Shown: piece after piece, positions 1-64,000 of the stretch | How positions within the stretch are numbered: position 1 is the stretch's first letter | Layout of the letters: the number at the start of each line of letters is the position of its first letter | Assembly (NCBI GenBank): GCA_951406725.2 | Contig: OX597824.1 | Location: 23,250,001-23,314,000 of the forward strand | DNA from: Octopus vulgaris | Lineage: Eukaryota | Direction of reading: 5' to 3' | DNA: 64,000 bases | Translations under genes and position numbers: made by a program | The notes under the pieces: generated by a model | Seen by the model: only the letters and a program-made list of their open reading frames with translations | Database searches by the model: none | Told to the model about the DNA's origin: nothing

Positions 1-445
1 TAAGGGTACACCAGGCACAAGCGTAACAACCATATGTACGCGACATGGTGACCTTCTATCAAGATAAACAGCGCATGAACTTATAGGTGGAGCCTAATTA
101 GAAATTTTTTATCCAATGGCCTTCTTCTTCAACTTTCTAACACCTTCCTTAGAACCCTTGCAGTTCTCATCAAGGCAGTTTTCTGCAACAGCCCCGTCCT
201 CCTCGTAGTTCCTAGCTTCTCAAGCCATGCATCCAACCTTTTACTAACTGTTCCCAGTGTGCCGACCACAATCGGTGCCATTTCTACGCCCCTTATGCCC
301 CATAGTTGTCTGATTTTCCCTCTGCAACTCCTGATATTTCTCAACCTTCTCATATTCCTTCTCACTCACTCCATGGTCTCAAGGGTCGATGTGAATCAAC
401 TTACCCTTCCCCACAAATTTCAGTCCTTCTGCCTCTGGTAGAAAG
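1..445 (-). mobile_element. 3' fragment of R4/Dong-like non-LTR retrotransposon (REL endonuclease C-terminus plus 3' UTR)
   Basis: Minus-strand peptide IRQLWGIRGVEMAPIVVGTLGTVSKRLDAWLEKLG...LLQKTALMRTARVLRKVLES* (stop 129-131) resembles the R4/Dong ORF C-terminus. 5' side abuts (TAA)n. Positions 1-110 are the reverse complement of 34870-34985. Confidence 0.7.
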
Positions 446-662
446 GATTATTATTATTATTGTTGCCTTTGCACCGTTTCTAACGCTGGACATGTGCTAC
501 AATGTCAACTGTTCACTACTAGTGAACTAAGGTAACACCCCTTATTTTTCGAGCACCTTCCGGAGTATTCGATCGGTTCCAAGCAGTGCTGTTCTCTGCA
601 AGTGCTCCACCCTTATTGCAGCCCCTATTTGTTCCACGTATTTCTCGAGATTTTTGCTCACT
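446..662 (-). mobile_element. Second, heavily 5'-truncated R4/Dong-like 3' end
   Basis: VSKNLEKYVEQIGAAIRVEHLQRTALLGTDRILRKVLEK* (stop 542-544), then a short UTR ending in (TAA)n. (TAA)n lies on both sides. Confidence 0.65.
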
Positions 663-678
663 GTTATTATTATTATTA

Positions 679-737
<59 letters not shown>
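663..737. repeat. (ATT)n microsatellite
   Basis: Directly visible. Confidence 0.95.
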
Positions 738-738
<1 letters not shown>

Positions 739-1331
739 TATGTTTGACTTTTGCTTTATGTCTGTACAAGTTGGCTCCAAGTCTCACCCAGAGACCTCAA
801 GAGACAACAGGTTGGATGTTCTGTGCCATATATTTGGGGGTTTTTTTTTTGGTGTTGTACTAGTGAATGTCTAATACATAAAAATAAGAAAATAAATAAA
901 TAAAAAAATTAATAAATAACTAAATAAAAAAATAAATAAATAAAAATTAAAAAAAAAAAGTTTGTTTTAAACCTTGGGATTACATAGAGAGTATTTTGCG
1001 TAGGATATGAGCAGTTCCCATGAGCACTATCTTTTGAATTTCTGCCATTTTGGGGTTTCCTGGTATCTGAGTTAGGTAGCAATCAGTCCCTTTCGCTATC
1101 ATTCCCAGGGCACCTATGACAACAGGTATTGTTTTAGTCTTCCGCTTCCACATTTTGCTGATTTCTATTTCAAGATCTTTATATTTGCTCAGTTTTTGGT
1201 AGTTCTTGACAGATACGTTTATATCGATTGGGACAATCATATCAATGAGGAGGCATGTTCTTTGTCTGAAGTCTTTCAATATGATGTCTGGCCTATTTGC
1301 ATCAATCTTCCTGTCAGTTTGAATGGTGAAG
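738..1331 (-). mobile_element. Third R4/Dong-like 3' fragment with restriction-like endonuclease motif
   Basis: NFTIQTDRKIDANRPDIIL...LLIDMIVP...QKLSKYKDLEIEISKMWK...IPVVIGALG...QKIVLMGTAHILRKILSM* (stop 980-982) has the RPD..D..K..KY REL signature. It is bounded by (TAA)n/(GAA)n tracts. Confidence 0.8.
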
Positions 1332-1363
1332 TTCTTCTTCTTCTTCTTCTTCTTCTTCTTCTT

Positions 1364-1450
<87 letters not shown>

Positions 1451-1460
1451 GTTATTATTA
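1332..1460. repeat. Compound (TTC)n(TTA)n microsatellite
   Basis: Directly visible. Confidence 0.95.
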
Positions 1461-1662
1461 AGCCGGTGGACTGGCAGAATCGTTTGAACGTCGGACAAAA
1501 TGCTTTCGTCCGTTTTACGTTCTGTATTCAAATTCCGTTGAAGTTAGCTTGGCCCGTCGTCTTTTTGGGACTCGATAAATTAAGTACCAGTTGAGCACTG
1601 GGGCAGATGAAATCGACTAATCCCTCACTTCAAAAATTGCTGGCCTGTTACCAAAATTTCAA
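1461..1662 (+). mobile_element. SINE family B, degenerate copy
   Basis: ctggcagaatcgtt head, ttcaaattcc B-box-like motif, gataaattaagtaccagttgagcactgggg domain, ttgctggcct...ccaaaattt tail. Matches copies at 2975-3190 and 6440-6670. Confidence 0.7.
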
Positions 1663-2974
1663 AGACTTGTATCTAGAACTACATCAACCAACGCAAAAAT
1701 TAATTTGAAAGAGATTTGTCAGCCTTTCCTAACAGATCATGTGACAAGATATGGGGTCTCTCTTTGACTCCTGCTAATCACATGTTTCGACATCCGGTAA
1801 CCGACATTTTAATTTCATAATATGCCACCCGTATCGTTTATAGCTTGGCCGTTTTAGATGAGAAAAGCAAATTTTATAACCCATTCTTATGTAATCACAA
1901 ATTACATAAATAGACTTCTTATGAGTTTCGTAATAAAAAAATCATAAACATTTCGTTTTTAAAAATATTTTTCTTTAAATACCTATTTTTAAAAAGTATT
2001 TAAATAAAAACAACAAAATGGAAATTAAACTGAGCTTCATATAACTTATCTGACGAATCTAAAATCCCTTAAATCGCTTAATCTACGAGACTAATCCCAC
2101 GACGAATAAAATGTCTAGACAAGTTGGCGGTTATTAACAGAAATGTCCTTAACGGTTGCCAATCACACTGCGATAAATTAATCTAGCTCCGCTTTTGTCA
2201 GTTAAATCATTCTTTTTTTTTTAATATGTAAATAAATTTATATAAAAGAAAATAAAAACAGACTAATGCAGAGAATATCAATAAACAAAAATATAGGCAT
2301 GAACAATCAAATATGGTGTATTTTGAATGAGAAACTTAATCCGCATACGATTTTAAAGTGATTGTTGAAGGTCTTTGTCGAATAAGTAGCTTTAGAGTTA
2401 GCTCTCACACTGAGATTTATTTCCATACTTCAGTCCGGGAAAATCGGGACGGTGGCCATTTTGTCATCTTGTTTGCAGACTGGTAAGGGTGGGAATGGAA
2501 TGGATGCGGGGGTTGGGGTTCGATATGTGAACTTTCTCCTGAAAATTCTGTAGAAAAAAAAAAAAAACAGAAAAATAGAAATAGTGTGGTTTGATGGTTG
2601 TATATCTGTCGTGACCTCAGAAAATGTGGGTTCGTGTCCAGCCTGCAGCTTTCAACTTTTTTTTTTTATATTATAAGTGCAAGCATGGTTTGTATGGGTA
2701 AGAAGCTCACTTTGCAACTATGTGGGTTCGGGTTCGGGTTCGGTCCCACTGAACAGCACCTTGGGTTGATTAATGCTTTATGAGTGAATTTCAATGATGG
2801 AATCTGAATGGAACACACAGACACACACACACACGCACACGCACATACACACACATACACACACACACACAAACGGGATTTGAACTCAACGTGAACAGAA
2901 TTCATGTTACGAAGGAGCATTTTGATCGATGCACTAACGATTGTTCGAGCTCGCCGCTTTCATAATGATAATAA

Positions 2975-3190
2975 TGGTTTCAAATTTTGGCACAAGGCCA
3001 GCAAATTTCGGGGAAGGGTCTAGTCGGTTACATTGACTCCAGTACTCAGCTGGTACTTACTTTATCGACCACGAAAAAGGATGACAGGCAAAGTCAACCG
3101 CGGCGGAATTTGAACTCAGTACGTCAAGGCGGACGAAATGCCGCTATGCATTTTGTCCGGCGTGCTAACGATTTTGCCAGCTCACCGCCA
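2975..3190 (-). mobile_element. SINE family B
   Basis: Reverse complement reads ggcggtgagctggcaaaatcgttagcacgccgg...gagttcaaattccgccg...aagtaccag...ggccttgtgccaaaatttgaaacc. Confidence 0.8.
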
Positions 3191-3254
3191 TAATAATAAT
3201 AATAATCCCTTCCATTATATGCACAGGGCCTGAAATTTGTAGAGAGTAGGGTAT

Positions 3255-3648
3255 TCTTTTATTCTTTTACTTGTTTCAATCATTTGATTGCGGCCATGCA
3301 GGAGCACCGCCTTTAGTTTAATCAAATCGACCCCAGGACTTATTCTTTGAAAGCCCAGTACTTATTCTATCGGTCTTTTGCCGAACCGCTAAGTTACGGG
3401 GACATAAACACACCAGCAGCGGTTGACAAGCGATGTTGGGGGGACAAAAACACACACATAAATACACACACATATACATATACATATATACGACGGGCTT
3501 CTTCCAGTTATCGTCTACCAAATCCACTCACAAGGCTTTGGTCGGCCCGAGGCTATAGTAGAAGACATTTGCCCAAGGTGCCACGCAGTGAGACTGAACC
3601 CGGAACTATGTGGTTGGTAAGCAAGCTACTTAGCACTCAGCCACTCCG
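3255..3648 (-). mobile_element. SINE family A (tRNA-derived head, central TA/CA tract, CR1/L2-type tail)
   Basis: Head gagtggctg...ggttcagtc(c/t)cactgcgtggcaccttgggcaa. Tail ggcggtgctc...atggccgca...aaatga.tgaaacaagtaaaaga. More than 10 similar copies occur in the window. Confidence 0.9.
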
Positions 3649-3832
3649 TCATTCCATTAATACAAACCCTTCTCCTTTTCCCTATTTTTCCCTATTCATC
3701 TCTGAAATATCCCAGAAACAGCTGTAAGACTTTGAACTTTTTCCAATAATAATAGTGATGTGTATGACTCGAGATGTTTGCCTCTTGTTGTCCTCTTTAA
3801 CAATTATATATGTATGCATGTATGTATATATG

Positions 3833-4005
<173 letters not shown>

Positions 4006-4159
4006 GTGTGTGTATTATGACTGAAACAAGTAAAAGATATTAACGACAGGAATAACAACAACAACAAGAATTAGGGCAGCGCCGAGTAATGACGTAATAG
4101 GCCTTATATCTTCATTATGAAAGCCTTGATTAAATTTAATCCCAATATTAATTCGTGAT

Positions 4160-4730
4160 AATGATGGTTGTGGTTGTTGTGGTGGTGGTGATGGTGGTGG
4201 TTGTGGTGGTGGTAGTGAGTGTGGTGGTTTAGTTCACAGATGGTGGTGGTTGTTGTTGTTGTGTTGGTGATTGTGGTAGCGGTGGTGGTGGTGATGGTGG
4301 TGGTTGTTTGTTGTTGTGTTGGTGATGGTGGTAGCGGTGGTGGTGGTGATGGTGGTAGTGGGGGTTGTTGTTGTGGTGGTGGTGGTGATTGTCGTAGCGG
4401 TGGTTGTTATGTTGGTGGTGATGTTGGTTGTTGTTGTTGTTGTTGTTGCGGTGGTGGCAGTTGTGCTAGTTGTGGTGGTAATGGTTGTGGATGTAGTGGT
4501 AGTGGTGGTGGTGGTGGTTGTAGTGGTGATAGTTGTGGTTTTGGTGGTAGTGGTTGAAGATGTGGTAGTAGTGGTGGGTATTGCTATTGTGGTGGTGGTG
4601 GTGGTGGTGGTGGTGATGGTTGTGCAGAAAATAGGAGAATGACGTGAGGGTGAGGATGAGGGCGTCGATGGCTGCGTTGCATGAGGCTGACAGTGGTCGT
4701 CGTAGCCAGACGAAGATGATGATGGCTGTG

Positions 4731-4762
<32 letters not shown>

Positions 4763-5345
4763 GATGATGATGATGACGACGACGACGACGATGATGATGA
4801 TGATGACGACGACGACGATGGTGGTGGTGGTGATATGATGATGATGACGAAGATGATGCCGACGATGACGACAATGGTGATGGTGGTGGTTGTGGTGAGG
4901 GGTGATGGCGATAATGATAATGATAATGATGATGACGATGAAGGTGGTGATAGTACTAGTGGTGGTGATGATGACAATGATGGTGGTGGTGTTGGTGGTA
5001 GTGTTGGTAGTGGTGGTGGTGATGCTGACGATGATGGGTAATGACGATGACGACAATGATGATGTCGATGATGGTGGTGATAATGGTAGTCGTGGTGGGT
5101 GATGACGACGACGACGACCGCGACGACGATGATGATGATTAAGACGATGATTATGAATGACTACGACGATGATGATGATGAAAATGAACAGAGTAGGGGA
5201 AAACAGCCCCGCTTAGATCACCTACATCACCGCCATCATGAAAATCCTCATTACCTCCACCACCACCACCACCACCACCGCCGCCGCCGCGCCGCTACCG
5301 CTACCATCGCCACCACCACCACCGACAAAGACAACAGCGCCATCA
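4160..5345. repeat. Degenerate triplet low-complexity tract (GGT/GTT/GAT/GAC/CAC)
   Basis: Directly visible; it is the source of many spurious ORFs. Confidence 0.9.
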
Positions 5346-5649
5346 ACACCTATAAAAAAAATAAGACAGAAACAATAAAAATCACACGGAAAAACAACAT
5401 AAATAACAGCCATAAAACTACAACAACAACTCTATACAAAACCGATAATCCAATAATCTGTTTATTCCGTTATTCTTCCTGTCCCTTAATCCTATTTTTC
5501 AACATATCAAATCTCTCGCTAGATAAATTCTATATTTTAATAATCACTCCGCCATCTTTGTTTTACGATTTTTTTTGGTTGAAATAATTATATTTTCCAG
5601 CCATTTTCATATTATTAGGCTATTGCTGCAGCAAACGTTCGTTGCAATT

Positions 5650-6137
5650 TTTGTTGTTGTTGCTGTGGTGGTTGTTGTTTCTTCTTCTTCTTCTTCTTCT
5701 TCTTCTTCTTCTTCTTCTTCTTCTTCTTTTTCTTCTTCTTCTTCTTCTTTTTCTTCTTCTTCTTCTTCTTCTTCTTCTTCGTCTTCTTCTTCGTCTTCTT
5801 CTTCTTCTTCTTCTTCTTCTTCTTCTTCTTCTTCTTCTTCTTCTTCTTCCTCTCCTCCGCCTTCTCCTCCTCCTCCTCCTCCTCCTCCTCCTCCTTCTTC
5901 TTCTTCTTCTTCTTCTTCTCCTCCTCCTTCTCCTCCTTCTTCTTCTTCTTTTGCTGTTATGGTTGTTGTTTGTTGTTATGGTTGTTGTTGCTGTTACATA
6001 ATATTTTCAAATATTGTTGTTAACGTGCTTGTTTTATAATAATGAATTTATTCCCCCCACGTGTGTTAGAAATTCTTCTTCTTCTTCTTCTTTCTTCTTC
6101 TTCTTTCTTCTTCTTCTTCTTCTTCTTCTTCTTTTTC

Positions 6138-6186
<49 letters not shown>

Positions 6187-6188
6187 CA

Positions 6189-6240
<52 letters not shown>

Positions 6241-6353
6241 CATCATTATTATTTTCATTATTATTATAATTATTATTATAATTATTATTATTATTATTAT
6301 TATTATTATTTATTATTATTATTATCATTATTATTTTCATTATTATTATCATA

Positions 6354-6432
<79 letters not shown>
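5650..6432. repeat. Compound (TTC)n/(CCT)n/(TTA)n/(TAG)n microsatellite block
   Basis: Directly visible. Confidence 0.95.
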
Positions 6433-6439
6433 AGCTGGC

Positions 6440-6671
6440 AAGCTGGCAAGCTGGCCGCATTGTTAAAACGCCAGGCAAAATGCACAGCAGCATTCCGTTC
6501 GTCTTTACGTTCAGAGTTCAAATAACGCCGAGGTCGACTTTACCTTTCATCATTTCGAAGTCGATAGAAATAAGTACCAGTCAAACACTGGGGTCGATGT
6601 AAACGAATATATCTCCTCCCCACTCCCCGCGCCACTCAAATTGCTGGCCTGGTGCCAAAATTTGAAACCAA
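6440..6671 (+). mobile_element. SINE family B
   Basis: ttacgttcagagttcaaat..cgccgaggtcgactt..ctttcat...aataagtaccagt...ctggggtcgat...ggcctggtgccaaaatttgaaacc. Confidence 0.8.
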
Positions 6672-6789
6672 TATTTTGTACTGCTATTCTCCTGTTTTTT
6701 TTTTTTAATTGTTAGTTGTTATGCAAATTGAATCGCTGTTCAAACTCACCGTAGTGTAGCAGTAATTCTTGCTGCTGTTGCTGCTGCTG

Positions 6790-7166
6790 CAGTTGCTGTT
6801 GAGCGAACGGTCTTCGTCCCAGAGCTTGCAAGATGGGAAAAGTCCAAAACGTGGTCCTTTGCTATTCGTAAGACCCACAGAAGAGAAAGCAGGTCAAGCC
6901 CTGACACCGAGAGCATCGACGGATGGATGAATGCGCATCCAGGCTCAGCGGTTGCGCAGGAAGTCGGGGGACAAGAAACAGGAAGAAAGAGTGAGAGAAA
7001 TTTGGGGCGAAAGAGTACAACAGGGGTCGCCCCGCCCCCTGCCGGAGCCTCGTGGAGCTTTAGGTGTTTTCGCTCAATAAACACACACAACGCCCGGTCA
7101 GGAAATCGAAACCGCGATCCTCCGACTGCGAGTTCGCTGCCCTAACCACTGGGCCATTGCGCCTCC
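6790..7166 (-). mobile_element. SINE family C (tRNA-derived head), tail variant 1 ending in accgttcgct(caa)n-like repeats
   Basis: Reverse complement starts ggaggcgcaatggcccagtggttagggcagcgaactcgc...ggtttcgattt.ctgaccgggcg, the same head and body as 10650-11034, with a different 3' half. Confidence 0.85.
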
Positions 7167-7577
7167 TTGCTGTTGCTGCTGTTGTTGTTGTTGACGTTGC
7201 TGTTGATGATAATGATGTAGAAGCTGCTTTTCTTGTTGTTGTTGTTGTCAGGTATTTGTGGTCCACTTGCCACGATAATCCCAAGATGGGATTTCGGTGG
7301 ATGACGACTGAATTGAGGGATTAATATATTTCGCGGATTTGGGATGAGGGCGGGGGGACTGAGTAGATGCGGAGGTGTATGTGTGTGTGTGTGTGAGGGG
7401 GAGAGAGACGGGCGTATCTTTTTGACAAATGGATAAATATAAAGAAAGAAGGAAAGAAAGATGGAGAGAAAGGATAGAAGGAAGGAAGGAAGGAAGGATG
7501 TCAATTAGGCACACATGACAATTAGTATTTGATTGGTTGGTTGAACATAATACCCTACTTAGAAGCGGTCGGATCTG

Positions 7578-7785
7578 ATTATTATGATGGTGACGATTAC
7601 GACAATTATGATGGTGATAATGATGATGATGATGCTGAGGATGATGATGATGATGATTATAGTGAGGATTATTATGGTGATGGTGACGATGATGATGATG
7701 ATGATGATGCGATGGTGATGCTGTTGATGATGATGGTGATGATGATGATGATGATTATAGTGAGGATTATTATGGTGATGGTGAC

Positions 7786-7822
<37 letters not shown>

Positions 7823-8710
7823 GCGATGGTGATGGTGACAATGATGATGATGATGATGATGGCGATGATGATGATGATGGCGATGGTGATGATGATGATG
7901 ATGATGATGATGGCGATGGTGATGCTGTTGATGATGATGGTGATGGTGATGATGATGATGACGGTGGCGATGCCGATAATGATGAGGACTATGCCGATGA
8001 CGACGACGACGACGACGTCTATGACGAAGATGATGATAATGGGGAGGAGAAAGAGGAGGAGGAGAAAGGATGGACGGAGAAAGAGGAGAAGGAGGCCAAG
8101 AGGGAGGAGAATGATGATGATGATGATCATGATCATGATGATCATGATGATCATGACGACGGCGAAGACTATGACTAGGATGAGAATGTTAATGTTAAGA
8201 AGGAGGGGAGGGCGGAGGGGGATTATAATGGTGACGACCCTGACGACGAAGATGGCAGCAACATCAACGACGAAGAACATGAGGATGATGATGATGATGA
8301 CTATCGTGATGATGCTGATTGTGCTTATGACAACGATGAAGAGGAGGACGACGCTCAAAGATAACGAGAATGACGACGAGAAGAATGAAAGCGATGACAC
8401 TGACATCCGACGAGGAGGAGGGAAGGAGGAAGAGGATGATGATGATGATGGTGGTGATGGTGGTGATGGTGGTGATGATGGTGACAACGATGATAGTGGT
8501 GAGGGAACGATGATGATGACGACGACAACGACGACAACGACGATGATGATTATGATGGTGATGGTGGTCGTGATTGTTGATGATGAGGAGGAGGAGGAGA
8601 AAGGGGAAGCGGATGAAGGTGGTGGTGGTGACGATGATGATAACGGTGACGATGTTGGGAAAAGGACGACGACCACCACAACGATGATGACGATGATGAT
8701 GATGATGTTT
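7578..8710. repeat. (GAT/GAC/GAG)n low-complexity tract
   Basis: Directly visible; it explains the 422-aa and 348-aa pseudo-ORFs. Confidence 0.9.
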
Positions 8711-8734
8711 GACCACAATACTCTTTACTCTTTT

Positions 8735-8951
8735 TTCTTTTACTCTTTTACTTGTTTCAGTCATTTGACTGCGGCCATGCTGGAGCACCGCCTTTAGTCG
8801 AGCAACTCGACCCCAGGACTTATTCTTTTGTAAGCCCAGTACTTATTCTATCGGTCTCTTTTGCCGAACCGCTAAGTAACGGGGACATAAACACACCAGC
8901 ATCGGTTGTCAAGCAATGCTAGGGGGACAAACAGACACACAAACAGACACA

Positions 8952-9019
<68 letters not shown>

Positions 9020-10376
9020 ATAGAAGTCTGAAGGATAGAAGTCAGGTGGTAGTAGCCAACGGGGCCACCTCCATTAGCACACAAATAGTGAGCGGTGTTC
9101 CGCAGGGCACTGTTCTGGGACCACTACTGTTCATAATGGCCCTCTCAGACATGCCCTCAGCCACGCAGAGAGCCACGATCACAAGTTATGCAGATGATAC
9201 AAAAGTCTCACAGGCAATACAGAACCCTGAGGACACTAAACACCTGCAATGTAAGCTGGACGAAATATACAAGTGGGCTGAAAAGAATAGCATGCAGTTC
9301 AATGCTGGAAAGTTTCAAGCTTTATACTATCAGCATGCAAAACTGAATGCAATACCCAATGAATACACTGGACCCGGAGGGATTGCAATCCCAGAGGCAC
9401 AATCAGTGCGTGACCTGGGTATTCACATGAGTGATGACGCGACCTTTCATGTACATGTTGCTAAACTGACAATGAAATGTAGACGGCTGGCTGGATGGAT
9501 TCTTAGAACCTTTAGAACAAGAGAACAAGAAACCATGATGGTCCTCTGGAAGACACTTGTCCTAAGCCACTTTGACTATTGCTCTCAGCTATGGTCACCA
9601 TCCAGTGTCAAGTTGATCACAGAACTTGAGGCGATCCAACGAAGCTACACAAAGAAGATAGCCTCTATGCAGAATGTAAGCTACTGGGAAAGACTCAAGA
9701 GATTAAAATTATATTCCCTGGAGCGTAGGCGGGAAAGATATGCCATAATATACATCTGGAAGATCCTGGAGGGAAGTGTCCTGAACTTTGGCATCGAGAG
9801 TTACGCAAATGCCAGAACTGGGCGCCACTGCGTGGTGCCTAGGACTCCAAATCTGCCATCAAGATGTAGGACAAGATTCTGTGATAGCCTGGGCTTCCGA
9901 GGCCCACAGCTCTTCAATATCCTCCCGAAGAACCTGAGAGACCTGCATGGGGTGGATACAGATGTCTTTAAAATGAAGCTGGATCTCTTCCTGTCAGGTG
10001 TCCCAGATGAACCAACTTCACGGCAGGAGGGGCAGATGAGGGCAGCTGCATCGAACTCTCTCATGCACCAAATAGCAGTTGCTAGAAAGCCTCCATGAAG
10101 TGAAACCAAGTAGCAACACCAAATGGCGGTGCCCCAGCATGGCCACAGCTCATAAGCTGAAACTAGAATCAATCAATCAATCAATCATATATATATATAT
10201 ACATATATATACATATATACGACGGGCTTCTTTCAGTTTCCATCTACCAAATCCACTCACAAGGCTTTGGTCGGCCCGAGGCTATAGTAGAAAACACTTG
10301 CCCAAGGTGCCACGCAGTGGGACTGAACCCGGAACCATGTGGTTGGTAAGCAAGCTACTTACCACACAGCCACTCC
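8735..10376 (-). mobile_element. SINE family A split by a LINE inserted in its central (TA)n tract
   Basis: 3' half at 8735-8955 and 5' half at ~10190-10376 are colinear with intact copies such as 16158-16565. Confidence 0.85.
9017..10186 (+). mobile_element. 5'-truncated CR1/L2-group LINE (RT domain C-terminal half, 3' UTR, (AATC)n tail)
   Basis: Open ORF 9046-10098 with SGVPQGTVLGPLLF, YADDTK, DLGI, SHFDYCSQLWSP, LYSLERRRER and FKMKLDLFL motifs, ending in aatcaatcaatcaatc. No stop or frameshift in the retained part. Confidence 0.92.
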
Positions 10377-10649
10377 TGATGATAATATTAAAGGGGAGCC
10401 GGTACCATGGAGGCTGTCGTTGTTTGTTATAGCGTAGCCGCATGTCAGCTTTGACCAAAAGTCATGATAGGCCGAACGACAGATTGTTTCCTTTTACTAG
10501 AAAATGCCATACATTCACCGATCTGGAATGAAGATATCACTGCACGCTGCCACCAGTAGTAATAAAACGTATGGCGTGCAACGTGTCAGTCTGGACATAT
10601 TGCACAAATTCTCTACCCTTGCGGCTGTGTGGTAAGTAGTCACAACACA

Positions 10650-11034
10650 GTGGAGGCGCAATGGCCCAGTGGTTAGGGCAGCGGACTCGCGGTCGTAGGA
10701 TCGCGGTTTCGATTCCCAGTCCGGGCGTTGTGAGTGTTTATTGAGCGAAAACACCTAAAGCTCCACGAGGCTCCGGCAGGGGATGGTGGTGATCCCTGCT
10801 GTACTCTTTCACCACAACTTTCTCTCACTCTTACTTCCTGTTTCTGTTGTACCTGTATTTCAAAGGGCCGGCCTTGTCACTCTCTGTGTCACGCTGAATA
10901 TCCCCGAGAACTACGTTAAGGGTACACGTGTCTGTGGAGTGCTCAGCCACTTACACGTTAATTTCACGAGCAGGCTGTTCCGTTGATTAGGATCAACCGG
11001 AACCCTCGTCGTCGTAACCGACGGAGTGCTTCCA
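10650..11034 (+). mobile_element. SINE family C, full length, 12-bp TSD
   Basis: A box tggcccagtgg and B box ggtttcgattccc. TSD agtcacaacaca at 10638-10649 and 11035-11046. Confidence 0.93.
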
Positions 11035-11140
11035 AGTCACAACACACAAACCAATCAAGATACAGCGCTTGAAAACAGAAAAATGTCTATAATGAAAATT
11101 TATACCATAATGATTCGTTTCAAGAAGTTATTGTACATTG

Positions 11141-11320
11141 TAAATATTTCGTGTGTCTTCCCTTAGCTTGAATAATTGCTTCAATGCACCTGGGAAGAGA
11201 TGCGCACAAATCTTTCACCATATTCACAGGTATGAGATGCCATTCTCTGTGGCTGAGCTCCTATAACTCTTCAAGATTGCGTGGATTCTTCTCTTTAGTT
11301 CTATCCACATTTGCTCGATA
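11141..11320 (-). mobile_element. Tc1/mariner transposase C-terminal relic
   Basis: My translation IEQMWIELKR/KNPRNLEEL*ELSHREWHLIPVNMVKDLCASLPRCIEAIIQAKGRHTKY matches the Tc1 C-terminal pattern (IENLW..LK...N..EL...W..IP...S.P.R..AVI.A.G..TKY). Contains one stop and one frameshift. Confidence 0.75.
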
Positions 11321-11532
11321 TATATATATATATATATAAATTTTCAGAATGAGATTTTTATCTCATTCTGAAAAAAAATTTTTTTTTATATATACACATG
11401 CTGATATGACCTACGTTGGACTCCTCATTCGCATAATCACTGAACCTGGAGCTTAACTATAGTCTGTCCATAGCACCTACTCAGCACTACCTGACACCTT
11501 TGAGCCTTATTGACACCATTGCCTCTCATAAC

Positions 11533-11895
<363 letters not shown>

Positions 11896-12238
11896 CATGT
11901 ATGTAAGGGTGTATATATGTTTGTTCTTGTCCTCCACGTTTTATTGCTTGTACTAATTTATTTACAGCCCGGCGACCCTATGAGTTAGCGGTGCGACAAA
12001 GAGAGAATTGTAGCATTAAAATACGTACTGCAATCGTTTTGTTCGACCAAATGCTACTAAGCGGTACCAATGGCCTGGACGCTGACCAATGACAGAGAGA
12101 AGAAAAATGAAATAATTCACACGGAAGTATAGGGAACGTGAGCCGAATACCGTAACAACTAAACCACGCGCCTTCATAATTTGAATGGATAGAAATGGTA
12201 AGAATACGTGAATATTCGAAGACCTTGTATGTAAAAGT

Positions 12239-12625
12239 GTGGAGGCGCAATGGCCCAATGGTTAGGGCAGCGGACTCGCGGTCATAGGATCGCGGTTTCG
12301 ATTCCCAGACAGGGCATTGTGAGTGTTTATTGAGCGAAAACACCTAAAGCTCCACGAGGCTCCGGCAGGGGATGGTGGTGATCCCTGCTGTACTCTTTCA
12401 CCACAACTTTCTCTCACTCTTACTTCCTGTTTCTGTCGTACCTGTATTTCAAAGGGCCGGCCTTGTCTCTCTCTGTGTCACGCTGAATATCCCCGAAAAC
12501 TACGTTAAGGGTACACGTGTCTATGGAGTGCTCAGCCACTTACACGTTAATTTCACGAGCAGGCTGTTCCGTTGATTCGGATCAACTGGAACCCTCGTCG
12601 TCGTAACCGACGGAGTGCTTCTAAA
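12239..12625 (+). mobile_element. SINE family C, full length, 10-bp TSD
   Basis: Near-identical to 10650-11034. TSD atgtaaaagt at 12229-12238 and 12626-12635. Confidence 0.93.
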
Positions 12626-13267
12626 ATGTAAAAGTATATATGTAAGACTTCTTACTATTTTCGTATCAGTGGATAATAGACAGGAGCTACAGACTATTGT
12701 TATTTCAAATCATTACGAAATCGGAAGCTTCCAGAATCATCTTTATTCCTGTCAAATTAAATAATTCCTCCATTTTATGCAAATTTTCACAATATTTGTT
12801 CAAAATGAGGAATAATCTTATGTAATTATCCCAAATTGATTGCATTTGCATATGCAAATAACCTATCAATTTTACATAGATTTCATGTAGGTGGTTCTAT
12901 TTTTCTTTTTAAGTTGCATTTAAAGTTGCATAATTAATTGACTTATGTAAATGATCAGGTATGAAATTAAACAGAATCGACTATATGTATATGTATACAT
13001 ATATAACGTAGATAGGAAATCCATATATATATCGATTTAAATATGGATTTTGATATATATTCATGTATTTATGTAAATTAGAATTCATAATGTGTATCCA
13101 GTACCAGAAGCGTTTCCATTGTATGATGACATCAGGTAACCAACAACTGAAGCCGAGCTTTGCACGGCATACTACAAGGTTCTTTTTACCTGAATATTAT
13201 ATAACATATATTCGTGCATATATACATATAAATGCGTGTGTGTGTGTGTGTGTAAATATACTAATGT

Positions 13268-13430
13268 GCAGGCGTGGCTGTGTTGTAAGGAGTTTGCTTT
13301 CCAACCACCTGGCTCCTGATTCACTCCCAGTGTATAGTACCTTGGAAAAGTGCCCTCTAATATAGCCCCGGGCTAACCAAAGCCTTGCGAGTGGATTTGG
13401 TTGACGGAAACTGAAAGAAACACGTCGTAA
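13268..13430 (+). mobile_element. SINE family A, degenerate 5' half
   Basis: gcaggcgtggctgtgttgtaag...accttggaaaagtg...ggatttggttgacggaaactgaaagaa. Confidence 0.7.
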
Positions 13431-13482
13431 GCGCACACACACACACAAATACGCATGCACGTGTATCCGTATATAAATATAT

Positions 13483-13712
13483 GTTTCTTTATTACTCAAA
13501 AGGGGCTAAACACAGAGAGGACAAACAAGGACAGACAAACGAATTAAGTCGATTACATCGACTCCAGTGCGTAACTGGTACTTAATTTGTCGACCCCGAA
13601 ATGATGAAAGGCAAAGTCGACCTCGGCGGAATTTGAACTCAGAACGTAACGGCAGACCAAATACGGCTACGCATTTCACCCGGCGTGCTAACGTTTCTGC
13701 CAGCTCGCCACC
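13483..13712 (-). mobile_element. SINE family B with ...tttagcccctt.tg.gta.taaagaaa tail
   Basis: Reverse complement matches 14457-14687. Confidence 0.88.
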
Positions 13713-13716
13713 TTTG

Positions 13717-13748
<32 letters not shown>

Positions 13749-14222
13749 CATACGACGAGCTTCCACGCAGTTTCTGTCTACCAAATTCACCCGCAAGGCA
13801 TTGGTCAGCTCGGGATTATGGGGGCTATAGGAAGAAAGCGCTTATCTAAACAGCTGCGAGTAACAGGATTGAACCCGAAGCACCATAGTCGCGAAGTGGG
13901 CTTGTTATACTATTGCAGAGTCGCACCTCGCATTTAGCCCCCCCCCCCCAAAAAAAAAAAACACACACACACACAACAACAATAATAATGCTTCGCTGTA
14001 CAAACAATATTATTAGATCCATTATCGACTATATTCAGCCTTTAATTGATCCACATAAATTATTCTTAACTCACATAACCCTTGTTCTTACCATTGAGTA
14101 ATTCAAAGAATGTGAAAGTCTTTGAAATGACTTATGAATCTGCGAATCTGCTTAAGCTTGGATAATCGAAAATAATGAAAGGAAATTAGAAAACCTCAAA
14201 GAGGATAAATCGATTGTTATGA

Positions 14223-14284
<62 letters not shown>

Positions 14285-14456
14285 ATGTATGTATATGTTT
14301 GTATGTATGTATGTATGTATGTATGTATGTATGTACGTACGTACGTGTGTGCATAAAGTGTGGACACTGAGGAGGTTATAAATGAATTATGTATGCTCAA
14401 AAGTACTGTAAGCGGAGTAAAAGCGCGTTTAGTTTTTTATTATATAATCCATACAA

Positions 14457-14985
14457 GGCGGCGAGATGGCAGAATCGTTAGCATGCCGGCCGAAATGCTT
14501 ACCGATATTTCGTCTGCCGTTACGTTCTGAGTTCAAATTCCGCCGAGGTCGACTTTGCCTTTCATCCTTTCCGGGTCGATAAATTAAGTACCAGTTACGC
14601 ACTGGGGTCGATATAATCGACTTAATCCGTTTGTCTGTCCTTGTTTGTCCCCTCTATGTTTAGCCCCCTGTGGGTAGTAAAGAAATAGGTATTTCGATTG
14701 CCGTTACGTTCTGCGTTCAAATTCCGCCGAGGTCGACTTTGCCTTTCATCCTTTCGGGGTCGATGAAATAAGTACCAGTTACGCTCTCGGGTCGATATAA
14801 TCGACTTAATTCGTTTGTCTATCCTTGTTTGTCCCCTCTGTGTTTAGGTCCTTGTGGGTAGTAAAGAAATAGGTATTTCGTCTGTCTTTATGTTCTGTGT
14901 TCAAATTTCGCCGCCGAGGTCGACTTTGCCTTTCATCCGTTCGGGGTCGATAAATTAAGCACCAGTTGCGTACTGGAGTCGATTA
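14457..14985 (+). mobile_element. SINE family B head-to-tail multimer (full monomer plus two ~184-bp head-less units, the last truncated)
   Basis: Junction aaagaaata|ggtatttcg at 14687/14688 and 14871/14872. Confidence 0.9.
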
Positions 14986-15081
14986 GAAAGGATTATATAA
15001 TCCATACATGTGTCATATCTTAGCTTTTAGCTATTTCAGCCATTGGACTGCAATCATGCGTTTATTTTAAATAATTTTATA

Positions 15082-15336
15082 CACTCTTTTCAAGCCTAGC
15101 CAGGCTCATGGGGCCGGTTTCCCGGTTTCTATGGAGTATGTGTTCCCCCCATCTGGACCAGACACCAGTCCATCACAAGCGTTACACAAGAAACAGGAAG
15201 AAAGAGTGAGAGAAAGTTGGGGCGAAAGAGTACAACAGGGGTCGCCACCCCCACCTGCCAGAGCCTCGTCGAGCTTTAGGTGTTTTCGCTCAATAAACAC
15301 ACACAACACCCGGTCTGGGAATCGAAACCGCGACCC
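15082..15336 (-). mobile_element. SINE family C, tail variant 2 (Meta-domain-like)
   Basis: Same body as 10650-11034, followed by gatggactggtgtctggtccag...gaaaccgggaaaccggcccc. Confidence 0.8.
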
Positions 15337-15807
15337 ACCTTAAAGCGTTTTAGGGGAACAAATCGACCCCAGAAATTATGCTTGTTTTAATTTTTCAAGT
15401 CTGCTACTTATTTTATCTGTGTCTCATGTCAAATCGCTATCCTATGGGACATAAACAAACTGACATTGGTCGTCAAGCTATGGTGGAAGACAAACGCAAA
15501 CATACAAACATAAATATACAAGCTTCCAGCGCAGTTTCCGTCTTCAAAATTCCCTCACAACGTTTTGGTCAGCCCGAGGCTATTGTAGAGAACACATTCC
15601 CAACGAACCATGGAGTGGAATTGAACCTGAAACTACCTAGTTGCAATACATAGTCATAGCACTTTAGTTCATACAATAACGACTTGTGCTATATACCAAG
15701 CAAAAGGTTATCCTGCAGCAGTCTCATTACTTAGGCTTCGGTGCACCCCAGTCAGTTGGTGCCCCCTTTTCCTACGTATAGATTTCTGTTGCATAATACA
15801 ATTTGTA

Positions 15808-16090
15808 CCTCAGTGGTTAGGTCAGCGGTACGTGGTCGTAGGATCGCGGTTTCGATTCCCAGACCGGGCGTTGAGTGTTTATTGAGCGAAACACCTAAAG
15901 TTCCACGAGGCTCCGGCAGGGGGTGGTGGCGATCCCTGCTGTACTCTTTCGCCACAACTTTCTCTCACTCTTTCTTCTGTTGGCCTCCTCGCTTAGCCAG
16001 CGGGGTGGCGTCATTTGAAGGCTAAACAATGCGAAGCGCATTGTGACTAGCGATGTATAGCAACATCTGATAGCCTGGTCGGTCACGGTG

Positions 16091-16092
<2 letters not shown>
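15808..16092 (+). mobile_element. SINE family C, tail variant 3
   Basis: cagtggttagg...ggtttcgattcccagaccgggcg...actttctctcactctttcttctgtt, then a distinct tail ending ggtcggtcacggtga before (TA)n. Confidence 0.8.
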
Positions 16093-16157
<65 letters not shown>

Positions 16158-16159
<2 letters not shown>

Positions 16160-16565
16160 GGCGCAGGAGTGGCTGTGTGGTAAGTAGCTTGTTTACCAAC
16201 CACATGGTTCCGGGTTCAGTCCCACTGCGTGGCACTTTGGGCAAGTGTCTTCTACTATAGCCTCGGGCCGACCAAAGCCTTGTGAGTGGATCTGGTAGAC
16301 GGAAACTGAAAGAAGCCCGTCGTATATATGTATATATATATACGTGTGTGTGTTTGTGTGAATGTGCTTGTCCCCCTAGCATTGCTTGACAACCGATGCT
16401 GGTGTGTTTATGTCCCCGTTACCTAGCGGTTCGGCAAAAGAGACCGATAGAATAAGTACTGGGCTTACAAAAGAATAAGTCCCGGGGTCGAGTTGCTCGA
16501 TTTAAGGCGGTGCTCCAGCATGGCCGCAGTCAAATGACTGAAACAAGTAAAAGAGTAAAAGAGTA
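16158..16565 (+). mobile_element. SINE family A, full length
   Basis: aggcgcaggagtggctgtgtggtaag ... ggcggtgctccagcatggccgcagtcaaatgactgaaacaagtaaaagag. Confidence 0.92.
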
Positions 16566-16755
16566 ATATATACATATATATATACACATATATATATATA
16601 TATATACACACACATATATATATATATACACACATATATATACACATATATATACACACATATATACACACATATATATACATATATATATACATACACA
16701 CATATATATATATATACACACACATATATATATATATATACACATATATACACAC

Positions 16756-16788
<33 letters not shown>

Positions 16789-16800
16789 TATATACACATA

Positions 16801-16851
<51 letters not shown>

Positions 16852-17304
16852 AAATAGCATACCCGATTTGACATGGTGTTGGTGTTTATTTTCTTGACCC
16901 ACTACTCTACGTCTTCCTCATAATCCCAGTATTTATTTGAACGAAGTCCAAAATTAGCAATAACATGAGCGAAATTTGAACTCAGAACGCCAGATATTAA
17001 TTCTACGCGAGTCTACACTTTATGACACACCAACGCATAAATGCATACTAGAACAGTTTCATAAATACTCTTACATACACGTTTGAAGTACTGTAATACA
17101 TAATTTATAACCTCCGTCTCTTTACCTTATGTTGCGGAACAGCGCGCCTCTGCCCTCGTCATTATCGTACGAAAACATTGAAGCTGTTGACCTAAAACCA
17201 AAAGTGCGCAGAATGTCTTACAGTACAGACACACACACATATCATATATATAATATTATATATATATTATATTTATATATATATTTTATCTTTTTTTTTT
17301 TTTA

Positions 17305-17686
17305 TCTTTTTACTTGTTTCAGTCATTTGACTGCGGCCATGCTGGAGCACCGCCTTTAGTCGAGCAAATCGACACCGGGACTTATTCTTTGTAAGCCCAG
17401 TACTTATTCTATCGGTGTCTTTTGCCGAGCCGCTAAGTGACGGGGACGTAAACACACCAGCATCGGTTGTCAAGCAATGCTAGGGGGACAAACACACACA
17501 CACACATATATATACATATATACGACAGGCTTCTTTCAGTTTCCGTCTACCAAATCCACTCACAAGGCATTGGTCGGCCCGGGGCTATAGCAGAAGACAC
17601 TTGCCCAAGGTGCCACGCAGTGGGACTGAACCCGGAGCCATGTGGTTGGTTAGCAAGCTACTTACCACACAGCCACTCCTGCGCCT
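17305..17686 (-). mobile_element. SINE family A, full length
   Basis: Reverse complement of the 16158-16565 pattern. Confidence 0.92.
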
Positions 17687-17705
17687 ATAATATATATATT
17701 ATATT

Positions 17706-17737
<32 letters not shown>

Positions 17738-17909
17738 GTCTATTTACGTAGAGAGGGATAGGCAGATAAGTGGGAGATGTAAGGTTTACGTGAGGAGGAG
17801 GGCTTTTTGCAACGTACGTACGCGTGTATATACACACACAAAATGCCCTGTAAAGTGTTCTGAAAAAAATTGTCTTGCCATAAATTTTAGTCATATAGAT
17901 ATTCCTCTA

Positions 17910-19120
17910 ACTCGTTTCTGTCAAGTGACTGTGGTCATGCTGGAGCACCGCCTTTAGTCGAGCAAATCGACCCCAGGACTTATTCTTTGTACGCCTTGTA
18001 CTTATTCTATCAGTCTACGTTACGGGGACGTAAACACACCAGCATCGGTTGTCAAGTGATGTTGGGGGAGACAAACAGACACAAACATACTTATATGTAA
18101 ATATACATATATACGACGGGCTTCTTTCAGTTTCCGTCTACCAAATCCACTCACAAGGCTTTAGTCGCCCCGAGGCTATAGTAGAAGACTCTTGCCCAAG
18201 GTGCCCCGCAGTGGGACTGAACCCGGAATCATGTGGTTCGTACGCAAGCTACTTACTATACAGTCACTCAGGATAAGCAATAGGCGCAAAATTAAGAAAA
18301 CACGGGCACGACAATAACAAATATCATATACAGACACACGTGTATAGGTATATTGGCACACAGTTATATGCGTGGGCTAAACCTGCTTCCTAACCATAGG
18401 GCTTTGGGTTCAGTCCAATTAAGTAGCACCTTGGGCAAGTACCTTCTACTATAGTCTCTGGCCGACCAACGCCTCGTGTGGATTTGGTGGAGGGAAACGT
18501 AAAGAAGCCTGTCGTGTGTGTCACTACCGCTTGACAACCGGTGGTGAGTGTACATAGCCTAGCGGTTAGGCAAAAAGAGTTCGATAGAATAAGTACCAGG
18601 TTTAAAAAAGGGAAATTAGTCCTGGGATAAAGTCATTCGACTGAAACTCTTCAAGCCGGTGCCCCAGCATGGCCACAGTCTAATACAGCTGACAAGGTTA
18701 TTTATACACTGAAAGTTAAAAAAAAAAAAATGCTTAATGGCTAAAGCTTAGTGGCGTTTCGAAACTACGTCCTCAGTTAGGCGTAGGAATGGCTGTGTGG
18801 TTAAGTAGCTTGCTTACCAACCACATGGTTCCGGGTTCATTCCCACTGCGTGGCACTTTGGGCAAGTGTCTATAGCTTCAGGCTGACCAAAGCATTGGGA
18901 GTAGATTTGGTAGACGGAACCTGAAAGAAGCCCGTAGTATGTGTGTGTCCCAACATCACTTGAGAACCGATGCGTCCCCGTAACTTTGCGGTTCGGCAAA
19001 AAGAGACCAATAGAATAAGTACTAGGCTTACAAAGAACAAGTCTTGGGGTCGATTTGCTCGACTAAAGGCGGTGCTCCAGTATGGCCACAGTCAAATGAC
19101 AAGTAAAAGGAGAGTAAAGA
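17910..19120. mobile_element. Cluster of three family-A SINEs (17910-18270 minus, 18365-18690 plus, 18779-19120 plus)
   Basis: Heads and tails recognisable; the same cluster recurs at 49875-51148. Confidence 0.8.
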
Positions 19121-19566
19121 GTTTAAATTCTGCCAAGGTCAACTTCGCTTTTCATCTTCTGGCGGTCGGTAAAGTAAGTAGCACTTGAGCATTTCTGTCG
19201 ATGTAATCGCCAAGCCTCCTAAAAGAATTTCAGACCTGGTGCCCATAGTAATAAAATTAAAGGAGGCACGCTAGCAGAATTGTTACCGCACCGGAAAAAT
19301 GCCTAACGGAATGTCGTTAGTTTTTACGCTCTAAGCTTAAAACACTGCTCATCCGTTCAGGGTTGATAAAATATGTACAAGCAGAGCTACCGCGGTCGAT
19401 ATAATCGACTAACCACTCTCCCCAGATTTGCTGAGCCTTACAGCAAAAAATAGTTACCGTTGACTAACAAAATGTGTCCCAGTATCTGGATACTTGATTG
19501 ATTCCAAATACGAAGAGAAAATCTATTCAAGAATTAGAGAAATATGTCAATTGATTGTGATAAGCT

Positions 19567-19572
19567 TTTATT
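19567..19572 (-). terminator. Putative poly(A) signal AATAAA of tubulin copy 1
   Basis: tttatt ~190 nt past the stop; equivalents at 39985-39990 and 51595-51600. Confidence 0.45.
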
Positions 19573-19764
19573 ATTTCAAAGAAATTCGAAAAAAAAATGT
19601 TATTTCGAAAAGTAATTCTTTATGTTTAGTATGCAACACAAACAGGAAAACAACGCAATTTTGATATTTCAAAAACTAATTCGTAAGCTTAAATTAATAT
19701 TGGAAGACTACACACGTGTGTGTATGTATATATCAGACCCACCATTTCTAATAAAATTTAAGAT

Positions 19765-22700
19765 TTAGTATTCTTCAATCTCATCTCCCGTTTCAGCTGT
19801 GTCAATACCGACTTCTTCATAATCTTTCTCCAACGCAGCCAAATCTTCGCGCGCTTCTGTGAACTCTCCTTCCTCCATACCTTCACCAACATACCAATGA
19901 ACAAAAGCTCGCTTGGCATACATTAAGTCAAATTTATAATTTAGACGGGCCCAAGCTTCAGCAATAGCTGTCGTATTGTTCACCATACACACGGCCCGTT
20001 GAACCTCAGCCATGTCTCCCCCAGGGATAACAGTTGGGCGTTGGGAATTGATACCAACTTTAAACCCTGTTGGGCACCAATCCACAAACTGAATTTCTTT
20101 TTCTTTTTAATTGCTGCAATAGCAGCGTTAACATCTTTCGAGACCACATCGCCTCGGTACAACAGACAACAAGCCATGTACTTCCCACGGCGAGGGTCAC
20201 ATTTAACCATCTGATTACCGGTTTCAAAGCACGCGTTTGTTATTTCAGAAACAAGCAACTGCTCGTGGTACGCTTTCTCAACCGATATTATTGGTGCATA
20301 CGAAATCAATGGGAAATGAATACGTGGATAAGGTACAAGGTTGGTTTGAAACTCGGTTAAATCGACATTAAGGGACCCATCAAACCTTAGAGAAGCAGTA
20401 ATAGAGCTCACTACCTGAGCAATCGGACGATTAAGGTTGATGTATCTTGGATACCCAACATCTAAATGCTTTTTACAGATATCATAAATTGCTTCATTGT
20501 CGACCATGAAAGCGCAGTCACAATGCTCTAGAGTGGTATGAGTGGTTAAGACGGAATTGTACGGTTCTACTACAGCTGTAGAAATTCGTGGTGCCGGATA
20601 GACTGAAAATTGAAGCTTTGTCTTTTTACCAAAGTCAACACTCAGGCGCTCCATTAGCAGAGACGTAAAACCAGAACCGGTGCCGCCACCGAAACTATGA
20701 AAAATCAAGAAGCCCTGGAGGCCAGAGCATTGTTCAGTTACTTTATGAATTTGGTCACAGACCGAATCAATGATTTCCTTGCCAACGGTATAGTGACCCC
20801 TGGCGTAATTGTTGGCTGCATCCTCTTTACCACTGATGAGTTGGTTCGGGTGAAATAACTGGCTGTATTTTCCAACGCGTATTTCATCTGGAAAATAAGA
20901 TTTTGAGCAATAATATATCAAACTGGCAATATAAAAATTAAAAGATTTTTCTTATATTAGAGGAGTATGAAATGTAGAGATTCTCAGACAGTTACTTGCT
21001 TTATCAGTTCAACAAAGTACTTCCATGTACGACATTCCTCAGAATATACTGCTAACAATACTTACATTCAAATACCGGATACATAAACACTTACTATTCC
21101 ACTCACATTTAACCGATTTTATAGTCGACACATTTTACTGCCGTGATCAGTTCTGTTGTACAACAGAATTTTGAAATATTGTCCAATATTCAAGAAAACG
21201 GCGTTCGGAAATATAGCAGTAAAAAAGGAACCACTGCTTCATCACAAATCTTCGAGTTTTTTTTCCAACACAGAAAAACATAGAAGATTGATTAACCAGA
21301 ACATTAAATGCGCGACAGGGCAATTCCTTGTTTAATTTATTTTTGTAAATACAATTTTGAAACGTTTATACTTACCGATAACTGAGGGCTCCAAATCGAC
21401 GAATATGGCTCTGGGGACACGTTTCCCAGAGCCTATCTCATGAAAGAACGTACTAGACGAATCATTAACACCGGAAGATTCAAATGATACTTGACCATTT
21501 TGTTGGATTCCATGTTCAAGGCAATAGAGTTCCCAACAAGCGTTACCTATTTGGACGCCTGCTTGTCCTATGTGAACGCTGATACATTCTCTCTGAAAAA
21601 AAAGTTGTATAATAGAATTATTTTACAAGCTAGAGAAATCGGACAAAAGTGGGAGTTGAGCCCAAAAGGGAGCATCGCCGTGGTGTACTGCCTGTTAGAA
21701 ATAGCTGTCAAATTCCTTCCGATCATACCCTATTGATTAACAAAATGTTTATATCACGCGAACTCTAAATTTGGAAAATATAGAAATGGTAACTGAAGCG
21801 CATTTTTAACACAAATTTTCGCCAACAAGGTTTCGTGAGGTTTCAAGAGCCATGCAGAGCTACATAAGAACCTTTAAAATGGTCTTTTTGGAGAAATTAA
21901 AATAACTGATATGAGTTGTCAGAACTTAACCATTATACCACAGGAGATAATAGCACAATATTTATAAATTCAAATCTAATTAAGCACACAAATATTTTAA
22001 AACAACCTTCATGTTTAATGTAAGTATTCCGTTCTACTTCATTTCAACACCACTTTACATTGAGACAGTTTCTTCCAGTATAGCTGTGGGTCAATCTAGT
22101 AAACGGAAATGGATTTAGCGGTGGCCATGTGGACGCCCGTCAAATAAACTGTAAGGGAAAGTGCACAATGACAATATTTTTTTTAAATGTGCGCTCCCTT
22201 ACGAAAACTATATCCATTAAGCAAATGACCTTCCCTAAATTCTTTAAAAAATAATCTAACATTTTAGACAATTATTGCAGTTCTGAGTATATAAAACAAA
22301 TTTGGCTGGAGCCAAATGAGTAAGCCAAAATAAGATAAATCTGCCTCTTCAGTTCTCCAGAATCACATTTGAAAACAGACTCGTACATCAATATTCATCG
22401 TTAGACACCAGAAAGACCAAAAACTAAAAGAAATTAAATACCTCGGTCAAATGAAAGGCGATCAAAGGAAAACAATACATATGAAAATAACGAAACTCGA
22501 CTAAAGATAAAATATTCTCTACAGTTTCTTTACGATCTGCTGGGGTATCTATTCCTGAGAGATTTACACACGAGGTAGTTAAAGTGGGATTGAAATTAAT
22601 CACTCCTTTTACACTATTTTAGGCATTTTTTCAAACTTGAAAATTATCAAATTAGCGTGTGAAAAAAATTTACTTGTAATCCAGCAGAGAAAAGAATATA

Positions 22701-24775
22701 TATTGTTAAAAATTAGCTAGTTATTTTATTAACTTCAATCACAATTAGGTTAACGTAGAGGAAAACATTCTTGAACACAAACTATCTCCGGATTAGGTTT
22801 CAGACTTAACTACACTGGCCAATTTTTACGCCTAAATACATATTTCTTTAACCACAAGGGGCTAAACACAGAGGACACACAAGGACAGACAAATGGATCA
22901 AGTCGATTATATCGAATCCAGTGAATAACTGGTACTTAATTTATCGACCCCGAAAGGATGAAAGGCAAAGTCGACCCCGACGGAATGTGAACTCAGAATG
23001 TAACGGCAGACGAAATACGGCTACGCATTTCGCCAGGCGTGCTAACGTTTCTGCCAGCTCGCCACTTCATTTACGCCTAAATATAATGTTGTAATACATA
23101 ATGATGCAGTACTTACAATGGAATGATTTCAAACAGATGAGAAAATAACGAGAAATCAAAAATTACTCACTTTATCCCCTTAATTAGAGAGCCTAAGTTG
23201 GTCACAAAAGACACCGAAATAACCACTTACAAGTTACATATTTCGATAGCGTGATAACCGAAGTTCCGTTAACACGTTGGCTCCCAGACGTCCTGCCGGT
23301 GCTGTTAGCGACCTACCGGCCGGTGGGTTTTTTTTCTCTTTGTCATGGGCTTTCTTAAAGCTGGTATGTTCCGATTTCTTTGATTTGTACTTTTGCTTAG
23401 AGAATTTAATAGACTTTATATTTTCGTTTTTCTTCTGATTTCACCATGAAGAAAAAGATTCAATGACAAAATTGTCTCAAACAAAAATAGTTAATTCTTT
23501 TGAAAAAAAAATTATCAATAGAAATAAAAAAATATTTTACTTGCCATGGAAATCAAAATAGTTTTTTCTGAAAAAAGAATTTCGAGATCTTCCAATAGAA
23601 GAGCTAAAATTTTTAATTGACACGGTGTGGTATCTAAGATGCGATATGAACTAGGGTACCAAACGACTCTCCGGTGGGACATGGGTATCTAACACTGCAA
23701 TCCTTGCCTCAGTATAGTGTAAAAATATTACGCCGCTCATGTCAAAATTAGGATATCAAATTGGGACCCTGGGATAAAACGTAAAAATGAGTCTAGAGAC
23801 CCGACGTGTTAACAGTAAAAGCTGTACGGCAGACACGGAAAACATACCCAGAAAATATTGCAGTTTCTCAATAGAGACTATATTAAATAAATGAAAATAT
23901 TAGTAAATTATGACAATTTAAATTCAAAATTGTATTTAATATTTTTTTATATAGTTCTAAATACAATTTTGTGAAGACTAGAAAATGGTTAATGTAGACC
24001 GAATTAAAATTAAATGCAGTTTTGTAATACAAAAATTCTTAATGGGTTAATTATAAGCAAGGGATGCGAATAGAGGGGTAATTTTTCTAATGAAGAGCGA
24101 TTGTATAAGTCTATATTCCTTCGTTGTAAATTTTGAAGAGTTTTTCTCTAAGTTCTCACGGTTGCCGTTATGTAGCTCTAGATCAAATCACTGATTTAAA
24201 AAAATTCTTAACGACATACTAACTAAAAATCAAAGAGGTTTTTTTTTATGTAAATGCTTTTAGAGTTTTCTATACGTTCGTTCTTCATGTAATGTCGTAT
24301 GTTGTTACATGGCAACTTTTGGCTGTCACATATTGCTTTGAAATCTAGATGAAAATTCTATTTTAAAAATTCAATATTTGTTGCTATTATGCAAAAGGGT
24401 CGAAAGTCCCAACCGCTGCTTTTTCAAAAGGAAAAAAGAAGTTTCATCATTCCACAGGAAAACCGTTGTACTACACTTTGACAATTTTCGATATCTTGCC
24501 GTCTGAAGCAACTAGAGATCCTGATATTTCGACCAAAAGAACCGGCTATTGCAAATAAAAATAAATACTGAATAAAACGTATTTGGCTAAATTTAGACGT
24601 ACGACAGTTTAACATAATAGCAACTAAATAAACATTTCGAAAGCAAGAAAAGAATTTCACTAATAAATATGCACAAAATATTTTGTAAATGTGAATAAAG
24701 GTTATTATATTCAAAACTGGATTTCCTATAACTTTGTAGAGACAGACTGGAAATAAACCGTTGCAAATTTACCAT
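19765..24775 (-). CDS. TUBA: Alpha-tubulin copy 1 (divergent); -1 frameshift in a T-run at 20098-20102, either a pseudogene or a homopolymer assembly error
   Basis: Exons 24773-24775 (ATG|GTAAAT), 21376-21592 (cag|[29 protein letters not shown]...VDLEPSVI|GTAAG) and 19765-20887 (cag|DEIRVGKY...GGGTGSG...EEY*). Exon 3 is 1123 nt versus 1124 in intact copy 2. The exon-1 assignment is inferred from the conserved alpha-tubulin ATG|intron structure and its presence in all three copies. Confidence 0.85.
22845..23065 (-). mobile_element. SINE family B in tubulin copy 1 intron 1
   Basis: Matches 13483-13712. Flanking tttacgcctaaata at ~22826 and ~23070 looks like a TSD. Confidence 0.85.
23273..23808. 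mobile_element. Non-autonomous piggyBac-type MITE (TTAA target, imperfect ~18-bp TIRs)
   Basis: TTAA(23269-72)-CACGTTGGCTCCCAGAC ... GTCTAGAGACCCGACGTG-TTAA(23809-12); no coding capacity. Confidence 0.75.
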
Positions 24776-24888
24776 TGTTGTCGCGCTGTTTCTGTACCGT
24801 TCAAAGTGGAGTCAATAAACAAGACGGTGGTTTTGCTCTTGGCCTTGCTACACATAGTAATATTTCTTACTCTCCTCCTACTCTCACT

Positions 24889-24913
24889 CTTATACTACTC
24901 CGTGTTAGCCAAT
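24889..24913 (-). promoter_or_regulatory. Candidate TATA-like (TATAAG) and CCAAT elements of tubulin copy 1
   Basis: cttata at 24889-94 and ccaat at 24909-13, ~115-135 nt upstream of the ATG. Conserved at 44073-44097 and ~55730-55754, but so is the whole duplicated flank. Confidence 0.35.
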
Positions 24914-25599
24914 TGTGATCGTACGTTCGAAGACAGTCTCAAATTGAAGGGTGTGATTTTGAGGGGGGGTAATACATTAATTTTGATTTAATTTTCTTCT
25001 TTTCAATTTAACACCCCTATAATTACAAAAGGCTAAACTTAACGGAATGGTTCACATATTGAAATAATTTCACCAACTAATAAACCGAAAGAACAGAGAG
25101 GTGGGAGTTGAAGTTCTTGCGTACGGAGCACCAAAAATTTAAATCTGAAAAGGAACAACGAAGATACTATTTGAACGCGATAATTTTTCAAATGAAATTG
25201 GATTATTTTGCTTTTATTCTTCAGTGGTGAAAGGTATGTTTAGAAGATTAATTAAATTCACAAACTGAGAATGATGTTTTAGTTTCAATCTCCATCTGAA
25301 GTCACATCTGTTTATTTAATGCCCTGAAGTAACTTCAGTCTAATGAGTCCGCTGTAGTCATAGAAAAAAAAATGAATATTCAAGCCTCCTATTTTTCTTC
25401 CTTCTACAAAATTAAATTGGGACTGTTATATATAATTTCTATATTTTATTAGTTATGATTTTTTAAAAATTGATCACCAAATACAGAAGCAAGCATAATC
25501 ATACAACTCCGGACACATAATGTCTTTTAATATTTTCCTACATCCCTTCACATCTAGTCCGAAATCCCAGGAGAGTTGCTACAACTTTTGTCCGTCTAA

Positions 25600-25902
25600 A
25601 TCATTGTTTGTTCCTTTTCGAACCCCGCCTGGATCATTAGGGCCGGTTTCCCGGTTTTCTTGGCGTATAGGTTCCCCACCTGGACGGGACGCCGGTCCGT
25701 CCCAGGTGAATTGCAAGATGCAGGAGGGAAGAGTGAAAGTTGTGGCGAAAGAGTCAGCAGAAGTTCGCCATTACCTTCTGCTGGAGCCGCGTGGAGCTTA
25801 GGTGTTTCGCTCATAAACACACACATCGCCCGGTTTGAGATTCGAACCCACGATCCCTCGACCGCGAGTCCGCTGCTCTTACCACTGGGCCATGTGCCTC
25901 CA
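25600..25902 (-). mobile_element. SINE related to family C with Meta-domain-like tail (duplicated at ~46710-47016 and ~56440-56745)
   Basis: Reverse complement: gtggaggcacatggcccagtggtaagagcagcggactcgcggtcga...ggttcgaatc...ggaccggcgtcccgtccagg...aaccgggaaaccggccc. Confidence 0.85.
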
Positions 25903-26029
25903 CGTCTGAATCGTTAAGGCATAATTATCCACAAAGTACAGAAGATCATTTAAAAAGTTGGAATTCATATATTTAAAAAAAAAATTATTACAAGATGCAT
26001 TTATTTTATAATAATTTTGATCTAAAGCC

Positions 26030-27000
26030 AATGTGGACATAGGCAAACCACATCAGGTCGTCTAGGTTCGTATCTAGATAGAGTATTCTATAGGTCAGTT
26101 GATAAGGATAGCATAGGTGATCCATATTTCAAAATGTTCAGCCACATGTAATCCAAATTTGTCATCTACACGGTCGACCTAGATAAGCGTCGTAGACTGG
26201 AAGCGGGTTACTGCAAGCTGAATGCTTCACTCCAGATGCACAAAGATTACACAGACCGGATTCGTGAATTAGTAAAGCTGCCACAAATCTAGTTTAGATT
26301 AGAATCGATTAGGTTTAGGAACCTAATGGCGATAGAGAAAATTGAACAGAGGGAGACTTAGAAACCTACAAGAGGCGCTTAGGAAAGGAATCGCATCAAT
26401 TCTTTAATGCAAAGCATGAAGTCTGCATTGTCAGAGCTAGATGCCTGCTGTGAGACGCGAGAGGAGAAAGCTACGAGATGGAACAAGTGATGGAGGTGCA
26501 ACGTGGCAACAAAACCACCGTTCGGTTTTTGGTGGACCATAATTGGTGCATGCTACTCGAGCGACTCTCAGCAAGGGAGACAAAATGTTGCAAGAAGCCG
26601 CGGAAATACGGGCAGCAATAATTAACTGCACGGGATATAAAGCGCCTGATTTTGATGGTTTACCCTACGAGCTTTACTTTTGCTTGTAAAACTTGCTCGG
26701 AAACCTCTTGGCATCAGGTAACAGAACGGGAAATTTTCTAGTTCTGTGGGCCGAAGAGCGGTAACGTTGCTGAGAAAGGGTTCAAACAGGATGAACCACA
26801 TAGATAATTTCTGGCCCATAACATTGCTAAATGCAGATGTCAAAGTTTCGGCCAGTGTTGGAAAATAGGTTGGTTGTCACTTGTCAATGGTTTCATTGGT
26901 GATGCGCAAATTTTCACCATCTATCTACGATATCCACCATCTCATTGTGATACATCATAGAGAGGTCGAATAAAGAGCGTAGCATAGGTGGGTCCTTGAT
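26030..27000 (+). mobile_element. Decayed Tx1/L1-clade LINE ORF2 relic (end of endonuclease to start of RT)
   Basis: Fragments YLDRVF, AGYCKLNASL, EVQRGNKTTVRFL, APDFDGLPYELY and DNFWPITLLNADVKV, with many stops and frameshifts. Duplicated at ~47610-49150 and partly at 56870-57043. Confidence 0.75.
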
Positions 27001-27361
27001 CATTGCAAACCCTTCAAGGCAGTGTCCCAGCATGGCTGCAGTCCAATGTCTGACGAAATAAAAGATAAAAAATAAGATAAAAGATAGTTAAACCAAGAAA
27101 AAGTTCAGGTAGCTGTCACACTCGAATAGTAGCACATATTCTTTCACTAATTCTTTTAGGTGTCAGTGTAAATGCGAAGAGATATGGGAATATTCTTGCT
27201 CCCTTCAAATTTTGACCCTTCGGAACCCCAAGAATGTAACAGGTGGTGTCAGATGTTTCTGTTCCAGCAAAAATATGGACTGAAATAGCGTGAAATGAAG
27301 CGCTCTGCTGAAGGGCGCAGCACTTCGTTCCGTTCAAGTATTGAACCACAACTTCCCATGT

Positions 27362-27443
27362 TGTTTTATTATTACCCACAAGGGGCGAACACAGATGGGA
27401 CAATACATTCTGATGATGGGGTCAGACAAACGAATGGGTTTTT
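27362..27443 (-). mobile_element. 82-bp retroposed 3' tail with 14-bp TSD
   Basis: TSD acaacttcccatgt at 27348-27361 and 27444-27457. The insert ends ...gttcgccccttgtgggtaataataaaaca, as does 44286-46217. Confidence 0.8.
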
Positions 27444-27589
27444 ACAACTTCCCATGTGGAATCCTAAGCACCAAACCACACATCCCCATATGCTTATCTT
27501 CTATATTTTCCTTGTTTCAGCATTTGGATTGCTGTTATGCTAGAGTACCAACCTTGAATAATTTAGTAGAATAGATTTACACACACACA

Positions 27590-27607
27590 CGTGTATTTAT
27601 ATATATC

Positions 27608-27689
<82 letters not shown>

Positions 27690-27840
27690 TATGTATATAT
27701 ATATATATTATATATATACATATATTACATATATATACATATATTATATATTATATACATATATATATTTTATATATACATATATTACATATATATACAT
27801 ATATTACATATATATACATATATTATATATATATATATAC

Positions 27841-27926
<86 letters not shown>

Positions 27927-27975
27927 TACATATATACATATATACATATATATATACATACATATATACATATAT
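27590..27975. repeat. Degenerate (TA)n/(TACA)n tract
   Basis: Directly visible. Confidence 0.9.
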
Positions 27976-28740
27976 GTTATAATGAAATTGCTTTCTTATA
28001 TCAGAGTAATAAGGCGTTTCAATAGAGCATCTTCACCCCCGGGAATTACCAGGTACACCAGTAGACGGGCTTCTAGTTTCCGTCTACAAAATTCATGGAC
28101 AAGGCTTTGATTGGCCCGAGGCTATAAGTAGAGGAGATTTGCCCAAGGCGCAACGTGGTGAGATTGAACCCAGAACCATGTGGTTGAGAAGCAAGCCTCT
28201 TTATTTTATGCAATTGGCCATCAAGGCCGTACATAGAGGGAGTAGCACAAGGTGGGGACAAAAAAAAAAACGAATTAATATAATGAAAGATGAAATGAAG
28301 CCGTTCGGCCACCTCCTTCGAGCGACTTCCTTGAACCTGTTAATACAACATTTATTAAAACACCGTGGAGGCGCAATGGCCCAGTGGTTAAGGCAGCAGA
28401 CTCGCGGTCATAGGATCGCGGTTTCGATTCCCAGACCGGGCGTTGTGAGTGTTTATTGAGCGAAAACACCTAAAGCTCCACGAGGCTCCGGCAGGGGATG
28501 GTGGTGATCCCTGTTGTCCTCTTTCACCACAACTTTCTCTCTCACTCTTTCTTTCTGTTTCTATTGTACCTGTATTTCAAAGGGCCGGCCTTGTCACTCT
28601 CTGTGTCCCGCTGAATATCCCCGAGAACTACGTTAAGGGTACACGTGCCTGTGGAGTGCTCAGCCACTTACACGTTAATTTCACGAGCAGGCTGTTCCGT
28701 TGATTCGGATCAACCGGAACCCTCATCGTCGTAACCGACG
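27976..28740. repeat. ~765-bp direct repeat, copy a (contains SINE A fragment and SINE C 28365-28740)
   Basis: Near-identical to 30046-30810. Confidence 0.92.
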
Positions 28741-28902
28741 CTATATACATATATACATATATATATATACATATACATATATACATATATCCATATATAT
28801 ATACATACATATATACATATACATACATATATATATTTACATACATACAGATATATATGTATATATACATATATATATATACATACATACAGACATACAT
28901 AC

Positions 28903-28984
<82 letters not shown>

Positions 28985-29835
28985 TCAATAGAACCTCGCA
29001 CCATTGTACGAATAATGTGCTGTCTCGAAGTACTAGTGGAAATGGGCAGTATGAGCTCGCAAACGCACTCCCAACAAGCGAAACACATTGTTAGCTTTCA
29101 CAGGCTGTTTTCCCCCGTTTGGAGGTGAAGCGTTTATATTTTGTGTAGGTTGTCCTACACAAAATGGATGACGATACATTTTACGAGCTCTGGGAGAGCG
29201 AGGATGAGGCGGACTACGCAAGTTATTCCGTAGAAAGCACGGATGATTATGCGGCCGCGGCACTAAGATGGATGGAATGTTACAACATCAAGCCTGAGGC
29301 AGTCAAGAAGTTCTGGTCATTTCTTCAAGGGGAGGAAGACAGCATGAGGCTAAGTCCCCCCAAGGAGGTGATGGAAGGAATTAAGAGAAGAACAAATGTT
29401 TATAGGACGCTATCTTTGAAGACTAGCAAAATAGAGAGAGCGTCAATGGAAAAGGCATTAAAGCCTAATATGTATAAATTGGCGTACGTTAAGGGCGGAA
29501 GAAGGTTTGGAACGGTGGAGGCGCAGTTTGTGACTGAGAGCGATGCCAAAATAGACTCGGCGACCACCCTGCAGACGAGTGGATTAGATCTTTTGCCATC
29601 ATAGCTCGGCAAAAGAACGACGGAAATAATGATAAACAGGTTCGACCCGGAAATCAAACCGATGTGGCTCCTGGCTGCGACCTTCGCCAACATAAAAGAA
29701 GAGGTGGCACTATTGGAGTTGGAAGAAAAATGTATCCAGAACTGGTGTGGCAGGGGCGTAAGAGCAACACTCCAGGCCACACCAGCAGATATTAAACAGC
29801 GCTTTCCTTACGGTAAAAAAATAGTTTTTCTGTAA
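28985..29835 (+). mobile_element. Tx1/L1-type ORF1-like relic (29164-29835, in-frame TAG at 29602-29604, 3'-truncated)
   Basis: NVYRTLS...LAYVKGGRRFGTVEAQF...LLPS*LGKR aligns by eye with ITYRT*D...ATFVDRGKKYGTLEVRC...MWPTYKGRR of the 44286-46217 element. ORFs 29164 and 29629 are in the same frame. Confidence 0.65.
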
Positions 29836-30045
29836 ATGACAGCAGTTATACACCTCTCAGATGCCTTCGCTAAGCAGAATAATGACTTTGCCTCTCATCA
29901 ACCCCCGACAACCTCTCTCACCGACCTCCGATAATCTTTCTCGCCGACCTCCGAAAATCTCTCTTGCCAACCTCCCAACAATCTCTCCCTCCTCCAGCTG
30001 ATAGTTTTTGTACTTTTTCATGGCGGAAAATACACCTTTTGTGGC

Positions 30046-30820
30046 AGTTATAATGAAATTGCTTTCTTATATCAGAGTAATAAGGCGTTTCAATAGAGCA
30101 TCTTCACCCCCGGGAATTACCAGGTACACCAGTAGACGGGCTTCTAGTTTCCGTCTACAAAATTCATGGACAAGGCTTTGATCGGCCCGAGGCTATAAGT
30201 AGAGGAGATTTGCCCAAGGCGCAACGTGGTGAGATTGAACCCAGAACCATGTGGTTGAGAAGCAAGCCTCTTTATTTTATGAAATTGGCCATCAAGGCCG
30301 TACATAGAGGGAATAGCACAAGGTGGGGACAAAAATAAACGAATTAATATAATGAAAGATGAAATGAAGCCGTTCGGCCACCTCCTTCGAGCGACTTCCT
30401 TGAACCTGTTAATACAACATTTATTAAAACACTGTGGAGACGCAATGGCCCAGTGGTTAAGGCAGCAGACTCGCGGTCATAGGATCGCGGTTTCGATTCC
30501 CAGACCTGGCGTTGTGAGTGTTTATTGAGCGAAAACACCTAAAGCTCCACGAGGCTCCGGCAGTGGATGGTGGTGATCCCTGCTGTACTCTTTCGCCACA
30601 ACTTTCTCTCTCACTCTTTCTTTCTGTTTCTATTGTACCTGTATTTCAAAGGGCCGGCCTTGTCACTCTCTGTGTCACGCTGAATATCCCCGAGAACTAC
30701 GTTATGGGTACACGTGTCTGTGGAGTGCTCAGCCACTTACACGTTAATTTCACGAGCAGGCTGTTCCGTTGATTCGGATCAACCGGAACCCTCATCGTCG
30801 TAACCGACGGAGTGCTTCCA
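30046..30820. repeat. ~765-bp direct repeat, copy b (with complete SINE C 30434-30820)
   Basis: Near-identical to 27976-28740; the SINE keeps its gagtgcttcca end here. Confidence 0.92.
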
Positions 30821-31254
30821 TCATGATTAGAATACAGGGATTTTAAACTTCTTCATTTACGGAATTTTATGTAGATATTTATACGATTTCTTCAAACTTT
30901 GTTCTAGATACACACGCACGCACGCAAACACACACATACAAACGCACTCACGCTCATGCATATATCTGATATAAATACATGCATACATACATACATGCAC
31001 GCGCGCGCAAACGTACGCTCGTGTATGGGATTTTCAAGGATTTTTTTTTTCAAGAATTCAATGCAAAATTTTCGTTCTTGTTTTCGTCTAAATTCCTGTG
31101 ATGGCACTTCGTATCTCTGTTAGAAACCAGTTCCTTCTTTGTCGGAAAGAATTTAAATAAAACGCGAAGATAAACATATGCACAAATACATGCATTTCCA
31201 TAGATGAATATACGTCCATATATGAATGTATATATCCAGGCAACCATCAACATA

Positions 31255-31267
31255 TACAAGCACAACA

Positions 31268-31321
<54 letters not shown>

Positions 31322-31503
31322 TTCTTTTGTCTATACCACGCTCTTAAATCCATCTGTTGGTTCTACTCTTATATATACACACAAACATATTACGTAAACA
31401 AACCATATAATCTATTTTACAAATACTTGCATAGTGACATACACATACACATTACATATATATATAAATACACACATTACATATATATACATATACATAC
31501 ATT

Positions 31504-31549
<46 letters not shown>

Positions 31550-31742
31550 GCACTTATTACGTAAACAAACCATTTAATCTACAAACATTTTTCGCAACAA
31601 ATCATTGCAGTACACACACGCACACACACATACACACACACACACACACACATGAACACACCTGAAGACAATGTCTCACACACACTCACATACATTCCGA
31701 CACCCTCGTGCACCTGTTCAGAGAGCTACATTATATAGTAGC

Positions 31743-31804
<62 letters not shown>

Positions 31805-31879
31805 ATACATGCATTTATATAAATATATAAATATATAAATATGTACATATATGTATGTATGCATATGTTTTATTTATTA

Positions 31880-31917
<38 letters not shown>
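31255..31917. repeat. (CA)n/(TA)n/(TATC)n compound microsatellites
   Basis: Directly visible. Confidence 0.85.
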
Positions 31918-31920
<3 letters not shown>

Positions 31921-32014
31921 ATCCAAACAAGAAAACACAAAAAAACACAACAACGCGAGGACGTGAGACAAATATAGTATTATTGGACGCTCAGGAAAGA
32001 AGGGAAGAAGGTGG

Positions 32015-32049
32015 GTTTAACGTTTCGAGCGGAGCTCTTCGTCGGAAAC
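32015..32049 (-). ncRNA. Minimal type-I hammerhead ribozyme-like motif in a ~200-bp insert (31918-32118) between (TA)n tracts
   Basis: Minus strand GUUU-CCGACGA-A-GAGC(UCC)GCUC-GAAA-CG-UU-AAAC: stem I GUUU/AAAC, core with U4C, stem II, palindromic AACGUU in place of stem III. Confidence 0.55.
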
Positions 32050-32140
32050 ATAGGAGAAGGAAAGATCCCGAGAAGGGAAGACAGAGGAAAAAAATCGCCA
32101 ACGGTACACACGAGGTCATATATATATATATATATATATA

Positions 32141-32783
32141 TAACAATTAAAAAAGAGGGTGTCTAATAGACACCAACATGCCGAAATAGCAGTCGAAATT
32201 CTGACTATAAAAACCACGTTAAGTGTTCATATCGTACCATGAGATAAGACAGAGGGACAAAATATACAAGCAAAAATTATTGAATAATTCAAGATCCAGG
32301 ATTTCTGGTTTTGCTTTAAATAAGCTTTACCGTCATCAATTGAATATATCAAGGGTACATAAATACTGATATATATATGCAGAACAAACGATATACTTAC
32401 ATATACGAACGTCCATACATAAATACATATGTACGTATGCACGCGGCCAGTTAAATTGCCCGCCAAAGCACCCCATAAGCACGATATGGTTAAAATAAAC
32501 ATCGCAGTGAATATAATAACGAATTATATAAATTTATATATGAGGATAATATCGATATTTAAGTATCAATATTATCAAGTGGCCAGCATGGGAAAAATAC
32601 CGTCCAAAGGTAATAATTTTTAACAATTAAAAATGAGGGTGTCTAATAGACACCAACATGCCGAAATAGCAGTCGAAATTCTGTCTTATTTCATGGTACG
32701 ATATGAACACTTAACGTGGTTTTTATAGTCAGAATTGATAATATTGATACTTAAATATCGATATTATCCTCATATATAAAATT
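32141..32783. mobile_element. Rearranged direct-plus-inverted repeat insert in (TA)n, Penelope pseudo-LTR-like
   Basis: 32141-32203 is repeated directly at 32621-32683. 32201-32252 is inverted at 32681-32732. ~32530-32578 is inverted at ~32735-32783. Confidence 0.55.
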
Positions 32784-32990
32784 ATATATATATATATATA
32801 AATTAGAGAAAAACCACTATTATGCAATTCAAACAATGATAGACATAAACCATAAACCATATATGTTTTATATATCTAGATATATCAAGCATATATCTAG
32901 ATCACACAAAGTACAAAATAATGAATAAACATTATATAATAAGTAAAAAGAAATAATAATATTATACTAAATAATAATAATATACTCCCC

Positions 32991-33039
<49 letters not shown>

Positions 33040-33354
33040 TGTATGTATGTATGTATGTATGTATGTATATGTATGTAGATATGTGTATGTATATATATAT
33101 ATATATATATAATATTTTTATATTCATTCCCTTTTCCTTTGAAATTGCGCATTTCGTGGTTTGGACTAACTGCCCTTTCTAGCATGTAAGGTGTCCAGTT
33201 AAAGGTCACCTGTTTCGTGTATAAATACATAAATTGTTTGTACACTATTATATATGAAAATACGTTGTCTATTGGCATTATTACGCATGCTACCCACTGG
33301 TATGAAAGTTTTTCTAAATTTTATACCCTTATTATTTTCACAGTATTTATATAT

Positions 33355-34003
33355 AGGCGTAGGAGTGGCTGTGTGATAAGTAGCTTGCTTACCAACCACA
33401 TGGTTCCGGGTTCAGTCCCACTGCGTGGCATCTTGGGCAACTGTCTTCTACTATAGCCTCGAGCCGACCAAAGCCTTGTGGGTGGACCATGTAGACGGAA
33501 ACTGAAAGAAGCCCGACGTATATATATGTATGTGCGCGTGTGTGTATGTTTGTGTGTCTGTGTCTGTCCCCCTAGCATTGCATGACGACCGATGATGGTG
33601 CGTTTATTTCCCCGTAACTTAGCGGTTCGGCAAAAGAGACCGTTAGAATAAGGACCGATAGAATAAGTAGTAGGCTAACAAAGAATAAGTCCCGTGGTCG
33701 ATTTGCTCGACTAAAGGCAGTGCTTCAGCATGGCCGCAGTCAAATGACTGAAACAAGTAAACGATTAAAGAGAGTTAAGAAATATATATATATATACATA
33801 TATGCGTGTGACTCTGTGTGTGCGTATTTTTGTGCGTTCCCCGTAACTTAGCGGTTCGGCAAAACAGACCGTTAGAATAAGGACCGATACTATAAGTAAT
33901 AGGCTCACAAAGAATAAGTCCCGTGGTCGATTTGCTCGACTAAAGGCAGTGCTTCAGCATGGCCGCAGTCAAATGACTGAAACAAGTAAAAGATTAAAGA
34001 GAG
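33355..34003 (+). mobile_element. SINE family A with tandemly duplicated 3' half
   Basis: Full copy 33355-33775; ~33610-33836 is repeated at ~33838-34075. Confidence 0.88.
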
Positions 34004-34237
34004 TATATATACATATATATATATATATATATACATATATGTGTGTGACTCTATGTGTGCGTATTTTTGTGCGTATGTAAATATATATACGTATGTTGTA
34101 CGTTACGAAACTATGCATTTATGTACGTATGTATACATTGTTAAGCTATGTATAAACACTACTTCTTTTCTTCAACGGTTTTCACAAAACGAAATATGGA
34201 ACATACATTAATACTTTGTGCATACGCATACACACAG

Positions 34238-34270
<33 letters not shown>

Positions 34271-34553
34271 TAACAGCAACAAGAAAATGAACGATGAAAA
34301 TAACAATACCGAGGACACGTGATGCATATTTTATGGTGCACAATATAATGCAAAAAAAAAAAGAAGCAACATGACGGAGACAGCTCTGTATATTATATTT
34401 GTGCAACATTACTCTGACAACAAATGTATTTGACAGTATAATACAATATAACTGCAACAGCCGTTGCAATTATTTATTGCATTTGGTTGTAATAACAATA
34501 ATAATAATAATAATGATGATAATGATGATGATTATGATGATGATGATAATCAT

Positions 34554-35071
34554 GATTGGAAGAGTTATCATCTTAACTGATTGGAAGTGTTATCATGTAC
34601 ATTGTTTTGTCTTGGTATAAAAGATGGGCTACAGCAAATATTCTGCTCAATACCACAGATTTGCTTGTCAGTTGTTTGACCTTAACCAGTTGAGCATGTC
34701 CCTTAGTGGCTGACGATATGTGCAGAAGTAGTGGGGGAGCATCATAGCCATGTGTTGAGAGGGATTCTTTGGGGTTTGAATAATTCACCTCTGGAAACAT
34801 GGGTGGTTCTTTCAACATCCTTAAACAACCCTTATTCAGGGACCTTTTGAGCGGGATGGGCTACTCAACCTGAAGAAAATTCTAACTGGGCCCCCACCTG
34901 CAAGGTCATGTGCTGTTTATCTTGATATGAGATCACCATGTCGCGCACATATGGTTGTGATGCATGTGCCTGGTGTACCTTTATCAGACGGGTAGTCATG
35001 ATGGGTATATTGGGCTTCGTATATTTTACCCCAGTGTCACTTTGATGACATGCACTGCTCTCTCACTCAAA

Positions 35072-35107
<36 letters not shown>
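34554..35107 (+). mobile_element. Non-coding element ending in an R4/Dong-like 3' UTR and (TAA)n
   Basis: 34870-34985 matches the reverse complement of 1-110, the UTR after the Dong-like ORF. It is flanked by (TAA/TGA)n on the left and (TAA)n on the right. Confidence 0.6.
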
Positions 35108-35212
35108 CCTTTCTACTATAGTCTCAATGCCTGGAATTTGCCGGGGGGAAAGTATAGTCGATTACATCGACTCCGAAAGGATGAAAGGCAAAGTCAACCT
35201 CGGCGGAATTCG

Positions 35213-35432
35213 TGTAGCTTCGTTGGATTGCCTCAAGTTCTGAGATTAATTTGACACTGGTTGGTGACCATAGCTGAGAGCAATTGTCAAAGTGGCTTAG
35301 GAAAAGTGTCCTCCAGAGAACCATCATGGTTTCCTGATTTCTTGTTCCAAAAGTTCTAAGAATCCATCCGGTCAGCCGCCTGCATTTCATTGCCAATTTA
35401 GCAACATGCACATGGAAGTATGTATCGTTACT
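35213..35432 (-). mobile_element. Internal fragment of the CR1/L2-group LINE family seen at 9017-10186
   Basis: MSNDTYFHVHVAKLAMKCRRLTGWILRTF...SHFDNCSQLWSP...ELEAIQRSYT is nearly the same peptide as in ORF 9046-10098. Confidence 0.88.
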
Positions 35433-35434
35433 CA

Positions 35435-35650
35435 TGTATGTATGTATGTATGTATGTATGTATGTATGTATGTATGTATGTATGTATGTATGTATGTATG
35501 TATGTATGTATGTATGTATGTATGTATGTATGTATGTATGTATGTATGTATGTATGTATGTATGTATGTATGTATGTATGTATGTATGTATGTATGTATG
35601 TATGTATGTATGTATGTATGTATGTATGTATGTATGTATGTATGTATGTA
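35435..35650. repeat. (TATG)n microsatellite
   Basis: Perfect array, directly visible. Confidence 0.97.
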
Positions 35651-35793
35651 TTTTTATGTGTTCAATTACAATAAAGAAGTTATATTAATCTGATAGCTAA
35701 CTCTACACATTTGCAGAGTAAAAATGTATTATTCTTATACAAGAATACTACTCAGAGTGCTATCGAAATTTCGTCCAGCTAAGCCATCATACG

Positions 35794-36750
35794 CTACTCT
35801 AAGCAGTAGCATATAAGATGGAGATTGTCGTGGATCAACCTGCCCGGGATAGGGCACTTTGCGCTTCCTCTACAAGTCTGTTCACGACACGCGCCAACCT
35901 TTTCGCTAGCACTTTGGCCAAAATCTTTAACTCTGTGTTCAACAGTGTTAGGAGTCTGAAAATTCCTATTTCGTCCCCCTTGCTCGGGTCCTTCCTGATC
36001 AACGCACCAGCCCTCCGCTCGCAGGCTTAGGAATTCTCCCATTCTGCTACCAATTGGTGTAGACGCTGGCCAGTAGGCGCCCGAACAAGACTGGCATACT
36101 GTTATAAAATTCATAGGGTAGACCATCGAGACCCGGCGACTTCTCCTCGGAGCATTCGCCTAGCATCTCGATCACCTCCTTGGCCGTGATTGGGCCTTCA
36201 CAGCACTCAGCTTCTCATGCCGATAGACGCGGGTCACCAGACAGGAAGCCTCTAAGGGCCTCACCATGATTGAGAGCCCCTCCCTCACACATCTCGTCCT
36301 CGACCGAGCTCCCATTGTCATCAATAAGAGACCTTATTGTGGCATCATTCCCACGCTGGATTTCTACCATATGGGCCCATCCGGCAACATTAATTAGCTC
36401 ACGGCCCAATGCGCGCGCTTTAGTCCGAACTCTGCAACCCTTATGTTTGGCTTTGAGATGACGGTCCAAGTCCGTTCTCGCTGCCAAAATGTGGGATGCA
36501 GAGCCCAACCTAAACGCCTTCTCTAGGTCCTTAACTAGTTACCCTTCTATTCTAGCCTTATCTAGTCTTAGTTAGTAGCTAAACCTAACAGACTCGAAAC
36601 GAATGGCTCTCTTGAGGGCGAACCACCACTTGTTATTAACTACAGCGCCGGTTAACGCCCTCTGTACTAGTTCCTCAATCCGGCTACAATATCTCTCGCA
36701 AGTCAAAATAGGTTTGTTTAGCTTCCCGTGCCTCAGGTTTCAAGGGGTGG
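35794..36750 (-). mobile_element. Decayed Tx1/L1-clade LINE ORF2 fragment
   Basis: HLKAKHKGCRVR...EIQRGNDATIRSL, EGPITAKEV, KSPGLDGLPYEFY and FRLLTLLNTELKILAKVLAKRL motifs across frameshifts. Related to the 26030-27000 relic. Confidence 0.8.
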
Positions 36751-37159
36751 GAAATTTTGTTTTTGCAGGGGCTTGTGTGCGCAGGGGTTGGATCTTTCCG
36801 TTGTTTCGTGGGAGTGGGTGGGAGTGTTTGTCTTTGCGGGGACTGTTCTGTGTGCGTGCTTGTGTGTTGTCTGGGGGAGTTGTTTAGCTTCCAGTACGAT
36901 CGGAAGCAAGCTTCTTACCACACACTTTTGTACTATACATATATCTATCAGTGGCTGATATATACTTAGATACATATATATGTTTGTACACACATATACA
37001 TATGTATAGTGTGGACCTAAAGTCAAGCACCAATAAGTTCAATACGCTCCAGAATTGTAAAAGTCGTGTTTCAATATTCGTAAAATTGAATAAAATAAAT
37101 AAAATAAGATGAATGCTCACATACTTGTACATGATGAGCAAAATGAATAATAGTAATAA

Positions 37160-37665
37160 TAGCCATGAAATTTTGGGGGAGGTGTTCGTCGATTACATCA
37201 CCCCCACCCCCACAGTGTTTTACTGGTACTTAATTTATCGACCCCGAAAGAATGGGAGGAAAAGTCGATCTTGGGGCCTAAACACAGAGAAGACAAACAA
37301 GGACAGACAAACGGATTAAGCTGATTATATCGACCCCAGTCCGTAACTAGTACTTATTTAATCGACCCCGAAAGGATGAAAGGCAAAGTCGACCTCGGCG
37401 GAATTTGAACTCGGAACGTAACGGCAGACGAAATACCTATTTCTTTACTACCCACAAGGGACTGAACACAAAGGGGACAAACAAGGACAGACAAACGGAT
37501 TAAGCCGATTATATCGACCCCAGTACGTAACTGGTACTTATTTAATCGACCCCGAATGGATGAAAGGCAAAGTGTACCTCGGCGGAATTTGAACTCAGAA
37601 CGTAGCGGCACACGAAATACCGCTCAGTATTTCGCCCGGCGTGTTAACGATTCTGCCAGCTCTAT
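37160..37665 (-). mobile_element. SINE family B dimer plus adjacent older B fragment
   Basis: Junction aaagaaata|ggtatttcg on the minus strand at 37437/37438. Confidence 0.85.
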
Positions 37666-38512
37666 ACCTTGATAAATAATAATAATACTAATAACGTAAA
37701 ATAAATAAAATGTTATATGTTTTGGTGCATGACTTTTGGTCCGCCCTCTATATACACGCACGCATTATATATAAGCCTCCGACGTTGCAGGGTGCGCTAA
37801 AATGTTTGCGTAAATATCTTATATTGTGATGTAAATACATGCGTCTCATTACGAGTCAACATTCATGATACAAAGAATACAATGACTAGAATTTTTGAAT
37901 GAATTTACTGATGAGATGTTCAATATTGTGTGACCTGAATCAGAACTATTTTGGGACAGAGTAAAGAAACACACACCCTGCCGAGGTTTCCCTTTTTGTT
38001 TTGCATCTAACTGGAGTTTCTTATATAACTTTCTAAACTTTGCACAAAGCCAGCAACTTTGAGTAGATGGGGCAATCGATTACAGATTGGTATTTTATTT
38101 TATCGACCCTGAAATGAAAAGCAATATCGGCTTCGTTGGAATTTGAACGCAGAATGTGAAGAACCGGAAGAAACGACACCAGTCCTTTTATCGACGTGCT
38201 AATGATTCTGCCAGATCGCCAATTTTATTTTAATAATCAATCACTAAATTTTTCAGTGGCAGCCAACCCCTTCTCACCACAATCTGACGCGTTTATTTAT
38301 TTATACAAAACATGAATGAAAGCAATTAACCGCCATTCTTAAAGGGCAGCCATCGACTTTTTCTAGCCAAACGTTTTCTTTTTAAACTATTTAAACGCTG
38401 TTCATAGATTCTTGTGCTTCGAGATCACCCACAAAAATATAAGAAATATATCCACAGGCGAACACACAAAGTACATCACTAAATGATTTTTATAAAAAGA
38501 TTTATGAACAAC

Positions 38513-38872
38513 CAGGCGGAGTGGCTGTGTGGTAGGTAGCTTGTCTACCAACAACATGGTTTCGGGTTCAGTCCCACTGCGTGGCACCTTGGACAAGTGC
38601 CTTCTACTATAGCCTCGGGCCGACCAAAGCCTTGTGAGTGGATTTGGTTGACGCAAACTGAAAGAAGCACGTCGTATATATGTATATATGTGTGTATCTG
38701 TGTTTGTCACCCCCAAAATCGCTTGACAATCGATGCTGATGTGTTTACGTCCCCGTAATTTGGCGGTTCGGTAAAAGGCTTACAATGAATAAGTCCTGGG
38801 GTTGATTTTCTCGAATAAAGGCGGTGCTCCAGCATGGCCGCAGTCAAATGACTGAAACTAGTAAAAGAGAGT
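38513..38872 (+). mobile_element. SINE family A
   Basis: aggcggagtggctgtgtggtagg...ggcggtgctccagcatggccgcagtcaaatgactgaaac. Confidence 0.9.
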
Positions 38873-40126
38873 AACAAGAACTAGTTTTATAAAAGTTTTA
38901 TTTCAATTTTTCCATTTTATTCCAGCATTAACCAGTCGTTTTAAACAATCGAAACCAGTGCACGTCATGATAGAGTTCAGTCTTTTCGTATTTTTTTTTA
39001 CTCTCCCTCCTTTTTTAATATACGTATCATGCAATCTGAGAACTGTAAAAAGAAGAATCAGCACCACTATTATCCATTGCATCAAGAACATCCTTAGACA
39101 ATTTTGTGCTTTCTCTTGTATTCGTGAGTAATTTCTGTAATTAGATTCGGTAGCTTTTCTGTTTTGTAAAAATACAGCCATGTCTATCATTAATACCCTT
39201 AAAACTACGTCTAACTTTATTGATAACAAAACTAACCTATTTTCGTTCTAATTAAAAAATTTTTTCTTGTATGTAACGAGAAATGGTTGATTATTTTCGA
39301 AAGAGTTTGCTGGTTAGTAAACATGAAATGTAAAGTATACAGCTTCACCAAACATTAATCTAACAAAGGATCACCGGACGTTTCGACAGACTTCGTAACT
39401 TTTGGTATTAGGAAAATGCATAATCGTAGGGGTATTGTCGTTGGCATTAAAAAGGCAGTAATGCGTCTGAATCGGTATCCGGCATTTCGTCCTTTACGTT
39501 CCGAGTTCAAAATCTCTTGGGGACGAAATCGCCGTTCACAATTGATAATATCAGTAGTTGTTGGGATCCTGAAGTCTATTTAATCGATGTACCCCTTCCT
39601 CAGACCTGGTGGTGTTGTACCAAATATAATTAGCATCTGCTGACACAAAATGTCCCCTACATCTAAATTTTATCCATAGGGCATGCGACTGCTTCAGATA
39701 CAAAGCGTTTCATTAATTAGACGAGGAAGGAAAAAAAAATATGACTAATGTTTTGTTAATGCTTCAAAGAAATTGGAAGAAAATACAACCACATTTTATA
39801 AACTGTTACTTTCTCAGATGCTGTAGGAAATTTTGTCGGTGAACAGGTCGCGATGTCAAAGCGACGAAATTATTTTGACAAATTAAATTTGAAAGTTGAA
39901 TTGAATATAACGGTTTTTGTGTGTTTTAATTTTTTTTAATGGTTTATAAACACCTTCCATGCTGCAATATTAAAAAAAAAAATCTTTATTTTAAATATGC
40001 AACATAAAACAAGACAATGAGATTTTAATATCTCAAAATGATTCTTTAGTTTAATAGCGGAGCAATATATTCACATGTGTATAATATACCTCTCAATCGA
40101 TTTATAATAAAGTTTATATATAATAT

Positions 40127-43100
40127 TTAATATTCTTCTATCTCATCTTCCGTTTCAGCTGAATCAATACCAACTTCTTCATAATCTTTCTCCAACGCAG
40201 CCAAATCTTCGCGCGCTTCCGAAAACTCACCTTCCTCCATACCTTCACCAACATACCAATGAACAAAAGCTCGCTTGGCATACATTAAGTCAAATTTACG
40301 ATTCAGACGGGCCCAAGCGTCAGCAATAGCTGTCGTATTGCTCAGCGAGCACACGGCCCGTTGGACCTTGGCCATATCTCCTCCAGGGACAACGGTTGGG
40401 GATTGGGAATTGATACCAACTTTAAACCCTGTTGGGCACCAATCCACAAACTTGATGGATTTTTTATTTTTAATTGCTGCAATAGCAACGTTAACATCTT
40501 TCGAGACCACATCGCCTCGGAACAACATACAACAAGCCATGTACTTCCCACGGTGAGGGTCACATTTAACCATCTGATTACCGGTTTCAAAGCACGCGTT
40601 TGTTATTTCAGAAACATTTAACTGCTCGTGGTACGCTTTCTCAACCGATATTATTGGTGCATACGAAATCAATGGGAAATGAATACGCGGATAAGGTACC
40701 AGGTTGGTTTGAAACTCGGTTAAATCAACATTAAGGGACCCATCAAACCTTAGAGAAGCAGTAATAGAGCTCACTACCTGAGCAATCGGACGATTAAGGT
40801 TGATGTATCTTGGATACCCAACATCTAAATGCCTTTTACAGATATCATAAATTGCTTCATTGTCGACCATGAAAGCGCAGTCACAATGCTCTAGAGTGGT
40901 ATGAGTGGTTAAGACGGAATTGTACGGTTCTACTACAGCTGTAGAAATTCGTGGTGCCGGATAGACTGAAAATTGAAGCTTTGTCTTTTTACCAAAGTCA
41001 ACACTCAGGCGCTCCATTAGCAGAGACGTAAATCCAGAACCGGTGCCGCCACCGAAACTATGAAAAATCAAGAAGCCCTGGAGGCCAGAGCATTGTTCAG
41101 TTACTTTATGAATTTGGTCACAGACCGAATCAATGATTTCCTTGCCAACGGTATAGTGACCCCTGGCGTAATTGTTGGCTGCATCCTCTTTACCACTGAT
41201 GAGTTGGTTCGGGTGAAATAACTGGCTGTATTTTCCAACGCGTATTTCATCTGGAAAATAAGATTTTGAGCAATAATATATCAAACTGGCAATATAAAAA
41301 TTAAAAGAGTTTTCTTATATTAGAGGAGTATGAAATGTAGAGATTCTCAGACAGTTACTTGCTTATCAGTTCAACAAAATACTTCCATGTACGACATTCC
41401 TCAGAATATACTGCTAACAATACTTACATTCAAATACCGGATACATAAACATTCACTATTCCTCTCACATTTAACCGATTTTATAATCGACACATTTTAC
41501 TGCTGTGATCAGTTCTGTTGTACAACAGAATTTTGAAATATTGTCCAATATTCGAGAAAACGGCGTTCGGAAATATAGCAGTAAAAAAGGAACCACTGCT
41601 TCATCACAAATCTTCGAGTTTTTTTTCCAACAGAAAAACATAGAAGATTGACTAACCAGAACATTAAATGCGCGACAGGGCAATTCCTTAATTTATTTTT
41701 GTAAATACAATTTTGAAACGTTTATACTTACCGATAACTGAGGGCTCCAAATCTACGAATATGGCTCTGGGGACACGTTTCCCAGAGCCTATCTCATGAA
41801 AGAACGTACTAGACGAATCATTAACACCGGAAGATTCAAATGATACTTGACCATTTTGTTGGATTCCATGTTCAAGGCAATAGAGCTCCCAACAAGCGTT
41901 ACCTATTTGGACGCCTGCTTGTCCTATGTGAACGCTGATACATTCTCTCTGAAAAAAAAAAAAAGTTGTATAATAGAATTATTTTAAAAGCTAGAGAAAT
42001 CGGACAAAAGTGGGAGTTGAGCCCAAAAGGGAGCATTGCCGTGGTGTACTGCCTGTTAGAAATAGCAGTCAAATTCCTTCCGATCATACCCTATTGATTA
42101 ACAAAATGTTTATATCACGCGAACTCTAAATTTGGAAAAGATAGAAATGGTAACTGAAACGCATTTTTAACACAAATTTTCGCCAACAAGGTTTCGTGAG
42201 GTTTCAACAAGAGCCATGCAGAGCTACATAAGAACCTTTAAAATGTTTTGGAGAAATGAAAATAACTGCAATAAGTTGTCTGAGAGCTAAACCATTATAC
42301 CACAAGAGATAATAGCACAAGATTTATAAATTCAAATCTAATTAAGCACACAAATATTTTAAAACAACCTTCATGTTTAATGTAAGTATTCCGTTCTACT
42401 TCATTTCAACACCACTTTACATCGAGACAGTTTCTTCCAGTATAGCTGTGGGTCAATCTAGTAAACGGAAATGGATTTAGCGGTGGCCATGTGGACGCCC
42501 GTCAAATAAACTGTAAGGGAAAGTGCACAATGACAATATTTTTTAAAATGTGCGCTCCCTTACGAAAACTATATCAGTTAAGCAAATGACCTTCCCTAAA
42601 TTCTTTAAAAAATAATCTAACACTTTAGACAATTATTGCAGTTCTGAGTATATAAAACAAATTTAGCTGGAGCCAAATGCGTAAACCAAAATAAGATAAA
42701 TCTGCCTCTTCAGTTCTCCAGAATCACATTCGAAAACAGACTCGTACATCAATATTTATCGTTAGACACCAGAAAGATCAAAAACTAAAAGAAATTAAAT
42801 ATCTCGGTCAAATGAAAGGCGATCAAAGGAAAACGATACACATGAAAATAAAACTCGACTAAAGCTAAAATATTCTCCACAGTTTCTTTACGATCTGCTG
42901 GGGTAGCTCTTCCCGAGAGATTTATACACGAAGCAGTTAAAGTAGGATTGAAATTAGTCACTCCTTTTACACTATTTTAGACATTTTTTGAAACCCGACG
43001 TGTTAACAGTAAAAGCTATACGGCAGACACGGAAAACATACCCAGAAAATATTGCAGTTTCACAATAGAGACTATATTAAGTAAATGAAAATATTAGTAA

Positions 43101-43959
43101 ATTCTGACAAACGATTTAAATTCAAAATTGTATTTAATATTTTTTTATATAGTGCTAAATACAATTTTGTGAAGATTAGATGGTTAATGTAGACCGAATT
43201 GAAAGTAAATACAGTTTCGTAATACAAAAATTGTTAATGGGTTAATTCTAAGCAAGGGATGCGAATAGAGGGGTAATGTTTCTAATGAAGAGGGATTGTG
43301 TAAGTCTATATTCCTTCGTTGTAAATTTTGAAGAGTTTTTCTCTAAGTTCTCACGGTCGTCGTCATGTAGCTCTAGATCAAATCACTGATTTAAAAAAAT
43401 TCTTAACGACATACTAACTAAAAATCAAAGGTTTTTTTCTAAATGCTTTTAAAGTTTTCTATACGTCTGTTTCTCATGTAATGTAGTATGCGGTTACATG
43501 GCAACTTTTGGCTGTCATGTTGCTTTGAAATCTAGATGAAAATTCTATTTTATAAAATTCAATATTTTTTGCTATTATGCAAAAGGGTCGAAAGTCCCAA
43601 ACGCTGCTTTTTCAGAAGGAAAAAAGTTTCACCATTCCACAGAAAAACCGTTGTACTGCACTTTGACAATTTTCGATATCTTGCCATCTGAAGCAACTAG
43701 AGATACAATATTTCGACCAAAAGAACCGGCTATTGCAAATAAAAATAAATACTGAATAAAACGTATTTGGCTAAATTTAGACGCACGAAAGTTTAACAGA
43801 ATAGCAACCATATAAACATTGCGAAAGCAAGAAAAGAATTTCACTAATAAATCTGAACAAAATATTTTGTAAATGTGAATAAAGGTTATTATATTCAAAA
43901 CTGGATTTCCTATAACTTTGTAGAGACAGACTGGAAATAAACCGTTGCAAATTTACCAT
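40127..43959 (-). CDS. TUBA: Alpha-tubulin copy 2 (divergent, intact, 447 aa)
   Basis: Exons 43957-43959 (ATG|GT), 41732-41948 (217 nt) and 40127-41250 (1124 nt), all GT-AG. Spliced product [13 protein letters not shown]...[13 protein letters not shown]...GGGTGSG...[10 protein letters not shown]...[16 protein letters not shown]...EEY* has no stop or frameshift. Confidence 0.93.
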
Positions 43960-44285
43960 TGTTGTTGCGCTGTTTCTGTACCGTTCAAAGTGGAGTCAAT
44001 AAACAAGACGGTGGTTTTGCTCTTGGCCTTGCTACAAATAGTAATATTTCTTACTCTCCTCCTACTCTTACTCTTATACTACTCCGTGTTAGCCAATTGT
44101 GATCGTATGTTCGAAGACAGTCTCAAACTGAAGGGTGTGATTTTGAGGGGGGTAATAAATTAATTTTGATTTAATTTTCTTTTTTTCAATTTAACACCCC
44201 TATAACTACAAATGGCTAAACTTAACGGAATGGTTCACATATTGAAATAATTTCATCAACTAATAAACCGAAAGAACAGAGAGGT

Positions 44286-46217
44286 TGTTTTATTATTACC
44301 CACAAGGGGCGAACATAGATGGGACAATACAATCGGGAAAATGAATAATGAATTATGAAGTTTGTACAATGTGGTGTAATGCCCACTCAATTCCCCGAAA
44401 TCGAGCGGTTACATTTCGTCATTTGTTTTTTATTCGTCAACAATATTTTCCAAATAAAACATTTTTATACATTTTCAACATACATTTCAAAAATTTTACA
44501 AAGTTCAACATTTTTTTTTTCCAGAATTTAAAGTTCTTTTTATCATTTCCAAATTAAAGTTTTCACAATACCTTTTCTTTTATATATACTCCATTATCTC
44601 TACCAAATCTGAGTAAACTTCCATCGTTCGTGGCCACCTTGTAAGTCGGCATTTCATATGTTTTGACACGTTCTTGCCAGCTGCCTCGATGAACGCCTCG
44701 GCGTCGTTCTCGTGGACGAGTGCACCTGTTTCTTTCCATTCGGTGCCCATCCTGACCCACGTATATCCATTTGTTACGTTTATTAAATCTTCCATCTCCT
44801 CACAGTGCCTGTGATGGATCAACGTTCCATAGTATTTGAATTTTCTATTCGTACCTACGTTTTCTCTAGTTTTTCTCTTAGGACTTACTTCCTCTTTTTT
44901 CTCCTCCCTCGGTTTCTCTCTTTCTCTCTTTTTGCTTTCTCTTCTTTCTTTTTCCTTCTCTTGTCTTTTTGGCTCTTTGTCTGCCATCTCTCTACCCTGT
45001 GCCTTAAGTTCCTTTCCTGTTGTTTCTTTTCCTTTTTGCATACCATCTTTTCCTTTCTCTTGGTTCTGTTCCTTCTCTTGTTCTTTTCCTGCTTTTTCTC
45101 TTTCCTTTAATGTACTTTCCTTTTCTTTCTCTTGCTTCTGCCTTGGCTCCTTCTCCACTACTTCTGCACCCTGTGAATTTTGTTCCTTTTCTACTATCTT
45201 CTTCCCTTTGTTTTCATTTTCCTTCAGTGCGCTGTTACTTCCCTTCTCTTGTTGTTTCTCCGTTATTTCCTTTTCCTTGTTTTCGCTGTTCTTTCCTTCG
45301 TGTTCGTTTTCCTTCTCTCCACTTTGTGTCTCTTTTTGCTCCGCTGTGAATTCATACAGCGGGCATTCCTTTTTATGTGCCCTCTTGATCCGCACAGGTA
45401 GCAATTCGGTTTTCTGCCTTCCACTATTACACTAATTGTTTTCTCGTTTTCTATTTCTATTTGGAAGGGAAATCTTTCGATGTCTTCCATTGTGGCCATC
45501 AGCCACAACTCTACTCCGAATCCCTTCCAATTTACAACGTTCGTCTCCTTAATTGACCCTATTTCTACTTCCTCTTTTGCTGCCCCAATAATGGCTGTTA
45601 CCAGCATTTCTGTTTTAATATCTGGGGGCACCTTTGGGACTCTTACCCGTACCCCTCGTCTTCCTTTATACGTCGGCCACATGGTGAAATTTTCCGCTTT
45701 CAGGACAGTGGAAGCCAATGAGGCCGCCACTTCCTTTGTTGCGCATCTCACCTCCAACGTACCATATTTCTTCCCTCTGTCTACAAAAGTCGCTTTTTTC
45801 ATGATGTCCCCCAGACATTTCTCTATTTCTTCAATCGTCACTCTCACCAGTTTTCTCGTGTTTCTATCTTACGTTCTATACGTTATCGTCTTGTTATTTC
45901 TCTCTTCTATTGTTTCCACAGGCGGGACCAGCTTCACGCTGTCACCTTCCCTTTTGACGTACTTCTCGTATTCCTTCAATTGTTCTTTTCTAATGAACAC
46001 TTCTTTTATTCTAAGTGACTCGTCACTTTTTGTTGTGGCGACCCCCGCGTAAGTCTCCATGACTTGAGGGTCGACACACCTTCTATAAAAGGTTCAAACA
46101 CGCAGCGGCAAACGCCTCGCGCGATTCAATTTTTTGACAATTTTTAACAGTTTTTTTTTCCAATTTTCACATACAAAATAACTCACAACACACGTGGGTA
46201 GATTTCCTCCAGGTGTT
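44286..46217 (-). mobile_element. ORF1-only non-LTR retro-element (Tx1/L1-type ORF1 with CCHC zinc knuckle), 1932 bp, 18-bp TSD
   Basis: TSD ccgaaagaacagagaggt at 44268-44285 and 46218-46235; empty sites at ~25085 and ~55925. One broken ORF 46060-44580 (stop 45869-71; -1 in T-run 45370-74) restores C-YL-C-GSRG-H-IKKE-C, followed by a K/E-rich region. No RT or endonuclease motifs seen. Confidence 0.85.
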
Positions 46218-47062
46218 CCGAAAGAACAGAGAGGTGGGAGTTGAAGTTCTTGCATACGGAGCACCAAAATTTAAATCTGAAAAGGAACAACGAAGATACT
46301 ATTTGAACGTGATAATTTTTCAAATGAAATTGGATTATTTTGCTTTTATTCTTTAGTGGTGAAAGGTATGTTTAGAAGATTTAATTAAATTCACAAACTG
46401 AGAATGACGTTTTAGTTTCAATCTCCATCTGAAGTCACTTCTGTTTATTTAATGCCCTGAAGTAACTTCAGTTTAATGAGTCCGCTGTAGTCATCGAAAA
46501 AAATGAATATTCAAGCCTCCTATTTTTCTTCCTTCTACAAAATTAACTTGGGAATGTTATGAGTTATGATTTTTTAAAGATTGATCACCAAATACAGAAG
46601 CAAGCATAATCATACAACTCCGGACACATAATGTCTTTTAATGTTTTCCTACATCCCTTCACATCTATTCCGAAATCCCAGGAGAGTTGCTACAACTTTT
46701 GTCCGTCTGAATCATTGTTTGTTCCTTTTCGAACCCCGCCTGGATCATTAGGGCCGGTTTCCCGGTTTTCTTGGCGTATAGGTTCCCCACCTTGGACGGG
46801 ACCGGTCCGTCCCAGGTGAACTGCAAGGTGCAGGAGGAAAGAGTGAGAAAAAGTTGTGGTGAAAGAGTCAGCAGAAGTTCGCCATTACCTTCTGCTGGAG
46901 CCGCGTGGAGCTTAGGTGTTTCGCTCATAAACACACACATCGCCCGGTCTGTGATTCGAACCCACGATCCCTCGACCGCGAGTCCGCTGCTCTAACCACT
47001 GGGCCATGTGCCTCCACATCTGAATCATTAAGGCATAATTATCCACAAAGTACAGAAGATCA

Positions 47063-47529
47063 TGTAAAGGGAACTGGTTGCTTCTTTACACTTTTGGGGT
47101 GCAACACAATCTCCTTTCTTTTTGTTTCTAGAAACTACCAGTCAGGAACGAAAAGCAACTTTAGAAATATATAATTCTTTATTCTCTTATTCAACAATGA
47201 AACACAATGGTATACTGGTATCCATTCTTACAACAATTCAGCAGCAATAGATAGGTTAAATCCCAAGCGTCTTGGACAGGAGAATAGGTTGATCACACGT
47301 ATGAAAATACGTCCTTTCTCTTCGATCGCCGTGCCTCAAGTCCCCGAACGCTATTAAGGAACGCTATAGAATTTATTCTTCAGTCTCTAGCGCATGTGCA
47401 TGGGGAAACTTCTTTATGCCTTTCCAGAAGGCTCCAACCCAGCACACGCACACTGAAGAAAGACGTTCCGCACACGCACACTGAAGAATGACGTTGCGTG
47501 TGCGCACACTGAAATATGACGTCACTACA
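47063..47529. mobile_element. Solo LTR (TGTA...TACA, 467 bp, 4-bp TSD ATCA)
   Basis: ATCA(47059-62)|TGTAAAGG...GTCACTACA|ATCA(47530-33). Empty site gaagatcatttaaaa at ~25941 and ~56784. Confidence 0.85.
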
Positions 47530-47609
47530 ATCATTTAAAAATTTGGAATTCATATATTTAAAAAAAAATTATTACAATATGCATTTATTTTATAATAATT
47601 TTGATCCAA

Positions 47610-49150
47610 AGCCAGTGTGCACATAGGCAAACCGCATCAGGTCGTGTAGGTTCGTATCTAGATAGAGTATTCTACAGGTCAGTTGATAATGATAGCATAG
47701 GTGATCCATATTTCAAAATGTTCAGCTACACGTAATCCAAATTTGTCATCTACACGGTCGACCTAGATAAGCGTCGTAGACTGGAAGCCGGTTACTGCAA
47801 AAATTTTCCAACCAAATTTTCGAAAAAACCTTTTGAAAATTTTCCTCAAAAATCTTTGAAAATTTTTCCTAAACATTTTGGAAAACCCCGTGTATCTCCC
47901 GCAAACTTCGGATATTTCCGGTAAATTCCGGCAATCTCCAGCAATTTCCGGTGATCTCGGACAATTTGCGGCAAACTCCGGTAATCTACGGCAATTTCCG
48001 GCAATATCTGGTTATTTCCGGCAATCTCCGGCAATTTCCGATAATTTCCGGCTATCTCCAGCAATGTCTGGTAATTAACGACAATTTCCGGCAATCTTCG
48101 GCAATCTCCGGCAATCTTTTTTTCAAAAATTTTATAAAATTTTGCAAAAAAATTTACAATTTTCCTTAAAAATTTTTTTTGAAAATTTTCCTCAAAAATA
48201 TTTGAAAATTTTCCCAAAATTCTTTGAAAATTTTCCTAAAAAACTTTTGGAAATTCTCAAAAATTTTTGAAAATTTTCCCCCAAAATTTTTGAAAATTTT
48301 AAAAAAATTTTTGAAAATTTTTCTCAAAAATTTTTGAAAATTTTACCCCAAAATTTTTGAAAAAAGTTTTTGAAAATTTTTGAAAATATCCCTCAAAAAC
48401 TTTTGAAAAATTTTTTGAAAATTAGTAAATCTGCCACAAAAGATGAGTTGTCCTTTCTAGTTTAGATTAGAATCGATTAAGTTGAAGAACCTAAAGGCGA
48501 TAGAGAAAATTGAACAGAGGGAGACTGAGAAACCTACAAGAGGCGCTTAGGAAAGGAATCGCATCAATTCTTTAATGCAAAGCATGAAGTCTGCATTGTC
48601 AGATCTAGATGCCTGCTGTGAGACGCGAGAGGAGAAAGCTGAGAGATGGAACCGAGTGATGGAGGTGCAACGTGGCAACAAAACCACCGTTCGGTTTTTG
48701 GTGGACCATAATTGGTGCATGCTAGTCGAGCGACTCTCAGCAAGGGAAACAAAGTGTTGCAAGAAGCCCCGGAAATACGGGAATCAATAATTAACCGCAC
48801 GGGATATGAAGCGTCTGATTTTGATGGTTTACCCTACGAGCTTTACTTTTGCTTGCAAAACTTGCTCGGAAACCTCTTGGCATCAGGTAACAGAACGGGA
48901 AATTTTCTAGTTCTGTGGGCCGAAGAGCGGTAACGTTGCTGAGAAAGGGTTCAAACAGGATGAACCACATAGATAATTTCTGGCCCATAACATTGCTAAA
49001 TGCAGATGTCAAAGTTTCGGCCAGTGTTGGAAAATAGGTTGGTTGTCACTTGTCAATGGTTTCATTGGTGATGCGCAAATATTCACCATCTATCCACGAC
49101 ATCCACCATGTCATTGTGATACATCATAGAGAGGTGGAATAAAGAGAGTA
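47610..49150 (+). mobile_element. Duplicate of the Tx1/L1 ORF2 relic, interrupted by a satellite-like insert
   Basis: Colinear with 26030-27000. Confidence 0.75.
47800..48422. repeat. Satellite-like insert: TTTTGAAAA(A)TTTT repeats flanking a 10-bp (TCCGGCAATY)n array
   Basis: Directly visible. Absent from unit 1; the first ~65 bp are present at 57045-57112. Confidence 0.85.
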
Positions 49151-49343
49151 GCATAGGTGGGTCCTTGATCATTGCAAACCCTTCAAGGCAGTGTCCCAGC
49201 ATGGCTGCAGTCCAATGTCTGACGAAATAAAAGAAAAAAAAAAGATAAAAGATAGTTAAACCAAGAAAAAGTTCAGGTAGCTGTCACACTCGAATAGTAG
49301 CACATATTCTTTCACTAATTCTTTTAGGTGTCAGTGTAAATGC

Positions 49344-49650
49344 GGGGTTGATAAAATAAGTACCAGTTACGCACTGGGGTCGATGTAATCGACTTAATCC
49401 GTTTGTCTGTCCTTGTTTGTCCTCTCTGTGTTTAGGCCCTTGTGGGTAGTAAAGAAATAGGTATTTCGTCTGTCGCTACGTTCTGAGTTCACATTCCGCC
49501 GAGGTCGACTTTGTTTTTCATCCTTTCGGGATCGATTAAATAAGTACCAGTTACGCACTGAGGTCGATATAATCGACTTAATCCCTTTGTCTGTCCTTGT
49601 TTGTCCCCCCCCCCGTGTGTAGCGCCTTGTGGGTAGTAAAGAAATAAGAA
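49344..49650 (+). mobile_element. 5'-truncated SINE family B dimer at the junction of duplication units 2 and 3
   Basis: Junction aaagaaata|ggtatttcg at 49459/49460. Homology with unit 1 stops at 49344. Confidence 0.85.
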
Positions 49651-49813
49651 ACGTTAGAAAATTTACTACTCTTGTGCATCAACGAGAAGCAAATCGCAGA
49701 GGATACGATTACGGAGATCATTATCAGCGACAAAGCACCAGCGTTGGATGGGGATCATCTTGGAATATCGACAGAAGAGACATTAGCAGTGATGAAACTA
49801 ACATTTTTTGAGA

Positions 49814-52800
49814 CAAAATGCCCAGTAGAACCAACTGTCTTGCCATAAATTATAGTCATATAGATATTCCTCTAACTCGTTTCAGTCATGTGACTGGGGT
49901 CATGCTGGAGCACCGCCTTTAGTCGAGCAAATCGACCCCAGGACTTATTCTTTGTAAGCCTTGTACTTATTCTATCAGTCTACGTTACGGGGACGTAAAC
50001 ACACCAGCATCGGTTGTCAAGTGATGTTGGGGGAGACAAACAGACACAAACATACTTATATGTAAATATACATATATACGACGGGCTTCTTTCAGTTTCC
50101 GTCTACCAAATCCACTCACAAGGCTTTGGTCGCCCCGAGGCTATAGTAGAAGACTCTTACCCAAGGTGCCACGCAGTGGGACTGAACCCGGTAGTAGAAG
50201 ACTCTTGCCCAAGGTGCCCCGCAGTGGGACTGAACCCGGAACCATGTGGTTCGTACGCAAGCTACTTACCATACAGTCACTCAGGATAGGCAATAGGCGC
50301 AAAATTAAGAAAACACGGGCACGACAATAACAAATATCATATACAGACACACGTGTATAGGTATATTGGCACACAGTTATATGCGTGGGCTAAACCTGCT
50401 TCCTAACCATAGGGCTTTGGGTTCAGTCCAATTAAGTAGCACCTTGGGCAAGTACCTTCTACTATAGTCTCTGGCCGACCAACGCCTCGTGTGGATTTGG
50501 TGGAGGGAAACGTAAAGAAGCCTGTCGTGTGTGTCACTACCGCTTGACAACCGGTGGTGTGTGTACATAGCCTAGCGGTTAGGCAAAAAGAGTTCGATAG
50601 AATAAGTACCAGGTTTAAAAAAGGGAAATTAGTCCTGGGATAAAGTCATTCGACTGAAACTCTTCAAGCCGGTGCCCCAGCATGGCCACAGTCTAATACA
50701 GCTGACAAGGATATTTATGTCATTTACACACTGAAAGTTTCAAAAAAAAAAAAAAAAAATGCTTAATGGCTAAAGCTTAGTGGCGTTTCGAAACTACGTC
50801 CTCAGTTAGGCGTAGGAGTGGCTGTGTGGTTAAGTAGCTTGCTTACCAACCACATGGTTCCGGGTTCAGTCCACTGCGTGGCACTTTGGGCAAGTGTCTA
50901 TAGCTTCAGGCTGACCAAAGCATTGGGAGTAGATTTGGTAGACGGAACCTGAAAGAAGCCCGTAGTATGTGTGTGTCCCAACATCACTTGAGAACCGATG
51001 CGTCCCCGTAACTTTGCGGTTCGGCAAAAAGAGACCAATAGAATAAGTACTAGGCTTACAAAGAACAAGTCTTGGGGTCGATTTGCTCGACTAAAGGCGG
51101 TGCTCCAGTATGGCCACAGTCAAATGACAAGTAAAAGGAGAGTAAAGAGTTTAAATTCTGCCAAGGTCAACTTCGCTTTTCATCTTCTGGCGGTCGGTAA
51201 AGTAAGTAGCACTTGAGCATTTCTGTCGATGTAATCGCCAAGCCTCCTAAAAGAATTTCAGACCTGGTGCCCATAGTAATAAAATTAAAGGAGGCACGCT
51301 AGCAGAATTGTTACCGCACCGGAAAAATGCCTAACGGAATGTTGTTAGTTTTTACGCTCTAAGCTTAAAACACTGCTCATCCGTTCAGGGTTGATAAAAT
51401 ATGTACAAGAAGAGCTACCGCGGTCGATATAATCGACTAACCACTCTCCCCAGATTTGCTGAGCCTTACAGCAAAAAATAGTTACCGTTGACTAACAAAA
51501 TGTGTCCCAGTATCTGGATACTTGATTGATTCCAAATACGAAGAGAAAATCTATTCAAGAATTAGAGAAATATGTCAATTGATTGTGATAAGCTTTTATT
51601 ATTTCAAAGAAATTCGAAAAAAAAATGTTATTTCGAAAAGTAATTCTTTATGTTTAGTATGCAACACAAACAGGAAAACAACGCAATTTTGATATTTCAA
51701 AAGCTAATTCGTTAGGTTAAATTAATATTGGAAGACTACACACGTGTGTATATGTATATATAAGACCCACCATTTCTAATAAAATTTAAGATTTAGTATT
51801 CTTCAATCTCATCTCCCGTTTCAGCTGTGTCAATACCGACTTCTTCATAATCTTTCTCCAACGCAGCCAAATCTTCGCGCGCTTCTGTGAACTCTCCTTC
51901 CTCCATACCTTCACCAACATACCAATGAACAAAAGCTCGCTTGGCATACATTAAGTCAAATTTAAAATTTAGACGGGCCCAAGCTTCAGCAATAGCTGTC
52001 GTATTGTTCAGCATACATACGGCCCGTTGAACCTCAGCCATGTCTCCCCCAGGGATAACAGTTGGGCGTTGGGAATTGATACCAACTTTAAACCCTGTTG
52101 GGCACCAATCCACAAACTGAATTTGTTTTATCTTTTTAATTGCTGCAATAGCAGCGTTAACATCTTTCGAGACCACATCGCCTCGGTACAACAGACAACA
52201 AGCCATGTACTTCCCACGGCGAGGGTCACATTTAACCATCTGATTACCGGTTTCAAAGCACGCGTTTGTTATTTCAGAAACAAGCAACTGCTCGTGGTAC
52301 GCTTTCTCAACCGATATTATTGGTGCATACGAAATCAATGGGAAATGAATACGTGGATAAGGTACAAGGTTGGTTTGAAACTCGGTTAAATCGGCATTAA
52401 TGGACCCATGAAACCTTAGAGAAGCAGTAATAGAGCTCACTACCTGAGCAATCGGACGATTAAGGTTGATGTATCTTGGATACCCAACATCTAAATGCAT
52501 TTTACAGATATCATAATTGCTTCATTGTCGACCATGAAAGCGCAGTCACAATGATCTAGAGTGGTATGAGTGGTTAAGACGGAATTGTACGGTTCTACTA
52601 CAGCTGTATAAATTCGTGGTGCCGGATAGACTGAAAATTGAAGCTTTGTCTTTTTACCAAAGTCAACACTCAGGCGCTCCATTAGCAGAGACGTAAAACC
52701 AGAACCGGTGCCGCCACCGAAACTATGAAAAATCAAGAAGCCCTGGAGGCCAGAGCATTGTTCTGTTACTTTATGAATTTGGTCACAGACCGAATCAATG

Positions 52801-55800
52801 ATTTCCTTGCCAACGGTATAGTGACCCCTGGCGTAATTGTTGGCTGCATCCTCTTTACCACTGATGAGTTGGTTCGGGTGAAATAACTGGCTGTATTTTC
52901 CAACGCGTATTTCATCTGGAAAATAAGATTTTGAGCAATAATATATCAAACTGGCAATATAAAAATTAAAAGAGTTTTCTTATATTAGAGGAGTATGAAA
53001 TGTAGAGATTCTCAGACAGTTACTTGCTTTATCAGTTCAACAAAATACTTCCATGTACGACATTCCTCAGAATATACTGCTAACAATACTTACATTCAAA
53101 TACCGGATACATAAACATTCACTATTCCTCTCACATTTAACCGATTTTATAATCGACACATTTTACTGCTGTGATCAGTTCTGTTGTACAACAGAATTTT
53201 GAAATATTGTCCAATATTCAAGAAAACGGCGTTCGGAAATATAGCAGTAAAAAAGGAACCACTGCTTCATCACAAATCTTCGAGTTTTTTTTCCAACACA
53301 GAAAAACATAGAAGATTGACTAACCAGAACATTAAATGCGCGACAGGGCAATTCCTTAATTTATTTTTGTAAATACAATTTTGAAACGTTTATACTTACC
53401 GATAACTGAGGGCTCTAAATCTACGAATATGGCTCTGGGGACACGTTTCCCAGAGCCTATCTCATGAAAGAACGTGCTAGACGAATCATTAACACCGGAA
53501 GATTCAAATGATACTTGACCATTTTGTTGGATTCCATGTTCAAGGCAATAGAGCTCCCAACAGGCGTTACCTATTTGGACGCCTGCTTGTCCTATGTGAA
53601 CGCTGATACATTCTCTCTGAAAAGAAAAAAAAGTTGTATAATAGAATTATTTTACAAGCTAGAGAAATCGGACAAAAGTGGGAGTTGAACCCAAAAGGGA
53701 GCATCGCCGTGGTGTACTGCCTGTTAGAAATAGCTGTCAAATTCCTTCCGATCATACCCTATTGATTAACAAAATGTTTATATCACGCGAACTCTAAATT
53801 TGGAAAAGATAGAAATGGTAACTGAAACGCATTTTTAACACAAATTTTCGCCAACAAGAGTCATGCAGAGCTACATAAGAACCTTTAAAATGGTATTTTT
53901 GGAGAAATGAAAATAACTGCAATAAGTTGTCTGAGAGCTAAACCATTATACCACAAGAGATAATAGCACAAGATTTATAAATTCAAATCTAATTAAGCAC
54001 ACAAATATTTTAAAACAACCTTCATGTTTAATGTAAGTATTCCGTTCTACTTCATTTCAACACCACTTTACATTGAGACAGTTTCTTCCAGTATAGCTGT
54101 GGGTCAATCTAGTAAACGGAAATGGATTTAGCGGTGGCCATGTGGACGCCCGTCAAATAAACTGTAAGGGAAAGTGCACGATGACAATATTTTTTTTAAT
54201 GTGCGCTCCCTTACGAAAACTATATCAGTTAAGTAAATGGCCTTCCATAAATTCTTTAAAAAAATAATCTAACACTTTAGACAATTATTGCAGTTCTGAG
54301 TATATAAAACAAATTTGGCTGGAGCCAAATGAGTAAACCAAAATAAGATAAATCTGCCTCTTCAGTTCTCCAGAATCACATTCGAAAACAGACTCGTACA
54401 TCAATATTTATCGTTAGACACCAGAAAGATCAAAAACTAAAAGAAATTAAATACCTCGGTCAAATGAAAGGCGATCAAAGGAAAACGATACACATGAAAA
54501 TGAAACTCGACTAAAGCTAAAATATTCTCCACAGTTTCTTTACGATCTGCTGGGGTAGTTCTTCCCGAGAGATTTATACACGAAGCAGTTAAAGTAGGAT
54601 TGAAATTAGTCACTCCTTTTACACTATTTAAGACATTTTTTGAAACCCGACGTGTTAACAGTAAAAGCTATACGGCAGACACGGAAAACATACCCAGAAA
54701 ATATTGCAGTTTCACGATAGAGACTATATTAAATAAATGAAAATATTAGTAAATTCTGACAAACGATTTAAATTCAAAATTGTATTTAATATTTTTTTAT
54801 ATAGTGCTAAATACAATTTTGTGAAGATTAGATGGTTAATGTAGACCGAATTGAAAGTAAATACAGTTTCGTAATACAAAAATTGTTAATGGGTTAATTC
54901 TAAGCAAGGGATGCGAATAGAGGGGTAATGTTTCTAATGAAGAGGGATTGTGTAAGTCTATATTCCTTCGTTGTAAATTTTGAAGAGATTTTCTCTAAGT
55001 TTTCACGGTCGCACTTATGTAGCTCTAGACAAAAATCACTGATTTTTAAAAATTCTTAACGACATACTGACTAAAAATCAAAGGTTTTTTTTTCTAAATG
55101 CTTTTAGAGTTTTCTATACGTTTGTTTCTCATGTAATGTCGTATGTTGTTACATGGCAACTTTTGGCTGTCACATGTTGCTTTCAAATCTAGATGAAAAT
55201 TCTGTTTTAAAACTTCAATATTTGTCGCTATTATGCAAGAGAGTCGAAAGTCCCAAACTTTTTCAGAAGGAAAAAATAAAGTTTCACCATTCCACAGCAA
55301 AACCGTTGTACTACACTTTGACAATTTTCGATATCTTGCCATCTGAAGCAACTAGAGATCCTGTTATTTCGACCAAAAGAACCGGCTATTGCAAATAAAA
55401 ATAAATACTGAATAAAACGTATTTGGCTAAATTTAGACGCACGAAAGTTTAACAGAATAGCAACCATATAAACATTGCGAAAGCAAGAAAAGAATTTCAC
55501 TAATAAATATGCACAAAATATTTTGTAAATGTGAATAAAGGTTATTATATTCAAAACTGGATTTCCCATAAATTTGGAGAGGCAGACGAGAAATAAACCG
55601 TAGCAAATTTACCATTGTTGTCGCGCTGTTTCTGTACCGTTCAAAGTGGAGTCAATAAACAAGACGGTGGTTTTGCTCTTGGCCTTGCTACAAATAGTAA
55701 TATTTTTTTACTCTCCTCCTACTCTTACTCTTATACTACTCCGTGTTAGCCAATGGTGATCGTATGTTCGAAGACAGTCTCAAACTGAAGGGTGTGATTT

Positions 55801-57112
55801 TGAGGGGAGTAATACATTAATTTTGATTTAATTTTCTTCTTTTCAATTTAACACCCCTATAATTACAAAAGGCTAAACTTAACGGAATGGTTCACATATT
55901 GAAATAATTTCATCAACTAATAAACCGAAAGAACAGAGAGGTGGGAGTTGAAGTTTTTGCATACGGAGCATCAAAAATTTAAATCTAAAAAGGAACAACG
56001 AAGATACTATTTGAACGCGATAATTTTTCAAATGAAATTGGATTATTTTGCTTTTATTCTTCAGTGGTGAAAGGTATGTTTAGAAGATTTAATTAAATTC
56101 ACAAACTGAGAATGATGTTTTAGTTTCAATCTCCATCTGAAGTCACTTCTGTTTATTTAATGCCCTGAAGTAACTTCAGTTTAATGAGTCCGCTGTAGTC
56201 ACGAAAAAAGAATGAATATTCAAGCCTCCTATTTTTCTTCCTTCTACAAAATTAAATTGGGACTGTTATATATAATTTCTATCTTTTATTAGTTATGATT
56301 TTTTAAAAATTGATCACCAAATACAGAAGCAAGCATAATCATACAACTCCGGACACATAATGTCTTTTAATATTTTCCTACATCCCTTCACATCTAGTCC
56401 GAAATCCCAGGAGAGTTGATACAACTTTTGTCCGTCTGAATCATTGTTTGTTCCTTTTCGAACCCCGCCTGGATCATTAGGGCCGGTTTCCCGGTTTTCT
56501 TGGAGTATAGGTTCCCCACCTTGGACGGGACCGGTCCGTCGCAGGTGAGCTGCAAGATGCAGGAGGAAAGAGTGAGAGAAAGTTGTGGTGAAAGAGTCAG
56601 CAGAAGATCGCCATTAACTTTTGCCGGAGCCGTGTGGAGCTTAAGTGTTTCGCTCATAAACACACACATCGCCCGGTCTGAGATTCGATCACGCGATCCC
56701 TCGACCGCGAGTCCGCTGCTCTAACCACTAGACCATGTGCCTTCACGTCTGAATCATTAAGGCATAATTATCCACAAAGTACAGAAGATCATTTAAAATA
56801 TTTGGAATTCACATATTTATTTAAAAAAATTATTACAAGATGCATTTATTTTATAATAATTTTGATCATAGGCAAACCGCATCAGGTCGTCTAGGTTCGT
56901 ATCTAGATAGAGTATTCTATAGGTCAGTTGATAATGATAGCATAGGTGATCCATATTTCAAAATGTTCAGCCACACGTAATACAAATTTGTCATCTACAC
57001 GGTCGACCTAGATAAGCGTCGTAGTCTGGAAGCGGGTTACTGCTAAAATTTTCCACCAAAATTTTCGAAAAAACCTTTTGAAAATTTTTGAAAAGGTTTT
57101 TGAAAATTTTCC
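49814..57112. repeat. Segmental duplication unit 3
   Basis: Colinear with 17839-26215; shares the intron-1 deletion and the TTTTGAAAA insert start with unit 2. Confidence 0.92.
51793..55615 (-). pseudogene. TUBA: Alpha-tubulin copy 3, probable pseudogene (-1 frameshift at 52515-52516 plus T7-loop substitutions)
   Basis: Exons 55613-55615, 53400-53616 and 51793-52915 (1123 nt). atcataattgc versus atcataaattgc in copies 1 and 2. [10 protein letters not shown] versus [10 protein letters not shown], and PRIYTA versus PRISTA. Confidence 0.75.
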
Positions 57113-57147
57113 TCTAGATTAAACTATTTTAATCTTAATCTATTTTA

Positions 57148-57245
<98 letters not shown>

Positions 57246-57296
57246 ATATATGTATATATATTTATATACTTTATTTAAAGCAGCAGAAAATTCAAC

Positions 57297-57343
57297 AAAA
57301 CCTGTTACTCTGAGTTTCACGTTCCCGTTCGTTGGACAGTTTT
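57297..57343 (-). ncRNA. Degenerate type-I hammerhead-like motif, left palindrome arm
   Basis: Reverse complement of 57751-57797. Confidence 0.45.
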
Positions 57344-57750
57344 TGCTAGAATGGAACCGATATGTCAATTCTATCCAGACTAGTATAAACGCTACACCTT
57401 TAAAAATGGACTTGTTTGATTGGTCCTTTACAAATAACGGTCAATTTTCGAGCGATAAACAAAAATGAGCTCAATATATATATATATATATATATAAATT
57501 ATAAAATTCGAGCAAAAAACCTTACTTCGAATCTTTGGTTAAAATACAAAAGATTCGATGTAAGGTTTTTTCCTCGAATTTTATAATTTTTTTAATATAT
57601 ATATATATATATTTTTTTTTTGAGTTCATTTTTGTTTATCGCTTGAAAATTGACCGTTATTTGTAAAGGACCAATCAAACAAGTCCATTTTTAAAGGTGT
57701 AGCGTTTATACTAGTCTGGATAGAATTGACATATCGGTTCCATTCTAGCA

Positions 57751-57797
57751 AAAACTGTCCAACGAACGGGAACGTGAAACTCAGAGTAACAGGTTTT
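57751..57797 (+). ncRNA. Degenerate type-I hammerhead-like motif, right palindrome arm
   Basis: AAAACUGU-CCAACGA-ACG(GGAA)CGU-GAAAC-UCAGA-GUA-ACAGGUUUU: stems I, II and III can all form, but the core deviates from CUGANGA at two positions. Confidence 0.45.
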
Positions 57798-57824
57798 GTT
57801 GAATTTTCTGCTGCTTTAAATAAA

Positions 57825-57880
<56 letters not shown>

Positions 57881-57947
57881 TTAGAGACAATGAAAAACTT
57901 AAGCCAATACATAAGATTATTTAATTTATATTATTTAAATATATAAC

Positions 57948-58020
57948 AAAATTACTACGATCGTTTCATGGCTGTTAATTTCTTTAAATTTTCAAGTCAC
58001 AGTCATTCATCAGGTGGTTT
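57948..58020 (-). ncRNA. Minimal type-I hammerhead ribozyme-like motif
   Basis: AAACCAC-CUGAUGA-AUGACUGU...ACAGCCAU-GAAAC-GAUC-GUA-GUAAUUU: perfect core, palindromic loop III, stem I with two mismatches. Confidence 0.62.
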
Positions 58021-58205
58021 AAATATCTAAAATATAATCAATATTTTAAAGATATAAATAATATATATAATATAATATAATAATTTTACTTATAATAAAC
58101 TCTATTATCAAATATGATTATATCGAAATCGACTATAATGTTAAATATTAACTTTAATTTATATATATATTTATATATATATATATCTATCTATCTATCT
58201 ATCTA

Positions 58206-58256
<51 letters not shown>

Positions 58257-58441
58257 GAAATATTAAAATTACTAAGTCTCTCTAAAAGAGATCACGGCAG
58301 CGTTCCTGGAAAATAATAGTTATCGCCATACTAATATGGCATTCTTATGAAAATAAGAATAAGATGGCCTCATGGAGCTAATAAGCGGACAGCTTTATTC
58401 TTATTTTCATAAGAATGCCATATTAGTATGGCGATAATATT

Positions 58442-58487
<46 letters not shown>

Positions 58488-58523
58488 GAGAGAGAGAGAG
58501 AGAGAGAGATAGATAGATAGATA

Positions 58524-58559
<36 letters not shown>

Positions 58560-58618
58560 TAGATTAAGATTAAAATAGTTTAATCTAGACTTATGCGGAT
58601 ATACTAGCAACGGTTTAC

Positions 58619-58678
<60 letters not shown>

Positions 58679-59804
58679 GACTAAAGGCTGTGCTCCAGCA
58701 AGGCCGCAGTCAAATGACTGAAACAAGTAAAAGAATAAAAGAATTTATATATATATATATATATATATATAGACATACATTTGAAACTGGACGAAGGACC
58801 ACGAAGATGGTCCTGCGTTTTCACTGTAGATATCGATCTTATAGAAGCGCAAACTGGACATAAATATCACTTCACTCCAACATCTTGGGAATGCTAGCCT
58901 AGTGGTTGAGATTGTGTTTACTTCTTCCCCCATCGGAAATAAATTCTATGCACAGATACACGTGCACGCGCGCACACATGCAACCATGCACATGCACACA
59001 TCCACATTTAAACACACTGTAACGCTCACATAGACATACAAATACACACACATGCTCGCATACATTCAAACACCTAATAGTCACACACACAAGTACATAC
59101 ACGCTCGTAGAAATACACATGCAATTACATGCATACACACACACACATATACACTCACTTACGCGCATGCGCACACACAGAGGATCATAACTTCATGCAT
59201 TCATTGATCTATAAAAACGGTAATTTGCAATTAGCACTAAAATGATATTGGTTAACAACCTCTAAATAACCAGGGTGGTCCCTGATTCGGAACAATTAGA
59301 CAGAATAATTACTCAAAGATGGTAATTAATAGAAAACGATGAATAAATTCCTTGAATATATTCCTCAACTGACACATAACTAAATTAGAAAGAGGATTGT
59401 GGGTGTGAACGAAGGAAAATTAATATGTCCTAATTTGGTAATTATTCCACAAGTGGAATTACCAAAGTTGATCAAGCGAACAGTTTCTGAGATTATATGT
59501 CGAAGGAGGTCAACATCAAATTTCATTATTTTGGCCCCAAATTAAGGATCCCTCACATGGGTATAAACTATACAGCAGAGAGAGTAACAGAGAGGCACTA
59601 CTCAATTTTTTTCTGCTTGTAAATGTAGCAAACGTGGATGGCTTTTTAACAGTGACTTGACTTGCTATAAATAACAGCCTACAAATCGTATTATGGAATC
59701 TTTAAAAATGAAAAAGAACTTAATAAAATGGACAATGCCTCAGAAGCAAGATGTTCGTCAAATTATATCTCCGTCAAATTAAATGTGTGTCAAATTATAT
59801 TAAA

Positions 59805-60203
59805 CTAGCAGTATCGCCCGGCGTTGCTCGGGTTTGTAAGGGAAATAACTATATAACCATTTTTAGAGAGTTATAGCCAAAAAATAGCAAAAAAAATGCA
59901 TTAAAAATGGAAGAAAAATGATGGTAAATTTTTTTTTAAATCGTTGACTCATCGTAGACATTTTTAGAAAGTTACTTCCCTTATATAATAGCGAAAAAAT
60001 GCATTGAAATGGAAAAAAATGATGGTAAATTTTTTTTTAAATCGTAGACTTATCGTAGACGCGCGCTAATATCCAGAAGGGCTCGATATGAATCACGACT
60101 ATAAGATACCCGGTTTTGGTTAAACTGCACCGCAAAATGTGGGAGTAGTTAGGAATCTAAATCGTAGGAGACAGACACACAACTTCACTCTTATATATAA
60201 AGA
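59805..60203 (-). mobile_element. Non-autonomous Helitron (399 bp)
   Basis: Minus strand A|TCTTTATATATAAG ... CCCGAGCAACGCCGGG hairpin-CGATACTG-CTAG|T: 5' TC, subterminal hairpin, 3' CTAG, A/T target, no TSD. Internal ~115-bp tandem repeat. Confidence 0.85.
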
Positions 60204-60229
60204 TGTCCATCAGATTATATCTGCTATAA

Positions 60230-60570
60230 TAGAAGCGCAATGGTCCAGTGGTTAAGGCAGCGAACTCGAGATTTCGATTCCCAGACCGGGCGTTTTAAGT
60301 TTTTATTGAGCGAAAACATCTAATGTTCCACGAGGCTCCGACTGAGGGTGGTGGTGAACCCTGCTGTACTCTTTCACCACAACTTTCTCTCGCTCTTTCT
60401 TCCTGTTTCTGTTTTTACCTGTATTTCACAAAAGGCCAGACTTGTCATACTCTGTGCCACGCTGAATCTCCCCGAGAACTACGTTATGGGTACATGTGTC
60501 TGTGGAGTTGCAAGATAATTTCACGAGCAGAATGTTCCGCTGATCGGATCAACTGGAACCCTCGTCGTCA
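60230..60570 (+). mobile_element. SINE family C, older copy
   Basis: agcgcaatggtccagtggttaaggcagcgaactcg...ggatcaactggaaccctcgtcgtc. Confidence 0.85.
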
Positions 60571-60793
60571 ACTGGAACCAGTGTGAAGCGGCTGACCTCC
60601 CTTGTTCGAAGGTTATAATGGACACAGTTTGTGTGTCAAATAGCTATCTTAAGGCGATGGCCTCATGGAGCTAATCAGCGACAGCTTTTAGTCTTGTATC
60701 TATAAGACTGCCATATTAATATGGCGATAACAATTAATTTCCAGTAACGCTGCCGTAATCTCTTTAAGAGAGACTTAGTAATTTTAATATTTC

Positions 60794-60855
<62 letters not shown>

Positions 60856-60859
60856 TGTA

Positions 60860-61087
60860 TGTGTGTGTATATGCTTGTGTCTGTGTTTGTCCCCCCCCCC
60901 AACATCGCTTTACAACTGATGCTGGTGTGTTTACGTCCCCGTAACTTAGCGGTTTGGCAAAAGAGACCAATAGAATAAGTACCAGGCGTACAATGAATAA
61001 GTCCTGGGGTCTATTTGCTCGACTAAAGGCGGTGCTCCAGCATGGCCACAGTCAAATTAGTGAAAGAAGTATAAGAGTAAAAGAGAG
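60860..61087 (+). mobile_element. SINE family A 3' half
   Basis: gatgctggtgtgtttacgtccccgtaacttagcgg...ggcggtgctccagcatggccacagtc. Confidence 0.85.
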
Positions 61088-61427
61088 TATATCCAACTTT
61101 TAATCAGATATTAATCAGAATTCCTCCTACGATTTTTGTTTGGTATTCATTTGCATTTCAATAGATTACAGTGTATAACCAAGAGTAGAATAAAAGCGGG
61201 TATTTGGTTAAAAAGTTTTCTTTTTCATTATGTTAAAATCATAACTTGCATCATTTTTATACACGGATCACTTGCTAATAATAATATGTTACGCAATCGT
61301 GTTACTTAGATGCTTCCATAATTACTCTGCAATGCTTGGCTGTTGTTATGCAATCATCCATTTTAAGATTACGTCGTTTATGTTATAATAATATTTCACG
61401 TTCTCCTCTTGGGTCTGCGTGCATCTC

Positions 61428-61912
<485 letters not shown>

Positions 61913-61954
61913 CTGTACACAAATACACACATACATTTACACGCACGCACGTAA

Positions 61955-62330
61955 GGCGCAGGCGTGGCCGCGTGATAAGAAGCTTGCTACCCCTCAACGT
62001 GGTTCCGGCTTCAGTTCCACTGCATAGCACCTTCGGCAAGTGTTTTCTACTATAGCGTCGGGCCGACCAAAGCCTTGTGAGTGAATTTGGTGGACGGTAA
62101 CTGAGAGAAGCCTCTGTGTGCTTGTGTCTGCGTTTGTTCCCTCCCCCACCACCATCGCTTGACAACCGATGTTGGTGTGTTTATGTCCCCGTATTCCAGC
62201 GGTTCGGCAAAAGTGCCCGATAGAATAAGTACCAGGCTTACAAAGAAAAAGTCCAGCGGTCGATTTCTTCCGCTAAAAAAACGTTGCTCCAGCATGGCCG
62301 CAGTCACAATGACTGGACCAAGTAAAAGAA
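61955..62330 (+). mobile_element. SINE family A, diverged, head-to-head with the previous copy
   Basis: ggcgcaggcgtggccgcgtgataag...tgctccagcatggccgcagtcacaatgactgg. Confidence 0.85.
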
Positions 62331-62337
62331 CATATAT

Positions 62338-62499
62338 GAGTGTGTGTGTGTTTGTATGTGTGTGTGTGTGTGTGCGTTCGTGAGTGTGTATGTGTGCGTG
62401 TGTGCGTGTGTGTGTGTGTTTGTGGCGTTCGTGTGTGTGTGCGTGTGTGTGTGTGTGTGTTTGTATATGTGTGTGTGTGTGTGCGTTCGTGAGTGTGTA

Positions 62500-62537
<38 letters not shown>

Positions 62538-62847
62538 CGTGTGTGTGTGGGTGTAGGTGCGTGTGTGGGTGTGTTTGTGTGCGTGCATGAGTATGTGCGT
62601 GCGTGCATGTGTGGTTGCGTGTGTCAACGAAGCTATTAAGGTATTGAAATGAGTGACAAGGGATTATATTATAAATAATCAATCTACAAAACGATCGATA
62701 AATAAATAAATAATAAATAAAGATCTTTTTTACTATAAAATATGCGTGTAGATAATAATTATTGCAAGTTATGAGCAAAGAAGTAAAATAAAGTGGCTGT
62801 TATTATTATTATTATTATTATTATTGTTATTATTATTATTATTATTA

Positions 62848-62885
<38 letters not shown>

Positions 62886-63249
62886 ATCATCATCATCATT
62901 ATCTTCTTCTTCTTCTTCTTCTTCTTCTTCTTCTTCTTCTTCTTCTTCTTCTTCTTCTTCTCCTTCATCTTCTTTTTTGTCGTCGTTGTCGTTGTCGGCG
63001 ACGGCGGCGGCGGCGGCAGCAGCCTCCTCTCTTCGGCCTATTCCCCCCTCCTACCCTTCATTATCATTAACACCATCATTATTTTCATTTTCATCATCAT
63101 CATCATCATCATCACCATCACCAATAACCCCACCCCCCACCCCTGACCATCAACATCACCATCATCATCATCGTCATCAACTTCATCATCGATAACACTA
63201 CAATTCACTATCACCACTACTAACAATAACGCCACCGCCACCTTCATCA

Positions 63250-63304
<55 letters not shown>

Positions 63305-63375
63305 TACTATTACTATTATTATTATTACTATTATTATTATTATTATTATTATTATTGTTATCATTATTGTTATTA
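62338..63375. repeat. (GT)n tract and compound (ATT)n/(TTC)n/(ATC)n tracts
   Basis: Directly visible (62338-62622 and 62800-63375). Confidence 0.9.
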
Positions 63376-63628
63376 TGTATGAGATCTTTGAATTGGTTAA
63401 TTAAGAGATGGTTCTTTCTTTCGTGCAGATAATATACACACGCTGTTAACCTTATAATAAGATGGTACGAAACTAGCGCCGGAGATAATGGTGTATATAT
63501 TTCTACTCGCTTCCGCCTCCCCGAGACAAGATGTCTCTTGCATTATATATCAATTGATTTGAAACATTAACGCGAGGTCAATGACCGAATACTTTTGAAT
63601 ATATCAATATGTATGTGTACGTATGCGT

Positions 63629-63681
<53 letters not shown>

Positions 63682-63877
63682 GAAATAGAAAGATGAATAA
63701 TCTTGTTGCAGATTAATCAAAAGTTTAACCGATACCTTGGTATCACAGCATAAGACAGCACGGCTGGAGGTACAACCCTATGGTGTTGCAACCGTGCGTT
63801 GGTGCGGATAATTGAATTTTAATATTATTAGTGAATTGAAGAAAAGGAGTTGAACGAAGATTGAACAGAAATCGTTT

Positions 63878-63970
63878 TATTGCATTCTACACGTGTTTCG
63901 AAAGGCACAATTTACCAAATTCCGATTGAATAAGGAGACCATATTGTGTCTTTATCTTCAGGAAGAAATA
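63878..63970 (-). ncRNA. Type-I hammerhead ribozyme-like motif in an insert starting at the (TA)n end (~63678)
   Basis: UAUUUCUUC-CUGAAGA-U-AAAGACACAAU...AUUGUGCCUUU-C-GAAAC-ACGU-GUA-GAAUGCAAUA: perfect core, 10/11-bp stem II, palindromic CACGUG stem/loop III, bulged stem I. Confidence 0.68.
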
Positions 63971-64000
63971 GGAAATCCGTTGGAAAAAACAAAAACAGAA

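Follow-up and report, generated by a model that had tools for sequence, protein, structure and literature searches.

How did an insertion that encodes an ORF1-like protein, and no enzyme for its own copying, come to lie some 310 nt before the putative start codon of an alpha-tubulin gene in Octopus vulgaris? The window analysed here is a 64,000-nt stretch of contig OX597824.1. An earlier note, made from the letters of this window, had described a complete 1932-bp insertion with an 18-bp TSD that is absent from both paralogous sites, and each part of that description was borne out. The features on which the argument draws are as follows (window coordinates).

40127-43959, minus strand: host alpha-tubulin gene, on the same strand as the insertion and downstream of it; its exon 2 starts at 41948 and its last exon spans 41314-40127
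46218-46235, minus strand: 5' TSD, 18 bp, the same letters as 44268-44285; single at the empty paralogous sites 25085 and 55925
46203-46217, minus strand: 5' head, which reproduces the landing site in the Helitron, three Helitron-side bases upstream of the nick included
46061-46217, minus strand: leader, 157 nt with the head included, common to family A copies
44580-46060, minus strand: ORF1, with two predicted RRM-like domains, one CCHC knuckle (from 45403), a K/E-rich linker and a conserved C-terminal region
44286-44579, minus strand: 3' trailer, 294 nt
44286-44334, minus strand: 3' tail, common to the autonomous LINE and other ORF1-only families
44268-44285, minus strand: 3' TSD, 18 bp, pairing with 46218-46235
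27362-27443, minus strand: 3' end of a 5'-truncated partner LINE, 82 nt, 95% identical over 84 nt to the partner 3' end
29164-29835, plus strand: distant truncated ORF1-like relic, outside family A

The focal insert runs from 46217 to 44286 on the minus strand (1932 bp) and is bounded by CCGAAAGAACAGAGAGGT at both 44268-44285 and 46218-46235. The two paralogous tubulin units in the window, with flanks 93–95% identical to the focal unit, each contain one copy of this motif (25085, 55925) in continuous DNA that lacks the insert. The leader, ORF and trailer had been put at about 160 nt, 490 codons and 290 nt; they measure 157 nt, 493 aa (in intact natural copies) and 294 nt. ORF1 begins with the ATG at 46060 and its stop ends at 44580. 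As the note had stated, the 1932-bp focal insert contains one stop and one homopolymer frameshift, and no RT or endonuclease. The stop is an in-frame TAA (45871-45869) private to the focal copy, and the frameshift falls in an A-run (45374-45370). In 27 of the 30 copies that were scored this run has 4, 5 or 6 letters, so either slippage or an assembly error may account for the frameshift. Contigs from three of four sequencing runs skip the insertion; these may be paralogous tubulin units instead.

Three tandem alpha-tubulin units occupy the window (19765-25954, 40127-47068 and 51793-56797). Two further units bearing the insertion lie 0.9 and 3.4 Mb away on the same contig, placing the three loci (L001-L003) at 23.29, 24.23 and 26.66 Mb with flanks 97–98% identical. 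Since these flanks match over 4.7 kb, the three represent a single insertion that was later duplicated with the tubulin unit, and the insertion marks a recent three-way duplication in the alpha-tubulin cluster. The first exon of the gene appears to consist of the ATG at 43959 followed by a GT donor, and putative tubulin promoter motifs were spotted by eye near 44097-44073. The same decayed L1/Tx1-type ORF2 relic is found in each tubulin unit (26030-27000, 47652-49028 and 56897-57040) and therefore predates the tubulin duplications.

To place the insertion among its relatives, we searched the octopus genome with the focal element. The search returned 79 matches, of which at least 33 reach ≥91% identity along almost the entire element, revealing a multi-copy ORF1-only family with its own TSDs, of the kind that the note had proposed to look for. 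The copy number of this family, here called family A, is a lower bound, as 40 of 650 candidates were scored. The note had allowed that all other copies might run into ORF2; none of 20 divergent A-like loci, picked from protein and DNA searches, does so. Members of family A have TSDs of 13–20 bp and include 5'-truncated copies, and six other A copies in the train set (described below) retain an intact 493-aa frame. An ORF1-only unit without ORF2, with a 3' end shared with a LINE, with TSDs and with 5' truncation, has the properties of an ORF1-present non-autonomous LINE. A pattern search of the genome with the leader gave 14 matches, which are not taken as a copy count because the search missed the focal leader type. 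Several ORF1-only units have been deposited as uncharacterised Octopus proteins, and close protein matches are labelled Octopus vulgaris. Family A singletons showed no RNA-editing marks (A>G to T>C rate ratio 0.97), nor did the focal copy, and the predicted RNA structures of tail and head did not support special stability (z-scores -0.2, -0.9 and +0.6).

Intact ORF1 contains one zinc knuckle, matching Pfam zf-CCHC above the cut-off. Folding from a single sequence was unusable (pLDDT 38); a model built from 15 natural ORF1 cores reached pLDDT 81. The best PDB matches of this model are tandem-RRM proteins such as IMP3 RRM12 (E 2e-5, with low TM-scores of about 0.3), and the neighbours of the ORF1 protein in the Atlas are CCHC proteins of eukaryotes, among them a ZCCHC3-type cluster with two RBDs plus CCHC at 0.90. 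ORF1 is thus modelled as two RRM-like domains plus CCHC. The dN/dS comparison proposed in the note indicates purifying selection, with values against sister families of 0.14 (A/B) and 0.11 (A/C) over 238 core codons at dS above 1. Within family A, 15 pairs of the six intact copies gave 0.16–0.59, values that are biased low because intact copies alone entered. Given the sister-family values of 0.11–0.14, the ORF1 protein is held under selection without ORF2 in cis.

The note had suggested tracing the autonomous partner by its tail, and the focal 3' tail is also that of an L1/Tx1-type LINE: it is identical at 47 of 47 nt to the end of a 5.2-kb LINE, and the tail pattern has 401 exact genome matches, compared with 0 for a reversed control. 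Copies of this LINE are 5.0–5.3 kb long, with their own ORF1 and an 1131-aa ORF2 containing endonuclease, RT and zf-RVT. The closest solved relative of ORF2 is human L1 ORF2p (E 5e-64, versus 1e-25 for R2), and a homologue at 26% identity is labelled 'Transposon TX1 uncharacterized 149 kDa protein'. An APE endonuclease, an RT, a zinc-binding domain and placement in the L1 group are the architecture of the Tx1 clade. We classify the partner as an L1/Tx1-type LINE, with the Tx1 label taken from its architecture and targeting.

Within the window, the match of the focal tail to 27362-27443 is real (49 of 51 nt), and this piece of LINE is flanked by its own 14-bp TSD (27348-27361 and 27444-27457). 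The relics at 26030-27000 and 35794-36750, which had been proposed as the partner, are not: they show 25–56% protein and 66–78% DNA identity to the true partner's ORF2. Nor does 29164-29835 belong to family A: this distant ORF1-like relic is 28–36% identical in amino acids to all eight ORF1 types tested, ends before the knuckle and has no tail. The likeness of the focal tail to SINE tails was confirmed at 85–88% over about 41 nt. An abundant SINE-like repeat at 14641-14680, 37445-37484 and near 49437 carries this LINE-like 3' motif and may use a related LINE.

The ORF1 proteins of family A and the partner are 33–35% identical, and A is therefore no recent deletion of the partner. Thus, the comparison with HAL1 made in the note is valid for the ORF1-only architecture and finds no support as to an origin by simple deletion of the present partner. 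HAL1 in the strict sense derives from a mammalian-type L1 through ORF2 loss and has an L1 ORF1p; Pfam and PDB sequence searches gave no match to that protein and pointed to tandem RRM plus CCHC instead. Among the ORF1 comparisons and the 20 divergent A-like loci, no close ORF2-bearing parent for A was found. Because tail and target are both shared with the partner, A was likely copied by the partner's reverse transcriptase, with mobilisation in trans by its ORF2.

That target is a transposon of another kind. Of 30 A loci, 23 lie inside a Helitron-like element of about 0.75–1.05 kb. Its shell starts with TC, ends in a hairpin plus CTAG, has junctions between A and T and gives more than 1100 dispersed site matches, as is typical of a non-autonomous Helitron. 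By exact pattern, type-1 sites number 1004 empty and 114 filled, type-2 sites 136 empty, and all controls gave 0. At one position in this Helitron, 36–39 nt behind a TATA-like box, we found trains of elements joined head to tail: family A, six other ORF1-only families (B-G, 1.67–1.99 kb) and the LINE. These ORF1-only families are deeply diverged, with 27–37% identity between groups. The trains were described from 35 regions plus 8 more, and their family mix is no random sample because regions were picked via A, C and tail searches. The longest has 23 units, 22 C copies and one LINE, in a single shell.

Several further features of these hosts and their cargo were recorded. An Rfam scan of four host loci gave 29 matches, all to AT-repeat miRNA models below gathering scores. 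The segment of about 300 bp that separates type-1 from type-2 shells, in the middle of the type-1 Helitron (L005:3430-3735), is a decayed ORF1 fragment, 39% identical to the partner ORF1 (E 8e-8); the Helitron therefore captured part of a relative of its invaders. Five empty landing sites spaced at about 2 kb (C1:77347964-77360628) suggest a tandem Helitron array. A second repeat (L163, L164, L174, L202, L225, L240) holds stacked LINE, family C and an A-like subfamily (46–74% aa), with the insertions at nearby fixed positions. In family C, a shared C-run length truncates ORF1 at about 59 aa in 59 of 80 copies (L111-L121, L183-L202 and others), and intact copies are scattered over the C tree; possible causes are homopolymer errors of a systematic kind, slippage by the RT or a cheater lineage that does without ORF1. 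Six sense-strand A>G changes within 100 nt are common to C1b_1, C1b_2, C1d_1, C9_1 and C10b_2, and family C singletons have a 2.2-fold A>G excess, both compatible with retrotransposed RNA editing.

The focal copy is an off-target stray of this site-targeted family and, being off-target, records the 5' end of its source RNA. That end consists of three Helitron-side bases followed by landing-site sequence. In trains, the tail of the neighbour replaces those three bases; the focal head fits the pattern of the empty Helitron site (1004 genome matches) and not the tail-side junction. Eight full-length copies outside the Helitron have readable 5' ends, of which six carry host-side bases, none carries tail-side bases and two are ambiguous. 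Because all six clear strays carry host-side bases, front-seat copies are the likely source of strays. A rare host-side variant, found at 4 empty sites, also occurs in two front copies that sit on separate contigs and have the same head, consistent with an RNA-borne flank. Targeting is leaky: 23 of 28 isolated tails examined lie outside the Helitron, with a weak consensus of C before and R after the junction.

We therefore consider it probable that the focal insertion is an off-target copy of the ORF1-only family A, copied by the LINE, and that its source was the front copy of an ordered Helitron train. The conserved ORF1 protein of A would package its own RNA (cis use), and partner ORF2 would insert that RNA by target-primed reverse transcription, as the 13–20-bp TSDs and 5' truncations suggest. 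Transcription would begin in the host, a few bases before the element, and each RNA would thus bear a copy of the landing site; this copy would restore the site at the head of the train. The element at the front, right behind the TATA-like box of the Helitron, would be the one transcribed, and newcomers would for that reason displace the previous source. In this way a front-seat element would have given rise to the focal copy, which landed upstream of alpha-tubulin, was later multiplied when the tubulin unit duplicated and today has a broken frame.

How the landing site is chosen is a separate matter. We propose tentatively, at rather less than even confidence, that the LINE and its dependants target a transcription start and not a sequence, inserting a few bases downstream of an active TATA-type start. 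The TATA-like box is intact in 29 of 32 empty shells and element 5' ends fall 32–37 nt after it, at or beyond the usual range; spacing alone suggests its promoter role. Should the proposal be right, the RNA would carry and rebuild the start site and the front copy alone would be expressed, so that at least seven ORF1-only lineages would compete for one borrowed Helitron promoter. Each train would then be a dated record of competition for that promoter, and the focal copy would have missed the Helitron and ended at a promoter-like place before a tubulin gene.

A somewhat unlikely alternative retains the same family and partner and supposes internal promoters that start a few bases upstream, an endonuclease that picks the site by sequence and a TATA-like box that is incidental. 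The type-1 and type-2 landing sites are unrelated sequences at the same spacing from the same TATA box, which argues against choice by sequence. Additionally, the type-2 sequence has 10 front junctions where it lies 38–39 nt behind the box and 0 where it lies about 300 nt further away, though it is several times commoner at that further position and present there in 13 of 20 type-1 shells checked. Shell age may explain part of this difference because type-1 shells are slightly younger (97.3 vs 95.7%). Heads also drift widely and are still used. In favour of the alternative, the host bases at 5' ends come from at least three different host contexts, GTGTG..AGTTA-like motifs are common to leaders across families, and many heads hold a AACATGGCGG string, which we take to resemble a YY1 site. 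Off-target sites overall are also without TATA enrichment, with TATA-like motifs at -43 to -30 present at 3 of the 20 sites off the Helitron, where the background rate is 11%. However, inner copies should then yield tail-side bases, and 0 of 6 clear strays have them. The available text of one study of Tx1 elements credits their target choice to the endonuclease (PMC4494074), in keeping with a site picked by sequence.

Read by eye, three full-length strays, the focal copy included, show TATA-like words at -39 to -41. Full-length elements also form small stacks away from any Helitron, at L236:4544 and L224:299, each about 39 nt behind a TATA-like word that has a CCAAT-like word upstream of it; these words are possibly host promoters.

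The trains are ordered by age, with younger lineages 5' and the LINE towards 3'. Within trains, 76 of 79 pairs, which are not independent of one another, have the ORF1-only unit upstream of the LINE. Family C forms a ladder of subfamilies whose direction agrees between trains of different contigs. Tested from the root, C order gave 40 versus 5 pairs, and the root shifted once 47 new copies were added; because of this instability we used the root-free distance from one ladder end. On that axis 46 of 49 pairs in the initial set followed the order, as did 222 of 269 untied pairs from held-out trains; when the first C copy was compared with the last, 12 of 14 trains agreed. Towards its 3' end the ladder resembles outgroups more (rho -0.70) and private changes become more numerous (rho -0.50), which makes this the older end. 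Without the 22-copy train the held-out order was not significant (24 vs 16 pairs, p 0.22), and a nearest-neighbour age proxy in held-out trains opposed it (106 vs 165). Family E, nearly invariant at 0.1% divergence, is at or near the front wherever found.

As the main source of the trains, in place of repeated retrotransposition, rolling-circle copying of cargo by the Helitron or unequal crossing-over is improbable. Eleven filled shells are scattered among 20 empty ones at no more than 97% identity, and in C4c and C4d shells only 92–93% alike surround cargo that is 99% alike. Since filled shells scatter and exceed their cargo in divergence, the shells are the older component and the train elements arrived separately. 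Mixed families and subfamily ladders recur across chromosomes, the nearest relative of 34 of 71 C copies is in another train, and truncated train members carry their own 13–16-bp TSDs. In contrast, some neighbouring C copies are 99.9–100% identical, with runs of them in the 22-copy train and 13 identical pairs among 80 C copies, which indicates that local duplication contributes; blocks of F, A and LINE also recur at about 99% in two trains. Rolling-circle copying and crossing-over are thus largely refuted for spread between loci, with a possible local role in long homogeneous runs.

Lastly, an ORF1-only structure and a modelled fold common to ZCCHC3-type proteins could also describe an isolated or recent deletion inside the co-resident LINE, or a defunct retrocopy of a ZCCHC3-like gene of the host, a reading refuted by at least 33 near-full-length matches, an ORF1 33–35% identical to that of the partner, purifying selection between sister families, the LINE tail and the 0 of 20 A-like loci that run into ORF2.

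Repeated retrotransposition of family A and its companions into a Helitron lets one ask, in nature, why a non-autonomous LINE retains an ORF1, here under measurable purifying selection in several lineages. It also bears on how a LINE may pick position over sequence and how parasites of a parasite may compete for one promoter. The ordered trains date subfamily succession directly, and repeat annotators would misname ORF1-only units as genes or LINE fragments. In the literature searched, with most subscription journals and Repbase Reports outside it, we found no account of a Helitron that holds trains of ORF1-only Tx1-type elements. L1-Tx1 and Helitron families of O. vulgaris are counted in a 2026 repeat annotation, among them 13 recently active L1-Tx1 families left undescribed, and nesting is not described in its available text (PMC13282606). 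The family, the partner and the host are each of known kinds; what is new, within that literature, is their combination.

The comparisons that follow refer to the available portions of the cited papers. ORF1-present non-autonomous LINEs are an established class that includes HAL1, HeT-A and Ag-Sponge (PMC5786205, PMC5753468, PMC13534243), derived from the L1, Jockey and CR1 clades (PMC5786205, PMC5753468). The octopus families resemble them in having ORF1 alone, a LINE 3' end and what is probably mobilisation in trans. Unlike them, at least seven deeply diverged octopus families share one L1/Tx1-type tail and are site-targeted, and their ORF1 is far from the ORF1 of the present partner. About 40% of Drosophila telomeric families carry ORF1 only (PMC13534243). 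The HeT-A/TART/TAHRE arrays are, like the octopus trains, head to tail, mixed from ORF1-only and full elements, and grown at the 5' end. Whereas those arrays belong to the Jockey clade and lie at chromosome ends (PMC13534243), the octopus trains form TSDs at many internal sites in a dispersed transposon.

The closest parallels are in crocodilians and Xenopus, where Tx1 elements target DNA transposons and have tandem dependants and host-derived 5' extensions: Tx1-Mar with SINEU in Mariner-N4_AMi, Tx1L in Tx1D and Tx1-9_AMi in Harbingers (PMC4494074). As in the octopus, a Tx1-type LINE and its dependants occupy a non-autonomous DNA transposon by sequential tandem insertion with host 5' extensions, and transcription from the host transposon is possible. 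In contrast, the octopus host is Helitron-like, a term absent as 'Helitron' from the main text of that paper, and the octopus dependants are protein-coding and stand in age-ordered trains of up to 23 units.

Follow-up and report, generated by a model that had tools for sequence, protein, structure and literature searches.

The closest described relatives of the repeats studied here are Penelope-like elements (PLEs) of the Hydra clade, which are defined by a reverse transcriptase (RT) with a C-terminal GIY-YIG domain and by RWK, DKT, CxCX5C, CxxC and CxH motifs (PMC8557442). The members of this clade, including Hydra-1_Obim and Hydra-2_Amil, encode both domains in a single ORF, target (TA)n, carry close to their 3' end a type I hammerhead that reads in the sense of the ORF, form inverted 5'-truncated copies and often have a tail at one end only; their length, generally below 3 kb, is a tendency and not a strict rule, and Penelope-13_HM is listed with a hammerhead on each strand (PMC8557442). 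Minimal hammerheads of metazoan PLEs have a short stem I, a palindromic stem III and a U3-A8 variant, occur in opposite-strand pairs 100-700 bp apart and mostly in lone truncated copies, need a second same-sense copy and cleave poorly (PMC4209133). Non-LTR retrozymes of molluscs are head-to-tail units with a type I hammerhead and without an ORF, the units of mussels measuring 350-390 bp, and are characterised by self-cleaving circular transcripts (PMC7229834; 10.64898/2026.07.22.740005). In Poseidon of Anolis, a representative of another clade, the tail lies between two internal RT start sites and both strands of the AT-rich target DNA are cut; head-to-head joins are not addressed in the sections of that study available to us (PMC11167929).

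The locus described here occupies positions 57113..58589 of a 64,000-nt stretch of Octopus vulgaris contig OX597824.1 (positions 23,250,001 to 23,314,000), to which we refer as the window. Results of our analysis indicate, with a probability of roughly 0.85, that truncated 3' ends from two Penelope-like families, which code for protein and show Hydra-clade motifs, and from a non-coding hammerhead repeat of 363 nt have piled up in it, each ending in a TA tract, and that they are enclosed by a unique inverted pair of 37 bp, the likely product of a single DNA-repair event. The inverted repeats and the hammerhead motifs are supplied by these three high-copy families, each of which ends in (TA)n. 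With its known Penelope architecture and decayed ribozymes, the locus is ordinary for the genome of this octopus; only the 37-bp mirrored flank, absent elsewhere in the genome, is unusual here and was probably left behind by DNA repair. For PLEs, the literature already describes truncated copies joined head to head, hammerheads on opposite strands, the targeting of TA and tails at one end only. What the locus adds to these known kinds are two Hydra-type families and one retrozyme-like unit, present as decayed fragments, together with one repair-like junction. Among the papers listed by our literature searches, none deals with these octopus families; Repbase, Dfam or the supplements of 10.64898/2026.07.22.740005 may list such units. 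The features of the locus are the following (position in the window, strand, feature, and basis of the assignment in brackets).

57046..57114, no strand: end of tubulin unit 3, equal to the first ~70 bp of the high-copy AAAATTTT satellite, cut off here (paralog comparison, contig depth)
57113..57149, plus: outer 37-bp arm, left copy, unique, its first 2 nt common to the satellite (genome search; junction in run X2 contig)
57151..57268, no strand: (TA)19(TCTA)14 tract (sequence)
57270..57545, minus: 3' end of family 1 (Hydra-type PLE), 5'-truncated, short end (no tail), internal TA tract (homology to family copies)
57297..57344, minus: minimal hammerhead motif of type I with the core CCAACGA (G5A in addition to U4C, which most of family 1 has) (core motif, pairing, homology)
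57546..57824, plus: 3' end of family 1 in the opposite orientation, short end (no tail) (homology to family copies)
57750..57797, plus: mirror copy of the family-1 hammerhead motif, with G5A too (core motif, pairing, homology)
57826..57876, no strand: (TA)25 tract (sequence)
57875..58158, minus: lone 3' end of family 2 (Hydra-type PLE), 5'-truncated, short end, two internal deletions of ~25 bp (homology to family copies)
57954..58016, minus: type I hammerhead, canonical core CUGAUGA, long stem II, palindromic stem III, stem I of 2 bp (core motif, pairing, homology)
58160..58253, no strand: (TA)n(TCTA)5(TA)23 tract (sequence)
58254..58362, minus: arm of family 3 (363-nt non-coding unit) with 60-nt tail (long end), hammerhead part absent (homology to family copies)
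58363..58437, plus: arm of family 3, short end (homology to family copies)
58438..58552, no strand: (TTA)n(TA)14(GA)13(TAGA)4(TA)13 tract (sequence)
58553..58589, minus: outer 37-bp arm, right copy (genome search)
58590..58621, no strand: unique flank that separates the right arm from the (TA)28 tract after it (1 genome match at up to 3 mismatches)

The palindromes and hammerhead motifs recognised in the initial annotation are present where it placed them, with corrections to detail. All four of its inverted-repeat pairs exist, but the ~205-bp and ~40-bp pairs are one family-1 arm split by an internal TA tract that other copies also have. The palindromes are not nested as had been proposed: the small hairpin (58254-58437) adjoins the central one, the two stand side by side, and the 37-bp pair alone encloses both. 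The proposal of a Penelope-like origin, with inverted truncated copies bearing minimal hammerheads and homing into (TA)n, is supported by the sequence evidence, and the suggested piling up of elements beside each other is seen here as well as at loci L012 and L019. The description of the repeats as several non-autonomous families fits family 3, which is non-coding in its top copies, but not the other two, which are fragments of autonomous RT and GIY-YIG elements; the link of the repeats to RT-GIY-YIG ORFs, which had been suggested as a check, was found for families 1 and 2.

The arms of the central hairpin are identical at 203 of 205 positions in their outer part and differ by three further substitutions in the inner part, and the 561-nt hairpin has a predicted folding energy of -428.5 kcal/mol (z -46.9). 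Our search with the family-1 arm gave 1974 first-look candidates in the genome, the best-scoring copies (40 scored) being 95-99% identical. The arms cannot be read as a MITE or foldback transposon, since most of the copies extend inward as part of a longer element and the length of the inverted partner, where there is one, varies. At locus L063 the inverted piece encodes the end of a GIY-YIG domain, and in 14 of the 20 loci fetched with that piece the arm lies ~1.2 kb downstream of the GIY-YIG end in the same sense. Locus L133 comprises a partial pLTR, a 70-nt tail, a frameshifted ORF and then the family-1 3' end, which gives a unit of ~3.5 kb, as compared with generally less than 3 kb in the Hydra clade. 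The family-1 ORF contains RWK (RRLRWKAFFF) and DKT (SDKTRN) motifs, CxCX5C and CxxC...CxH; the linker reads CNCKNESSC in some copies and CNF in others, and in CNLC...E...N...CRH the CxxC and CxH motifs surround the conserved E and N. ORF pieces of further Hydra-like families are inserted beside family-1 copies at loci L088 (187-702, minus strand) and L101 (1-510, minus strand).

Family 2 gave 1858 first-look candidates in the genome (40 scored). At loci L058 and L059 its repeat occurs twice in direct orientation, flanking an RT-EN ORF that runs in the sense of the hammerhead and contains DKT (SDKTRN), CACRDKTKC (CxCX5C), CYLC...CRH and KWK (RIKWKAYY) where Hydra has RWK. Over 212 aa, the RTs of the two families share 37% identity, and with the ORFs of both families RT clusters were found at 0.95 in Atlas; searches of Pfam and PDB sequences with these ORFs gave nothing meaningful, the ORF copies being frameshifted and their domains recognised by motif. 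Compared by eye, the motifs place families 1 and 2 among the Hydra-clade PLEs as their probable members, with which they share the single-ORF architecture, the DKT, CxCX5C, CxxC and CxH motifs, the sense hammerhead near the 3' end, the TA target, the inverted truncated copy and the one-sided tail. Family 1 differs from the clade by U4C in its hammerhead, a 3-bp stem II and a 1.1-kb 3' UTR, and family 2 by its KWK motif. Tails are 60-74 nt long here and 30-40 nt in the clade, and both families differ from the protein and hammerhead printed for Hydra-1_Obim, again in a comparison by eye.

Searches with family 3 gave 730 and 1778 first-look candidates (40 scored each). Among 23 distinct loci of the 1778 candidates (25 loci fetched), its unit of 363 nt is joined seamlessly head to tail, with no ORF and up to ~3 units per locus; 18 of these loci contain fold-backs, and the 30-nt flanks are TA tracts or unrelated DNA, with a shared continuation in none. 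Its non-autonomy was judged on the top copies. The unit carries a type I hammerhead of the U3-A8 type, a part that the copy in the window lacks. By its short head-to-tail unit, the lack of an ORF and one type I hammerhead per unit, family 3 appears to be a non-LTR retrozyme unit, yet it differs from those described in its U3-A8 core and in that most of the sampled copies are fold-backs with Penelope-type ends. A second family-3 fold-back fragment is present at window positions 60656-60854, 2 kb downstream. Families 1 and 2 and the retrozyme-like unit are young, and the locus is valuable as the material that leads to them.

The short and long 3' ends are 70 nt apart in family 1, 74 nt in family 2 and 60 nt in family 3, and fold-backs almost always combine one end of each kind. 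This pairing was found by script in 10 of 12 family-1 fold-backs, and in 12/12 after inspection of loci L132 and L085 (one further row was dropped, as it paired two separate insertions), in 17 of 18 family-3 fold-backs, and in 9 of 11 fold-backs of family 2, the other two being ambiguous. The family-3 hairpin of the window follows the rule; in the family-1 hairpin both ends are short, which is the case in none of the 12 other family-1 pairs. A mechanism that would produce such pairs can be proposed. The RT-GIY-YIG protein would nick (TA)n on both strands, as suggested by published Penelope biochemistry, and a tandem or circular RNA would be reverse-transcribed from two fixed positions within it, possibly with an RT dimer priming from both sites on opposite strands. 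Two truncated cDNAs, once joined head to head, would then form a hairpin in which one end is short, the other is long (tailed) and each strand has a hammerhead, and the TA flanks left by each insertion could become targets for the next. The 363-nt unit probably makes use of the Penelope machinery. The pairing of short and long ends makes both the formation of inverted Penelope copies and the transport of retrozymes testable by counting and in vitro.

The outer arms (57113-57149 and 58553-58589) are identical over 37 bp and belong to none of these families. In the 2.8 Gb of the genome (227 contigs) the arm has two copies only, both in the window, whether it is searched exactly, with up to 3 mismatches or as a 20-mer, and a DNA search and 126 fetched loci gave no further one, which removes it from the repeat families among which it had been counted. 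On the left, the arm meets the end of tubulin unit 3. The homology of units 3 and 2, which had been said to stop exactly at 57112, does stop here, but the BLAST match ends at 57110 and satellite contigs (depth above 12,000 in short-read runs X1 and X3) match up to 57114, so flank and arm have 2 nt in common. Six paralogs of the unit end lie on the same contig, three without satellite and three with at least 600 bp of it; the arm is absent from all six, and only in unit 3 does the satellite stop after ~70 bp. Among the matches listed, the ~900 bp that lie upstream of the first two units do not reappear beyond the junction.

The most likely origin of the 37-bp pair is a duplication by template switching or fold-back that accompanied the truncation of tubulin unit 3 within the satellite; the end of the arm coincides exactly with the unit-3 break, which points to the junction event as the source of the duplicate. 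The copied DNA may have come from an island in the vicinity. Short unique inverted insertions copied from nearby DNA are well known at repair junctions formed by MMBIR/FoSTeS or polymerase-theta end joining. The pair resembles such templated insertions in being a short, unique, inverted copy of nearby DNA with a 2-nt microhomology at a rearrangement junction. The proposed coincidence of a palindrome with a duplication breakpoint is real, but it is a single one, concerning 1 of 7 unit-end copies and 1 of the 10 listed homology boundaries in the array.

Of the other explanations, the one that survives best, possible in our opinion and still doubtful, is that a Penelope hairpin itself caused the break: a short-ended family-1 copy with its TA/TCTA tract and the 37-bp flank would have been duplicated by fold-back repair into a concentric palindrome, and families 2 and 3 would have been inserted later into the right TA tract. 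It covers the two short ends of the central hairpin (0 of 12 other family-1 pairs and 1 of 18 family-3 pairs have them), the presence of G5A in each of the arms (against 4 of 43 other copies), the low difference between the arms (2/205 vs. 64/1526 pooled) and the mirrored unique flank that ends at the unit-3 break; moreover, the few substitutions that separate families 2 and 3 of the window from their nearest copies make their later insertion possible. However, the arms of ordinary fold-backs also have private variants in common, so these do not discriminate as a test for secondary duplication; even the family-3 arms of the window share one variant found in 0 of 81 other copies. Furthermore, the arms of locus L006 are equally alike (2/184), the TCTA/TAGA tracts are mirrored around family 3 too and are common in the window, and the inner junction resembles that of ordinary family copies.

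A wider scenario can be put forward only tentatively: a Penelope insertion would have seeded the fold-back repair that mirrored the unique flank and cut off the tubulin unit, making the common octopus hairpins a source of rearrangements, the pairing of short and long ends would record twin priming by one RT dimer, and retrozymes would be carried by Hydra elements. The mirrored unique flank provides one example of a rearrangement that may be linked to Penelope.

It is rather improbable that one 37-bp copy, most likely the right one, is an assembly or haplotype artefact, the rest of the locus being real. One 80-nt contig of run X2, which may derive from the source animal, spans the left junction with no differences and crosses the arm without a branch; it contains the arm with the left flank only, the two arms are identical, and the right junction was not seen in contigs of any of the four runs (X1, X2, X3 and X5). 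Yet contigs can show the presence and not the absence of a junction, and of runs X1 and X2, 76 and 80 in 100, respectively, were covered. In addition, the tracts inside the two 37-bp arms differ, unlike in a chimeric-read product, and the central arms differ at five positions.

No better placed is the possibility that a rare DNA transposon, inserted at TA, had the 37-bp arms as its terminal inverted repeats, or that a read-through Penelope RNA brought them along as its 3' flank. Their ends can be read as TA on either side of a 33-bp repeat, and each arm follows a Penelope end on its downstream side, in the sense direction of that end. The mismatch-tolerant, 20-mer and 126-locus searches described above argue against it, as do the six paralogs, none of which offers an empty site, and the fact that the outer end of the arm lies outside (TA)n, unlike the Penelope ends here. 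We rejected the identification of the outer arms as a DNA transposon or MITE, since neither dispersed paired-end copies nor an empty site were found.

The hammerhead of family 1 consists of stem I CTGT/ACAG, the core CCGAYGA, a stem II of 3 bp capped by a GNRA loop, GAAA and a palindromic stem III, with cleavage after GUA. In 43 other copies, G5 is kept in 39 and C4 in 40, G5A occurring in 4; both arms of the window have G5A. Of the three common variable sites of the motif, two are tolerated (N7 and the N of the loop) and one, changed in 14 of 44 copies, disrupts the closing pair of stem II. The hammerhead of coral Hydra-2_aMil has stems I and III identical to those of family 1 and a stem II that is different yet paired, which constitutes covariation across families; its absence had been named in the initial annotation as a point that would speak against hammerheads. 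The variant core of the central hammerheads kept them from being picked up by a simple CTGANGA...GAAA scan.

The claim of a hammerhead fold in each central arm is thus borne out for the motifs, which are present on both strands, but not for their integrity, as both are damaged by G5A. Similarly, the third hammerhead, put at 57948-58020 and called better, has the canonical core, whereas one of the two family-2 deletions takes out most of the 3' strand of stem I and leaves 2 bp. The core and stems that an active hammerhead requires are therefore intact in none of the three. G5 is essential for the hammerhead. The U4C change is described as lowering hammerhead activity (PMC3088659). The three families have in common with the minimal PLE hammerheads outlined at the beginning the short stem I, the palindromic stem III, the U3-A8 variant, the opposite-strand pairing and the lone truncated state, and the window copies differ from them by this further damage. 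Rfam gave no hammerhead match at the gathering score, and none of the six single hammerhead folds clearly beats its shuffles (z from -1.4 to +1.2); the ribozyme call is drawn from core motifs, pairing and homology, not from folding energy. Taken together, the motifs suggest that the hammerheads of the window are probably dead relics.

In a transcript of either strand the hammerhead is located in the second arm, so that its complement would already have been made and the hammerhead would be trapped in a duplex. The surrounding 164 kb contain 11 inverted-repeat clusters, some of them chance SINE pairs, so hairpins are common in this region. That the cluster is a functional unit giving self-cleaving RNA from both strands, or long dsRNA or small RNAs acting on the tubulin array, is very unlikely: a read-through transcript is indeed predicted to form a ~270-bp duplex, but both central motifs carry G5A and sit behind their own complement, the third has its stem I cut, family 3 is without its ribozyme here, the hairpin contains no tubulin sequence and it is one of many in the region.

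Further minimal hammerheads with a palindromic stem III, one with a C4 core, occur on the minus strand at window position 32045 and in the L078 region (window coordinate 94657), near the fold-back 32197-32736, and probably belong to another Penelope family; the hand-made descriptor used was too strict to recover the damaged copies of the window and gives no census.

The tubulin array comprises three units in the window, with none further in 40 kb upstream or 60 kb downstream. The copies, on the minus strand at 19765-20951, 40127-41314 and 51793-52979, match Pfam Tubulin and Tubulin_C, and we take them to be of the alpha type; in the first and third, the reading frame shifts within the long exon, which points to pseudogenes or assembly indels. 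On the same contig, near 24.22 Mb and 26.67 Mb (loci L140, L141, L143 and L145), two more pairs of the unit end are found, ~11 kb apart within each pair, one copy without and one with satellite, and the array probably recurs there. The satellite is composite at 47817-48421, with 23-bp AAAATTTT units around 10-bp ATTTCCGGCA units in very high copy by contig depth; it is of variable length and in some units is inserted into a decayed repeat.

Among other elements of the window, the one at 59805-60200 starts with ACTAGC, has an early GC-rich hairpin and resembles a non-autonomous Helitron, and positions 9019-10098 encode a 359-aa reverse transcriptase fragment that we take, by its motifs, to be of the LINE type.

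Follow-up and report, generated by a model that had tools for sequence, protein, structure and literature searches.

A (TA)n-inserting Penelope-like lineage of octopods with a cysteine-free motif in place of the CxCX5C linker, and one truncated copy of it

The window analysed here, a 64,000-nt stretch of the Octopus vulgaris genome (G000:C11:23250001-23314000), ends inside an insertion that we identify with high confidence as a 5′-truncated, two-armed copy of a young Penelope-like element (PLE) of the Hydra clade. Its hammerhead is predicted to cut only in dimeric form and, here, has probably been crippled. For the lineage as a whole we favour, less firmly, the reading that this is an old octopod Hydra-type lineage in which the zinc-finger-like linker was swapped for a Cys-free module of 24 residues, and in which the lineage's own enzyme still targets (TA)n. 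The loss of the linker in a lineage that ends in (TA)n is the new part; the window's own hammerhead is unremarkable, and the population of elements to which it belongs is known biology (Craig et al. 2021, PMC8557442).

The 3′ end of the element is marked by a (TA)n target tract at 63628..63678, comprising 25.5 copies of TA. Adjoining it, on the minus strand at 63680..64000, is the 3′ end of a long arm (3′ UTR/pLTR) with 93.5% identity to positions 6552-7586 of the full-length copy L054. The long arm runs for 1,029 nt in antisense orientation, to G000:C11:23314707, and covers the last ~21 codons of the ORF. It is followed by a short fold-back, by an inverted, tail-less arm of 298 nt (C11:23314715-23315012) and by a second (TA)n, the element spanning 1,334 nt between the two TA tracts. 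The inverted arm is a copy of part of the long arm, minus the last ~150 nt. The tail between the two fixed ends of the element (63680..63830, minus strand; 151 nt here and 158 nt in L054) is structured and is found on the long arm only. Where the initial annotation had looked to the next stretch for a tandem copy or an RT/GIY-YIG ORF, neither was found in 10 kb at the window's end, and the inverted second arm lies there instead. At the arm junction, just past the window (L001 2502-2542), a 41-nt fold-back is followed by a jump at short microhomology. The junction suggests that the cDNA was primed on itself before the template switch.

The 3′ end of the family has 1,704 exact matches in the genome, and the best 40 matches to the element are 96-100% identical. 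We reconstructed the family by walking upstream via longer copies, reaching a GIY-YIG frame, then RT and then the full copy L054, which contains, in order, an inverted arm, a short pLTR, a 904-aa ORF, a 969-nt 3′ UTR with the hammerhead, and (TA)n. Open frames of at least 899 aa were present at 27 of the 121 scored RT matches, one of them (L108) with a frameshifted end. A head-to-tail array (L094/L095, G000:C1:119514150-119525045) is built of 3,624-nt units that are 99.9% identical and carry one hammerhead each; its four 3′ ends recur at the 3,624-nt period, and at least two units have open 899-aa frames. Contigs from four runs presumed to be RNA cover 28-30 of the 30 bins of the full element, a control stretch being covered as well on repeats and in some other bins. 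The description of the element as TA-targeted, ribozyme-bearing and Penelope-like, offered in the initial annotation, is right, full-length copies carrying the RT/GIY-YIG ORF of 904 aa.

This single ORF encodes RT followed by a C-terminal GIY-YIG EN. The closest structural match for the full model is TERT, the telomerase RT (E 6e-9), and the EN model matches the catalytic domain of I-TevI (Z 9.9, rmsd 2.3, 89 aligned residues). Foldseek with the EN model returned nothing at E 0.001 or better, with GIY-YIG enzymes ranked first; neither the ORF nor the EN piece matched a Pfam family, six related proteins gave nothing at the Pfam cut-off, and a word-index search with the EN region produced no match. 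The Hydra motifs of the ORF include SDKT at 121 (DKG changed to DKT) and RIRW at 35, where the residue after RW is L, not K. CxxC and CxH surround the catalytic E and N, as CNLCxxE and RCPH in most copies (L054 has F for the last C), and the catalytic R, H, E and N of EN are retained; CCHH is absent from the family protein in an alignment judged by eye. A Naiad PLE, with an N-terminal EN and no canonical hammerhead, was considered and rejected, as EN is C-terminal here and the hammerhead canonical. The closest named proteins to the lineage come from Octopus sinensis and Argonauta hians. Four records from these species (P0109, P0110, P0259 and P0007), labelled uncharacterized, kinase-like or GATA-like, are lineage fragments and one related Hydra-type RT that have been annotated as host proteins.

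The type I hammerhead of the window lies at 63879..63970 on the minus strand. Read at coordinates, CUGAAGA at 63961-63955 forms the 5′ part of the core; stem II pairs 63954-63943 with 63911-63900 (12 columns, 10 of 11 pairs) and closes a 31-nt loop; GAA follows, then an 8-nt palindromic helix III, ACACGUGU, at 63896-63889, and then the GUA site, with the predicted cut 3′ of A at 63888. Stem I consists of 3 bp and a bulged extension. The core CUGANGA / GAAA / UH and the three helices are those of a type I hammerhead, in which helix III would form only in a dimer or in a 2-bp version. Between the hammerhead and (TA)n lies a further hairpin (63758..63797, minus strand; −18.2 kcal/mol, z −1.85), a candidate RT-binding or initiation element, and the whole tail, at 63680-63820, folds with z −3.26. 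This hairpin, and the succession of CUGAAGA, a 10-of-11-bp stem II with a ~30-nt loop, GAAAC-ACGU-GUA and a bulged stem I on the minus strand, had been recognised in the initial annotation and were confirmed at coordinates.

The same annotation had called this motif the best-formed hammerhead of the window. That ranking fails, since its closing pair is U10.1-C11.1, not the G-C of the family, and the predicted stem II collapses. The rare G10.1-to-U change (63954..63954, minus strand) is present on both arms of the insertion and breaks the G10.1-C11.1 pair. Among 58 aligned hammerheads from 34 loci, position 10.1 is G in 55, U in two and unparsed in one, and the two with U are the two arms of the window insertion; a 25-nt pattern has 1,837 matches genome-wide with G10.1 and six without it, two of these six being in this insertion. 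By folding prediction, the pair probability of stem II falls from ~0.97 with G10.1 to 0.18 or less with U10.1. The family has a canonical hammerhead in its pLTR/3′ UTR; the window copy, with G10.1U, is probably crippled and inactive, a case that rests on U10.1 and the folding prediction. In File S2 of PMC8557442, some published Hydra hammerheads combine U at 10.1 with U or C at 11.1; U10.1 by itself may therefore be compatible with activity, and "crippled" stays a prediction.

Conservation across the family was assessed in an alignment of 19 hammerhead rows, with subfamilies down to about 70% DNA identity. The core is invariant in these rows except at N7. In stem II, 93% of cells are paired, as against 33-49% in slid controls, and seven pairs are changed on both sides; the shuffle control of this alignment ignores the relatedness of the rows and is not to be read as a probability. 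RNAalifold recovers the same stem II. The central pair of helix III is CG in five rows, UA in eight and UG in five, which are all 18 rows having it, and the self-duplex of the helix is predicted at −10.3 kcal/mol. As the central pair is self-complementary and a monomer would have no loop room at that point, the pattern favours a hammerhead that acts as a dimer, as proposed for PLE hammerheads. Judged from the aligned sequences, both the sequence and the structure of the ribozyme appear to be under selection across subfamilies.

Selection on the motif might nevertheless concern something other than cutting. The hammerhead could have persisted because it binds protein or aids folding, or simply as a passenger, with no role for cleavage in transposition, a possibility to which we give some weight while considering it unlikely. 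In Anolis, catalytic mutants had no effect on insertion in vitro and no RNA ends were mapped to the cut site, according to PMC11167929, the hammerhead being dispensable for insertion in that one system; weak cutting in vitro has been described for PLE hammerheads (PMC4209133). The genomic ends of the octopus family lie ~55 and ~210 nt downstream of the predicted cut site, which implies that the inserted RNA was uncut at that site. Against this, subfamilies about 70% alike have retained every catalytic core position together with the UH site and the palindrome of helix III, which is what selection on the chemistry predicts.

The preferred mechanism includes cleavage, and each of its steps is conditional. 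Transcripts of the tandem 3.6-kb units would be trimmed by two hammerheads paired via the palindromic helix III. RT-EN encoded by the element would nick both strands of a (TA)n tract and prime reverse transcription at two internal AU-rich sites; in this way, a single source locus would give rise both to the long arm with its tail and to the inverted arm without one.

The ends of the family bear on the later steps. (AT)4 occurs within 0-4 nt after 692 of 820 forward-strand ends, compared with 0.67% of window positions; reverse-strand ends, the counts of which are inflated by multiple matches, were left out of this figure. Of 17 hammerheads in older subfamilies, 15 have (TA)5 at a distance of 48-82 or 200-216 nt, and two continue into the next unit. 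A second arm without the tail, ending at one AT-rich site, was seen at 26 of the 30 best loci. Both ends of the element fall at sequence resembling the target (TAATAAT and ATAAT), and the two fixed ends lie about 150 nt apart. The arms of the same insertion have 17 non-majority bases in common, some of which are subfamily variants, and 28 that occur on one arm only (10 on the long and 18 on the short arm). These comparisons of sequence fit, without proving, two priming events on RNA from one locus. The Poseidon element PAc of Anolis nicks both strands in vitro, has two RT start sites and undergoes protein-assisted hammerhead cleavage (PMC11167929), and the two arms and two ends of the octopus family are in line with that two-strand nicking and with the two start sites. 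Further PLE traits seen in the family are partial and full tandems, an inverted 5′-truncated copy and a tail on one end.

The CxCX5C linker was found in none of the 11 lineage ORFs with EN (12 lineage ORFs were examined), compared with 85 of 86 homologs with EN (107 were examined, 21 of them without EN). A Cys-free 24-aa motif at 761-784 stands in its place; it is modelled at low confidence (pLDDT about 40-63), and versions of it occur in O. sinensis records and in four further proteins at 39-43% identity. The 24-aa motif has a dN/dS of 0-0.16 and EN one of 0.05-0.20, compared with 0.32-1.14 in the remainder of the linker; the pairs are non-independent, and five of the 12 EN pairs are saturated. 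In a midpoint-rooted FastTree phylogeny of 110 rows with at least 330 RT residues, the homologs of which carry Hydra motifs, the lineage is nested among linker-bearing relatives, and its sister is a linker-bearing family of the same genome (support 0.87); published Hydra sequences were set beside the lineage by eye, outside the tree. Given this nesting, the absence of the linker is taken to be a loss. Upstream of EN, the 73 usable sequences among the best 150 EN matches comprise 45 with CxC-x-C, 13 with at least two Cys and 15 with fewer, a count that is weak because 58 matches were unparsed, 19 were short upstream and most of the low-Cys ones look frameshifted. Since the linker is missing, we file the lineage as an apparently derived variant of the Hydra clade, not as a typical member.

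Craig et al. 2021 (PMC8557442), restating a proposal, tie the CxCX5C linker to TA targeting, and the linker is present in all nine Hydra rows of the alignment in the supplement. Chlamys elements are without such a linker too, by which the proposal was already weakened, and Penelope/Poseidon elements also have no Zn-finger linker; both lower the surprise of our observation. No Hydra element without the linker was found described in the literature; Repbase and Dfam lay outside this search, and the family may be catalogued.

The same genome contains a very AT-rich Hydra-type family (L119-L127) with open frames of 695-862 aa and an intact linker, CTCRDKSNC. The hammerheads of this family are variants with a shorter stem II, related to the motif at 58013. 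A linker-bearing Hydra protein of this kind might nick in trans for the lineage, or the lineage might land at (TA)n via breaks arising there anyway, TA tracts being fragile. We think such outside help improbable, though not negligibly so. Against it, the lineage has an EN of its own that keeps the catalytic positions and the CxxC/CxH motifs and is predicted to fold as a GIY-YIG domain, and purifying selection on this EN is seen among copies as far apart as 53% identity.

If targeting by that enzyme is correct, microsatellite targeting would not depend on the linker proposed to mediate it. It would come from the GIY-YIG core, from the new 24-aa module, or from base-pairing between the nicked (TA)n end and two AU-rich priming sites that lie ~150 nt apart on the RNA. 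The presence in one genome of two Hydra-type families with open ORFs, one with and one without the linker, provides a natural pair in which the proposal could be put to a direct test by exchanging domains. Further assets of the family are its young, intact copies, its tandem array of nearly identical units and the covariation pointing to a dimeric hammerhead. The gain is moderate, as the proposal had already been weakened by the Chlamys elements that have no such linker.

Two readings of the stretch itself fare worse. The first, that it is a non-autonomous retrozyme, a short non-coding unit spreading as circular RNA, is very unlikely: the insertion itself has no ORF, and retrozymes have been reported as PLE derivatives (bioRxiv 10.64898/2026.07.22.740005), but the arm aligns collinearly with coding copies over their 3′ UTR and the end of the ORF, copies are truncated at widely differing 5′ points, and the tandem unit contains the ORF. 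The term "retrozyme-like", which the initial annotation had given as an option, is accordingly wrong for an element that is the truncated 3′ end of a protein-coding family and not a tandem non-coding unit. A non-LTR retrozyme, with a short non-coding tandem unit and one hammerhead in each, was likewise rejected, the unit here being 3,624 nt and coding.

The second reading concerns chance. The initial annotation had called for a genome-wide comparison with shuffled controls; within the window, a hammerhead descriptor, composed after the motif had been seen, gave two strict and three relaxed matches, where 100 local shuffles averaged 0.01 and 0.14. An Rfam scan of the window at E up to 5 did not recognise any hammerhead, and the folding of the hammerhead region is no more stable than that of its shuffles (z 0.74), but the covariation, the invariant core, the fixed position in an element family and the near-absence of matches in shuffles leave practically no room for a chance match in AT-rich repeat DNA. 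The motif exceeds chance, cross-subfamily covariation being stronger evidence for this than the shuffle comparison; it is a real hammerhead motif at the tail of a known kind of retroelement.

All hammerhead-like motifs of the window are members of repeat families adjoining TA tracts, 18% of the non-TA positions of the window lying within 200 nt of such a tract. The earlier count of five motifs from four unrelated sequences stands as to four insertions, while the motifs at 57297 and 57751 are the two arms of one palindrome. This palindromic two-armed insertion of a third family (57268..57825) has the damaged core CCAACGA on both arms, as against CCGAYGA in 10 of 12 other family rows, and at one 57297-type copy (L079) a Hydra EN is found ~1.1 kb away, beyond sequence that looks unrelated. 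The motif at 57948/58013 is part of the 3′ end/pLTR of a second Hydra-type family (57878..58160, minus strand), the ORF of which is directly downstream in L092; it is a long-stem-II hammerhead with C3 at 58013, and the 3′ side of its stem I has been lost by deletion. A ~200-nt element between two TA tracts (31917..32117, minus strand) carries a minimal hammerhead-like motif with C3 at 32045 and the core CCGACGA, which is found in 12 of 12 family rows. No coding partner was established for the 32015 and 57297/57751 families. The statement that all motifs are within ~200 nt of (TA)n was not confirmed for the motif at 63879..63970, where C3 is 283 nt and the cut site ~210 nt from the tract. The proposed TA-targeted population of ribozyme-bearing elements is known biology (Craig et al. 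2021), with damaged motifs in three of the four insertions. In two abundant families (L058-L069 and L072-L081), almost every aligned copy has C at hammerhead position 4 (CCGACGA/CCGATGA). L058 (C11:24243865) and L060 (C11:26682640), which are nearly identical to the 32015 element, lie 1 and 3.4 Mb off on the same contig and are possibly the product of local duplication.

Elsewhere in the window, the minus strand contains what we take to be two alpha-tubulin-like frames, at 40127-41314 and 51793-52979, the second of which is interrupted by a frameshift near 52500. Window positions 41250 and 41732 are brought together, in a splice-like manner, in one contig of run X13. Two adjacent frames of 201 and 283 aa, one with a CCHC knuckle, lie at 44580-45868 on the minus strand and presumably resemble ORF1 of a non-LTR retrotransposon.

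The nearest known systems are the Hydra-clade PLEs, which have (TA)n targets and canonical hammerheads and include Hydra-1_Obim from Octopus bimaculoides (Craig et al. 2021, PMC8557442). As the clade is described in that source, the octopus family shares with it a single ORF with RT and then GIY-YIG, the DKT motif, CxxC and CxH around the catalytic E and N, a type I hammerhead near the 3′ end, (TA)n, partial tandems and inverted 5′-truncated arms. It departs from the clade in having the Cys-free 24-aa motif instead of CxCX5C, in its length of 3.6-3.7 kb (the clade is mostly below 3 kb), and in two low-complexity inserts and a 969-nt 3′ UTR. Its tail of ~150 nt compares with 30-40 bp given there for PLEs, and its stem II measures 11-12 bp and carries a 31-nt loop, while the Hydra hammerheads of File S2 have stems of ~3-7 bp with loops no longer than 10 nt. 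Hydra-1_Obim itself, compared by eye, differs from the family in both hammerhead and protein.

PAc, a Poseidon element of Anolis carolinensis (Frangieh et al. 2024, PMC11167929), is similar in the two internal ends that define the tail, in its AT-rich targets, in its pLTR hammerhead and, with Penelope/Poseidon in general, in being without a Zn-finger linker. It belongs to a different clade, however, and its targets are AT-rich and not strictly (TA)n as here; the RT start of PAc, as reported there, is non-homologous to the cut DNA, whereas both ends of the octopus family are at AU-rich patches resembling the target. The hammerhead resembles the minimal, dimeric PLE hammerheads of Cervera and De la Pena 2014 (PMC4209133) in being of type I, in its short stem I and long stem II, in a palindromic helix III suited to a dimer and in the conserved G10.1-C11.1. 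Animal non-LTR retrozymes (bioRxiv 10.64898/2026.07.22.740005) likewise carry a type I hammerhead related to those of PLE pLTRs; in contrast to them, the octopus family encodes its own protein within a tandem unit of 3.6 kb.
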